This document shows positions 1 through 64,000 of a DNA stretch of 64,000 nt, one piece after another. How positions within the stretch are numbered: position 1 is the stretch's first letter; every line of letters starts with the position of its first letter. Source of the stretch: Macrostomum lignano (lineage: Eukaryota); the NCBI GenBank assembly GCA_002269645.1, contig NIVC01001046.1, forward strand, positions 310,705-374,704. The letters are read 5' to 3'. The translations under genes and the position numbers were made by a program. The notes beneath the pieces are model-generated. The model saw only the letters and a program-made list of their open reading frames with translations, was not told the origin of the DNA and did no database searches.

Positions 1-326
1 TCCCTCTTGACCGTCCCTCATGACCGACCCTCATGACCGTCCCTCATGACCTCATGACCTCCCTCCTGACCGTCCTTCATGATCGTCCCTCCTGACCGTC
101 CCTCATGACCGTCCCTCATGACCGTCCCTCCTGACCGTCCCTCATGACTGTCTCTCATGAACGTCCCTCATGACCTCCCTCATGACCGTTCCTCATGACC
201 TCCTTTATGACCTCCCTCATGACCTCCCTTATGACCTCCCTTATGACCGTCCCTCAAGACCGTCCCTCATGACCGTCCCTCATGACCGTCCCTCATGACC
301 GTCCCTCATGACCGTCCCTCATGACC
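1..326. repeat. 13-bp tandem repeat (CCTCATGACCGTC-like), truncated by window start
   Basis: Directly visible, diverged copies of ccctcatgaccgt running up to the GPCR stop codon region. Confidence 0.95.
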
Positions 327-344
327 TCCATTGCAATCTTCTCT

Positions 345-1632
345 TCAAACTTCCACGCCGCCCTGGCCGCCATCCGCGGCTTCAATCCGCTGCCTGCTGC
401 TGCCTCCCCGAAGCGACGATGCCGCCTGCCCGACGTTGGTCGCCTGCTGGCCGCCGCCACCGCCGCCGCCGCAACAGCCGCCGAAACGGCACAGCGGCAC
501 TTGCATGAGAATGTCTACAGGGCCTCGAGAGAGCAGGCAAGCGATGGCCAGGTAGATGGACTGCATAGCCTGCAGCATGTGGAACAGGTACCACAGGCAG
601 AGTGCCTCGCAGTTGGGGTGCAGCGCCAGCGCCACCAAGCCACAGGGCCAAACAGCCGCCTGACTGACCGCCAACCGGCAGAGCAGCTGCACCGCGTTAG
701 CGGCCGATTCAGCGCCTGCGGCGGCCGCGGCGGCTGCGGCGCTACGCGCGGTGGCGCTGACAACCCCGGCGCGTCCAGCCGTCGCTGCTGCCGCCGCCGC
801 TGAGGCCGCCGCCGCCTCCTCAGAAGCAGCTTGCGCTTCCGGAAGCAGATCGTCTCGCAATAGCAGCAACGGCGGAAGCAGCAGCCAGTAGATGAAGGTG
901 GCTGGACCGGCTAAAAGCAGGGCGTAGCCAACTGCGGCCGGGTGATCGGAGCCGCTGCCGCCGCTGCAGTTGCGGAAGAGAAGAGCGGTGCTGACCCGGG
1001 TGTAGCCAGTGTCCAGCGACTCTGTGAATGGCGATTGTTGCGTTTTATGAGCCGTCTCAAGGTTCAGAGGGTGGGGTTGTGTGTTTGCTGGGTTCAGAGA
1101 TAGGTCAAAGCTATCATTGCTGACCGGAGATCCAGCGACCTGTCGCTCCCAGCGCCACCGGCACTCCGGCGAAGATGCCGCAGGTGGCGAGACCCGCAGC
1201 CAGTCGGCGACGCCAGCCGCTCGAGTCCATCACTATCAGAGCGGCCGTCGAGGAAGGCGGCGGCGGGCGCCGGACCAGTCGACTTCGGACCCGCCGGCGG
1301 CGCCGATGCCCGATCCGGCGCCACAGGCTGGCGGCGCCCATGGCAACCAGACCGGCGCACAGTAGGTGACAGAAATGCCCGACGGAGTTGCCGACAGCCA
1401 GGAGAACCGGCGAACTGGCGATGCCGGCAATCAGATTGGCGGCTCCGCCGGCTGCGTGAGAAACCAGTGCGGAAACCTGCGCCCAGCCGTACAGTCTGCG
1501 CAGTTCGGGCAGGTAAGCCAGCGGCGCCAGGTGCAGCGCCATCGCCGCTTGGCCAACTGCCAGACACGTGAGCGGCAGCTGCATGTAGAAGCTTCTATCT
1601 GCTATCAGCATCCTTTGGTAGCCAACCATCCC
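345..1632 (-). CDS. Family-B (secretin/adhesion/Methuselah-like) 7TM GPCR, 7TM region; apparent frameshift at ~820-870
   Basis: Exon ~1632-1125 encodes TM1-TM4 (LAPLAYLPELRRLYG..FCHLLCAG..LWRRIG), matching the Mth-like 'LPELRNLxG' signature. The phase-1 intron 1022-1124 (GTCAGC..TTCACAG) joins to ESLDTGY..GYALLLAGPAHLHLL (TM5). TM6-TM7 (VQLLCRLAVSQAAVWPCG..LWYLFHMLQAMQSIYLAIACLL) lie in another frame ending at TGA 345-347. The 5' end is uncertain. Confidence 0.7.
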
Positions 1633-1759
1633 TATTTTATTTGAATTCTCAATCTCCCAACACTGAGCCAATAGTGTCTCGTAAATCTCCGGAGCAATGA
1701 AAGCAGCTCCTAGCTGGATTGTGTGGGACTCTACTACCCTACACACTGTTCTACTTCCA

Positions 1760-2075
1760 CTGCGCACTCCACCCCATTCTGTGTCACCCCTCCCCATTCA
1801 GCACCCACCAACCCATTCTGTGCCACCCCTCCCCACTCAGCACCCACCACCTCATTCTGTGCTACCCCTCTCCACTCAGCACCCACCACCCCATTCTGTG
1901 CTACCCCTGTCCACTCAGCACCCACCACCCCATTCTGTGCTACCCCTCTCCACTCAGCACCCACCACCTCATTATGCGCTACCACTCCTCATTCAGTACC
2001 CACCACCCCATTCTGTGCTACCCCTCCCCACTCAGCACCCACCACCCCATTCTATGCTATCCCTCCCACTCAGCA
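1760..2075. repeat. 39-bp minisatellite
   Basis: Unit ~ccccactcagcacccaccaccccattctgtgctacccct; gives 13-aa periodic ORFs in several frames. Confidence 0.93.
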
Positions 2076-2589
2076 CACAAGCTGGAAGAACTATTTAATT
2101 AGCAGACTATGATACCCTATAAGCCAAACCTACGCTCGTAGACTCTAGCGGCAAAAAAATCTTGCAATTTTCCTAAACCTTTAGCGAGTACAGTACAGTG
2201 CAGAGTTTAAAAAGTTTCACCCAACCCAAGTAGAAGTTCCAGCTTCTTGAGCCGTTCTAAGAAAGTTCCCTGATTAGTCACGCACTGAGGGAAAATATTC
2301 GAAACGATAATTGCCGGATGAAGCATGAATTCAGCCTGAGAAGAGACAAAATTATTCAGCCGAAGAGCAGACAGAACTTTTTTATAACGGATTTCGAATT
2401 CTTGTCGTTTTGAAGATAGAAAAAATTCTTGTTAGGAAAGACTGAGAAGAAAATGATTTATATAAATTAGTAATAATAGCATTTTTAATTTCAAAGTCCC
2501 TTTGAGGAACCTCCGCAACTGTGGGATTACTTCAGAATAATCCCCGTATTCGCTAATTTTTTTCATTAACAACTTTAAGAAGCTTCATA

Positions 2590-2800
2590 GAATTCACTTC
2601 ATCACGGGGCCACAGCAGTCAACGCGCCTGACTCGGGTAGCCCGGGGTTCGATGTCGTGCGCGGCCATATTCGGAGCATGCAATTTGGGGCTTGCGAACG
2701 AAAATTTACACATAGCTGAGGCTTGTGAGGTGAGGGCCAACCCCTTAGGCACAGAGAGTGTGCATGTCTGACGATTAGAAAGTCGGGGCCGTGGTACAAC
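2590..2800 (+). mobile_element. Diverged tRNA-derived SINE-like copy related to the 24.7-25.5 kb/56 kb family
   Basis: B-box-like GGGTTCGATG followed by 'ggccaacccc..ggcacagagagtgtgcatgtctgacgat', which resembles the SINE body at 25310-25350 and 29800-29830. Confidence 0.5.
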
Positions 2801-3189
2801 CAAGGAAACTCAAGTAGAAAACTTTCATATACAAAAAGCTATAGGGTTCTATTCTAATTATATATGCTACGTACAGGTCCTGTGCCTAAAAATCATTTTA
2901 AAAGTGGCACGACTTGACTCATTGGTTTTATGAATCTACTTTTATCATTCTGTTACACAGAATTATCAAGCTAAGAATGATTGTTACTATAATATTACTT
3001 CCAGTAGCAAGACTGGCTTTGTTGAAAAATCGTATGTTTTTTATTTATTTAACCGCATGTAATACTCTGATTTTTAATAAATGAATAATTAAGTAAATAT
3101 ACGCCATTTAATTCGTATTCTATGTTTAAAACGTCCTCAGCAGCACTCAATGGTTCTCGGCTCTCGGGATGCAGCCTCGTTCATTGAAA

Positions 3190-4923
3190 CCATAGACTAT
3201 GTGAATTTTTAACCTACAGATATGACGGTTCACACTAAATTCCTAGGCTCCTTCTTTTCTAGTGAAACGATAGTCTATGGCCAAACCTCACTAAAAAACG
3301 AAGCCTGAGAACTCAAAACGAGGTCTAAGAACAAGACCTGAGAACATTTTAGAACGACTATAATTTGTCAGTTAGTCTATTAGAAGTATAAACTATCAAC
3401 AGCAGTAACGACCGATTCATTCTTGCCGATTCACTCGAACATGATTTCTACGGTGTTGGTGTCACCGTGGACAGTCATGCGCATCTTCTTGGTAGTACCC
3501 TCAGACACGACATCTTGCTCATTGGTCCGCCCGTTGGACTCCACGGCTCCTCCGGCGTGTAGAGCGTAGGTCATACGCGAATGATCCTGGACGTCTAGCC
3601 GTATGTACCTCTCTATTGCGTTGGACGAATGTCCAGTGACGCGGGCTATATCGTCCCTAGCCAGTCCAGCCCGATGCAACGTGCTGGCACAAGTCTTCCT
3701 TAGAGACTGGTTTGAGAATTTACCATCCGTAGACACGGGCTTGGTGATATTCGCCACAATGGAGTCGAGAGTATGCCGGCCGATAGGTCCATTCTGGTAC
3801 CATCTGCCGCTGTTAATGGCAGACTCACTTCGAAACCAAGTCAGAAAGAGGTTCTCGTGCTTACATTGCTCCGGTCGTTAGCCGTCGTAGATTTTATAGA
3901 TGCACGGAAGGCAGCGCTCATGATCTGGGGTGTGCGAAGCCATGACAACCTTCACAGGACGATTCTTGCTTCTGATCCCAGCGTTGTTGATTTTCGTGCT
4001 CCGCTCCTCTCTGTAGACCAACATTTCCTGGCCATCGTGTAGTTCCAAGCAAATCTCTTTGCTCTCTCTTTAGACTGTGCAGCTCTGTACCACCACGTAT
4101 GGCGAAGTTTTTTCTGATATAGAACACGAGCGTATACACCAGAGTCTTGGGATCGCCTGTACCAAGGAGTTTCTTATCCCATAGATCTTTTTCCATGTCG
4201 AACGGAATCGGGTCAGAAGCAAACTTTCCAGCAACGTTGCCCTCCTTGGTCGTCTCCTTCATCGCAGCATCAAGCGCTCTTCGAGCACCCAGAAAATCGT
4301 CATCTTTTCATAGATTCCAGTTAGTGCCAAGTCCAAAATGTACGTGTCGCTGCAAAATGTTAAACATATCTCTCAGACTGCTCGAGTTATACTTGGTACT
4401 GTGTAACCTCGAACAGGAAGGTCTTTAGTACGAGCTAGATAGTTCCAATCCGATTTTCCCCATTCGGAACGCTCCTTAAACACAAAAAAGCAGGCGTCTC
4501 CATGAAGCAGTTTGGTTTGCCTCTCCTGAAACCAGTCGTCAAATTGCTTTAGTGCCCATCGTTCCTTCCGGCGTGTCGATTCCGGCACAGCAGCGTCAAT
4601 CCTTTCAGCGTTATCGGACAGTAAAGCAAATCTAGAAGCCTCGTTTTCTCTCAATTCAGTCATTCAACCAGTCGAAAGCGAGTTCCAAGTCGTGTTCCAT
4701 GATTCTCAGTTCTCTCTGATTTTCTCTAGCTGCCCAAACCTTTCCTTTCTCGCTTTTAATTTAAGCATCGAATCTTTTACTTTAATTTTTGTGTCTATGG
4801 TTAAATGTGGGGGGCTGCGCCCCCCACACCCCCGCTTTTGACGAATACCTCACTCGCACTCCCAGTCGCTTCCAATATCTGTAGATTAAGTACGATCTTC
4901 GTCTGTTCTTTTGGTGTCTATGG
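3190..4923 (-). mobile_element. Degenerate Crypton-type (DUF3504-like) tyrosine-recombinase transposon
   Basis: Fragments across frames 4663->3431: STRRKERWALKQFDDW; SLRDMFNILQRH..ARRALDAAMK; LWDKKLLG..LVYTLVFYIRKNFAIRGG (catalytic R); ERCLPCIYKIY; WYQNGPIGRHTL; FSNQSLRKT..TGHSSNAIERY (HxxR box with H->Q, H, catalytic Y). It has two in-frame stops and several frameshifts. It is flanked by CCATAGAC (3190) and GTCTATGG (4793, 4916); exact ends are inferred. Confidence 0.85.
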
Positions 4924-6085
4924 CAGAAAGACCTCGGACGCAATTCTCGGCCTTTCTCTGCCATAGGAACCAAAAGAACAGACAAAGATTATATACAACA
5001 GCGTTTATCATACATGAAATACGATTGCTTATTTACATGAAACTCCCTCGTCAGCAGTGTCCCCGTTGGGAATTGGGGGTGTAGGCGCGAAGACGCACAT
5101 TCCGACCATAGACAAAAATATTCATCAAGAAAACTTTACAGTAACAGTCACAAAGGTCCGAGAAACGCAGGCACACGAAAGTCAAGAACACACGGCCTGA
5201 ATCTTGTTGCGCCACCTTCTCAAACAAGAAGAAAGTCGTCAGTCGTCCAAGATCGTCGAGATTTTCAACGATTCTGCCAGAAGGTCGGATTTGTGCGCCA
5301 ATCAGCATTGCGCCTAGGTGCAGCCTTGCCAAGCCCCCAAATTTCATCAGCACGTCGTACTCTGCAGTAACGGCCCCTCTCCTCCTACATAAAATCCCCC
5401 TTGGTAGTTCGACGGGCGAAAAAATGGCTTGGTATTCCTACTGTTCAGTCATACTCCCACAGACTACTGTACAGTATAAGATCCAAATATTAATTAATTT
5501 AAAACGACTTCTGTTTATCGAATTGTGATTACTTCAAGTAAAGTATCGCTTTTTTATTGGCCATGTGTAATGCCAGAATTTTTTTATAAGTTTTTATTAT
5601 AATTACAGATAAAGATCAGCCGACCAGCGAACTGACTGATTAAGTTCTCAATCAGCAATTATTAATCAAAATACGATAATTTTACAGAGCAGACAATTTT
5701 TGCTTCTCGCGAATAAAAATACATTCAGCCTAAATAGTGTGAAAATCCTTTTTGCTATGAAAAATGCACCACATACTACTTTAAGACGTTTGATCATTAA
5801 TCTTAAGGATGAGTGAATTACTTATAAATACTAATTTTAGCTGAGTAGTACAACGCTTGCTGAGAAATTTTTATCGGATCAAGGTTGGTCACGTGATATA
5901 GCAGACAGGGACCTCTAGATTATCTGGAGTGGAAGCTGCAGACTCTTAAGCAATGTAAAAAATCTTTCTAGCGAATTGAAACTTCGGCCTGGCTTCTAGT
6001 CCAAGTTTCTAGAGATCCCTGCTAGTCGGCTTTCATATAGTATTTCACATTTAGTCCCCGCGGAATCCGGCCTACGGGTGGAGAG

Positions 6086-6646
6086 TCATCGGATGGTGGC
6101 CAGAGTGGCGATGGCCAGCAGGATGCCGACCCCGTGGAAGGCGAGCGCCACGCTGCAGGTGACCAGCTCAGCCGTGAGGGTGTAGCTCTGCCACAGGATC
6201 AGGTAGATTGAGCCGATAATTGGCGGCACCGCGAAGCCGATTCCCAGCGCCAGGGACACCCGATTCTCGGCCAGATTGCCGTGCATTGACAGGCCGATTC
6301 GGGCCAAGTCGAGGCCGCAGATGACGAACACGAGGATCACCTCGGACGCCAGGATGCCGTTGGCGAATGGCAGATTCTCTCCTTTCCAGGCGAAAATGAG
6401 TATCTGGAAGAGGCAGAACAGGCCGACATAGTACTTGTTTAGGTACAGAATGGCTTGGAAGATCATTAACGAGCGGACATCGCTGTTGGCCCGTTGCGCC
6501 GTAGCTGGCGCCGGTGAAGTCCCGGATGGCCCGGTCCCAGACCCTGCTGCCGCCCCCGCCGCCGCAGCGGGTGCCGCTGTGTCGGCCGGGGCTGCCACTG
6601 CAGCCGCCGCATCGCCGGTGAGTGGAGCCTGCTCCTCGCCGCTCAT
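6086..6646 (-). CDS. TMEM216: Ciliary transition-zone membrane protein, TMEM216/TMEM80 (Transmemb_17) family, single coding exon
   Basis: ILYLNKYY..FAWKGENLPF..GLDLARIGLSMHGNL..LILWQSYTLTAE aligns with recalled human TMEM216 (LFFLNGWY..LYKGVLLPY..GNL..LLLQTYVLRLE). Four hydrophobic segments follow an Ala-rich N-terminus. Confidence 0.88.
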   Translation of the reverse strand: MSGEEQAPLTGDAAAAVAAPADTAAPAAAAGAAAGSGTGPSGTSPAPATAQRANSDVRSLMIFQAILYLNKYYVGLFCLFQILIFAWKGENLPFANGILASEVILVFVICGLDLARIGLSMHGNLAENRVSLALGIGFAVPPIIGSIYLILWQSYTLTAELVTCSVALAFHGVGILLAIATLATIR

Positions 6647-8345
6647 GACAATTCTTTCACTGCTGCAGTGGACTGGAATTCAAAAATGAAATACATAAAG
6701 TTTACTTTTCTTATGACTCTGGCTGCACCAAAAATTAAATTACTCAAAAATCTCCAATCCGCACTTTGTTTAGCAATTCGAGTTACATATAAATCTCAGT
6801 AGAGCTTATACATTTGAAAATAGAACAAAACTTAAAGAGCTTTATCTTGTACTAATCTCTACACTACAGAATTACTGTGCTGCTTTTTTCATTAGAAGCA
6901 TTGCAATATTTTAAAAACCTATACATACTAATACCATCCCTTTTAATTTTGGCTTTTGTAGTAAAACCAGCAATATACTATTTTTCGAATTTAGTACGCA
7001 TTTTTATGGTATAAAAATTACTGTGAGAATTCAATCAATAATAGATGAAATTTTCTGTTTTGAGTGCTTAGATTAGCGCTAGATAAATATGTGTTCATAA
7101 AGTATATTTAGAAATCAGAACATCTGTCTAAATTTGCATGTAAAAATAGAATGAAGTATGCAGCTGGCTGTATTATAAAAATAATAACCCAATAAATTCC
7201 TCGAAGAACCTATGAATTTTTCTTCTTAAATCCTGAATCAAACAAATATTGCCTAACTGTGTAAATATTTTAAGCTGTGTTACGGTTGAACAGAAAACAA
7301 AAAATTGTTGAATTTACTAAAATTATAGAATGACTAAAACTAATGAAAATAAAGAATTTCTTCAAGTTGATTTAACTTTTATTTGCATAACAACTAAAAC
7401 TTGCGAAAGTATTGCTTAAAAATGTGTCAAGCTTGTTAAACAATATTATAATTTTTAAAAAGTTGTTATAACGCTTAATTCCGTAGTAACACGACACCCA
7501 CAAATCGGAACAAAGGAGTTTCAATTCACATGTTTTAAATTTATTTTTTTGTACGGTGCGGGTTAGATAACTAGGTACGTACAATATATCATTATAAATC
7601 TCATAATATCTTTTGTTGAGAGATTTTACAGCTGCTAGGTCAATATTATTCGCTGAACCTTTTGTTCGCGAATTGGAGCTGAAGTAATGGTTGTATAGCT
7701 AAATTTGAAAATATGAGAATATTTCTTCAGATATTTTTGTGACACTATACTAGGTAATATTATATATAATTAGTTTGTCTGGTGAATTAAAAAAACTCTT
7801 CTGAAAATTTTACTGCAAGATTTAGTTAAAAGAATGGTATCATATCACATGTTGATATAGACAATTGATGGATAAAAAAAGTATTTTTTTTAAATGTATT
7901 ATTAATATTACATTTAAAGCTTAAATTTTTTTCCACAAAGAGCTATGTTAGCCCCCAAAACTCATTCCACCACTACTATTGAATAGTATAAAAAGTTTTA
8001 TATTTCTCTAATAGCTGTCAAATTTCCCAGAATCTGTTTCACTTGCTAGTTTAAATTTTATTTTGTATTTTAATGTAATATATTATACATCTTAATAATA
8101 CATGAAATATGGGTTGCAAATAGTATTTATTTATTTACTCTGATGAATTATATTTAATTAGTTGTTTTAGCTTTGCATTCAGATATTTCAATGCACCCAT
8201 ATCAATAAATATGCCATTTAAATAGACAAACTTAAGGATTTTCATATTTTTTGTTAATCTATCATTTGATTTAATTTTTAAACTGCCAGTATGCTATTTC
8301 CTCTATACTCTGAACATGCAGTTACCTATATGTGTTCTATATTGG

Positions 8346-8602
8346 TGTGTTGGATTTGGAGTGCCTGCGTACCGACCCTCTGCTATGTGTAGCGTCGCCA
8401 GTGTACACTTGGCGGTCCCCGTCTCAGAGTGTGTTGGGGTGGGGTTGATGTGCGTGAGGCGTTGATGAGTTAGAGAGTTGGAGAGAGAGAACATCGATTT
8501 AATTTAATATATATGCAATAATTTAGCCACAGGGCTCATTTACCTGTTTTTTTGTTAAAGTCTAACCCTCAGATTTTATTAGACTTAATTATTTCTTTAA
8601 CA
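8346..8602 (+). repeat. 5' LTR (257 bp)
   Basis: No differences from the 3' LTR seen by eye; starts TGTG, ends AACA. Confidence 0.96.
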
Positions 8603-8684
8603 TGGCGCCCGAACCAAAATCACAGTAAAATCAAGCAGTGAGCGCAAGAGTGCTACAGTGACTCAGCGATTTTTCAACAACAGC

Positions 8685-9446
8685 ATGGACTCCAGGAAGA
8701 GAGGCGTGTTACGAGCGACGGTCACCAGACTGGCACAGAAAGCCGAAGACCTGCTCAAAACAGATGCTGCTGAAGATGAAATCGACAGCGTTCTAGAGGC
8801 TCTACGGTTCAAGAAGCAGCAGCTCCAAGCAGCAGATGAAGAGCTCGCCGCGGAGGTTGACGAGAAGGACGTGCAGGCTGAAGCAGAGACGACAATGGAG
8901 TACGACCTGCTGGCTGGCAAATTGATCTCGAACCTCACCAGACGGCTCCAGGAGCTTCAGACCGCGCGGACCGGCACGCCGCAGGCAACAAATCTGCTGC
9001 AGAATACAGCCATACAGACGACGACTTCGTCCAAGTCTTCGGAAGAGAATTCTTCAACGACAAGGACTCAGACTGCCATCAGGTTGCCAAAACTGCCGCC
9101 ACCGTCATTCAGTGGCGATCGGACCCAATGGACGGAATTCTGGGACCGCTTCAACTCCAGTATCCATGACAACCCGAGCCTGAGTGTCGTCGACAAATTC
9201 AGCTACCTGCAGTCGTGTCTGTCTGGGGAAGCCCGAAACTCGATCGCTGGTCTCAACATCACGAAGGACAACTACCATATCGCCATCGACAACCTGCAAC
9301 GACGATTTGGATCCCGCAACGGAGCCGTGCGCGAGCACCTGGCAAAGTTCTCGGTGCTGACCTGCTCCAGTTCGTCGGCACAGCACCTGAGGAATTTCTA
9401 CGACCAAGTCAATGGAAATGTCCGCAGTCTGACGAATCTCGGGTGA
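8685..9446 (+). CDS. BEL/Pao Gag, N-terminal part (DUF1759-like)
   Basis: RLPKLPPPSFSGDRTQWTEFWDRF..IHDNPSLSVVDKFSYLQSCLSGEA motif. First ATG is at 8685. Stops at TGA 9444-9446, where the frame shifts into the downstream ORF. Confidence 0.9.
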   Translation: MDSRKRGVLRATVTRLAQKAEDLLKTDAAEDEIDSVLEALRFKKQQLQAADEELAAEVDEKDVQAEAETTMEYDLLAGKLISNLTRRLQELQTARTGTPQATNLLQNTAIQTTTSSKSSEENSSTTRTQTAIRLPKLPPPSFSGDRTQWTEFWDRFNSSIHDNPSLSVVDKFSYLQSCLSGEARNSIAGLNITKDNYHIAIDNLQRRFGSRNGAVREHLAKFSVLTCSSSSAQHLRNFYDQVNGNVRSLTNLG

Positions 9447-12400
9447 GTGTCGAATCTTACGAATCCATGTTGCTGCCCAACTTGCTGGCGAAGCTGCCGG
9501 AAGTCGTTCGTCTCGGGATGCTGAGAACTGCTCGGATTGCTTCCGTCGGTTATTCCTTTGGTAGCAGCTTGTCGCAGATGAAGGATGGCAATGGCTTAGA
9601 TTCTGTGACGGAGTTTCTGCAGGTCTTGGAAATGGAGATTTTAGTCCGGGAGGAGGCGGCCGTTGGAGCTGGAGGGCAGACGTCCGGTTCCAATGGAGCG
9701 TCCAAGACTGCTGGTGAGAAACAGACAAGGGATGGCGGCACAGTGGCTGCGCTTCACACGAAGGTCAAAAAGGTCAGCACGGCTTGTCCCTTCTGCGAAA
9801 CTGAACATGCTCCAGAGAAGTGCACTCGCCTGGTAGACGTTGCGGCACGACTCCAGTTTTTGAAGGAGCAGAGGCGTTGCTTCAGCTGTCTCTGCAAGGG
9901 ACACAGCGTCAAGACCTGCTACCACAAGAAGCAATGTGAATTCTGCCAGATGAAGCATCACCCAAGTCTCTGTAGCGCACGCATGGAGAAGCTGCAGGGT
10001 AAGGATGGACCGAAGGCACCCGGCTCCACACTTGGAAAGGTGGGAGAAGACCGGAAGAAGTCCGAGCAGGCTGCTGCACAGAATGTGAAGAGTCAAGAAG
10101 TGAAGACCATGGCTATGGTGACAAAAGCTCAAACAGTGATCCTTCCAACAGCGGGAGCTGTACTGATTTCGACTGTTAACAATCAGGAGACTCCGGTGCG
10201 AATTCTCTTTGACTCTGCAAGCAACCGTTCGTTCATCTTGACCAGCTTGGCTGAGAAGATGGGGCTCCAGGTCATGGGCAGAGAGACGATGGAGGTGACA
10301 ACATTCGGTGGCACAGAGGCCAAGGTGCTGCAGACTGCGATGGTCGAGTTCAAGCTTCGGAAATCTGACAGCACCGCCCAGTTCACAGTGCGCGCCAACA
10401 CAGTGCCTTACATCTGCTCTCATCAGCCAGTTGTCAGCAGCTTGTGCATGAAGCACTTTCAACACCTCGACATGGCAGACTGGGACATCGGTGGTGAACA
10501 GAATCCCGAGATCAGTATCCTCATCGGAGCTGACCAATTCTACGACCTCGTCACAGGTCAAGTGATTCGCTCAGAGGTCGGCTCCGGTCCAGTTGCCGTA
10601 TCCAGTCAGCTCGGTTGGTTGCTGTGCGGGTCACTGTCAGATGGGATCGCCGCAAGTGAGCTAGAGACTAGGTCAGAGCAGGTTCTTCTCTGCTGTGCTC
10701 AAGGAGCGGAGAAAGGTCTGGACAGCAGCACCATCGAGGCGTTCTGGACTTTAGAAGGTCTCGGCATCAGAAGTGCAGCCGAGCCTGATCAGCGTCCACT
10801 GACTCTGAATGCCCAGTTCCAAGAGGGTCGCTACTCAGTTCAGCTGCCGTGGAAGATTCCCAAGAAGGAATTAAGATTGCCCGACAATTTTGAGGTAGCG
10901 TTCAAGAGACTAAAGAACAATCTGACGAGGCTGCGTCGTGAGCCTGCGCTACTTCAGGAGTACCACCGCATTCTGACCAGTCAGAAGGAAGCTGGCGTAG
11001 TCGAAGAAGCTCCAGATGGGACCAGCGATCTCATCCACTACCTACCCCACCGAGCCGTAATCCGTCCTGAAGCTGAATCGACCAAAGTTCGAGTGGTTTT
11101 CGACGCGAGTGCCAAGCGAGATCAGTGCAGTCCATCGCTGAATGACTGTCTGGAAACAGGAACCTGTTCGTTGGCCGAGATTCCGCGACTGCTTCAGGCC
11201 TTTCGACTTCATCCGATCGCCTTGACTGCCGATATTGAGAAGGCTTTTTTGCAGATCCGAATTGCAGAAGACGATCGCGATGCTCTACGATTCCTCTGGC
11301 CACGGGATCCCAGTCAAGCTGATTCACCTCTCGTTGTTCTGCGCTACGCTGCTCTGGTGTTCGGACTCACCTGCTCACCTGCCGTCCTGGAGACTGTCAT
11401 TCAACACCACTTGGCATCTCACCGAGGCCAGCATGCAGAGTTCGTGGATAAGGTGTCCAAAGAAATCTATGTGGACAACCTGATCTCTGGGTGCGTGGAT
11501 GAACAGCAGGCCCTGGATCTCATCCAAAAATCCCGGCACATATTCCAACAGGCTGGAATGAATCTGCGACACTGGCAGTCCAACAGCAAGAATGTATTGA
11601 AAGCGGTTCGCGCCAGCACACTAGACAGTGATGTTCTTGCTCCGGCGTTGTCGGCGGTGACAAAGGACATCACGGAGGACCCCTCCAGCTATTCAGCCGC
11701 CTCCTTGGGCGAAGATGGCGTATCGTCAAAAGTCCTCGGGCTGCGATGGGAGACAGGATCGGACGTGTTCGTGCTGCAGTTTTCTCCGCCAGAAGATTTG
11801 CTCAAGGCGTCGCCCTCCAAGCGTGTCGTGCTACAGCTGCTGGCCCGTGTCTACGATCCTCTGGGCTTCCTGGTTCCGCTGCTTACGTTGCCGAAATCGA
11901 TGTTCCAGAAGCTGTGCGTTGAAAAGATCGCTTGGGACTGCCCGCTAAAGGAGCCGATTAAGCAGCAGTGGCTGAAGTGGTTGCAGGAGATGCTGGCAGG
12001 TCGATTTCAAGTTCCAAGGTTGGTGCTTTCGGCGACGAAGGAGGTCGAGGAGATACAGCTGCATGGGTTCTGTGATGCGTCAATCAAATGCTATGCGGCG
12101 TGTCTTTACCTGCGAGTGCAGTACACCGATGGTTCCGTCAGCTGCAACCTGGTGGCCGCCAAGGCGAGAGTGGCTCCACTGTCGGTTCTTTCAATTCCTC
12201 GGCTCGAACTCCTGGGTGCCTTGATACTCGCCAGACTGTTGACATCATCCATGAGTCAGTATCCTCATGTTCGCCAGGTGTTTTGCTGGACAGACAGTGC
12301 CGACACGCTCTACTGGATCCGGCAGCACAGACCCTGGAAGCTCTTTGTTCATAATCGGGTGACGGAGATCCGCCGCCTGGTGCCAGAGGATGCCTGGAGA

Positions 12401-14134
12401 CATGTCCCAGGCGAGGAGAATCCGGCGGACGTTGCATCTCGAGGAACATCAGCGAGCAAGTTGAAGGCGGACGACAGCTGGTGGCACGGTCCAGACTGGC
12501 TGGCACGACCTCCTGACGATTGGCCCGACCAATCCTTTCTCAGCTTACCGACAGCGGCAGTTGCCGAGAAGCAAAAGACACAAGTGAACCGTCCAGTTGT
12601 TCTGCTAACTGAAGCCGGTCCTGACATCAGTCTACAGGAAGTTCTCAATGACACGAACTTCTCATCCTGGATCAAGCTGATTCGGGTGACAGCCTATGTC
12701 CTACGCTTCGTCAGAAACCTGCAAGCTAGAACTTCTGCAGCGGGGGAGGAGCGAGTGGGACCACTGGCTGCAGCAGAAGTCCTTGAAGTTGAAGAGCGCT
12801 GGCTGCGAGAAGTGCAGAGACGGAGTTTTCAAGCCGAAATTGCTCACATTCAGGAGTCAGCGGCCAGTACAGATCTCAGCAGGCAGTTGAATCTTTTTCT
12901 CGACAACAAGAGTATTCTCCGAAGCCAAGGTCGATTGAAGGAGTCCAACGCCTCTGCCGAGGTTGACTGTCCGATTCTGATCCCGAGCAAGTCACACCTG
13001 GAGCTTCTTCTCATCTGGGACGCTCACGCCAAGGTTCTGCACGGGGGAGTGCCCAGCACTCTTTGTAAGCTGCGAGAGAGATTCTGGCTAATCAGAGGAA
13101 GACAGCGAGTCAAGTCGATCCTGAGAAGTTGCTTTGTCTGCAGACGTCTTCAAGGACTACCATATGCAGTGAAGCAAATCCCAGCCTTACCTGAAGCACG
13201 CGTGAAGTCTGGGAGAGCCTTTGAGTGGTGCGGACTCGACTACTGCGGACCTGTCAAACTGATGGAGGACACAGAGATCGAGAAAGGCTATATCCTGGTT
13301 TTCACCTGTGCGGCCACGCGAGCCCTTCACCTGGAACTGGTGAGCGACTTGACGACCGAGACCTTCCTGCGAGCCCTCCGACGGTTCTGTGCTCGGAGAG
13401 GAATTCCCAATCTCATCAGTGACAACGCCAAGACATTCACCAAGGCTGCCAAAATACTTCAGGCGTCGGAGAGTCGACAAGTTCAAGACTTCTGCGCCAC
13501 CAGGAAAATCACCTGGCAATTCATCGTCGAACGCGCACCGTGGCAAGGAGGCTTCTGGGAGCGACTGATGAGGGACATCAAGCTGGCTTTGCGCAAGACC
13601 ATCCTCAACGCAACCCTGACGCTGGACGAACTGCGGACAGTGCTAATGGAGGTGGAAGCGGTGCTCAACAGTCGGCCTCTACTCTACGTGGATGCCGAAA
13701 CCAACGGAGAAGTCCTGACGCCGGCGCACTTTCTGGTCCTGCAACGGCTGACGGCGGAGCCAACTTCTAGCGGTACGCCCGAGCTCCTGCTGCCGTTGCC
13801 AACACTGCTGAGGCGAATGCGCGCCAGACTGCAAGCCTTCTGGGACTGCTGGGAGCGACAGTATCTGACCAGCCTGCGAGAACATAATCTAAGTCCCAAG
13901 CATGGCGTAACTCGAGAAGCGACGGCCGGCGACATCGTCCTGGTGAAAGGTGAGGCCGGGCAGCCGAGGCTTACCTGGTGTACCGGTGTCATCGAGTCGG
14001 TGCATCCTGGCCGAGACGGGGCGGTGAGATCTGCAACGGTTCGAGTCGCGCCCAGACCTGGCCGCGGTCCCAGGAGATGCTTGATTCGCCGACCGGTGGA
14101 GAACCTGATTTTGCTGGAAGCTGTGACTGAATGA
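9443..14134 (+). CDS. BEL/Pao Gag C-terminus plus Pol (3 zinc knuckles, aspartic protease, RT, RNase H, integrase)
   Basis: CPFC..H..C, CFSC..GH..C and CEFC..HH..C knuckles; LFDSAS protease; YVDN RT; LHGFCDAS RNase H; H-H-C-C, LDYCGP, SDNAKTF and FWERL integrase. Open to TGA at 14134. Confidence 0.95.
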   Translation: MSVESYESMLLPNLLAKLPEVVRLGMLRTARIASVGYSFGSSLSQMKDGNGLDSVTEFLQVLEMEILVREEAAVGAGGQTSGSNGASKTAGEKQTRDGGTVAALHTKVKKVSTACPFCETEHAPEKCTRLVDVAARLQFLKEQRRCFSCLCKGHSVKTCYHKKQCEFCQMKHHPSLCSARMEKLQGKDGPKAPGSTLGKVGEDRKKSEQAAAQNVKSQEVKTMAMVTKAQTVILPTAGAVLISTVNNQETPVRILFDSASNRSFILTSLAEKMGLQVMGRETMEVTTFGGTEAKVLQTAMVEFKLRKSDSTAQFTVRANTVPYICSHQPVVSSLCMKHFQHLDMADWDIGGEQNPEISILIGADQFYDLVTGQVIRSEVGSGPVAVSSQLGWLLCGSLSDGIAASELETRSEQVLLCCAQGAEKGLDSSTIEAFWTLEGLGIRSAAEPDQRPLTLNAQFQEGRYSVQLPWKIPKKELRLPDNFEVAFKRLKNNLTRLRREPALLQEYHRILTSQKEAGVVEEAPDGTSDLIHYLPHRAVIRPEAESTKVRVVFDASAKRDQCSPSLNDCLETGTCSLAEIPRLLQAFRLHPIALTADIEKAFLQIRIAEDDRDALRFLWPRDPSQADSPLVVLRYAALVFGLTCSPAVLETVIQHHLASHRGQHAEFVDKVSKEIYVDNLISGCVDEQQALDLIQKSRHIFQQAGMNLRHWQSNSKNVLKAVRASTLDSDVLAPALSAVTKDITEDPSSYSAASLGEDGVSSKVLGLRWETGSDVFVLQFSPPEDLLKASPSKRVVLQLLARVYDPLGFLVPLLTLPKSMFQKLCVEKIAWDCPLKEPIKQQWLKWLQEMLAGRFQVPRLVLSATKEVEEIQLHGFCDASIKCYAACLYLRVQYTDGSVSCNLVAAKARVAPLSVLSIPRLELLGALILARLLTSSMSQYPHVRQVFCWTDSADTLYWIRQHRPWKLFVHNRVTEIRRLVPEDAWRHVPGEENPADVASRGTSASKLKADDSWWHGPDWLARPPDDWPDQSFLSLPTAAVAEKQKTQVNRPVVLLTEAGPDISLQEVLNDTNFSSWIKLIRVTAYVLRFVRNLQARTSAAGEERVGPLAAAEVLEVEERWLREVQRRSFQAEIAHIQESAASTDLSRQLNLFLDNKSILRSQGRLKESNASAEVDCPILIPSKSHLELLLIWDAHAKVLHGGVPSTLCKLRERFWLIRGRQRVKSILRSCFVCRRLQGLPYAVKQIPALPEARVKSGRAFEWCGLDYCGPVKLMEDTEIEKGYILVFTCAATRALHLELVSDLTTETFLRALRRFCARRGIPNLISDNAKTFTKAAKILQASESRQVQDFCATRKITWQFIVERAPWQGGFWERLMRDIKLALRKTILNATLTLDELRTVLMEVEAVLNSRPLLYVDAETNGEVLTPAHFLVLQRLTAEPTSSGTPELLLPLPTLLRRMRARLQAFWDCWERQYLTSLREHNLSPKHGVTREATAGDIVLVKGEAGQPRLTWCTGVIESVHPGRDGAVRSATVRVAPRPGRGPRRCLIRRPVENLILLEAVTE

Positions 14135-14486
14135 ACTTAAGTAACTGACTTTCAATGACTGTTCTAATCGTTGTTTCGAGTTTCTGTTTAGTTTTAGTTC
14201 GCAGTAATTTTCACTCCCTTTCAATCTTACCTTTTGAGCTCCTTAGCGCTGATTGGATTTTTTTGAGTTTCGTTTTCCCTTTGTTCCTACTTTTTCGTTA
14301 ACTCAGTACTCTGGTGATGGTGTGTCACATTTTTAGTCATCAAGTCTGTTGTAATGTTGGAGCGTTTTTTGTTGTTCATTTGTTTTTTGCTATTCGTTTC
14401 GTTTAATTTCATTTAAGTTAATAGCGAGTTTCCTTTTTCGAATATCAATGTTAAGTACTGTAATGATGAAGCATCATTAGGGGGAG

Positions 14487-14743
14487 TGTGTTGGATTTGG
14501 AGTGCCTGCGTACCGACCCTCTGCTATGTGTAGCGTCGCCAGTGTACACTTGGCGGTCCCCGTCTCAGAGTGTGTTGGGGTGGGGTTGATGTGCGTGAGG
14601 CGTTGATGAGTTAGAGAGTTGGAGAGAGAGAACATCGATTTAATTTAATATATATGCAATAATTTAGCCACAGGGCTCATTTACCTGTTTTTTTGTTAAA
14701 GTCTAACCCTCAGATTTTATTAGACTTAATTATTTCTTTAACA
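14487..14743 (+). repeat. 3' LTR (257 bp)
   Basis: Copy of the 5' LTR, preceded by the polypurine tract and followed by the ATTGG TSD. Confidence 0.96.
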
Positions 14744-14892
14744 ATTGGAGCCAAACGCATTTTATTAAATAAAAAATAGTAATGTTAATAATGATACAGA
14801 CTAGTTAGGTGACGATGCATTAATAAAGTTTTAGCTGCTCACGCCATTAACCCACAGAGTTCCTATAGAGATCCTAAATTGAATCGCCGGCA

Positions 14893-17031
14893 ATGGATCG
14901 CTACACTATACTGGGCAGGATTGGCGAGGGCGCCCATGGCATTGTGTTTAAGGCGAAGCATATTGAAAGCGGCGAGCTTGTCGCCCTAAAAAAAGTCATG
15001 CTTCGGCGCATTGAGGAGGGCATCCCAAATGCGGCGCTGCGCGAGATCAAAGCGCTGCAAGAAATCGAAGACAATCCCTACGTGGTTCGGCTGCGCGACG
15101 TCTTCTCGCACGGCGCCGGCTTCGTGCTCGCGTTCGACTTCATGTCCTCGGATTTGGCTGAGGTTATTCGCAACTGCGATAAACCGCTGGCTGAATCCCA
15201 GGTGAGAAGATATTGAGAACATGATTGCCTCCCATTTATCCCCACCAACTTCCCATATCTCCAGGTAGGGGATCTTTAATTTATCCCCACCGACTTCCCA
15301 TATCATTAAGTAGGGGATCTTTAATTTATCCCCACTGACTTCCCATATCACCAAGTAGGGGATCTTCAATTTATCCTCGCCGACTCCCCATATCTCCAAG
15401 TAGGGGATCTTCAATTTATCCTCGCCGACTCCCCATATCTCCAAGTAGGGGATCTTCAATTTATCCTCGCTGACTCCCCATATCCAGGTGAAGAGCTACA
15501 TGGTGATGCTGCTGAAAGGCGTCCACTTCCTGCACTCGAACCAGATCATGCACAGAGATTTGAAGCCGGCCAATTTGCTCATTTCGGCCACTGGGATGCT
15601 GAAAATTGCCGACTTTGGGCTGGCCAGGGTTTTCCAGCGCCTGCAAGGCGACCGGCAGTACAGCCATCAGGTTGGTTGCTCTCGAAATAATAATCGCTCG
15701 TACGAAGTTGATTGGTTTTCGAGTACAAAGTACTTAATGTACTAATTTTATTAGTTCGTGACCACAAGGTGGGCGCGTGATTCTAAGAATACATTCGGCT
15801 CTAATTAATGTCCAAGAACCACAAGAAGCTGCAGTTATATCAGGACGTTACAGTCTTTATTTGAAGGCCAATGTCGCTTAAAAATTCGGCCTTCAAATAT
15901 ATTGTCCATTTTCTACTATAAGTACACGAGTATTATAGATACGTCCCGATACAGCAGTAACTTCTTGTAGTCCTTGACAATATCTTTGTCAAGACGACTT
16001 ACTACTTACTAGTACATAGAGTGCATCAACACCTCCCCTCACGTCAATACATAGCCTGTAAAATTTTTATTTTACTCAAAATCGTCTGATCAAACTCTCA
16101 GCTTCATCCAACAGAAGAAAGTAGCCGGTCAGCCCCAACCCCCATCAGCCCCGGCCCCACCAGCCCCAACCCCAACAGCCCCAACCCCCACCAGCCCCAA
16201 CCCCACCAGCCCCAACCCCCACCAGCCCCAACCCCCACCAGTCCCAACCCCCACTAGCCCCAACCCCACCAGCCCCAACCCCCACCAGCCCCGGCCCCCA
16301 CCAGCCCCAACCCCACCAGCCCCAACCCCCACCAGCCCCAACCCCCACCAGTCCCAACCCCCACCAGCCCCAACCCCCACCAGCCCCAACCCCCACCAGC
16401 CCCAACGTCTCCGTTTTGCTCTAAATAAGTTGTATTTGGGGGATGACAGTTTGTTAAACATTTCTGGGAACTTTTAAAAATCAAAATGTACTTGAAAACG
16501 ACAAGTACCACCACCCTCCCGCAGGTGGCCACCCGCTGGTACCGGGCACCGGAGCTGCTCTATTCCGCCCGTCGCTACGACGAAGGCGTCGACCTCTGGG
16601 CTGTCGGCGCCGTGTTCGGCGAGATGCTGGCCAACTCGCCGCTGTTCCCCGGCGAGAGCGACATCGAGCAGCTGTACTGCGTCACGCGGGTGCTGGGCAC
16701 GCCGAGCGAGGCCAGCTGGCCTGGCATGGGCGACCTGCCGGACTACAACAAGATCAGCTTCGACCAGCTCAGCCCGGTGCCCTTCGAGGAGCTGCTGCCG
16801 GACGCCAGCCAGGCGGCCGTGGACCTGTTGAAGAAGTTCTTGGTGTACAGGTCCGACCGGCGAGTCCGGGCGGGCAAGGCGCTGCTGGATCCGTACTTTT
16901 TCACTGAGCCGCTACCGTGCCATCACAGCGAGTTGCCGCTGCCAGCGCTGAGCAAAACTGGGCCGCTGCATCACGCGTTCGAGTACAGCACGGAGCCGCG
17001 CTGTCGGCTCTGTACTGAACAGTGTACTTAG
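14893..17031 (+). CDS. CDK20: Cyclin-dependent kinase 20 (CCRK), 3 exons: 14893-15201, 15488-15670, 16525-17031
   Basis: [39 protein letters not shown]|[21 protein letters not shown] closely matches recalled human CDK20. Introns are GT-AG, phase 0. The extreme C-terminus may splice differently. Confidence 0.95.
15232..15483. repeat. 45-bp minisatellite filling CDK20 intron 1
   Basis: Unit atttatcctcgccgactccccatatctccaagtaggggatcttca; the last copy runs into the acceptor AG. Confidence 0.92.
16128..16406. repeat. C-rich (CCCCAA/CCCCCACCAG) repeat in CDK20 intron 2
   Basis: Directly visible; the minus strand carries dense runs of 4-5 G. Confidence 0.93.
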
Positions 17032-17139
17032 CAGCAACTTTGTAGGTCATATTAATGGGCAGATGTGCAACCGACAGCTCAGCCGCAGCTATTATACGGC
17101 CGGCTGTTCAGTCCACGGGGAGTCGCCACACACACCCTC

Positions 17140-17280
17140 AATGGCACCCATTTAATAGCTGGGTGAACTGAAGCAATGCAGAGTTAAGTGTCTTGCTCAA
17201 GGACAAAAGTTGTTTCGAGTGGGTCGAGAATCGAACTTCCGACTTTTCAGTCGTGAGTCGGACGCTCCAACCACTGGCAT
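17140..17280 (-). mobile_element. tRNA-derived SINE with V/Meta-SINE-like core
   Basis: Minus strand: A-box-like TGCCAGTGGTTGGAGC, B-box AAGTTCGATTC, then GTCCTTGAGCAAGACACTTAAC..CACCCAGCT..AAATGGGT, a conserved core recalled from metazoan SINE superfamilies. Confidence 0.7.
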
Positions 17281-18214
17281 TAGAAAGTTTGAGAAGAGTA
17301 TTATTCAAAGAGCGGCAAGGCTCAAAATACAACTGACAAATCTGGTCGAAAAACACCCACGCTAGATAAAAAACACCGGAACTTAGCTTTCTTGTCGGGT
17401 TCCGGTAGTTTTTCAAAGGAAAAACACAGAAAATCGCATCGTCTATATACTGAGTCTTTGTTCATACTTTTAATGCAGCCAATGTACTTATCTGTACTGA
17501 AATTGTTCGTTAAATTTTTTGTAGTGTCTTCTGGTTGCATTTTTGACCATGCGATCAAGTGCATATGTAATTTATGCTTATTAGTAATTTCGAAATCAAT
17601 AAAAAACGGAATCTCATATCAATTGTACATACTTGCAAGTAAATCTGGCAAAGTTATTTTTGTTCGTTTCTTATTTGCAAGACAAGGCAGCAAGACTGGA
17701 GTAAATAGATGCAGCAGTTTCAATAGAGCAATATTAAATACAATTTTAACTGGGAATATTTAGCCGAGCTACTAAAATATTCGTAATTGTATAAATAAGA
17801 TGCAGTGCAATTATGTTTAAAATGAAAAAATAAATAGAAAAGCGATACGTGATAAGCACGGACTAATTATTTAGTACACGCATGTACTTTGAAACGTAAT
17901 GAACTTCCGGAGAGGTCAATAAAGTGAAAAAATGATGCATTGAATGTAACTGTACTTACAAAAGTTCTAATGTACTTAAAATCACTAGTTTTTGCTCTCT
18001 AGTCAGAGGGACAGTAAAATTGTAAAGTTCACCGAGTACTATCAAAACGCCTACATGTCCACCGTTTCATTCTGTCTATCTTTGACGTATTTGATTGATT
18101 AAAAAGAATCAGTGAAACGCACACAAATGTACACCTGTCCTTATCCCTTAGCGCACAATTGTATCACTTATCTTCAATAATTTGCTCCTTAGCACAGAAT
18201 GTTCACAGACTCAA

Positions 18215-18425
18215 TTAATTACCCCTTCCCCGCGCAGAATGTACATAAGCTCTCAATTCCTTACCCCTTTCCCGCGCAGAATGTACACAAGCTCTCAATT
18301 CCTTACCCCTTTCCCGCGCAGAATGTACACAAGCTCTCAATTCCTTACCCCTTTTACCACCCAGCGCAGAATGTACAAAGGCTCTCAATCCCTTACCCCC
18401 CCCCCTCCACCAGCGCAGAATGTAC
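18215..18425. repeat. 42-bp minisatellite downstream of the CYP stop codon
   Basis: Unit ttaccccttccccgcgcagaatgtacacaagctctcaattcc, ~5 copies. Confidence 0.9.
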
Positions 18426-18473
18426 GCAAAAGTTACACGTAAACTTCTAAACTCTCCAATGAAAGTACAATAG

Positions 18474-22709
<4,236 letters not shown>

Positions 22710-24722
22710 TGCTGTTGTCACTTAGTTAAAATAAATGATAAAGCCAATATCGAAACTGCCGAATTTATTTCAATTATACTAACTGGATCTGGCTGGTTAG
22801 GGAAACCGCTCTTCAATCTATTTATAATATCTGCGCAGAGGCTGATGCCCCAGCCTTCTCCACGCTTTGACTGACTGACCGCACGTGATGACCCGGCTTC
22901 GCCCTCGCTCCGAAGCTGAGGTGGGCGCCGCTGACCCCTTTCTCTCTCCTCATCTGTCGACCCCATTGTTTAGCAAAGATTCGCGTCTCGGGTTAGGAAG
23001 ATCTATTTATAGCATCGTCAGCCCCGATGACGTCATGGAAAGGAATAGAATCGGATAAATGTGAGTGCTTTTCTCCGTCTGGCTAGGCCCTGCCTCTCGC
23101 CTCGGATGACTCCGCCATGGGCCTCGGTGTCCCGCTAGGGTCAGGCTCGGGTCACGAGGGTAAATGGAGCTCGAGCGGCCAGACGGGGGTCTGACTAAAG
23201 AGGGCTCCCGGGATTGGTGGGGAGCAAACTGGGATTTTCCTATCCGCCCTATACTTGCAGAGAAATTGAGGGCACTGGGTTTAGGGAAGGGTGGGCGAGG
23301 GCCCGGGAGGGTTGAGACGCCCTTTGGAGTAGGTGACCGCGGGCCCTGAACTCAGACTGTGGGGTCGCGCCTGGGTTTTCTAGGCGTCAGGGTCCAACCA
23401 ACATCTCTACCCAACCTCTTTGGCCCACAGAACTGTTGCAGAAATCTGCAGACTCCAGCTTAGAAAAAGCAGAGTGCCAATTTTGACAACCGGGATCCAA
23501 ATTCAGGATGCCAACAATTAAAGGTTGATGTGTCGTGACGCTCGCTATGACTCAGAAACCCAGGGTCACGCGGACTGATTCAAACTGTGCAAATGGTGTT
23601 AGTTGTTTGTAACTGTGCGGTGATGTCAAATTTTATGCCTAGCATTGACTCATCGGACAACGGGGGGGGGTCACCTGTCGTGTAGCTTAGAGAATTTCTG
23701 CTTTCAAGGCTTCACAATTTGAAGAACAATGTCCATCTCACATAGGTGTGAAAGTTACAAGATTGCTCACGTCATATGTAAGCCCCTCAGAGCGCAGTTT
23801 TGCGATAATTTTTACTTAAGAAGCGAATCAGCTACTCGTTTCAAATGAATCAGTAGTAGTATCGAGCATCAAAACTTATACAACTGAAATTTATTAATTC
23901 TATTCATCATTTGATTTTTCATTTATCAATTTTGTACATTTTAAATACTGCATTTTTATCCTAGATACAAGATTTAGCAGTATTATTCTCTCAATACTAC
24001 TGAACTTACAATTTCTGAAAGTTGATTCCGCATGACCGCCCAATAGCTTCCGGGAGTCAAAGATTGGTCAAATCAATTTTTAAATGAGTCGAAACCAATT
24101 GTACACTGATTTGAGCAAAAATATGTGTACATTGTCAGAACACTAATTTATTGTAGTGATAAATATGAAACGAAAGTTTCATTGGATGTTTTACCTAAGA
24201 GAATAATATCATAACACATCAGAAAGCTTAATGACTAAGTACATAGTTAATGTCACATACTCGTATCTGGGTGGAACTGCCTGGTTACAGAGCAAGTTCA
24301 TTTCAGACCCGTTGTTTTTGTCAACGAGGAGCAGACGGCTAGCCCCCCCCCCCCGTGGCCATCTGATAATAGGTCGAGTTTGTTGATGCGATTGCAAAAG
24401 TCTAATAGTCTTAATCAGTTCCTGTTGTTCAGCATCGAAACAGCTGTTACAAGTGAGCAGAAATGCTCATTAGTGCTCTAAAACTCTATCTAGTCCTAGT
24501 CAGTCCTAGTTCAGGAACTACTCAATACTCTGTCCTAGTTGCTTGATTTTGTTTATGTATAGGAAATGCTCTGGTCCTCAGAGCAATGGCAAATTGTCTA
24601 TCATATTGAGCTGAGCTGTTTTGGCTATGCATACTATCACCCAGACACAATAGCAATCAGTTTTGGCCATTATTCCACAGCTGCTACCCACAGTTTTTAT
24701 AGTTAGTAGAGGCCCAAGGGCT

Positions 24723-25020
24723 GGCGCACTTTAAGCGACATTGTCACACAACCGGCGAGAGGCATTGCTGCCCATTCCGTACGCAGTCATACGCACAGGC
24801 TGTACACACTCACACAGGAGTGTACAGCGGCCCTAACTTTATTTATCGCTAGGCATGTACACTTTGTGCCTTGGGGGGTTGGCTCTCAAGGCCGTTAATT
24901 GCACGAGCAGAGCCAAGCCGAGATTCCAATTTAGCTCCAAATTAATGTGACTGCACTTGGAATCGAGCCTGGGCCGCTGGCACACCAGAGCGCAGCACTG
25001 GACCACTGGGCTACACCCCC
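24723..25020 (-). mobile_element. tRNA-derived SINE, family A copy 1
   Basis: Minus-strand head GGGGGTGTAGCCCAGTGG (A box)..GGCTCGATTCC (B box); the body is shared with 25199-25468 and 56253-56578. Confidence 0.85.
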
Positions 25021-25198
25021 CCCCCCGGTGGAAGGGAGAAATCCGCATGTAAGATGCACTTGTTGAGCCGATTTGAACATTGTAAGAAACAATTTACCAT
25101 TTCCACACATGGCAAAAGCTGAGGGGTGGTCAGGTGGATAAAAATAGACATGCAAAAGCAGTCACGCGATGAACTTTGTACATGGGGGTTAACTGTAC

Positions 25199-25468
25199 AT
25201 TAGCCCAGTGGTCTAGCGCGCAGCGGCCCAGGCTCGATTCCAAATGCAGTCACATTAATTTTGGGGCTAAATTGGAATCTCGGATCGGCTCTGCTCTTGT
25301 AATTAACACCAGCCCCAAAGGCACAAGGAAGTGTACATGTCTAACGATAAATAAAGTTAGGGTCGCTGTACACTCCTGTGCGAGTGTGTACCTGCTCCGG
25401 GGAGTCGGTGGAATGGGCAGCAATGCCTCTCGCCGGATGTGTGACAATGTCGCTTAAAGTGCGCCAGG
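25199..25468 (+). mobile_element. tRNA-derived SINE, family A copy 2 (inverted relative to copy 1)
   Basis: TAGCCCAGTGG..GGCTCGATTCC head; 3' body ..gtgtgacaatgtcgcttaaagtgcgcc is the reverse complement of copy 1. Confidence 0.85.
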
Positions 25469-25668
25469 GTGCACACAGCCCCCCTGCCTTTAACTAAAAA
25501 AACTGCACATTGGGAGCAACGGTAAAACAATTGTCGGAACTAATTGCTATTGACGTCGCGTGTCGAAAAGCCAGGTGGAAGCAAACAAATAATGTAAGCA
25601 GAACAGAGTACAATGAGCAACCTGCGACATCAAAATTAAGATCCGCGGTAGTTATTGGTACATTGGTG

Positions 25669-26476
25669 CATTGTATTTATACTTTTACCCAGCACCATGT
25701 CATTATTCCACACTTTTTGCGGCCATTATTCAACACTTTGGCTCTTGCGATTGGCTGTTTTGCGATTTAGTTTACCATAGACGAAACACACGAGAGCTAT
25801 ACGAGGTCTACCATATACTTAGATGGGCCATAGACAAAATTTCCCCAAAGCTGTCTTTGATTATCTCATGCGGTTCTCAAAAATTAAAACTCTCTCTCTA
25901 CAAAGCAACTATGGTTGCATGCGCTTATTAATGCAAACATCTTCCCGCGGACTCGCTAAACGGAGTCAAGATGGACGAGTTGCAACTGCTGTCTGAGCTC
26001 AGTTCAACGGACCACCACGATGACCAGGCCTGGCGGGATTTCATTGATTGGATTGAGAACGACCACGGAACTGAAGAACTGCCGGACCTGCCGGGAGTGA
26101 GTGGCTTCAATGAGCAGATGGGAACTGCCGCTTTGAGAACTGCAGCTTTATTTCGGGGCGATAAGTAAACACTCGCTGTAAAATGTTGACTATACAAACT
26201 GATGAAGTGTGTTGCAAAAGTTAAGCTTAATATAATTATCTTTTTTCATGCAATTTGGCGTTTTCAACATTGCATTTGTTCAATATCAACTAATATGTAT
26301 ATAATATTTCAAGCAAGCCTCTACTGTCAAATGGTTCACGGGCTTATCTGTTAAAATACACTTAATAACGGCTACGTTGTTTCAAATCCTTATGTCTATG
26401 GCCTAGAACCTGAAAAGTGTGGAATAATGGCCAAAAAATTTTGTTATTGCGTCTGGGTATAAGTATAATTACAATG
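25669..26476. mobile_element. Non-autonomous TIR element with an internal CCATAGAC..GTCTATGG module, unit 1
   Basis: Imperfect inverted termini CATTGTATTTATACTTTTACCCAG / CTGGGTATAAGTATAATTACAATG, subterminal ggccattattccacac / gtgtggaataatggcc, and inner GGCCATAGAC (25826)..GTCTATGGCC (26403). No TSD recognised. Confidence 0.65.
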
Positions 26477-26480
26477 GTAG

Positions 26481-27463
26481 ATTGTATAGTATTTATACTT
26501 TCACTCAGCGCTCAGTCATTATTCCACACTTTTGCGGCCATTATTCCACACTTTTGTCGCTGTCATTATTCCACACTTTTTATCATGCTTCAATTGGCTG
26601 TTTTGAGAGTTATTTTACCCATAGACGACTGAGTTGTGTGGCTTAGTTTGACCATAGACAACACTGTGATGAGTGCTGATTTTGCTTGCGTCTTGCAAGA
26701 AATCAGGAAAGCGAGTAGTGGGAGAAAAAGCTATTTGTCTTGTCAAACAACTATGGCTGTAGTGCATCTCGTCAAACAGCCGCGCTTATTAATTGAAAAA
26801 ATCTTCCTGTCGACGACTGAACGAACCGTGCGGCGCTACCTAGGAAGAAAACGCGACCATGCAGTCTTCAACGCCTCGACGGCTATAAACGATGCCTGAA
26901 AGCGGCCAATCGATTCAGTCGAGCAGCCGACAGTCCCAAAGAATCCCAGCTTGGATACTGCGGTACCAAAGAAGCTCATCAGACGAAGCTCATCAGTCGC
27001 ATGCCAACTTAACCAAGACGTGCATCTTTCAAATGGTAAGTTCGGCAACTATACTTGAGCACCTGTATTTCTCTTTCATAGAAAACATTCAACATAGACC
27101 AACTCCTTTTGCAGTGCCAAATCATCAGGCTAAAGTGTCGAGCATCGTTGGAAACTGCGGCTTTGAGAACTGTGCATGTTTCACTTTGGGTGACAAAATG
27201 ATTTTTACATTGTCAAATTTCGACTACAAACTGATAAACTGCACTAGCTGTGACATTTATTATTAACTCTTTTCGTGTAGCTGGTACTTTAGTTTTAATG
27301 ATTTTTCCTTTTTGTTCATTTACTTCTTGTTTTTCTGTATTTATTAACAGAAATACTGAGCGATGGATTTTTTCAATCCAAATGTCTATGGTACACATCA
27401 AAACTGTGGAATAATGGCCAAAATATTTTTTCATTGCGTCTGGGTAAAAGTATAATTACAATG
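26481..27463. mobile_element. Second, diverged tandem unit of the same element
   Basis: Same arms (gtcattattccacac.., right end ctgggtaaaagtataattacaatg) and inner CCATAGAC 26652..GTCTATGG 27391; shared interior words caactatgg, gcgcttattaat, gctttgagaactg. Confidence 0.62.
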
Positions 27464-27568
27464 ACCCATAGACAAGACTATAAAAGAAAACCTCTAATAT
27501 AGGCATATCAAGTCTGCTAAGATGAGACTATTTCGATCCACAAGAGACATTACCAAGTAGAGCCGGTG

Positions 27569-30500
27569 ATGACGGGCCCACACGAAGAAGACAGCGGCGG
27601 ATTAGTCATGAGGCCGGCCAATTCCGACGCCATTCTGCCGACGCCGCCGCCGCCGCTGCCTCAGTCGAAACTGACGACTGCCGGAGACAAAGCGATGGAA
27701 GAAGCCGATGGAAGGAAGGTGCTGACGTCTCCTTACCTGGCGGAGGCTTGCTGCTCAAGGCTGCTCAATCAGTTCTCTGGCAGACTGGGCCTCTTTGTTG
27801 CCGGCCGGCCTAGGAACTATGCCTTCAGAGCTAACAGAAACGCGTGAGCTGAGACTTTTTAGATGCTCATGAGACTTATTGGCTCTGTCCTGCTCTATCC
27901 CGATCCTTAAGTGAGCACTGCTACCCTCCCAGATTCTTTAGTGAGCACTGCTACCCTCCCAGATTCTTTAGTGAGCACTGCTACCCTTTCCAATTCTTCA
28001 GTGAGCACTGCTACCCTCTCCTAAACCTTCAGTGAGCACTGCTAACCTCTCCTAAACCTTCAGTGAGCACTGCTACCCTCTCCTAAACCTTCAGTGAGCA
28101 CTGCTAACCTCTCCTAAACCTTCAGTGAGCACTGCTACCCTCTCCTAAACCTTCAGTGAGCACTGCTACCCTCTCCTAAACCTTCAGTGAGCACTGCTAC
28201 CCTCTCCTAACCTTCAGTGAGCACTGCTAACCTCTCCTAAACCTTCAGTGAGCACTGCTAACCTCTCCTAAACCTTCAGTGAGCACTGCTACCCTCTCCT
28301 AAACCTTCAGTGAGCACTGCTACCCTCTCCTAACCTTCAGTGAGCACTGCTAACCTCTCCTAAACCTTCAGTGAGCACTGCTACCCTCTCCTAAACCTTC
28401 AGTGAGCACTGCTACCCTCTCCTAAACCTTCAGTGAGCACTGCTACCCTCTCCTAAACCTTCAGTGAGCACTGCTACCCTCTCCTAAACCTTCAGTGAGC
28501 ACTGCTAACCTCTCCTAAACCTTCAGTGAGCACTGCTACCCTCTCCTAAACCTTCAGTGAGCACTGCTACCCTCTCCTAAACCTTCAGTGAGCACTGCTA
28601 CCCTCTCCTAAACCTTCAGTGAGCACTGCTACCCTCTCCTATCCTTCAGTGAGCAGCAGGATTCTCCAACGTCAAATTGTATTTCCAGAATAATGGAAAC
28701 AGTCAGCCACCTTGGCTACCGAGTCCTTGACTACAGTTCCCTGCGCGAGAATCTGCAGCTTCAGTTAGACAATGGGGATTTAGAGAAAACTGAGGCCGCT
28801 GCAACTGAGACTGAGGCCGCTGCAACTGAGGCCGCTGCAACTGAGGCGGCGGCAGAGGCGGCAGCGGCAAGTTTGGCTAGCAAAATTTCCTCACTGCCTG
28901 AGACCACATTAAGTCTGGTGTTTCTGAAGCCGCAGAAACTCGACTGGAACTGTCTTGGTAAAAAAAGCTGATTGAGTGAGATATCAATTGCCATGATGAG
29001 TTAAGCAGTGGTTTTGAACAGATCAGCGAGCCGCCCATTAAAGGACCCGGGAAGCGAAAGATCTAAGAAATTGGGGAGCTATCTCAAAGGGTTTGCCAAG
29101 AAATGACCCGTTGTCAGTATAATCAATAATAAATGTAAGTACAAACGCTTACCCACAGGCAACTGTTTAATATTCGAGCCGTACCACCAGCCCAGCCTGT
29201 TCGCCTCGGACAAATGGAACATGGCCAGAATTCTCAGCCGAAAGGCCGGCCAATCCGGCCTGAAATTCTTTGACGCCTCTGGGGCCGAATTCAATTATCG
29301 CCGGTTCACGATGTACACAGCCAATCCCGGCCTGGGGGGTAGGCAGCAGCTGATAAGGCATCTTGGTGAGCGCGAAGAAAGAGGGTCGGGGGTTGGGGTT
29401 TGGCAGGATGAGATAAGAGTGGTGTACATTTACGGCGTTCGTAGATGAATAAGGCATCTTGGTGAGCGCGGAGGAAGGGGGATTGGGGTTGGGGGTTTGA
29501 CGTGCTGAGAGAGAGGGAGAGAGGGTTGTGTACATTTGCGGCGTACATTAGATGGATAAGGCATCTTGGTGAGCGCGGAGGAAGGGGGATGGGGTTGGGG
29601 CCTGGGGTTTGACGTCCTGAGAGAGAGGGTTGTGTACATTTGCTGCGTAGATGCACATTCTCGTCCCCACGAGAAAGTTTGTGGCAGCCAATAAGCGATC
29701 AGGAGTTAAATCCTATCTAGGACTGCGTTTATAGTTTGTTTATACATCAATGAAGTAATTTAAATAGCATGCACTTTGGCGGAATACGTTTGACCCACAA
29801 GGGCCAGCCCCAAGGCACAGAGAGTGTACGCTGTACACCTTGTGTGAGCGTGTGTATGAGCGCATGACTGGAATCGCCGACTTCTGTGTTAGCTCGTACT
29901 TTGTTTGAGAAGTCTCAATGCTAATACTGAGGTTTTGATTTATTTCAGACGCAAACCCAGGAGTCTACGTACTCAAAAGGACCAAGTAAGAGCTGACTTG
30001 TTTAATTAGTTGCTTTGCTTACCTGCTGCTATACTCTCTTTTGATGCTAACTCTTTGTTGGGAGTAATTATATAACATTTTTATCTGCCAACAGTCTATC
30101 CATTTAGCTTTGATGACAGCAACATCTCTTAGAAATTCTAACATCAAACACATCTGTCAATCTTGCTGATTGTGAGTATATACGAGGGTAACTAGTAAGT
30201 AGCTAGTAGATAGTAACTAGTAGATAGTACTAGTAGATATAGCAGCTAGTAGATAGAAGTTTTAAATTCAAATCGGAATATGAGTAAATGCTAAAAATAC
30301 TCGTAGAATCTGAGTTATGAGTATATAATTTGTTAAATCCAATGAGAATGACATGCTTGAAGGTGACAAATCTGCGAGGTGAGATGGGACGGGATGAGCC
30401 GAGGTGACAAAGTGAGGTGAGGTGAGGTGAGATGAGATGAGATGAGATGGGATGAGCTGAGCTGAGCTGAGGTTAGGTTAGGTTAGGTTAGGTGATGTGA

Positions 30501-31941
30501 GGAGAGGTGTGGGGAGGGAGATGAGGTGAGATGAGATAAGGTGAAATGAGGGAGATGAAATGAGATGAGGTGCAGTGAGGTGGATGAGATGGGAGATGAG
30601 ATGAAGTGAGGTGAGATGAGATGAGGTGAGATGGGGGAGATGAGATGAGATGAGATTCTGTCAGTCACTGAAATGTAAGCCAAGCTCTGGCAAGCGGGGC
30701 CAAACCCGCAGTTCATCGCAGGGCATCGGCATCCACATGTACCGGGCCCAGCAGCCCAACAGCATCGATCTTCTCCAGCGCTGCATCGGTCAAAAAGCTC
30801 GCCTTCAACGCTACGTACTGCAAAAGTACATCGAGCGTCCTCTGCTAGTTGATAAGAGAAAATTCGATCTGCGAGTCTACCTGCTGGTGCTGAGCTGCTC
30901 CTGTCCCGGCCGGCCAGGCGACCGCGGCTACTTCGCCTTCTGCCATCCCGGCTACGTGAAGGTCAGCAGCCGGGCCTACGCTGGCGACAGCCGCGACCCT
31001 CGCGTTCACTTCACCAACCAGTGGGTGCAGCGGCGCGGCGGCCGGCAGTACGAGTGCGTCAAGGAGGCGACAACCTGGCTGCCGGACGAGCTCGACGCCT
31101 ACTTGGAGCGACGGCGACGGAATGGCAACGGGCCGGCTGTGCCCGAAGGCTGGTGCCGGCAGAAGCTTTACAGACAGGTCGGTCAGCATTGTTGCAAGCC
31201 GAATTGGAATGCTGAGAGGAGATAGGAGAAAGTAGAGAGTAGGGAGTAGAGAGGAGAGTGGAGAGAGGAGAGAGAAGAGAGTAGAAAAGTAGAGAGGAGA
31301 GAGGAGAAAGGAGAGATTAGAAAGGAGAGAGTAGCGAGTATAGAGTAGAAAGGAGAAAGGAGAGAGAAAAGAGGAGAGATTGGAGAGTGAGAACGGAGAG
31401 AGAGAGAGAGGAAAGGGACAGCGGAGAGAGAAAGAAGATAAGAGATCGGGGCGCATGGATGGACAGGCCATTGTGCAATTGTAAGCCGAAAATTCCTAGA
31501 AACATCCAACCAAAATATTTATTTAAAGCAGCCTAATTTCAAAATATTATACAAATAAAATGCTAATGAAATAGCCGGATTCCCCTCAAGGTGGCGGCCA
31601 TCGCAGGCTACCTGGCCTGGTCCTGCCGGCCCTACCTGGCCAGCCGCAGGCCCGGCTGCGTGTTTCGAATCTACGGGCCCGACCTCATTGTTGACGAGGA
31701 TCTGCGAGTGAGCCTGCTAGAATTCAACTGCTTCCCCTGCTACGCCAAGAATACGATGGCTCTGTCTACTAGCCTCGGCTCGATGTGGCGCGAGGCCGTT
31801 GCCATAGCAACCGAAGCCTCGCTGCGCTACCGCGACGGTCTGCCGGTGGCGGCGCCGACAACGGCTAGAAATTTTTGCCAGGTGTTCAGCTCGCAGAATC
31901 CTGCCGTACTGGGGAAATTGATTAGCAGCTGTTTTCCCTGA
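27569..31941 (+). CDS. TTLL10: Tubulin-tyrosine-ligase-like protein, TTLL10 (polyglycylase)-like; exons 27569-27843, 28689-28957, 29159-29338, 29949-29985, 30712-31177, 31591-31941
   Basis: YVLKRTNSSQGIGIH..YVLQKYIERPLLVDKRKFDLRVYLL..HFTNQWVQRR..YGPDLIVDEDLRVSLLEFN is the TTL ATP-grasp core. GY-x-K..HxTNQ-x-x-Q..TxW spacing is closest to recalled TTLL10. All five junctions are phase-compatible GT-AG. The start codon is tentative. Confidence 0.75.
27905..28652. repeat. 31-bp minisatellite filling TTLL10 intron 1
   Basis: Unit ccttcagtgagcactgctaccctctcctaaa, >20 copies. Confidence 0.95.
29350..29645. repeat. Diverged ~70-bp tandem repeat in TTLL10 intron 3
   Basis: Recurring ataaggcatcttggtgagcgcg..ggggttgggg..gtgtacattt. 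Confidence 0.8.
29790..29880 (+). mobile_element. Fragment of SINE family A body
   Basis: ggccagccccaaggcacagagagtgtac..ctgtacac..tgtgtgag..gtgtgtatga matches the internal part of copies 1-3. Confidence 0.55.
30370..30655. repeat. (GAGAT/GAGGT)n low-complexity repeat, TTLL10 intron 4
   Basis: Directly visible. Confidence 0.9.
31215..31445. repeat. Purine-rich low-complexity tract, TTLL10 intron 5
   Basis: Directly visible AG-rich run. Confidence 0.85.
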
Positions 31942-32049
31942 GCTCAGGTGCATGCGGGCGAAGGAATTACAGTGTTTGTCGGAATTTGCTGCGATTTTGG
32001 GACAGAGAGGAGTCACGAAATACGTGGGACAGAAGGCCAAAAACATCTA

Positions 32050-32370
32050 GGAAAGAGGGCCATAAACACCCGGGCAGAGGGTCATAAACACCAGTGACAG
32101 ACGGCTATAAACACCCGGGACAGACGGCCATAAACACCCGGGACAGACGGTCATAAACACCTGGGACAAAGGGCCATAAACACCAGTGACAGACGGCTAT
32201 AAACACCCGGGACAGACGGCCATAAACACCCGGTAAAGAGGGCCATAAACACTCTGAACAGAGGGCCATAAACACAAAATTCGTACGAGCGTAAGGTCAT
32301 AAACACCTGGGACAGAGGGCTATAAACACCCGGGACAGACGGCTATAAACACCTTGGACAGGGGAGAATA
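32050..32370. repeat. ~21-bp minisatellite downstream of TTLL10
   Basis: ggccataaacacccgggacagac variants. Confidence 0.9.
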
Positions 32371-32952
32371 CATGAAGTAGACGGTTATGAACACCAGATG
32401 CAGTGTAATAAGCACACGCAGCTAAAAACGGTCACGAGCATCGGAGCATGGATTCTCAAATGTCTGAAGCGGAGGAACACAAAACAGCTGTCATAGCAAA
32501 TAAAATTTCTAGACTCAAACAGATCCCAAACCAATTAAAATCGCAGACGGTACCGGCAATAAAAAAGCAATGGCAGACGTATCGCTTCTTAACTCCATTT
32601 TGTTCATCATCTTTAAATTTTTCCAGTCGCGCAACTTTGCTTCTTTTGTAATTTGCCGCAATTGAAAAGCAACGATTTAAATAAAAAAGACGACATGCTT
32701 TGGAAATTTCGGATAAAATTGATTTTGCCTTCGTAATTTCTCAATTCTAAATGGTATTAAACCGTTGGTCATGACACTCCGGATCCTGATAAAATTGTCT
32801 GCGACTGCGCCAGCCGAGACACCCATTGTTTGGCCATAGACATTCTAAGTCACTACACAGAGCACAGATTCTACTTCGTATACACCCCTAGATGGGCCAC
32901 TCCAGCCGCCTGGCTGCAGCGCAAAAACACCCGGGTTAAGACCATAGACTAT

Positions 32953-33146
32953 GGGCCGTATGCAGAAAGCTCTGTCTAGGGTAGTCCGGTCTTGAAAAGC
33001 TAGTCTGGACTTGGATTTGGTATGCAGAAACACAAAGTTAGACCGGTCTACTATAGACAGAACTAAGGTAGCTAGACCATAGACTATAGAATGAACTACC
33101 CAAGTCCGGACTAGCTAGTCTGGACTAAGCTTTCTGCATACGGCCC
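32953..33146. mobile_element. 194-bp MITE, PIF/Harbinger (Tourist)-like
   Basis: Perfect 19-bp TIRs GGGCCGTATGCAGAAAGCT / AGCTTTCTGCATACGGCCC and 3-bp TSD TAT. The superfamily is inferred from GGGCC ends plus a 3-bp TSD. Confidence 0.8.
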
Positions 33147-33520
33147 TATAGCTTCTGCTGCTCTCAAGCATTAGCAGCAGCAGCTGGTGTCTGTGGTCCT
33201 AATATCGGGGTTCAGACCATAGACTATAGCTTCTGCTGGTCTCAAGCATTAGCAGCAGCAGCTGGTGTCTGTGGTCCTAATATCGGGGTTCAGACCATAG
33301 ACTATAGCTTCTGCTGCTCTCAAGCATTAGCAGCAGCAGCTGGTGTCTGTGGTCCTAATATCGGGGTTCAGACCATAGACTATAGCTTCTGCTGCTCTCA
33401 AACATTAGCAGCAGCAGCTGGTGTCTGTGGCCCTAACCCTGGGGTTCAGACCATAGACTATAGCTTCTGCTGCTCTCAAGCATTAGCAGCAGCAGCTGGT
33501 GTCTGTGGCCCTAACCCCGG
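33147..33520. repeat. 78-bp tandem repeat (~4.7 copies) containing CCATAGACTAT
   Basis: Unit agcttctgctgctctcaagcattagcagcagcagctggtgtctgtggtcctaatatcggggttcagaccatagactat. Confidence 0.93.
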
Positions 33521-34582
33521 GGATTTCGGGATCTCGGAGACGGCCGCTAAATACAGTAGCGGATGTTGGAGTGACACATCTTAGTAATATAGAATCCGTG
33601 ACTCAGAGCTTGTAACTTTTGTCGTTAGATTTACAAATTAGTCTATGAAACGAAACTCCGTAGCACTATATGAAACTTTTTTTTACTTTTCGCTTCCCAC
33701 TATTTACCAGTAACTTGTACCAGGTAGCATCTATGAAACACCCCCTCCCCGGCAGGCAACAGGAAAATGAGTTCATAGAGGGAGTGGCGCAGGTTCAGAC
33801 AAAGCAGCAATTAGTTTTGTTGTCTTGGAAAATCGCCGGTCTCTTTAGACAGGAAAAAGCCATTGTTAAGTAGTAATTGTTGCTTTTGAGTTGTACAGCA
33901 GCAGGCTAATTAGTGGCAATTAGGGTATTAGCAAAGCTAAGCTGTGTAATTTCGTATTTTGCATTCGACTGCAGTCAGAGCCTAGAAAGTTTTGTACAAA
34001 GCGAATCTCATTAAAGCTAAACGAGCATTTAATTTAGGGTTTCAGCTTTGCCGAGGCACTTAGCCGGTTGCTAGGGGAAGTCTGCCTATGCAGTGTCAGC
34101 TCTTATCAGCTTCAATCCGCGTAGCTTCCAAAAATCGCAGGTATAGCCGCGTGCCCTATGACGTCACTTGCCTAATATGGCAAGTTTTTTATTTCAATCA
34201 ATATTTTTACATACAAGACAAAGCGACTCGATAAGTAAATTAATATTTATTGTTTACATCTATGTTAATTACTTCAGGCAAGCCTGCTGCCCGCAGATAA
34301 AACATGCTATCAATGTATTTTTAACATCAATTACAAAAACTGCTACATGCTGTTTAACAAACCCTGACACACGGTGAAATATAACAAAATTTGAGTATAA
34401 AAAAATACATTTAAAAAACAAATTACAATGCTTTTATTTAAAATGAGCACAGCCATCTGTACGCTAACAAACGTACTGTAAGGTCCCGAGTTCGATTCCC
34501 CGGCCATGGACTTTTCTAAATTCTGTCAGTATCTCGTGCGATTTTCGCGAACCAGCAAAAAGGCAGCACTCATTCGAAAGTG

Positions 34583-36890
34583 TCACCGCAGCGCCGACTC
34601 AGCCAGGTCCTGGGCCACCTGGTTGAACGCCGACGTCAGCTGGCGAACCTTCGCCTCCAGCCGCTGCTTCTGCGCCTCCGTGTCCTTCAGCAGCTGCCGC
34701 ATCTCCTCCTCGACTTCGGCAACTCGACTGTCGGCGTCTGACCGCGCCTTGGTGAGCTGGCGCTCCAGCTGCTCCACCTGGCGCCGGTGCCCCGTCTGCT
34801 GGGCGTCCAGCTGAGCCCTGAAGGCGTCGTCAGCTGTCCGCAGCTGCTCGGTGGCGGCGGTCGCCGCGGCCGCCGATTTGTCCCGTTCGGCGCGCAGTTC
34901 AGCCTCGCGTCGTTCGAATTCCGAGCGCAGCTGCTCAACCTGCGCCTCCATGCGGCTGATTTGGTCGGATTTGTCCCGCCATCGGCTCGTGAGCTGCGCA
35001 GCGTTGCGCTCAGCCCGCTGGCACCGGTCGGTGAGCTCCTCAACCTGCTGCTTCAGCTCGTCCTTGCGCTCAGTTAGCGCCTTCACCTGGTCCTGGGGTA
35101 GGGGCGGAGGCAGGGCTCCCATTATCATTATCCCATTGCTCTCCAATCCCAATGTACATTATCCCATTTCTTCCAAATCCCAATGTCCCATTATCCCATT
35201 TCTTCCCAATCAAGATTATCCCATTTCTCCCCAATCCCAATGTACATTATACCATTTCTTCCCAATCAAGATTATCCCATTTCTTGCTAATACCAATGTA
35301 CATTATCTCATTTCTTCCCAATTCGAATGTACATTATCCCATTTCTTCCTAATCCCAATGTACATTATCCCATTTCTCCCCAATCCCAATTTACATTATC
35401 CCATTTCTTCCAAATCCCTATTTTCATCATCATATTTCTCCCAATCCCAATGTTCATTATCCCATTTCTTGCCAATCCCAATGTACATTATCCCATTTTT
35501 TCCCAATTCCAGTGTACATTATCCCCTCTCAAGGCTGCGATCTCTCACCTCGGCATCCCGCCGGCTCTCGGTCTCCAACTGCAGCTGCTCCTCCAGCTGG
35601 CGCGTCCTCTCAATGCCCTCCTCTTGGACCCGTTTCACTGCGGCGTCCTTCTCAGCCAGGCTGTCCTTCAATTTCCGGACAGTGTCCAGCAGGTCCTCGG
35701 CCACTTTAGTCTTGATCCGCAGCGCGTCAGTCTCCTGCTCCAGCTGGCGCTTCAACGAGGCCACCTCGGACTGGAGCAGCTCCACCCGGCTCTCCAGCCG
35801 CCCCCTGTCCTGAGCCAGCGCGCTGCCCTGCTGCGCCAACTCGTCCGCCCACAGGCGTTTCTCAGCTCGGAGGCCCTCGATGAGGGAGTCTTGAGCAGCC
35901 AGTTGAGCTGTGAGCCGCTTGTTCTCCTTGCGCAGCGACTCCATGTCCGTCAGGCGGCGCCTGGCATCCTCCAGCTGCTCCTCCTGCTTCTGGTCCCGAG
36001 CCTGCCAGGTGCGAGAGTAGAGAGAACTGGGGTGAGATTATTGGGCTAGAATGGTGAGATTTAGGGAGTAGATAGTGAGATAGAGATAAAGTAGATGGAG
36101 ATAGAGAGAGTAGATGGTGAAATGGAGTAGGTAGTAGGAAAGAGAGAGAGAAAGGGAGAGAGAGATAGAGTAGACGGTGAAATTGAAGGATAAGATAGTG
36201 AGATAGACGGAGTAGATGATGGGGGTAGAATGATTAGACGGTGAGATAGAGGGAGTAGACAGTGAGAAAGAGAGAGTAGACTGTGAGATAAAGAGAATAG
36301 ACGGTGAGATCAAGAGATTAGACAGTGAGATCAAGAGAGTAGACAGTGAGATCAAGAGATTAGACAGTGAGATCAAGAGAGTAGACAGTGAGATTTAGTG
36401 AGACTTGAGTAAGAGACGTAACTCAGCAGCAATCTTAACAATCTTCTAAAACACGAAATGAGCCTCGCCTTCTGAGCCTTGATCTCCTCCTGTCGGGTTT
36501 TAGCCGCAGTCTCCAGTTTGATTTTCTGCTCCTTGGCCAGCTGAAATTTGAAGTTAAAAACAATCAGTTTAGGCTAAAATCTGAGACACGGAGAAATAAT
36601 TCAAATGGTAGAGGTGAGCGCACTGGAGACCAAAACAGGACAGCGGAGGGTCGACGGTAAATGGGAGGTTTAAGGATGAATCACGGGGCGCGAACGCAGC
36701 GTTAAGCAGAGGGCGGTTATTAAGAGTGTGGCCTGGATTCTTCTTCTGGACCTCTCATTTAGCGTCAGGAAATTTTAATTACGGGTGCCTGACATCAGGT
36801 CGATGGCCGAGAAATGAACAACCTGTGCCCGCTTTGAGCTGCGCTGTTCTTGGAAGGGAATCGGATACAGTAGAGACGGGACCGATGCGC

Positions 36891-36955
<65 letters not shown>

Positions 36956-36966
36956 GACAGTCAGGC

Positions 36967-37041
<75 letters not shown>

Positions 37042-37060
37042 TAGACAGAGACAGTCAGGC

Positions 37061-37153
<93 letters not shown>

Positions 37154-40100
37154 GACAGTCACGCAGACAGGCAGACAGACAGACAGACAGACGGACAGTC
37201 AGGCAGAAAGACAGACAGACTAACAGACAGACAAAACAGACCTGCGACAGCTCAGCCAGCAGCTTCTCCCGCTCGGCCTCGCGGCCCCTGGCAGCCTGGT
37301 ACAATTCGCGCAGTCCGGCCGCCTCCTCGGTCGCCTCTGCCGCCTGCCGCTTCAGCTGCTCCTCAGACTGCGCCTGCAGCCGCAGCGCCAGCCGGAACTC
37401 ATCCTCCAGCGCGCGGTACCGCTCGCCGGCCTCCGCCAGCCGTTCCTCGAGTCGGCGAATCGCCTGAGCCGCACATCGCCTCTCCCTGTCAGCCTCCTTA
37501 GCAACCAGAGATTCGAGCTCGGGACTGCCCATCCGGTAGCAGCCGGCCAGCTGGCGCTGGAAGTCCCGCTCCCGTTCCGCTAGCAGGTGCTCCGCCTGGC
37601 GCAGCGACTCCCCCAGGCGCTCCGCTTGGTCGCGCTGCGTCGCTGCTTCTACCTCGGCACGGGCGGCGCGCTTCTCGGCTTCGGCCGCCGACTGGGCGCG
37701 CCGACGCTCCTCACCGCTGGCGGCGCGGCGCAGGCGCTCCAAGCCGGCGCGCATCTCCTCGACGCGGCGCTCGGCCTCGACGCGCGCCGATTCCGCTGCG
37801 GCGCCGTCGGCCTCCGCTTTGGCGGCGCGAGCCTCAGCCGATTCGCGCATCTCGCGCTCGTCTGCCGCGGTCGACTTCAGCTTCTCGGCGGCGTCGACGG
37901 CGGCGGCGCGAACGGCGGCGTCTTCGCGGCTCTGCGCCTGCAGCAGCTGGGCGTGCTCGGCGAGCCGGCGGCAGGCCGCTTCGCTTTTCCAGCGCCGCTC
38001 GCGTTCGAGGTCGAGCTCGCGAAGCAGCTCCTGGGTTGGTGGGAGGCGGGGGTTCGAGCGTTAGGATTTCTCCTGTTTGGGGATTCGGGCTTGAGGATTT
38101 CTCCTGTTTGGGGATTCGGGCTTGAGGATTTCTCCTGTTTGGGGATTCGAGTTTGAGGATTTCTCCTGTTTGGGAATTTGAGTTTGAGGATTTCTCCTGT
38201 TTGGGAATTTAAGTTTGAGGATTTCTCCTGTTTGGGGATTCGAGTTTGAGGATTTCTACCGTTTGGGGATTCGAGTTTGAGGATTTCTACCGTTTGGGGA
38301 TTCGAGTTTGAGGATTTCTCCTGTTTGGGGATTCGCGTTTGATGATTTCTCCTGTTTGGGGATTCGAGTTTGAGGATTTCTCCTGTTTGGGGATTCGAGC
38401 TCTGGGATTTCTTAGGTTCAAAGATAAAAGAGATTACTAGTGAAAAAAAGGCGAGGCTGTGGGATTTAGTATGCAGCTGTGATGATGGGGCAGCTGTAAT
38501 GATGGGGCAGTTGTGATGCTGGGGCAGCTGTGATGCTAGGGCAGATGTGATGATGGGGCAGATGTGATGATGGGGCAGTTGTGATGCTGGGGCAGCTGTG
38601 ATGCTAGGGCAGTTGTGATGCTGGGGCAGTTGTGATGCTGGGGCAGTTGTGATGCTGGGACAATGAACAAAGGATAGAAAAGCCATCGGAATAACCGGAG
38701 GCGATAAGAGCGCGAGCCAGCGGAATCCGGGGGGGGGCTCAGGTGTGAGTAATTACCGAGCACTCAAAGCCACAGGTGCGCGGGTTGCTAACGGAGGCTA
38801 ATTCCGTCATCCCAGTAAGCCCGTATGCTTCTGTTTGGCCACAAAGGGTCCCTAAAATACACATCGGCTGGGAATTGAATCAGGAAGGGCGCGGACGAGG
38901 ATTCGGCTTCTCTCTAAAAATCCCCAATTAATTAACCGAAGCCAGAATTAGAGGGACGCAATTGACGGTTTTTGTCTAATTGGGAAAGAGCATAGAGTGA
39001 GGTCTGCGAATTTATTCAAAGTAGATATGGGGATAAATTTCATTCTCAGTTAATACGGTTAAACTGCAGTCTTGAAAAGGTCCGAAGCTACCTGTATTCG
39101 GGTGAGAAATTGCGTGATGGGAAGTGATCTCGTTTGGCACGTCTCGGCGTCTCTGCCTTCATGAGTCTACCTCTCTAACTAACCTTCCCTTGCCTACTTC
39201 TCTGACTACTTATTCCTATCAATTTCTCTGACTACCCATTCCAGTCTACTTCTCTGACTACCCCTTCCAGTCTACTTCTCTGACTAGCCCTTCCAGTCTA
39301 CTTCTCTGACTAACTCACACTTCCTACTTCTCTGGTTACTTCTACGTGTCTACTTCTCTGACTTACCCCTTGCTATCTACTTCTCTGAATAACTCTACCT
39401 GTTTACTTCTCGTCCTCTGTCTGTCTACACTTCTCTGACTACTCTTTTCTGCCTACTTCTCTGACTACCTTTCCTTATCTACGGCTCGCACTTCCAACTA
39501 CCTCCCTTGTCTGCTTCTTTGATTAATTCTACTTTTCTATTTCTCTGACTATCTATCAAGACTACCTTTTTGACTACTTCTCCCTATCTACCTCTCCTTA
39601 CCCACCTCTGTCTACCCTTAATCTATTAAAAGGACAACTGAAGAAATCATTTTTCCGATATCAGGTAACAAACGAGCTTGGAATTGAAGCAGATATTCTA
39701 AAAATATTCTAACAAAAGACCAATCGACGAAACTTTGAAACTTTTGTTCAACTTATCCACTCGAAAATAAAAGGGATAAGCTAAGCAAGCTGAGTGAGTG
39801 GCCCCCTAGTAGCTGAAAGCAACAATCATTGCCCTTGTTCTATAGAATGCGGCACAATAGCCACTGCGCAAGTGAATTCGACACGTCAAACAATAGATAA
39901 TTTACGCTGCCTTTGTCTGCGTAAAAGCCTGCGTCTAAAAATAAAACACAACTGCCATTCTCTACTGTGTGTAGCATGTGTGTGCCAGTCATTCCTTGTG
40001 TCTCACTATCCATGTGTGTGTGCCAGTCATTCCTTGTGTCTCACTATCCATGTGTGTGTGTGTGCCAGTCATTCCTTGTGTCTCACTATCCATGTGTGTG

Positions 40101-43100
40101 TGCCAGTCATTCCTTGTGTCTCACTATCCATGTGTGTGTGCCAGTCATTCCTTGTGTCTCACTATCCATGTGTGTGTGCCAGTCATTCCTTGTGTCTCAC
40201 TATCCATGTGTGTGTGCCAGTCATTCCTTGTGTCTCACTATCCATGTGTGTGTGCCAGTCATTCCTTGTGTCTCACTATCCATGTGTGTGTGCCAGTCAT
40301 TCCTTGTGTCTCACTATCCATGTGTGTGTGCCAGTCATTCCTTGTGTCTCACTATCCATGTGTGTGTGTGCCAGTCATTCCTTGTGTCTCACTATCCATC
40401 TGTGTGTGTGTGCCAGTCATTCCTTGTGTCTCACTATCCATGTGTGTGTGCCAGTCATTCCTTGTGTCTCACTATCCATGTGTGTGTGCCAGTCATTCCT
40501 TGTGTCTCACTATCCATCTGTGTGTGTGCCAGTCATTCCTTGTGTCTCACTATCCATGTGTGTGTGCCAGTCATTCCTTGTGTCTCACTATCCATGTGTG
40601 TGTGCCAGTCATTCCTTGTGTCTCACTATCCATGTGTGTGTGTGCCAGTCATTCCTTGTGTCTCACTATCCATGTGTGTGTGCCAGTCATTCCTTGTGTC
40701 TCACTATCCATCTGTGTGTGTGCCAGTCATTCCTTGTGTCTCACTATCCATGTGTGTGTGCCAGTCATTCCTTGTGTCTCACTATCCATGTGTGTGTGCC
40801 AGTCATTCCTTGTGTCTCACTATCCATCTGTGTGTGTGCCAGTCATTCCTTGTGTCTCACTATCCATGTGTGTGTGCCAGTCATTCCTTGTGTCTCACTA
40901 TCCATGTGTGTGTGCCAGTCATTCCTTGTGTCTCACTATCCATCTGTGTGTGTGCCAGTCATTCCTTGTGTCTCACTATCCATGTGTGTGTGCCAGTCAT
41001 TCCTTGTGTCTCACTATCCATGTGTGTGTGCCAGTCATTCCTTGTGTCTCACTATCCATGTGTGTGTGTGTGTGCCAGTCATTCCTTGTGTCTCACTATC
41101 CATCTGTGTGTGTGTGCCAGTCATTCCTTGTGTCTCACTATCCATGTGTGTGTGTGTGCCAGTCATTCCTTGTGTCTCACTATCCATCTGTGTGTGTGTG
41201 CCAGTCATTCCTTGTGTCTCACTATCCATGTGTGTGTGCCAGTCATTCCTTGTGTCTCACTATCCATCTGTGTGTGTGTGTGCCAGTCATTCCTTGTGTC
41301 TCACTATCCATCTGTGTGTGTGTGCCAGTCATTCCTTGTGTCTCACTATCCATGTGTGTGTGCCAGTCATTCCTTGTGTCTCACTATCCATCTGTGTGTG
41401 TGTGCCAGTCATTCCTTGTGTCTCACTATCCATGTGTGTGTGCCAGTCATTCCTTGTGTCTCACTATCCATCTGTGTGTGTGTGTGCCAGTCATTCCTTG
41501 TGTCTCACTATCCATCTGTGTGTGTGTGCCAGTCATTCCTTGTGTCTCACTATCCATGTGTGTGTGTGTGTGCCAGTCATTCCTTGTGTCTCACTATCCA
41601 TGTGTGTGTGCCAGTCATTCCTTGTGTCTCACTATCCATCTGTGTGTGTGTGTGCCAGTCATTCCTTGTGTCTCACTATCCATCTGTGTGTGTGTGCCAG
41701 TCATTCCTTGTGTCTCACTATCCATGTGTGTGTGTGTGCCAGTCATTCCTTGTGTCTCACTATCCATCTGTGTGTGTGTGCCAGTCATTCCTTGTGTCTC
41801 ACTATCCATGTGTGTGTGCCAGTCATTCCTTGTGTCTCACTATCCATCTGTGTGTGTGTGTGCCAGTCATTCCTTGTGTCTCACTATCCATCTGTGTGTG
41901 TGTGCCAGTCATTCCTTGTGTCTCACTATCCATGTGTGTGTGTGTGCCAGTCATTCCTTGTGTCTCACTATCCATGTGTGTGTGTGTGCCAGTCATTCCT
42001 TGTGTCTCACTATCCATGTGTGTGTGTGTGTGCCAGTCATTCCTTGTGTCTCACTATCCATGTGTGTGTGCCAGTCATTCCTTGTGTCTCACTATCCATC
42101 TGTGTGTGTGTGTGCCAGTCATTCCTTGTGTCTCACTATCCATGTGTGTGTGCCAGTCATTCCTTGTGTCTCACTATCCATGTGTGTGTGCCAGTCATTC
42201 CTTGTGTCTCACTATCCATGTGTGTGTGTGTGCCAGTCATTCCTTGTGTCTCACTATCCATGTGTGTGTGTGCCAGTCATTCCTTGTGTCTCACTATCCA
42301 TGTGTGTGTGCCAGTCATTCCTTGTGTCTCACTATCCATGTGTGTGTGTGCCTCTCCACGTCTGTCTGTCTCACTATGTGTCTGCCTCTCCGTGTGTGTC
42401 CACGTCTGTCTGTCTCTCTTTGTGTCTGCCTCTCCGTGTGTGTCCACGTCTGTCTGTCTCACTATGTGTCTGCCTCTCCGTGTGTGTCCACGTCTGTCTG
42501 TCTCTCTATGTGTCTGCCTCTCCGTGTGTGTCCACGTCTGTCTGTCTCACTATGTGTCTGCCTCTCCGTGTGTGTCCACGTCTGTCTGTCTCTCTATGTG
42601 TCTGCCTCTCCGTGTGTGTCCACGTCTGTCTGTCTCTCTATGTGTCTGCCTCTCCGTGTGTGTCCACGTCTGTCTGTCTCTCTATGTGTCTGCCTCTCCG
42701 TGTGTGTCCACGTCTGTCTGTCTCTCTATGTGTCTGCCTCTCCGTGTGTGTCCACATCTGTCTGTCTCTCTACGTGTCTGCCTCTCCGTGTGTGTCCACG
42801 TCTGTCTGTCTCTCTATGTGTCTGCCTCTCCGTGTGTGTCCACGTCTGTCTGTCTCTCTATGTGTCTGCCTCTCCGTGTGTGTCTCCCTCTCCATGTGTG
42901 TCTGCCTTTCTATGTGTCTGCCTCTCCATTTGTGTCTTCCTCTCCATGTGTGTCTGTTTCTCATTGAGCCTGCTCTACTGGGTCTGTCTTAGCTCTGGTG
43001 AAATTATAAATTCCAGGTGACAGAAAGCGAAAAACGCCCATCAAAAGTACAATAAGCACTGTTATTAAGGGCACTCACACCGTAGGTGAGACTTTCGCCT

Positions 43101-46100
43101 CTCTTTTGAGCAGCAGCCGGCTGGCCTGTCACGGCCAGATTGACGGCTCCGGCCGTTGCTGACGCTGTGGCTGCTCCGCTACCGCTCGATCCGCCTTTGT
43201 CGTCCTTCTTTGTCGCGGAGTCCCCCTGCGGCTGGCGGCTGGAGTGAGGAGTTTAACGATTTTTGCTTGACAGATGATGCTTAACGTCCTTCAGCTGGCG
43301 CCAAATCCTATCCTAATCCCTTCGGTCCTTCAGATGGCGCCAAATCTAATCCTAATCTCTTCGGTCCTTTAGATGGCGTTAAATCCTATCCTAATCCCTT
43401 CAGTCCTTCGGATGGCGTTAAATCCTATCCTAATCCCTTCAGTCCTTCGGATGGCGTTAAATCCTATCCTAATCCCTTCAGTCCTTCGGATGGCGCCAAA
43501 TCCTATCCTAATCCCTTCAGTTTTTGGGATGGCGCCAAATCCTATCCTAATCCCTTCAGTTTTTCGGATGGCGCCAAATCCTATCCTAATCCCTTCAGTC
43601 CTTCGGATGGCGCTAAATTCTATCCTAATCCCTTAAGTCCTCCAGATAGCGCTAAATCCTATCCTAATCCCTTCAGTCCTTCAGATAGCGCCAAATCCTA
43701 TCCTAATCCCTTCGGTTTTTCGGATGGCGCCAAATCCTATCCTAATCTCTTCAGTCCTTCGGATGGCGCCAAATTCTAAACCCTATGGTTCTTCGGATGG
43801 CGCCAAATCCTATGCTAATTCCTTCAGTCCTTCAGATGGCGCCAAATCCTATCCTAATCCCTTCAGTCCTTCGGATGGCGCCAAATCCTATCCTAATCCC
43901 TTCAGTCCTTCGGATGGCGCCAAATCCTATCCTAATCCCTTCAGTCCTTCAGATAGCGCCAAATCCTATCCTACTCCCTTCAGTCCTTCGGATGGCGCCA
44001 AATCCTATCCTAATCCCTTCAGTCCTTCAGATGGCGCCAAATCCTATCCTAATCCCTTCAGTTTTTCGGATGGCGCCAAATTCTATCCTAATCCCTTCAG
44101 TCCTTCGGATGGCGCCAAATCCTATCCTAATCCCTTCAGTCCTTCAGATGGCGCCAAATCCTATCCTAATCCCTTCAGTCCTTCGGATGGCGCCAAATCC
44201 TATCCTAATCCCTTCAGTCCTTCGGATGGCGCCAAGTCTCACACGACTCGGCCCTTCAGTGAGTTTCCAAAATTTTCTTTTCCGTAAGACATATATAAAT
44301 GGAATTCTCCCAAGGAATTGGCCGGGCTACTTAATTAGGAGATTAATAATACTAGTAGGAAAAAGGAGGAATGAGTGGGAGGTTCCTGTGTTCCTGTTCA
44401 TGAATTCTGCTAGGACTGCAGCTTTGACCGAAAGCAAAGGAAAATGTCTACATTAATAAGTGGGCATTTACACCCATATTAGTAGCAGACAAGCAATCAG
44501 CGCCCCCAACGGGGGGCCAACAAAGAATGGAATAATTTTTTTTGAATAAACTGCATGTAGATTCTGATCCTAGCCTTGACATCTAAAAATCCCGCCCCCA
44601 CTAAGCCTTAACATCTCAGCTATTCTTCCTATAAGCCCCGACACCTCAGAAATTCCTTTCGTAAGCCTTGAAATCCCAGAAATTCCCCCAGTGAGCCTTG
44701 AAATCTTAGTAATTCTCCCCAAGAGTCACAGCATAGTTTCACGTGACGCTTTTTTCTGTTTTATATGACGCTTCTTTTATGCCTTTATGAAGCTTTTTTA
44801 TTTTTACATGACGTTTCTTTTATGTCTGCATGACGTTTCTTTTATGTCTACATGACGCTTCATCTATATCTGACATGACGCTTCTTTTATGTCTGACATG
44901 ACGTTTCTTTTATGTCTGACATGACGTTTCTTTTATGTCTGACATGACGTTTCTTTTATGTCTACATAAAGCTTTTTTTATTTTTTACATGACGTTTCTT
45001 TTATGTCTGACATGACGTTTCTTTTATGCCTGACATGACGTTTCTTTTATGTCTACATGACGCTTCATCTATGTCTGACATGACGCTTCTTTTATGTCTG
45101 ACATGACGTTTCTTTTATGTCTGACATGACGTTTCTTTTATGTCTGACATGACGTTTCTTTTATGTCTACATAAAGCTTTTTTTATTTTTTACATGACGT
45201 TTCTTTTATGTCTACATGACGCTTCATCTATGTCTGACATGACGCTTCTTTTATGTCTGACATGACGTTTCTTTTATGTCTGAGATGACGTTTCTTTTAT
45301 GTCTACATGACTCTTCATCTATATCTGACATGACGCTTCTTTTATGTATGACATGACGTTTCTTTTATGTCTGACATGACGTTTCTTTTATGTCTACATA
45401 AAGCTTCTTTTATGTTTGACATGACGTTTCTTTTATGTCTACATGACGATTCATCTATGTCTGACATGACGCTTCTTTTATGTCTGACATGACGTTTCTT
45501 TTATGTCTGAGATGACGTTTCTTTTATGTCTGACATGACGCTTCTTTTATGTCTGACATGACGTTTCTTTTATGTCTGACATGACGTTTCTTTTATGTCT
45601 GACATGACGTTTCTTTTATGTCTACATAAAGCTTTTTTTATTTTTACATGACGTTTCTTTTATGTCTGACATGACGTTTCTTTTATGTCTGACATGACGT
45701 TTCTTTTATGTCTACATAAAGCTTTTTTTATTTTTTACATGACGTTTCTTTTATGTCTACATGACGCTTCATCTATGTCTGACATGACGCTTCTTTTATG
45801 TCTGACATGACGTTTCTTTTATGTCTGAGATGACGTTTCTTTTATGTCTGACATGACGCTTCTTTTATGTCTGACATGACGTTTCTTTTATGTCTGACAT
45901 GACGTTTCTTTTATGTCTGACATGACGTTTCTTTTATGTCTACATAAAGCTTTTTTTATTTTTACATGACGTTTCTTTTATGTCTACATGACGCTTCATC
46001 TATGTCTGACATGACGCTTCTTTTATGTCTGACATGACGCTTCTTACATCATATTGTTCTTACACCTGTCTTGAGTAAAGCAAAGACAGGCAAAAGTTAT

Positions 46101-47082
46101 AGATTCGATTTTGTGAGTGGCCCACATTAATTTAGGGCTTGTGCATGAAAATTATTGCCTATGAAGGCCAGCCCCTAATGACAATATCAAGGCTGCTGTG
46201 TCGGGCTTTCTGATTGGCTGGACAAAATCAGGCCCTGTAGGGCAACACGGAGAGACATTGTCGCAGAGCAAACGCATAGGTATAACATCGTTAGTGTCTA
46301 TCCATTCCCAGACTTACAAATAAGTCTTAGTTACCATCGCTATTCAATATCCAAATTCTAAAATAAACAAAATAGCATCCACTATAAAAGTTTCAGGAGC
46401 AGCAATGCAGTACGATTGGAATGGCACAGTGCAGGAGCAGCAACAGCTAGTCAGACTGCAGCTCCATCTGTGGGGCTATGTCGGCACCGGTCTCAGTCTA
46501 TTAGGCATGGCCGGCAATGCTCTTAGCATTCGAGTTCTCTGCTCACGCAGAATGTATTCGTCTACTGCGCTGTACCTGGCGGCGCAAGGCTTCTTAGACA
46601 TTATTGTGCTGCTATTGTTCGACATCTGCATGGGTCTGCCGCTTGTGTCGGCTGTGTTTGCCCGCCTAGCCAGGCCCGACTCGCTGCTGATCGGCATACT
46701 CTACCCGCTGTCCCTGTTCATTCACATGTGCGGCATGTACGTCACAGCCTGCTTCACTGTGGAACGCTGCCTCTCAGCAAAATTCCCACTTCGCTCCACT
46801 AGCGCCTGCAGCCGCAGACGAGCTCGGAGACGCCTAATGGCCATCTTTCTGTTCTCTTTAATCTACAATGCGCCTCGAGGCTTCGAACGAATGCCATTCG
46901 GGAATGAGACTGAGAACAATTCGAGGAACGGCACTTGGACTCTGATTGACAATTGGTGGTATCGCGGTATCTACAGCGGCGCAATGTACTCGCTATTTAT
47001 GTACGTGCTACCTCTAACTCTAATCACTGTGTCTAATGCTGTTCTTGTTCACACTGTACGGAAGTCAACTCGCAGGACTACT

Positions 47083-47158
<76 letters not shown>

Positions 47159-50100
47159 TGATGCCCAGTAGCCCAAGGGGACCCAGCAGGCAATCAAGCC
47201 AACAGTTGAAACGGCTGGAACGGGACCGCAGCATCAGCAGGATGCTTGCCGGAGTGGTTGTTGTGTTCGTCCTCTGCCAGACCTTCGCTCTAGTGGACAA
47301 TTTGGCGGCAGTGGTGCTGCAGACTCCGCCTAACCCGTTGGCGCACTGGCAGCAAGCGTTTTACATCGTCGCCCAGTTTATGATTGTCCTCAATTCGTCA
47401 GTAAATTTCATTCTCTATTGCTTTTTTGGCCAAAGATTTCGGAGGGAATTGCAATTGACTCTGTGCGCCGGCGGTGGCGGAGTCGGTGGACAGCAGAATG
47501 CCGGACGTCAAGCCGGAAGCAACATAGCTTTGCAGAATATGAACGGAAGTCGAACGCCCAGCCAGTTGCACGGCAGTGCCAGCCCGTTATGGAGCAGTCC
47601 TAGTCCGCAGCACGGCTGCGCCAGTCTGCTGGCCAGTCCCGAACCAAACCGATCAAAGCTTGCCCGAGCTGTCTCAAGCAGGCGAGAGCAGCGAAATTGG
47701 CTGATGGCCGAACAGGAGCCAATGCAGATTGATGATTCGCCTCCGGCGTCAATTTGACTTTCTGATGCTTTGCTAGGCTTTTGTACTATATTATATTCAT
47801 TCTCATAGCAGAGTTCCCCTGTCTTTGTTCGCTTAGCAGTGTATCTCAATGCTACCTCACAAGAGTCTTTGTTGTTCGCTTAGCAGTGTCTCTCAATGCT
47901 ACCCCACAACAGTCTTTGTTGTTCTCTTAGCAGTGTCTCCCAATGCTACCCCACAACAGTCTTTGTTGTTCTCTTAGCAGTGTCTCTCAATGCTACCCCA
48001 CAACAGTCTTTGTTGTTCTCTTAGCAGTGTCTCCCAATGCTACCCCACAACAGTCTTTCTTGTTCTCTTAGCAGTGTCTCCCAATGCTACCCCACAACAG
48101 GTCTTTGTTGTTCGCTTAGCAGTGTCTCTCAATGCTACCCCACAACAGTCTTTGTTATTCGCTTAGCAGTGTCTCCCAATGCTACCCCACAACAGTCTTT
48201 GTTGTTCGCTATCCCAGATTTCACAAGTCTTTGTTTACGCAACAGACTACAATTATTATCTTTGTGATTAAAAAACGCAGGTTTATTTTAATCTGAAATA
48301 AGAATACCTTAATTTAGCACGCTAGAACCTGCCTCGCCGCCTACGAGCACTTACTTAGCTTACGGCCACTCCATCCTGATGCTGGAATTTCTTTATACCA
48401 TACTTTCTGCTTGTTTTTTTCTTTCACCACTCAGTTTCTGTTCGTGACTTTTCCAGACTTTTCCTGGCAAAAATTTTGAGCACAACTCCTAAACCAAATT
48501 GTTGTGATAATTGTCTCAATTTTGAGTCGAGACTGACATCCATTCTTTATTACATCCGCATAGAAAAAATACACGTGAATAGCACTGAAAAAATGGTAAA
48601 TTTCTGGAAAGATAAAGTTCAAATCGCTAGCAAACATGTACATCTAAATCGGATAGAGGGCATCAAAGATTGAACTCACTGTTTTGTACTTTTTTGCTGC
48701 CCTCTGGCCGACTTCGCTTCAACTTGCTTGTTGTCCTCTTCTGCGAGAATTTGAGGAGAGGGAAAGGATTAAGGGGAGAAGGGAAGGATTAATCAGATTT
48801 GGAAGGAATGAGAAGAGAGAGAACAATTACGGAGAAAGGGAGGAATAATGAGGGAAGTATCAAGGGGATTAAGTAATGATTAAGGGGAAAGAAGGATTAA
48901 GGAGATTAAGGAAGGATTAAGCAGTGGGAATCGAGAATCAGGAAATATCGGTGTAGAAAAGGTGACGCAGAGCAAGATATCTAATCTGGCCTAAAAGTTG
49001 CACAAAAGGCTTCAAGACAGGAGATAAAATATTCGAGTGGGGGGTGTCGGTGCAAACTTGGCAGACCAGGTTTGCGAAGTTTAAGGGGCTAGGGGAGCTA
49101 GACAAGAGGGTAGCGGGATAACAGCTCGTGTGGAAGATTTACAGGCACGGGATTAGAGGCCTTTAGCTTTTCTATCTAATGGCTACTGTGAAAGGGCTAG
49201 TGTTAATTGCTTAGTGCTAATAGGCTAATGCTAATGGACTAATGCCGATGGACTAATGCTACTGGAAAAATGCTAATGGACTAATGCTTCTGTAAAAATG
49301 CTAATGGACTAATGCTACTGGAAAAATGCTAATGGACTAATGATACTGTAAAAATGCTAATGGACTAATGCTACTTGAAAAATGCTAATGGACTAATGCT
49401 ACTTGAAAAATGCTAATGGACTAATTCTACTGGACTAATGCTAATAGACTAATGCTAATGGACTAACGCTACTGTAAAAATGCTAATGGACTAATGCTAA
49501 TGGAGTAATGCTAATGGACTAACGCTAATGGACTAATGCTACTGGAAAATGCTAAAGGACTAATGCTAATGGACTAGTGCTAATGGACTAATGCTGATGG
49601 ACTAATGCTACTGGAAAATGCTAAAGGACTAATGCTAATGGACTAGTGCTAATGGACTAATGCTGATAGGCTACCAAAAATCATCAGGAGCAAATATTCA
49701 CCCTGCTCAGCCCTCGACGCCGCGCCGCCCTCTGCCAGCTGCTCAAGCCGCCGCTCCAGCTGCTCCAGCCGCTCTCGATAAGCCTTCTCACCGTCGGCTT
49801 TGCCGGCCTCGTCACCTTCGCCGCTCCGACGCTCGTCAGCATCGGCTCCGTGATTGTCGTCGACACCATCGTCGTCCAAATCGCCAGCCGGCCTCCGACT
49901 GCGGAACCGCTTGTAGGCTGCGTCAATCTTCGGAGTCGGCAGCCTTCTCGACTTTGACTCATCTTCGTTGCCGCCTCCTCCAGCGTCGGTGGCGGCCGAC
50001 GAGGAGCCGAGGAATTCCAGGAATTCTTCCAGTCCGGGCACGTCGGCAAGAACCTCGACGGCCGCTCGATCGCCCTGACGGTCCAGCTGGTCAAGCGAGT

Positions 50101-50332
50101 CGAGCTGCGGCAGGCCGGCAAGCAGCTGGCGCCGGTAGTCCCGCTGCCGACACGCCGGGTTGTCCGCCGACGCCAGGCTGAGCGTCAGGTGGCGCAGGTT
50201 GCGGCACTGCCTGAGCGACTTCGTCAGCTGCGACACCGCGCGAATCTGCCGCCGTTTGGGGAGCTGCTACGGTTCACTGAATTGACTGTGTCTGTCTGTC
50301 TGCCTGCCTGCCTGCCTGCCTGCCTGCCTATG

Positions 50333-50381
<49 letters not shown>

Positions 50382-52353
50382 GCCTGCCTGCCAGACAAAT
50401 GAAAGCCTTGCATTCACACAATAGCTTTTCACAGGTGTCCATTAAAATTCGCCATTTGAAGAGTTTCGACCGACCTTATCCTTCGCTCTCCTATCCCTGC
50501 GCAAGACCGTAGCTATTGTTGCAAGAAAATTTCAAAGAGTAACTTTCGAGATCGCAAAGAGTTGAAAGATTTGGTTAAAAAGTTTAATTATCGGTTTAGT
50601 AGGAAAAAATCCCTTTCAGCCGCATTTTAATTCTTATGGATTGACCTGAACCTTCAATACTCAGAACAGAAATGCTCTTCAGTAAAGTTCATTTCAATAG
50701 AAGATCACTCAATAAAGTTTTTTAAAGAAAAGAAAAATCACCAATAGCTAACTGTGTTTTAAATCCAAATCTAAATATTCCTTCATTAGGGAAATCCCAA
50801 TCTAAATAATCCTCAATTGGGGAAATCCCTATCTAAATAATCCTCAATTGGGGAAATCCCAATCTAAATATTCCTCCATTAGGGAAATCCCAATCTAAAT
50901 AATCCTCAATTGGGGAAATCCCAATCTAAATAATACTCAATTGGGGAAATCCCAATCTAAATAATCCTTAATTGGGGAAATCCCAATCTAAATAATACTC
51001 AATTGGGGAAATCCCAATCTAAATAATCCTTAATTGGGGAAATCCCAATCTAAATAATCCTCAATTGGGGAAATCTCAATCTAAATAATCCTTAATTGGG
51101 AAAATCCCAATCTAAATAATCGTCAATTGGGGAAATCCCAATCTAAATAATACTCCATTAGGGAAATCCCAATCTAAATAATCATCAATTAGCAAAATCC
51201 CAATCTAAATAATACTCAATTGGGGAAATCCTAATCGAAATAATCGTCAATTGGGGAAATCCCAACCTAAATAATCCTTATTGGGGAAATCCCAATCTAA
51301 ATATTCCTCCATTAGGGAAATCCCAATCTAAATAATCCTCAATTGGGGAAATCCCAATCTAAATAATACTCAATTGGGGAAATCCCAATCTAAATAATCC
51401 TTAATTGGGGAAATCCCAATCTAAATAATACTCAATTGGGGAAATCCCAATCTAAATAATCCTTAATTGGGGAAATCCCAATCTAAATAATCCTCAATTG
51501 GGGAAATCTCAATCTAAATAATCCTTAATTGGGAAAATCCCAATCTAAATAATCGTCAATTGGGGAAATCCCAATCTAAATAATACTCCATTAGGGAAAT
51601 CCCAATCTAAATAATCATCAATTAGCAAAATCCCAATCTAAATAATACTCAATTGGGGAAATCCTAATCGAAATAATCGTCAATTGGGGAAATCCCAATC
51701 TAAATAATCGTCAATTGGGGAAATCCCAATCTAAATAATCGTCAATTGGGGAAATCCCAATCTAAATAATCGTCAATTGGGGAAATCCCAATCTAAATAA
51801 TACTCCATTAGGGAAGTCCAATTAGATTAATCCCCAATTGGGAAATCTCCTAAAGCCCCGCCTCGGGCGCAAGACTCGCCTGATTTCCATGCAGCTCAAT
51901 GCAGGTGAGCCGATACGCCGGGCCCCGCATCTCGGCAAAGCCGGTCACGTCTCTGATGGCATTGTAGGACAAGTTGATTCGAACCAACGACTTCAATCCG
52001 GCCAGGCCTTCAACCTTTGCCAGGCGATTGCCAGCCAGATTAAGAGTTCGCAGGCTGGCCAGACAGTCGAGGCCACTAATCCGGCTGATCCTATTAGAGG
52101 ACAAATCCAGGTGGCGCAGGTTGGGGGCGCGGTCCAGGCCGGCCAGGGCCTCGATTCGGTTGCAGTGGCAGTTGAGCACGGACAGCCGATCGTGCAGCGG
52201 CAGGTCCAGCAACCGGCCGACTCCGCAGTCGATGTAGCTCAACTCTGAGGCTTCCGTCGGGTCCGCTTTGAAGCCGCGAGCGCCGCCGGGGCGCTTGACC
52301 ACCTCCTGCTGCTGCCGCTTTGACTGCTGGGTCCGCTGAAGCGATGCCAGCAA
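34583..52353 (-). CDS. LRRCC1: Leucine-rich repeat and coiled-coil centrosomal protein 1; exons ~52353-51880, 50245-49702, 48740-48680, 43238-43081, 39152-39092, 38030-37242, 36540-36469, 36001-35549, 35092-34583
   Basis: SDS22-type LRRs ([32 protein letters not shown]), LRRcap [78 protein letters not shown] all match recalled human LRRCC1. No ATG was found in exon 1, and there is a one-base phase mismatch at exon 5/6. Confidence 0.9.
35110..35525. repeat. Diverged ~31-bp minisatellite, LRRCC1 last intron
   Basis: cccatttcttcccaatcccaatgtacattat variants. Confidence 0.9.
36030..36400. repeat. Purine-rich degenerate repeat, LRRCC1 intron 7
   Basis: gagagtagacagtgagat-like units. Confidence 0.85.
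36890..37241. repeat. (CAGA)n microsatellite abutting an LRRCC1 splice donor
   Basis: Directly visible. Confidence 0.96.
38062..38405. repeat. 31-bp minisatellite, LRRCC1 intron 5
   Basis: Unit ggatttctcctgtttggggattcgagtttga. Confidence 0.93.
38480..38660. repeat. ~17-20-bp G-rich minisatellite
   Basis: gtgatgctggggcagtt variants. Confidence 0.88.
39190..39600. repeat. Diverged pyrimidine-rich repeat (ctacttctctgact)
   Basis: Directly visible. Confidence 0.8.
39970..42955. repeat. Compound satellite (~3 kb): 38-46-bp unit with variable (GT)n core, then a 42-bp unit
   Basis: gccagtcattccttgtgtctcactatccat+(gt)n to ~42350, then gtctgcctctccgtgtgtgtccacgtctgtctgtctctctatgt. Confidence 0.97.
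43290..44235. repeat. 39-bp minisatellite, LRRCC1 intron 3
   Basis: Unit gatggcgccaaatcctatcctaatcccttcagtccttcg. Confidence 0.95.
44740..46045. repeat. ~22-23-bp minisatellite with higher-order structure
   Basis: acatgacgtttcttttatgtctg with periodically recurring variants (acataaagcttttttta; acgcttcatcta). Confidence 0.95.
46405..47757 (+). CDS. Intronless class-A peptide GPCR, FMRFamide-receptor-like, 450 aa
   Basis: Seven hydrophobic segments; GN in TM1, [27 protein letters not shown]; polyQ in ICL3; N-glycosylation sequons. The family call is from recalled protostome FMRFaR-like sequences; the ligand is unknown. Confidence 0.88.
47815..48210. repeat. 44-bp minisatellite
   Basis: gtctttgttgttctcttagcagtgtctcccaatgctaccccacaaca-like units. 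Confidence 0.92.
49215..49670. repeat. ctaatgga/ctaatgcta degenerate repeat, LRRCC1 intron 2
   Basis: Directly visible. Confidence 0.92.
50288..50395. repeat. (TCTG)n/(CCTG)n microsatellite
   Basis: Directly visible. Confidence 0.93.
50775..51830. repeat. 31-bp minisatellite with internal hairpin, LRRCC1 intron 1
   Basis: Unit ttggggaaatcccaatctaaataatcctcaa; TTGGG/CCCAA stem; includes an internal block duplication. Confidence 0.95.
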
Positions 52354-52371
52354 CTCAGTTCATATATTGCC

Positions 52372-52480
52372 CTCCCAGTTCCAATCTCAATGACAGGGGA
52401 GATGTCCCTCCCAGTTCCAATCTCAATGACAGGGGAGATGTCCCTCCCAGTTCCAATCTCAATGACAGGGGAGATGCCCC
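52372..52480. repeat. 35-bp repeat x3 immediately upstream of LRRCC1 exon 1
   Basis: cctcccagttccaatctcaatgacaggggagatgt x3. Confidence 0.9.
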
Positions 52481-55421
52481 TCCATTCTGCGGCTGACTGT
52501 TTTATAGTTCCCTGACATCTTTATTAGTGCACCACACGAAAATAAAATCAGGGTTCCTATGTATTTTAGGATTTTGCAAGATTGTGCAAACAATGCTAAC
52601 CATACTACTGTCAAGCATATAAGTTGTTGATGACACTAAAAACCTTTTTTGCACAGAAAAGCAACACTAATTGATAGTCCAGAGAAAAATCAATATGCTT
52701 TTGATTTAGTATGCTATTTGTCTTAGTTTTCTTAGTCAAAGCACTTGTCAATATGTGTTTGTTATAATTATATTTAAACTTTTACTTCATTCAACTATTG
52801 ATATGGTTAGTTTTCTATTAGCTATGTGTTAAAATTTATATCAGTTTGTTTCTCAAACTAAATACATTATAGCCATATGAAATTAAGAAAAATGGTATAA
52901 ATGGATGATAGTTAATATGACAAAATCATATGACAAATGTGCTAATGATAAATTTGACCCAAATCTTCATTGTCCAAGACAAATAAGACACAACAAGAAA
53001 TCCTGAAATTTTTCTTGTCTTTTGAGAAAATTACCTAGTAAAAATTATTTCAATTTATTTAAATCAAAATACTTAGACAAAATTGTCTTATTTTATATTT
53101 TTTATTATTTTGGATAATTATAGGGTATCTTTATTACTTATTTTTTAAACTAGCCACTTTTTCCTAATCCCAATTTCTGTTAATGTGCATTTAAACAAAT
53201 TTGTAACTTTTTTACTATATTCATGTTAGTTTAAAAAAACTTTCTATAAAAGTTCATTACTTTTGTTGAATAGATTTTTCAAAAATACAAAATGAATAGC
53301 TTTATGTATATTTGGTAATCTTTTACTTTACTAAAGGTTTATTTTTTCTTGGAAAATTTGCAATTATAATAGGTATAGAATGACATGGCTTGAAAGATTT
53401 GTTTTTTGCATAAAATCTCTGATAAATTGTCTAATAGGTAGACTTAGCCAATGCAAGATAGATACACTAGACTTAGCTCGTATAACTAAAGCAATCAAAT
53501 AAGTCAATTATCGTAGTCCAGCTACATCTATAGCTCTATCTATTATACTAGTTGATGACTTGCTTGACCTTGTTTATGACCTTGATATTACAATATAGCT
53601 TCCTATAAAGTTTTTGAAACTTATCAATCCATCTATTGAACCTATTTAGTAATAAATCTAGGAAGAGAGAATGGGGGGGTGGCTGTGCTCCTTTTTTGCT
53701 ATGGCTAGACTAGACTTGTATATAAGGAGGAAGGTATTTTAATTTTGGACTTCTTTCAGCCCAACCTGAACATTTTGGCTAGGCCTAACCTGCCCCCCAT
53801 ACTTAAGAACCCCTAGATCTTCTGCTACTGAATCCAATATAGTATTCATCATTAAACTAAATGAAATAGCAAATTTTCAAAATAAAGTACATTTTAACAA
53901 GTAAAGATAAAAGATTGCCATAATGCTATATATATTTATATGCTTTAAGGCCTCAAAATGGTTGATTAAAATAAACAATTTATGTATTATAATTTATAAA
54001 TGCCTATAGGGCCTAGGCTATATTTAAATAAGAGATAGGCCTAGGCTAAGTGAAAATGATACGAAATAGGAAAAATCAATTTTAAATCAAGAAATAAATA
54101 ATGGCCTTTAAGAAGGTATTCAAATTATATAGTGAAATCTTTATAAAAAAAGAAAAAATCTTATTTATACATAATGTTGTTTTCAAATAACAATTAATCA
54201 TAATAAATAGGCATTAACTAATAGTTACATGATAAAATTTAAAAATATGGAGTTGAAGCATTTTATTTCAACTTTCAAGTACATGTTTTTAAATTGATTT
54301 AAGAATTAACAACATTGAATCATTATATAGGCTTTTGATACACAGGAAGTGGTTTCAATTTTTTGGCTAGTAGAAAAATGCAGCATTTTTGTTTAAATCA
54401 TATGGAATGCTACTAAATTTTATTAAATTGCCTAAGACTTTAAGAAAATAATATAATTTAGTTTGTAGCTGTAGAATTAAATTTAATAATACACTAATTA
54501 GATACATGCAAAATTAATTAGAAAGGGAAGTAAAATAGGCCTAGTAAAGCACAAAGTCTCCAAAAATAGGCTTTTCACGAAGATCGGTTCTAGAACCAAA
54601 ATAATTCTGATTCCAGAACCAGAATCGGTAGGAAAATGAAAAGCTTCGAACCCATTTTATGTTTGTCAGTCTTTACAGTTTAATTTTGTTTTTCCTTGAC
54701 TTTGTTTCCTCTTGGATATTACAAAAACGGAATAATTATATAGTATATACCAATAATAAAATTTGACGATTTCAAATAGATTTCACTGTTAAAGTGTACT
54801 TCAGTAAACATGACAACGGATCAAGAAAATTTCTCGATCCAAATTCCAGATCCAGAACATGGTTCTGGAACCGATTCTGAAAACGGAACAGACAATATGA
54901 AGCTTCGAACCGATTCTGGTTCTGAAATCGGTAATATGAAAAGCCTAAAAGTCAAAAGACAAAGAGCAGCATTGTTAAAAAATCGTCAGATGGATAGAAG
55001 TTGAACATAACCAATTTAGTGAGAGAAGCCTTTCTTTCTTTAACAATATTTTACAATTTACTAGTTTTTTTTTAAACGAAGACAAACATACGCAGGAAAA
55101 CGTTTAAATTTGACTGGTTGGTACAGTCCGTACGTTTTTGTTAAACTGTTTATATTTAATTTCCCGCCAGGTTTATTTTAAGGTCTAATATAAAATATTG
55201 AAACGATCTCAGCGACAGGCTACACTCTAATTGTTTTCGGACTATATAGGTTATAGGTTACAGGCCGTTTGTAATTTTATCGAATCTTTTACGACTGACA
55301 GGGTATTGGCAACTCTTCTCATGATGGTTAAATTTGCATACACTAGTGCAGTTTGACACGATTCAGTTGCCAGGAATACGCGCGTGTACGTGATGCGTTA
55401 CACGTAGTTTAAGTTTTTGAG

Positions 55422-55480
55422 TAGCTTAGCGGTAAACACGTCTGACTCTCTCGCACCACGATCGTGCGTTCGATACCGAT
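55422..55480 (+). mobile_element. Possible tRNA-derived SINE head (different family)
   Basis: GTAGCTTAGCGGT A-box-like and GCGTTCGATAC B-box-like motifs at tRNA-like spacing; no acceptor stem. Confidence 0.4.
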
Positions 55481-56252
55481 AATTTAGCCCTTGTGTGAAA
55501 AATGGCTAGGGTTGTCGTGCGATTCACACACAAGAATCCCCAATTGCGCCAATCCCCAAAGCACAGCAGCTAAAAGGGTGTACATACCTGTGACGTAATT
55601 CAGACTGCATGAAAACACCTGTGCAAACCCTTGGGATATATGAGTCATCACGGGGGCACAGGGATCACAACTGGGAGAAAGTGAGGGTGCGCGCAAACAT
55701 TAGTGGGGAGGCCCAGGATTTCCCAACGCAATAAATGTCATAGCTGCAGCCTGCAAAATTCAATGTACTCGTGCTTTATTAAAAACAAATAAACGAATGC
55801 AATTAATAAAATTTTATTTTAAAAAGAGGAACTTTCAGATATGTGTTACGAACGTGGACGTTTATATATTGTGTTACACAATTTCTGACTATTAAAAAAG
55901 TAACATTTCACATACGGAAGTGGAGCTGCTGATGTTTTTCGAATGTTTGATTCGAAGCATTCTATTTATAAAAGTACGATGGACTGTATAAATTAGCGAA
56001 CTATAAGGAACTAATAAGAACTATTTGATTTGTGACTTCTATCACAGAGACGCCAGCGCTGTAGTATCGGAAAATAAGTCTAGAAAAGATTTCGCATTTC
56101 GTGATCAGCAGAGCAAAATTAAAGGAAGAAATTGCATGGCTTTTCATTTTCTTCATTTGGATTCGACTAATTGTTCTCATGCTACAGTGTAGTTCTTACC
56201 TGGTGTGCCGCTTTGCTGAAGAGTAGGAGGTGGCATTTTAGGATTAGAGTCA

Positions 56253-56578
56253 GGGCGCACTTTAAGCGACATTGTCACACAACCGGTGAGAGGCATTACG
56301 GCCGATTCCGCAGACTCCCCTGAGCAGGCACACAAGCGCGCGGATCCGTACGCAGTCATACGCACAGGCACTCACACAGGAGTGTACAGCGGCCCAAAAA
56401 TTTATTTATCGTTAGGCATGTACACTTCACGGTGCCTTGGGGTGGCTCTCAAGAGCGTTAATGACACGAGCAGAGCCAAGCCGAGATTCCAATTCAGCCC
56501 TAAATTAATGTGACTGCACTTGGAATCGAGCCTGGGCCGCTGGCACACCAGAGCGCCGCGCTGGACGCACTGGGCTTA
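56253..56578 (-). mobile_element. tRNA-derived SINE, family A copy 3
   Basis: High similarity to 24723-25020 (gcgcactttaagcgacattgtcacacaaccgg..ggaatcgagcctgggccgctggcacaccagagcg). Confidence 0.88.
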
Positions 56579-56883
56579 TGGTATCCTTCCCCCTCTGAAC
56601 TGTTGGACGGGAGCAATCCACCGGTGAACCGGGGATATTTAGAAACCCACACCAGTGAAACGGGAATCCGCAGGGTAATCGAGGAAATGGGGCAATGGCC
56701 ATCTATGGACTGGGGTTAGTCTAGCAACTTTAGACTGCATCAATATTATCCAAATGAAGAAACACGTCAAGCTTGATTGCTAAGAGGAAATTCTACTAAC
56801 CAACTGAGTGAAGTGTAAATGAACAATTGTGACTCGTAGGTCAAAAAATGTAAGACAACCATCGCCACTTTCAAACGATCCAA

Positions 56884-57404
56884 TTACGATCGAAAGTCCT
56901 CCACGCCCGCCTGGGTCATCAGGTCGGCGACGCTACGCTCGAGTTCGTCAATACGCCGGCCCATTTCGTCGATTCGGCCGGTGATGCGGTCGCTGGTGTG
57001 GCCGAAATTGTCGGTCATGCCCTGCAGCATGGCCTGCAGCTGCAGGTGGCGAGGAGGGTAGCGGATCGGTAAGCATATCCCGGACTACAGATATTAAAAA
57101 ACCATAGACAGTTCGTTAGTAATACTCGTTTAAGCTAATATTAATTTAGTAGCTTGAACGAACAGGCCGATCCACGCAGAATGTCGCTTTAATTTTCGAC
57201 AGTGCCCAAAAAAGCAATACGCTAAATACTGTTGGCTTGAATCCGGTTCTAACATGGTGTTCCTTAAAGCTTTGTGTTTTTGCCTTCTTCTGGTTCGTCA
57301 AGACGTCCCCAGACCAACAAGCCCCAGCTTACGTGATTCGTGAGCTCTTGGACATTGTGCGGATCAACAACTCCATATGATTTATCCTTGGCGAAGTCGG
57401 CCAT
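56884..57404 (-). CDS. HSBP1: Heat shock factor-binding protein 1; exons 57404-57333 and 57039-56884 (75 aa); absent from the ORF track
   Basis: [75 protein letters not shown] matches recalled human HSBP1 ([38 protein letters not shown]). Phase-0 GTAAGC..CAG intron. Confidence 0.93.
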
Positions 57405-57586
57405 GCTGCAGTAACTGTCTGTTCCAGCTGCTAGTCAAGTCTGGAGAGCTTGAAAAGAAAAATTTTAATTTCTCTGCCTTCCTTCCTTTATTTCAAAGCC
57501 TCTCTCTGCTGCTGCAGGTAAGCTTTTAGGCATGGGGAGAGGCAGTGATAAGAGGGAAGCAAGTCAACGGTAGAGAGACGGTTTGC

Positions 57587-57601
57587 GTTGCCATTGGTTA
57601 C
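57587..57601 (-). promoter_or_regulatory. Candidate RFX X-box
   Basis: Minus strand GTAACC-AAT-GGCAAC fits GTNRCC(N0-3)RGYAAC and lies 183 bp upstream of the HSBP1 ATG. Motif match only. Confidence 0.45.
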
Positions 57602-57987
57602 GACAGGCACAGCTGAGGCAGGGGTAGCGTTCGGGGACAGAGAAATTCAGAAGAGAGAAAAAGAGACGGAGAGACGGAAGGGTGGAGCAGGGGATGAATC
57701 AGCTGCGTGCCTGATGCCCACTGGGCCGTCCCTGCACTCAGCTAGCAGTGCAACTCTCATGCTTCCACTTTGCTCTCTCCTCCTCTGTCTCCACATGCTT
57801 CTCATGTGGCGCCCCGGATCGAGGGCAAACATTGCCAAGTGCAAATATTCGCAAGACTCTCTACGAGAACCAGCTGGGACAGCGCGACATATGCTAGCTA
57901 CTTAATGCGTCCAAATTTTATTGAAAAATGCAAACAAAAACTTTAAGTTCAACGCCAATTCTTTGCGCCATTCTTTCGAACAGTCAA

Positions 57988-58343
57988 ACTGACTGACTGA
58001 CTGACTGACTGACTGACTGACTGACTGACTGACTGACTGACTGACTGACTGACTGACTGACTGACTGACTGACTGACTGACTGACTGACTGACTGACTGA
58101 CTGACTGACTGACTGACTGACTGACTGACTGACTGACTGACTGACTGACTGACTGACTGACTGACTGACTGACTGACTGACTGACTGACTGACTGACTGA
58201 CTGACTGACTGACTGACTGACTGACTGACTGACTGACTGACTGACTGACTGACTGACTGACTGACTGACTGACTGACTGACTGACTGACTGACTGACTGA
58301 CTGACTGACTGACTGACTGACTGACTAACTGACTGACTGACTG
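57988..58343. repeat. (GACT)n microsatellite
   Basis: About 355 bp, one interruption. Confidence 0.98.
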
Positions 58344-58495
58344 TCATGAGGGCTGTATGGACGCCAAAAAGATTAAAGAGAGCCGATAGAATAAGTTTTG
58401 AATTAATATATTTTGATCAAATTGAAAAACTCCACCAAATGTTAACTTTTCACCGAATTTGTCAGATAATCAGAAAAGGAGAATCAGTTTCAGAG

Positions 58496-61400
58496 TCATT
58501 TGCAGTAGCCGCAAGTCCTGGCGCACAGACTGCGCATTGAGCGGCACATGTTGCTCTTCTTCACGAACAGGCAGTCAACAGGGCGGATTTTGTCTTTGCA
58601 TTCTGGAAGACGTGCGGGATTCGTGGGATTTGGCGGAAGGTATTCAGGAAAGATTAAGTTAAGAATGACAGCTAATGAAAGCTTTGACTTACTCTGAGTT
58701 GAGGCGCACTTCTCGCTGGAGGTGTAACGTTTCGGCACGCAAACGTTCGATCCGGGATACGTGACGTAATATATAAAGCAGCGGATTCGCTTGCCGCACT
58801 TGCACTGAGACACGGTGGACCGATCGCGCGGACATTTCGGCGAGCAAGAGAAAACGGCGAGACTTCGGCGAACAATGCAGTGACCCTTCACACGGATTGT
58901 GTACAGTGTGACTACCTGCCGGATCCATTTCTTGCCGTGACGATAGCACTTGCTAATCAGCTTTCTGGTGACTAAGCCGCAGTTCTTGCAGCTATAAGTC
59001 TTAGCATGAGAGCTGATGCGACATCGGCCATTGACAAAGCGGGCGACGATCTTTGTAATTTTGCGTTGGCCATTTTTGCACGGTCCGATCAACTGGTAAG
59101 AGCCGACTTGGCAACGGACGCAGCGCAGGTTTTTGATTCTGACAGAAACGCGCCACAGACGTAGTTTTTTATCGTAGTAGACCTGAACTCTAATGTCCTT
59201 CTGCCAGCCGGACTTGGAGCAGCGGCTGCGCCAGTGGTAGCCTCTCGGTTGACGCTTGCAAACACCGCAAGTGTAATTGCACAGATGACGTACGAGGTGC
59301 CTGGAACACTTCGACTTCTTGCAGAATTCTCGTCTGTCCTCGCATTTGCGACATGGCACTCGCAGTTTGTGCACCCGCCTTTGGCAGCTACCGCTGCGAT
59401 TCCGCTTCCACGTAGCCACCGCTGCTGTCCTGTAGCATACGCGCTGCTTGCCTAATTTGATGCAGCTGCACTTGTATTGCTTCAGGATGCGGCGGAAGGG
59501 ACATTTAGTAGGACAGATCCGCTCAAACAAAATACAGTCTCGCGTCTTGCGCAACTTCAGCGACGGGAACCGCAGGAGGAGACCTCTGCGATTGATTCGC
59601 AGAAGGAGACACTTTCGCGTTGAATGATCATAGTCGAATGCCCGGCATTTGCTGTTTTTCTGACAGCTGCTCATGCAAACGTCGAATGAGGTGCGCTGAG
59701 CCAAAATGAACGAGCGTCGGAAGTGCCGCTGCTTGCTGAGGCAGAAATTTTTGGCATAAATGAGCCGCGTTTTGGGGCAGCCTGTGGGAGAATTGGTTTT
59801 GAATTACAGTTGAAAATATCAATATTCGTGTTCTATAAAGCAAAGTTAGTGCTTACCATAGCAACGATGGCAGGTCCTCGCGCAAAGACGCTTGGCGAAA
59901 TACGGGTATTTGTCGCACAATTGAATCTTGTTAGAAGCGGCCCACTTTCTGCATATTCCAGTGGGTAGCAGGTCTCTACACTTGGACTTGCATTGCACCA
60001 CGCGTCTGTAGATCTTCGATACGCATTTACATTTTACAGGCTTGTGAATGACAACAATAACTGCTTGAGTCTTGCCTGTACATTTTGACACCTTTGTGCG
60101 CGCCTTCGGACAACGTATAAGTCTGTAGCTTGTAAACTTTCGAAGCTTGCAACTGTTACCACTTACAAAGAAGCGATACTCAGTTACCACTAAGCGGTTG
60201 TTTCTAAGGCAACTGTAGCGTTTGTATGGCTTCTGACAGGCGCAAAGCTTCAAGAAAGAATTGGAAACGGTTTTGCAGCTGCAACCGACGCGTCGCTTCC
60301 ATGTCTGCACGACTCGCGCGTACTTTTTATTTCCCTTAACGATATTACACGGGCCAGTAACACTATGACGCTTGGAGCTGCACGTCACACGAACTCTTGA
60401 GGTGATCTTGCTGCGTGCAATGCACTTATTTCCAGACTTCTGCCAATAATGGTGAATGTAAACCACGAGCCGGAGCGGCACTTCTTGGTTGCGTAACCGC
60501 GCCTACATCTGCAAAGCTCATAGCGCGACTTTGTGTACTTGATGCAGACACAATTTCTCTTCTTCCAATAGCACTCGACCCACTTTCGATAGAATCCATT
60601 CTGTCTGGCAGCACATTTGGATTTTTTCGTTCGAGGTGAAGGACAGCGGACTGGTCGGTAAATTTTGCGAGACACGCGGCGACAACTGCGTTTGTGGAAT
60701 TCAAGCCAAGAATGGACTTCAACATGCTGCTGCGAACGTTTGTCGCAGTAGCGGTATTTCTGAAGTTGCCGCTTGCAACCTGAAATAACATAACACTTAG
60801 GGTTTGTAACTGTTTGATTGAGTAGAAAATTAACTACATTGGTAGAAAATTGAACTTACAGCAAGTTTCCTTCCACACTTTATAATGACGCTTGCATTTG
60901 CAGTTTCGCACAGTGTACCATATGCTTCCCATACTTCTCTTGCAGCTCGAACGATTGCATTTACCCCTGACTATTTTTCGAGTCTTGCACGTTACGCGAG
61001 AAGTGCGGCATCTGCGGTTTTTGGTGCACCCAGTCGGTTTGAGAGTGTAAGTATAGTGGCAGCGCTGCTGGTGATTTCCCCGAACGCAGGTGTTGACAAC
61101 GTGCTGCTTAGGACAACGGCAGCGTATGAGCTGGTGTCGGCGGCCAACCTTACAGCGGCACTGTGCAACATGCCGAGTTACTATCGTGTCTTTCCTCCAG
61201 CCATCTTTGCGACACGGTCCTCGGTGAAGCTTGGAGCGTGGCCGACAGGCTGCATGCACTTGAGCGGAAATGTCATACCGGCGCACGCTTCGATGACAGG
61301 CGTGCTTCTTGAATCGGTATGAGGTGACAACTCGGTACAGTCTGTTTTTGTAACACTTCTTTTCAACGCTGTCTCTGTGAATGCAGCAGCACAGCTTCCA

Positions 61401-64000
61401 CCAGCTTTTGGATCTGCGCACGCATTTCTTTCTACGCCGATCCAAATAGAATGTGGTGCGTGTATACACTCTCCTGCAGTTGTGTTTGTGACAAGCGGAA
61501 TGCTTAACGACCGGCTTGGCACAAGCTTTCTTGCAGATTCTCTCAAACAGGCGCGTGTGCGGAGAAGTGATACCTACAGAATGTATGAGTTGAAGCATCT
61601 TAACATTGAAACAAGTGTCATAAACTTAATTCAAATACAGAAAATTTGCATCAAAAAGAAATGGTTAACCTACTTGCGCGCGAATTCCAAGTTCCATGTA
61701 ATGCATTTTGATTGGTTTTGAAGCCAGCCACTTGACGTATAGACCGGATTTGGGAATCGACGGAAGCCAACAACGAAAACGCTGGCTTTGCGCTTAATCT
61801 TGTCGGCCAGTGCGACTGTCTTGTGCTGCTTGCTATGTTTGCCGCAGGTAATGATTACTACAATCTTTTCTACACCCGGTCGGGACTTAGCGTGTAGACG
61901 CCTATTGACTTCCTTAAGAGCCCGCACAAATCGGTTCTTGTGTGGTAAATGCCTTGATAGGTAGTTTTCAAATGCTTCAATTGTGAACGTGTACATTCCA
62001 GTTGTAGGAACCATAGTAATTGAACACTTGCAGAGGTGTGCAAAAAGTAGGTGGAAACGGTCTTTAGGAAGCTGACTATTCGTTTCTTGTAGCCACGCCT
62101 GTCTTTTCCGTACAGGTCAAACTCAAGAAAAGATCGACAGCTTTGTGGGCACAAGCGCACTTTCGGAATTCAGAGCGACACGGCGCACACAACGGCAGCC
62201 AATCTTTACCCAGTAGTGCACGATGTACCGTTGTTTTCCTCCTTTGCACCTTCCCTGGATAGCCCTGAGCACGCGCGCGTGTGCAGTTCACACGCTGAAA
62301 GAGTCCTTTGTTTTTGAGTAACAGCGACCATTTCTTAGCGTGTGAGTAATCCGTCTGATTCGTATCGCACCGCGAATACAAACTCGGGTCGTTGTTGCCT
62401 TGTTGCAACAGCATTTGCTCTTCTTCACTTGCTTCTTCATAATGCACTTACACTTGCGAACGCTGTATTGCTTGATTATTACTGTGCGATTACAGCGCTT
62501 GCAATTTCGTTGTATGGTCGATTTAGGACATGACACACGCTTTCTAGAGACAGTTCTATAGCTGACGCAACGACATCCAACCAAACGCCAACAGTTTCGA
62601 ATGGCCGCAACTTGATTGCCATTTTCGCACCTGTATGACAAAGTGCACCGACGACAATCAGAGTAGCACAGCACTCGTTTGGTTTGCCGTATGCATTTGC
62701 ATCCAGATCGGACAAAGCGCTTGTATACCTTATAGTATTTTGGTTTTCCTGCTGTACTGTGTGACAGCCGCCAAGTTGTGTCGCATCGAACCGCCTGTGA
62801 TTGACGCTTAACGTCCCGCACACAGCGACCACGACTTAATCGGTAAGAATAATGGAATGTAACTATATGTCCCGGTGGCAGATCTTCTTTTTGTGTGGCT
62901 TCAAACAGCGGCAGACAACCGAACGAGTTTGAACTCTTTTATGACAGCGACATGCCTTTTGATACCAGGAGACGGTCGTCTCAACCAAATAAAATCCGTA
63001 CTTTGTTGGTTTACTGCAGCAACTACGAGTCATTTTTTTCGTTTGCAAAGGATCGGTTTATCCACGCGACGTGTCTGCTTGAGGCATCTACCATTCGATA
63101 GTCTCCACACGGTGATGTAGCGCTCCTTACGACAACGGCCACGAGAACACTTGCAAAGAACTCTTTGCACTGGCTTCTTGCATTCTGTAATGTTAATGTT
63201 AGAAAAAACGATGTTCATTCGCACACCTTGCCTGAGCGGAAGAAAAATGAAAATAAAATTTTAAACGGGACTCACTGTATCTCAAGAACACAGTTTTGCA
63301 GCTTTTCACGCACTTGCAATCCTGCCGCTTAACCGAGCAACGGGTAACCTTCAGCACACCGCCAGGAAGCTTTTGTTTGGAAACCGTATTATGACGCTTG
63401 CACTCTGAAAATATCATGAAACATTTTATATAGCATGTCAAATACTTAAGGTAACATTTCCAGTATTAAGAGCTAAAAAACAGCACATACTAATTTTCCT
63501 GCTGCTCTTAGTAACCTTCTTGATACACTTCCACTGTTTGAGAACTCGCTTGGTGATAGTTGTGATGACGTACCCTCGTTTGCGGTCGCATTTAACTGTG
63601 CGTCTGTAGCCCTTACAGCAACACACGCGATGCCGATGATAACTCTTCCAAATGCATTTTTCGCCACTGAGAACCTGTTTCTTAAAAAGCAGCCTCTGGC
63701 GACACGATTTCTTGTTGCACGGTGCAGTCGAAACTAGTGTGCTACCGCGATGACAGCCTGAAAGTATTTTGTTTGAGTGTGCATTATTACTTAAAAATAA
63801 GATACGTTTGACGTCATGATTTGCACGAACTAAGCTAAAAATCTAAACGCAATACTTACCGCAGCGACGTATGTGTCGCGTTACTTTTTTAAAGCATCTG
63901 CAGTGCTTAACGTATGGCCTCGTCACAAAAACGTTAAGCTGTCCAGACTTCTTGTTGCAAACCTTTTTCACCTTCACCTGACCACAGCTCAAGCGTTGGC
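58496..64000 (-). CDS. 3' part of a very large Cys/Lys/Arg-rich modular protein (vWA-like, PAN/Apple, 3x ShKT, cationic Cys-rich repeats); 5' end outside window; multiple frameshifts
   Basis: Exons >64000-63860, 63757-63491, 63404-63276, 63184-61674, 61573-60860, 60779-59857, 59781-58693, 58602-58496 with short GT-AG introns. ShKT: CRDL..C..LCARTCHRC, CEDRREFC..CNYTCGVC, CKDK..LCARTCGYC. PAN: FDVCMSSCQKNSKCRAFDYDHSTRKCLL. vWA-like: AVDLF..IVSFLKTV..EKIVVIITCG..VFVVGF. Confidence 0.75.

Follow-up and report, generated by a model that had tools for sequence, protein, structure and literature searches.

One end of the window, the 64,000-nucleotide stretch of Macrostomum lignano DNA that was analysed, carries the 3' part of a gene for a large, repetitive and strongly basic protein. 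Frame analysis of the 64-kb window places the gene on the minus strand, coding from 63998 to 58499. The coding sequence crosses the window edge at 64000, and the gene has its 5' end outside the window. The six introns of 73–158 nt all have GT-AG boundaries and are all in phase 1, a common trait of shuffled extracellular modules. The intron at 61731-61574 is the least certain of the six, and its acceptor matches the UniProt model A0A1I8FT25 described below. The stitched reading comprises 4,920 nt or 1,639 codons, close to the ~4.9 kb and ~1,600 residues of the original prediction, and the two alternative frames of the stitched sequence hold 47 and 73 stops. The strand, the six introns and the discontinuity of the frame were absent from that prediction. 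The product contains 210 Lys, 227 Arg, 160 Cys, 29 Asp and 24 Glu residues (26.7% Lys+Arg, 9.8% Cys and 3.2% Asp+Glu), with a net charge of about +384 and an even number of cysteines, which agrees with the strongly basic, cysteine-rich character claimed for it. It would consist of at least 28 tandem modules interspersed with a vWA-like domain, a PAN/Apple domain and three ShKT-type knots (Table 1).

Table 1 Features of the repeat gene, with positions in the window and amino acid numbers of the stitched reading.
Feature	Position	Strand	Basis
3' part of the gene	58496..63998	(-)	Frame analysis and GT-AG sites
Seven exons	63998-63860, 63757-63491, 63404-63276, 63184-61732, 61573-60860, 60779-59857, 59781-58499	(-)	
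Repeat array 1, ~12 units, aa 1-525	62151..63998	(-)	HMM iteration and unit alignments
vWA-like domain, aa 529-683, MIDAS position D-L-Y-G-K, not D-x-S-x-S	61521..62141	(-)	Pfam VWA
Repeat array 2, 11 units, aa 683-1167; source of the units modelled with AlphaFold2	59990..61523	(-)	HMM
ShKT-like segment 1, CRDLLPTGIC...CARTCHRC	59861..59980	(-)	Six-Cys pattern; Pfam ShK 9.8 bits, E=1.6
PAN/Apple domain	59513..59743	(-)	Pfam PAN_1, PAN_2
One degenerate unit between PAN and ShKT-like segment 2, aa 1310-1354	59351..59515	(-)	HMM, 16.9 bits
ShKT-like segment 2, CEDRREFC...CNYTCGVC	59258..59344	(-)	Six-Cys pattern; Pfam ShK 13.8 bits, E=0.087
Repeat array 3, ~4-5 more degenerate units, aa 1388-1570	58706..59254	(-)	HMM, 7-20 bits
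C-terminal ShKT, CKDKIRPVDC...CARTCGYC, then K and stop	58502..58600	(-)	Pfam ShK
Stop codon TGA	58498-58496	(-)	
Frame breaks 1-4	A7 63039-63033; GGG 62873-62871; TTT 62300-62298; (CG)4 62280-62273	(-)	
Frame breaks 5-8	~62175; TTTT 62131-62128; ~62020; GG ~60464	(-)	

An iterated HMM recognizes about 28–30 units of about 44 residues each, and some 28 of these form the bulk of the product. The unit consensus is x6-C-x-[KR]-x-G-x13-[C/G]-x-C-x10-[C/V]-x-C, with roughly one residue in four being Lys or Arg, and the copies are divergent, with a unit-to-unit identity of ~20%. The periodicity is also visible in the cysteines, which recur 72 times at lags of 43–45 residues compared to 45.5 ± 6.2 times in 1,000 shuffled sequences (maximum 62). 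The K/R-rich repeated Cys units of the original prediction are thus confirmed. A model built from array 2 only scores array 1 above all of 100 shuffles, though weakly. In array 2, units with three and five cysteines alternate strictly from U14 to U22. The unit alignment further shows that C25 and C38 occur, or are missing, together in 18 of 23 units and that C11 co-occurs with C39. A profile of the unit found no match among 1.84 billion (1.84e9) representative proteins beyond M. lignano A0A1I8FT25, and none among the Pfam and PDB sequences; likewise, none of 20 single units matched a Pfam family at E<=10. Judged by these searches, the ~44-residue module is previously undescribed and restricted to one lineage, without detectable relatives outside one flatworm genus.

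The embedded domains are familiar extracellular types. The PAN/Apple domain is clearly significant with PAN_1 (PF00024; 34.3 and 40.3 bits compared to a cut-off of 21.4) and lies just above the cut-off with PAN_2 (21.3 versus 21.1 bits), as had been claimed. The C-terminal ShKT domain (PF01549) scores 25.2 bits alone and 18.2 bits within the whole exon, with a cut-off of 20.9. The two internal ShKT-like segments are below the Pfam cut-off, yet each has six cysteines in the order C..C..C..C-x3-C-x2-C, so that of the three ShKT domains originally proposed the C-terminal one is significant and the other two are recognized only by their cysteine pattern. The vWA-like domain scores 22.8–22.9 bits with Pfam VWA (PF00092), just under the cut-off of 23.8 (E=1e-4), and covers profile positions 62-141 only. 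The predicted DLYGK and IITCG motifs are both present; D-L-Y-G-K occupies the MIDAS position, and no D-x-S-x-S motif was found in the domain. From its sequence, we regard the domain as vWA-like but divergent and lacking a metal site. Together with the phase-1 introns, these modules uphold the earlier description of a mosaic with extracellular-type modules, and the gene product is a lineage-restricted new repeat inside an otherwise ordinary extracellular mosaic protein.

AlphaFold2 modelling of single repeats, which the original prediction had proposed, gave a confident β-meander, with a pLDDT of 92.6 in the single-unit model and of 96.1 in the di-unit model, both from array 2, and three strands (E-E-E) in every unit of the models. 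According to the prediction, each module folds into an antiparallel β-meander of three strands, one of them short and the other two forming a hairpin of 12 residues, with cysteines at both ends of the sheet. The alternation of invariant and optional cysteines suggests disulfides that would staple neighboring modules to each other and give a stiff polycationic rod. The AlphaFold2 input alignments consisted of internal repeats alone, and the disulfide connectivity is deduced and not observed.

The best match of the di-unit in a Foldseek search of the PDB is pleiotrophin (2n6f), at a level that is not significant (probability 0.84, E=0.1, TM 0.33), and midkine-b is also among the matches. Pleiotrophin and midkine are TSR-related and bind polyanions (heparin, chondroitin sulfate). 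Like the predicted units, they (PDB 2n6f, 1mkc, 2luu) are built from small Lys/Arg-rich, disulfide-held three-stranded antiparallel sheets in tandem, and the Cys spacing of the unit, C-x9-C-x19-C-x10-C, resembles C-x9-C-x21-C-x9-C in the C-domain of midkine (1mkc). No match to Pfam PTN_MK was found on the units, and hhalign against the midkine and pleiotrophin C-domains, with the midkine sequence confirmed against PDB 1mkc, gave a probability of 0.2%. Unlike pleiotrophin and midkine, which have two units, the present chain has about 28; its units alternate between three and five cysteines, suggesting inter-unit disulfides, and they sit in a mosaic with PAN, ShKT and vWA modules. With TSRs (45–60 aa) the units would share the form of an elongated three-stranded, disulfide-capped basic module, often in long tandem arrays in secreted proteins. 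Membership in TSP1 (TSP_1, PF00090) is not supported, as there is no Pfam hit and both WxxW and CSxTCG are absent from the consensus. Comparison of the units with three TSRs in hhalign gave a probability of 0.2%, and there was no TSR among the top 50 Foldseek matches. The original label of TSP1-like spacing lacking WxxW is correct about the missing motif, and a likeness to TSP1 at the sequence level is not supported; what is left is a weak resemblance in fold to the TSR-related pleiotrophin and midkine.

The sole database relative, A0A1I8FT25, is an unreviewed automatic model from M. lignano named "Apple domain-containing protein". This relative points to a flatworm origin of the gene, as does a retroelement of the window whose best named match, by identity, is from M. 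lignano. With 951 identities over the 955 residues that map to the translated window, A0A1I8FT25 is by sequence the same locus or a near-identical copy; its source could be a paralogous copy instead of a second assembly of the locus. The model is 969 residues long, starts inside an intron, carries no functional information, and skips or mis-frames large parts of the gene: 60465-59857 is missing from it entirely and 63092-62295 for the most part, and several 1-nt indels separate it from the window. Database and literature searches found no characterized gene matching the repeat protein, and a literature search by the accession A0A1I8FT25 and by the domain combination found no paper on the gene. 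The gene was thus rightly called unassigned in that no characterized or named gene matches it, but an automatic, badly spliced UniProt model does exist.

In the window the reading frame is broken at eight sites within 2.6 kb (60463..63039, minus strand), and the unrepaired reading also has an in-frame TGA at 62290-62288. Each break is repaired by one added base, or two in the CG run, and none requires removal of a base. Homopolymer runs of at least three bases account for five of the breaks, and a run of CG dinucleotides for another. A Pao retroelement in the same window, otherwise intact, has one similar break at a GGG run (9440/9443). No breaks are obvious in the neighboring genes (P450 exons, GPCR, kinase, TMEM17, LRR), which makes those in the repeat gene unusually dense. 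The locus may also be read as a decaying pseudogene, in which the frameshifts are real and fall in one of several near-identical copies in the partly polyploid M. lignano genome, and from which no functional protein is made. Besides the eight breaks and the in-frame TGA, the uninterrupted exons of the other genes in the window and the lack of a second annotated model of the locus in a collection of 15 billion proteins point in this direction. Against it, all breaks are of the missing-base kind and most of them fall in homopolymer or dinucleotide runs. After repair, the K-, R-, C-, Y- and Q-rich reading of 1,639 codons is free of nonsense codons, where ~4–5 stops from substitutions would be expected alongside eight real indels (a rough estimate, not computed). 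In addition, the independent, ML2-derived A0A1I8FT25 is in frame and ungapped across the breaks at ~62277, ~62177 and ~62125, and is out of frame at 62009-61915 and 60776-60624, where the window is clean. This is the pattern to be expected of consensus errors, and the intact frame of A0A1I8FT25 across three breaks makes assembly indels likelier than a pseudogene. The most likely cause of the eight breaks is a long-read assembly that erroneously dropped single bases, rather than mutations that inactivated the gene, and we consider the pseudogene unlikely, though it deserves to be kept in mind.

On balance, and with modest confidence, we favor the view that the locus holds the 3' 4.9 kb of a real, lineage-restricted gene of M. 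lignano or a very close relative, with breaks due to assembly errors, and that it encodes a large extracellular, probably secreted, polyanion-binding mosaic. The product is probably a secreted protein, and its role is most likely that of a disulfide-stapled secreted polycation that binds polyanions. Each unit may act as the basic β-sheet of midkine and pleiotrophin does. The secreted protein would bind or condense polyanions, for example sulfated glycans, mucus, glycocalyx or charged surfaces, and this would give it a structural or cohesive role within a secretion. In this species, polycation–polyanion adhesion is experimentally established, as heparin blocks attachment through Mlig-ap1 (PMC6410801). 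Membership in the duo-gland adhesive set, as a cohesive protein of the Mlig-ap1/ap3 type, would fit the species, the extreme positive charge and the need of its adhesion model for a polycationic cohesive protein (PMC6410801, PMC9229212). Like Mlig-ap1 and Tmed-ap3/Mile-ap3, which are secreted, the present protein is very large, extremely basic and probably secreted. In contrast to those proteins, it carries its charge on Cys-framed units that are predicted to be folded, and these are accompanied by vWA-like, PAN and ShKT modules. In Mlig-ap1 and Tmed-ap3, the known flatworm glue polycations, the basic regions consist of low-complexity GRK repeats that contain no cysteine (PMC6410801, PMC9229212), and the repeat protein is therefore neither of these. 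Mlig-ap1 is also encoded on another scaffold (PMC6410801), and the C-lectin, vWD, C8, TIL and EGF modules that make up the folded parts of flatworm cohesive proteins (PMC6410801, PMC9229212) were not found as Pfam families in the repeat protein. Furthermore, the ten adhesive-organ transcripts of the published screens cited in PMC6410801 all go to ap1 or ap2, and we regard membership of the repeat protein in the adhesive set as improbable. About equally improbable is a polyprotein precursor of cationic, disulfide-stabilized β-hairpin antimicrobial peptides, cut at dibasic sites. Such peptides typically have a K/R-rich, Cys-stabilized and β-hairpin-rich composition, which the 44-residue, predicted β-hairpin-rich units share, and dibasic motifs are abundant. 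However, acidic spacers or pro-regions between the units are absent, the units adjoin directly with a Cys pattern that suggests inter-unit disulfides, they are only ~20% identical, unlike typical multi-copy peptide precursors, and the array holds vWA-like, PAN and ShKT modules.

A more far-reaching and tentative proposal, to which we give clearly less credence than to a secreted polyanion-binding mosaic, is that the unit is a new, Macrostomum-restricted disulfide-stapled β-sheet, convergent with the midkine/TSR type or diverged from it past recognition, of which ~30 or more are chained into a rigid "structured polycation" for secretions, as a folded alternative to the disordered GRK glue polycations. 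This would allow reversible polyanion binding in adhesive, rhabdite/mucus, egg cement or seminal fluid. The locus is also an example of how dense single-base deletion errors in M. lignano assemblies ruin automatic gene models, as its only database entry covers under 60% of the true sequence, with part of that in the wrong frame. The compact, confidently predicted 44-residue cationic β-sheet unit could be of interest for GAG-binding or biomimetic adhesive work. Provided that the gene is intact and expressed, the known extracellular modules are joined by a new polycationic repeat that is folded and framed by disulfides. M. lignano, in which reversible adhesion uses polycation–polyanion chemistry, would then have a second polycation of a different structure.

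On the minus strand, positions 64000-58496 hold long stop-free stretches with 23-29% K+R and 8-12% Cys. The DNA reads as a gene of seven exons, separated by six short GT-AG introns that are all in phase 1, and the gene leaves the window at its 5' end. Splicing the exons and repairing eight frame breaks gives a stitched reading of 1,639 codons with no internal stops, compared with 47 and 73 stops in the other two frames. The resulting protein contains 210 K, 227 R, 29 D, 24 E and 160 C, an even number of cysteines, in agreement with the basic, Cys-rich coding sequence of the original prediction. A perfect (ACTG)89 microsatellite (57988-58343) lies ~150 nt 3' of the stop codon and probably belongs to the 3' UTR; the first canonical minus-strand AATAAA follows it at ~57920. 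Directly downstream on the same strand is an exon for heat-shock-factor-binding protein 1 (HSBP1; 56884-57030, 64.4 bits).

Coordinates of features of the Cys-rich gene and of the BEL/Pao element (window positions)
Feature	Position	Strand	Details
Intron	63859-63758	-	GT-AG, phase 1
Intron	63490-63405	-	GT-AG, phase 1
Intron	63275-63185	-	GT-AG, phase 1
Intron	61731-61574	-	GT-AG, phase 1
Intron	60859-60780	-	GT-AG, phase 1
Intron	59856-59782	-	GT-AG, phase 1
Stop codon	58498-58496	-	TGA
vWA-like region	62141-61521	-	22.8-22.9 bits (cut-off 23.8); middle of profile only
ShKT-like segment	59980-59861	-	six-Cys order ending C-x3-C-x2-C; ShK 9.8 bits
PAN_1 (PAN/Apple)	59743-59513	-	34-40 bits (cut-off 21.4), clearly significant
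ShKT-like segment	59344-59258	-	six-Cys order ending C-x3-C-x2-C; ShK 13.8 bits
C-terminal ShK (ShKT)	58600-58502	-	25.2 bits (cut-off 20.9), scanned alone
Frame break	63039-63033	-	repair A7 to A8
Frame break	62873-62871	-	repair GGG to GGGG
Frame break	62300-62298	-	repair TTT to TTTT
Frame break	62280-62273	-	repair +1 CG in (CG)4 run
Frame break	~62175	-	repair +1 base
Frame break	62131-62128	-	repair T4 to T5
Frame break	~62020	-	repair +1 base
Frame break	~60464	-	repair +1 base
BEL/Pao gag part (DUF1759)	8658-9443	+	108.6 bits
BEL/Pao pol ORF	9215-14134	+	1,639 aa

An exhaustive HMMER search of 1.84 billion representative proteins, using a profile of 20 units of the repeat that dominates the protein, returned exactly one match, the Macrostomum lignano entry A0A1I8FT25 (UniRef100_A0A1I8FT25, "Apple domain-containing protein"; E=7.5e-43, ten stretches). 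No other orthologue or paralogue of the unit array was found in this search, and no external alignment of the units is therefore possible. Of the residues of A0A1I8FT25 that map onto the window, 951/955 are identical. The entry begins within an intron, switches between window frames, and lacks all of 60465-59857 and the greater part of 63092-62295. We therefore take it to be a gene model built automatically in another assembly, from this locus or from a near-identical copy of it. When the last exon (428 aa) served as the query, a word-indexed homology search gave no match at E<=1e-3 and evidently did not display this near-identical entry. In the library searched, no paper names the accession or treats ShK, Apple or vWA domains of this gene in Macrostomum; the databases represent the locus only by one flawed automatic model.

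The reading frame jumps at eight sites without a splice site, in exons 63184-61732 and 60779-59857, and all eight are mended by added bases. A single frameshift near 62170 (...VALIPKVRLCPQSC...) was dropped in favour of two shifts, which give back the consensus C-x10-C-x-C and match the reading of A0A1I8FT25. At 62290-62288, where a naive reading meets an in-frame TGA, a mutated Cys codon or selenocysteine was considered and set aside for the frame-2 reading ...KDSFQRVNCTR..., which has the consensus x12 spacing and the same frame as A0A1I8FT25; for these reasons two nearby indels are the most likely source of the TGA.

We consider the breaks to be probably consensus errors of a long-read assembly, a reading that we clearly prefer to a real pseudogene copy, which is unlikely. 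No obvious frame breaks were seen in the neighbouring host genes, and the density of breaks in this gene is thus unusually high, which speaks for a pseudogene. However, all eight breaks are missing-base events, of which five fall in homopolymer runs of at least 3 bases and a sixth in a run of CG dinucleotides, and no nonsense codon is left after repair. A rough estimate, made without a computational tool, is that eight real indels would have come with enough substitutions to produce ~4-5 stops, the sequence being so rich in codons for K, R, C, Y and Q. In addition, A0A1I8FT25 crosses the window frames with zero gap at ~62277, ~62177 and ~62125, so that it keeps its frame across breaks of the window; it loses its frame at 62009-61915 and 60776-60624, two stretches in which the window has no break. 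Compared with its homologue, the Pao element, otherwise intact, also has one break of this type, at a GGG run (9440/9443).

The surrounding DNA is eukaryotic, with a BEL/Pao retroelement, an intronless rhodopsin-type GPCR, exons of P450, kinase, TTL, TMEM17, LRR and HSBP1 genes, and many intronic tandem repeats. The BEL/Pao element is LTR-type and near-intact (8658-14134, +); its gag-pol join is a single -1 frame break when set against a 54%-identical single-ORF homologue, and its highest-identity named match is a Macrostomum lignano protein (72% locally). In the GPCR (450 aa, 46405-47757, +; 7tm_1 59.4 bits), a CAG repeat (47083-47156) encodes a long poly-Gln tract within the third intracellular loop. 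The five-exon cytochrome P450 gene (18477-22038, -), whose two final exons match Pfam p450 (profile positions 268-442), shows no frame breaks, in contrast to the Cys-rich gene. Further host genes at 16486-17031 (+), 30650-31941 (+), 6086-6646 (-), 51850-52353 (-) and 34583-37850 (-) encode the C-terminal half of a protein kinase, two tubulin-tyrosine-ligase-family exons, a TMEM17-family protein, an LRR protein and a long coiled-coil protein, the last with tandem repeats in its introns. Long tandem arrays are unusually abundant, for example (CTAT)162 at 18931-19579 and a 23-nt repeat x 57 at 44744-46045. A 2.4-kb minisatellite of 38/78-nt units (~59 copies, 93-94% matches), followed by a 44-nt array, spans 39977-42956 (+ coordinates) and creates spurious ORFs of >1,000 codons in three frames. 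The window starts with a 13-nt repeat (TCCCTCATGACCG, ~26 copies; 1-326) in surroundings of 63% G+C.

Cys positions and BLOSUM self-similarity of the stitched protein peak at lags of 44, 88, 132 and 176 residues, with a Cys signal at lags 43-45 of 72 against 45.5 +/- 6.2 in shuffles. Iterated HMM searches find ~28-30 units of ~44 residues in three arrays, with the consensus x6-C7-x-[KR]-x-G11-x13-[C/G]25-x-C27-x10-[C/V]38-x-C40. Pairwise identity between units is only ~20% and there is no higher-order repeat, which implies an old array and not a recent amplification. The invariant cysteines are C7, C27 and C40. Reading the unit alignment, C25 and C38 are jointly present or jointly absent in 18/23 units, and C11 accompanies C39; units U14-U22 alternate strictly between three and five cysteines, giving eight cysteines per 88 residues.

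The repeat is confidently predicted to be beta-rich and Cys-framed. AlphaFold2 modelling of single repeats, a check suggested with the original prediction, used alignments of the protein's own internal repeats and gave a mean pLDDT of 92.6, with strands at residues 2-10, 15-26 and 29-40. In a di-unit (3-Cys plus 5-Cys; pLDDT 96.1, pTM 0.64) this pattern occurs twice. Three- to four-unit alignments (A2, A3) were left out of the structure prediction, as overlapping rows matched only themselves or half of the query. In the predicted meander, C7, C38 and C40 would lie at one end of the sheet, and C25, C27 and C40 of the previous unit at the opposite end, so that four cysteines would meet at each unit junction. 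Judging from the strand positions of the model and the Cys pattern of the units rather than from coordinates, the simplest pairing would join C40(i) to C27(i+1) at all junctions and C7 to C38 in units with five cysteines; C7(i)-C25(i+1) would form wherever a 5-Cys unit follows a 3-Cys unit. This pairing would account for both the 3-/5-Cys alternation and the co-occurrence of cysteines, and such inter-unit disulfides would tie all units of the array together as a single covalent rod. A fibronectin type I-like pairing (C1-C3 and C2-C4 in one unit) was rejected as a full account: with three invariant cysteines in each unit, one would have no partner, and the 12-residue predicted strands put C25/C27 at the other end of the sheet from C38/C40.

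By sequence comparison, the repeat itself is without detectable relatives. Individual units gave four unrelated single matches against Pfam at E<=10, with no fn1, TSP_1, PTN_MK, VWC or EGF, and the unit profile found only a chance match among PDB sequences (NKG2-D, E=0.068). With hhalign, the profile shows no similarity to TSP1 TSRs or to midkine/pleiotrophin C-domains (probability 0.2% in each case), and the TSP1 likeness originally noted in the spacing of the units is not sustained at the level of sequence. Foldseek with the single-unit model matched generic beta-meanders only (E>0.6). The di-unit model had no match at E<=1e-3; pleiotrophin 2n6f came top (probability 0.84, E=0.1, TM 0.33), and midkine-b was also among the matches. 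Both pleiotrophin and midkine bind heparin and are basic sheets related to TSRs. The spacing of the midkine C-domain, C-x9-C-x21-C-x9-C (sequence checked against 1mkc), is close to the C40(i-1)-x9-C7-x19-C27-x10-C38 of the array. Judged by its model, the unit may work like a midkine/TSR-type basic sheet, but its sequence does not allow assignment to the midkine/pleiotrophin or TSR families.

Among the known modules, the proposed PAN/Apple domain is firmly supported. Of three proposed ShKT domains, the C-terminal one scores above its cut-off, whereas the two internal ones retain the six-Cys order only. By eye, the C-terminal loop (CRSMRSLC) is without the Lys-Tyr dyad of channel-blocking ShK toxins, and a structural role is therefore likelier than a toxin role; a structural role has been discussed for ShKT domains of nematode mucins and a limpet mucus protein (PMC7333891). 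The predicted degenerate MIDAS is present as D-L-Y-G-K, but the vWA-like region falls below its cut-off and is at best a divergent, metal-independent vWA.

The module content is typical of extracellular proteins and the net positive charge is extreme. The protein would be secreted, with inter-unit disulfides predicted from the model, and would act by binding polyanions. That it is an antimicrobial polyprotein seems very improbable, and membership in the duo-gland glue set scarcely less so. The flatworm glue polycations Mlig-ap1, Mile-ap3 and Tmed-ap3 derive their charge from low-complexity GRK regions that contain no cysteines, and have C-lectin, vWD, C8, TIL and EGF modules (PMC6410801, PMC9229212), unlike the present gene, which is also absent from the ten adhesive-organ transcripts given to ap1 and ap2 by the screens, as far as these are cited in PMC6410801. 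Candidate secretions are adhesive, rhabdite or mucus, egg cement and seminal fluid. The original prediction was correct as a sequence observation, and its interpretation appears reasonable; the architecture is of an ordinary kind, that of a putatively secreted mosaic protein whose Cys-rich repeat is specific to its lineage.
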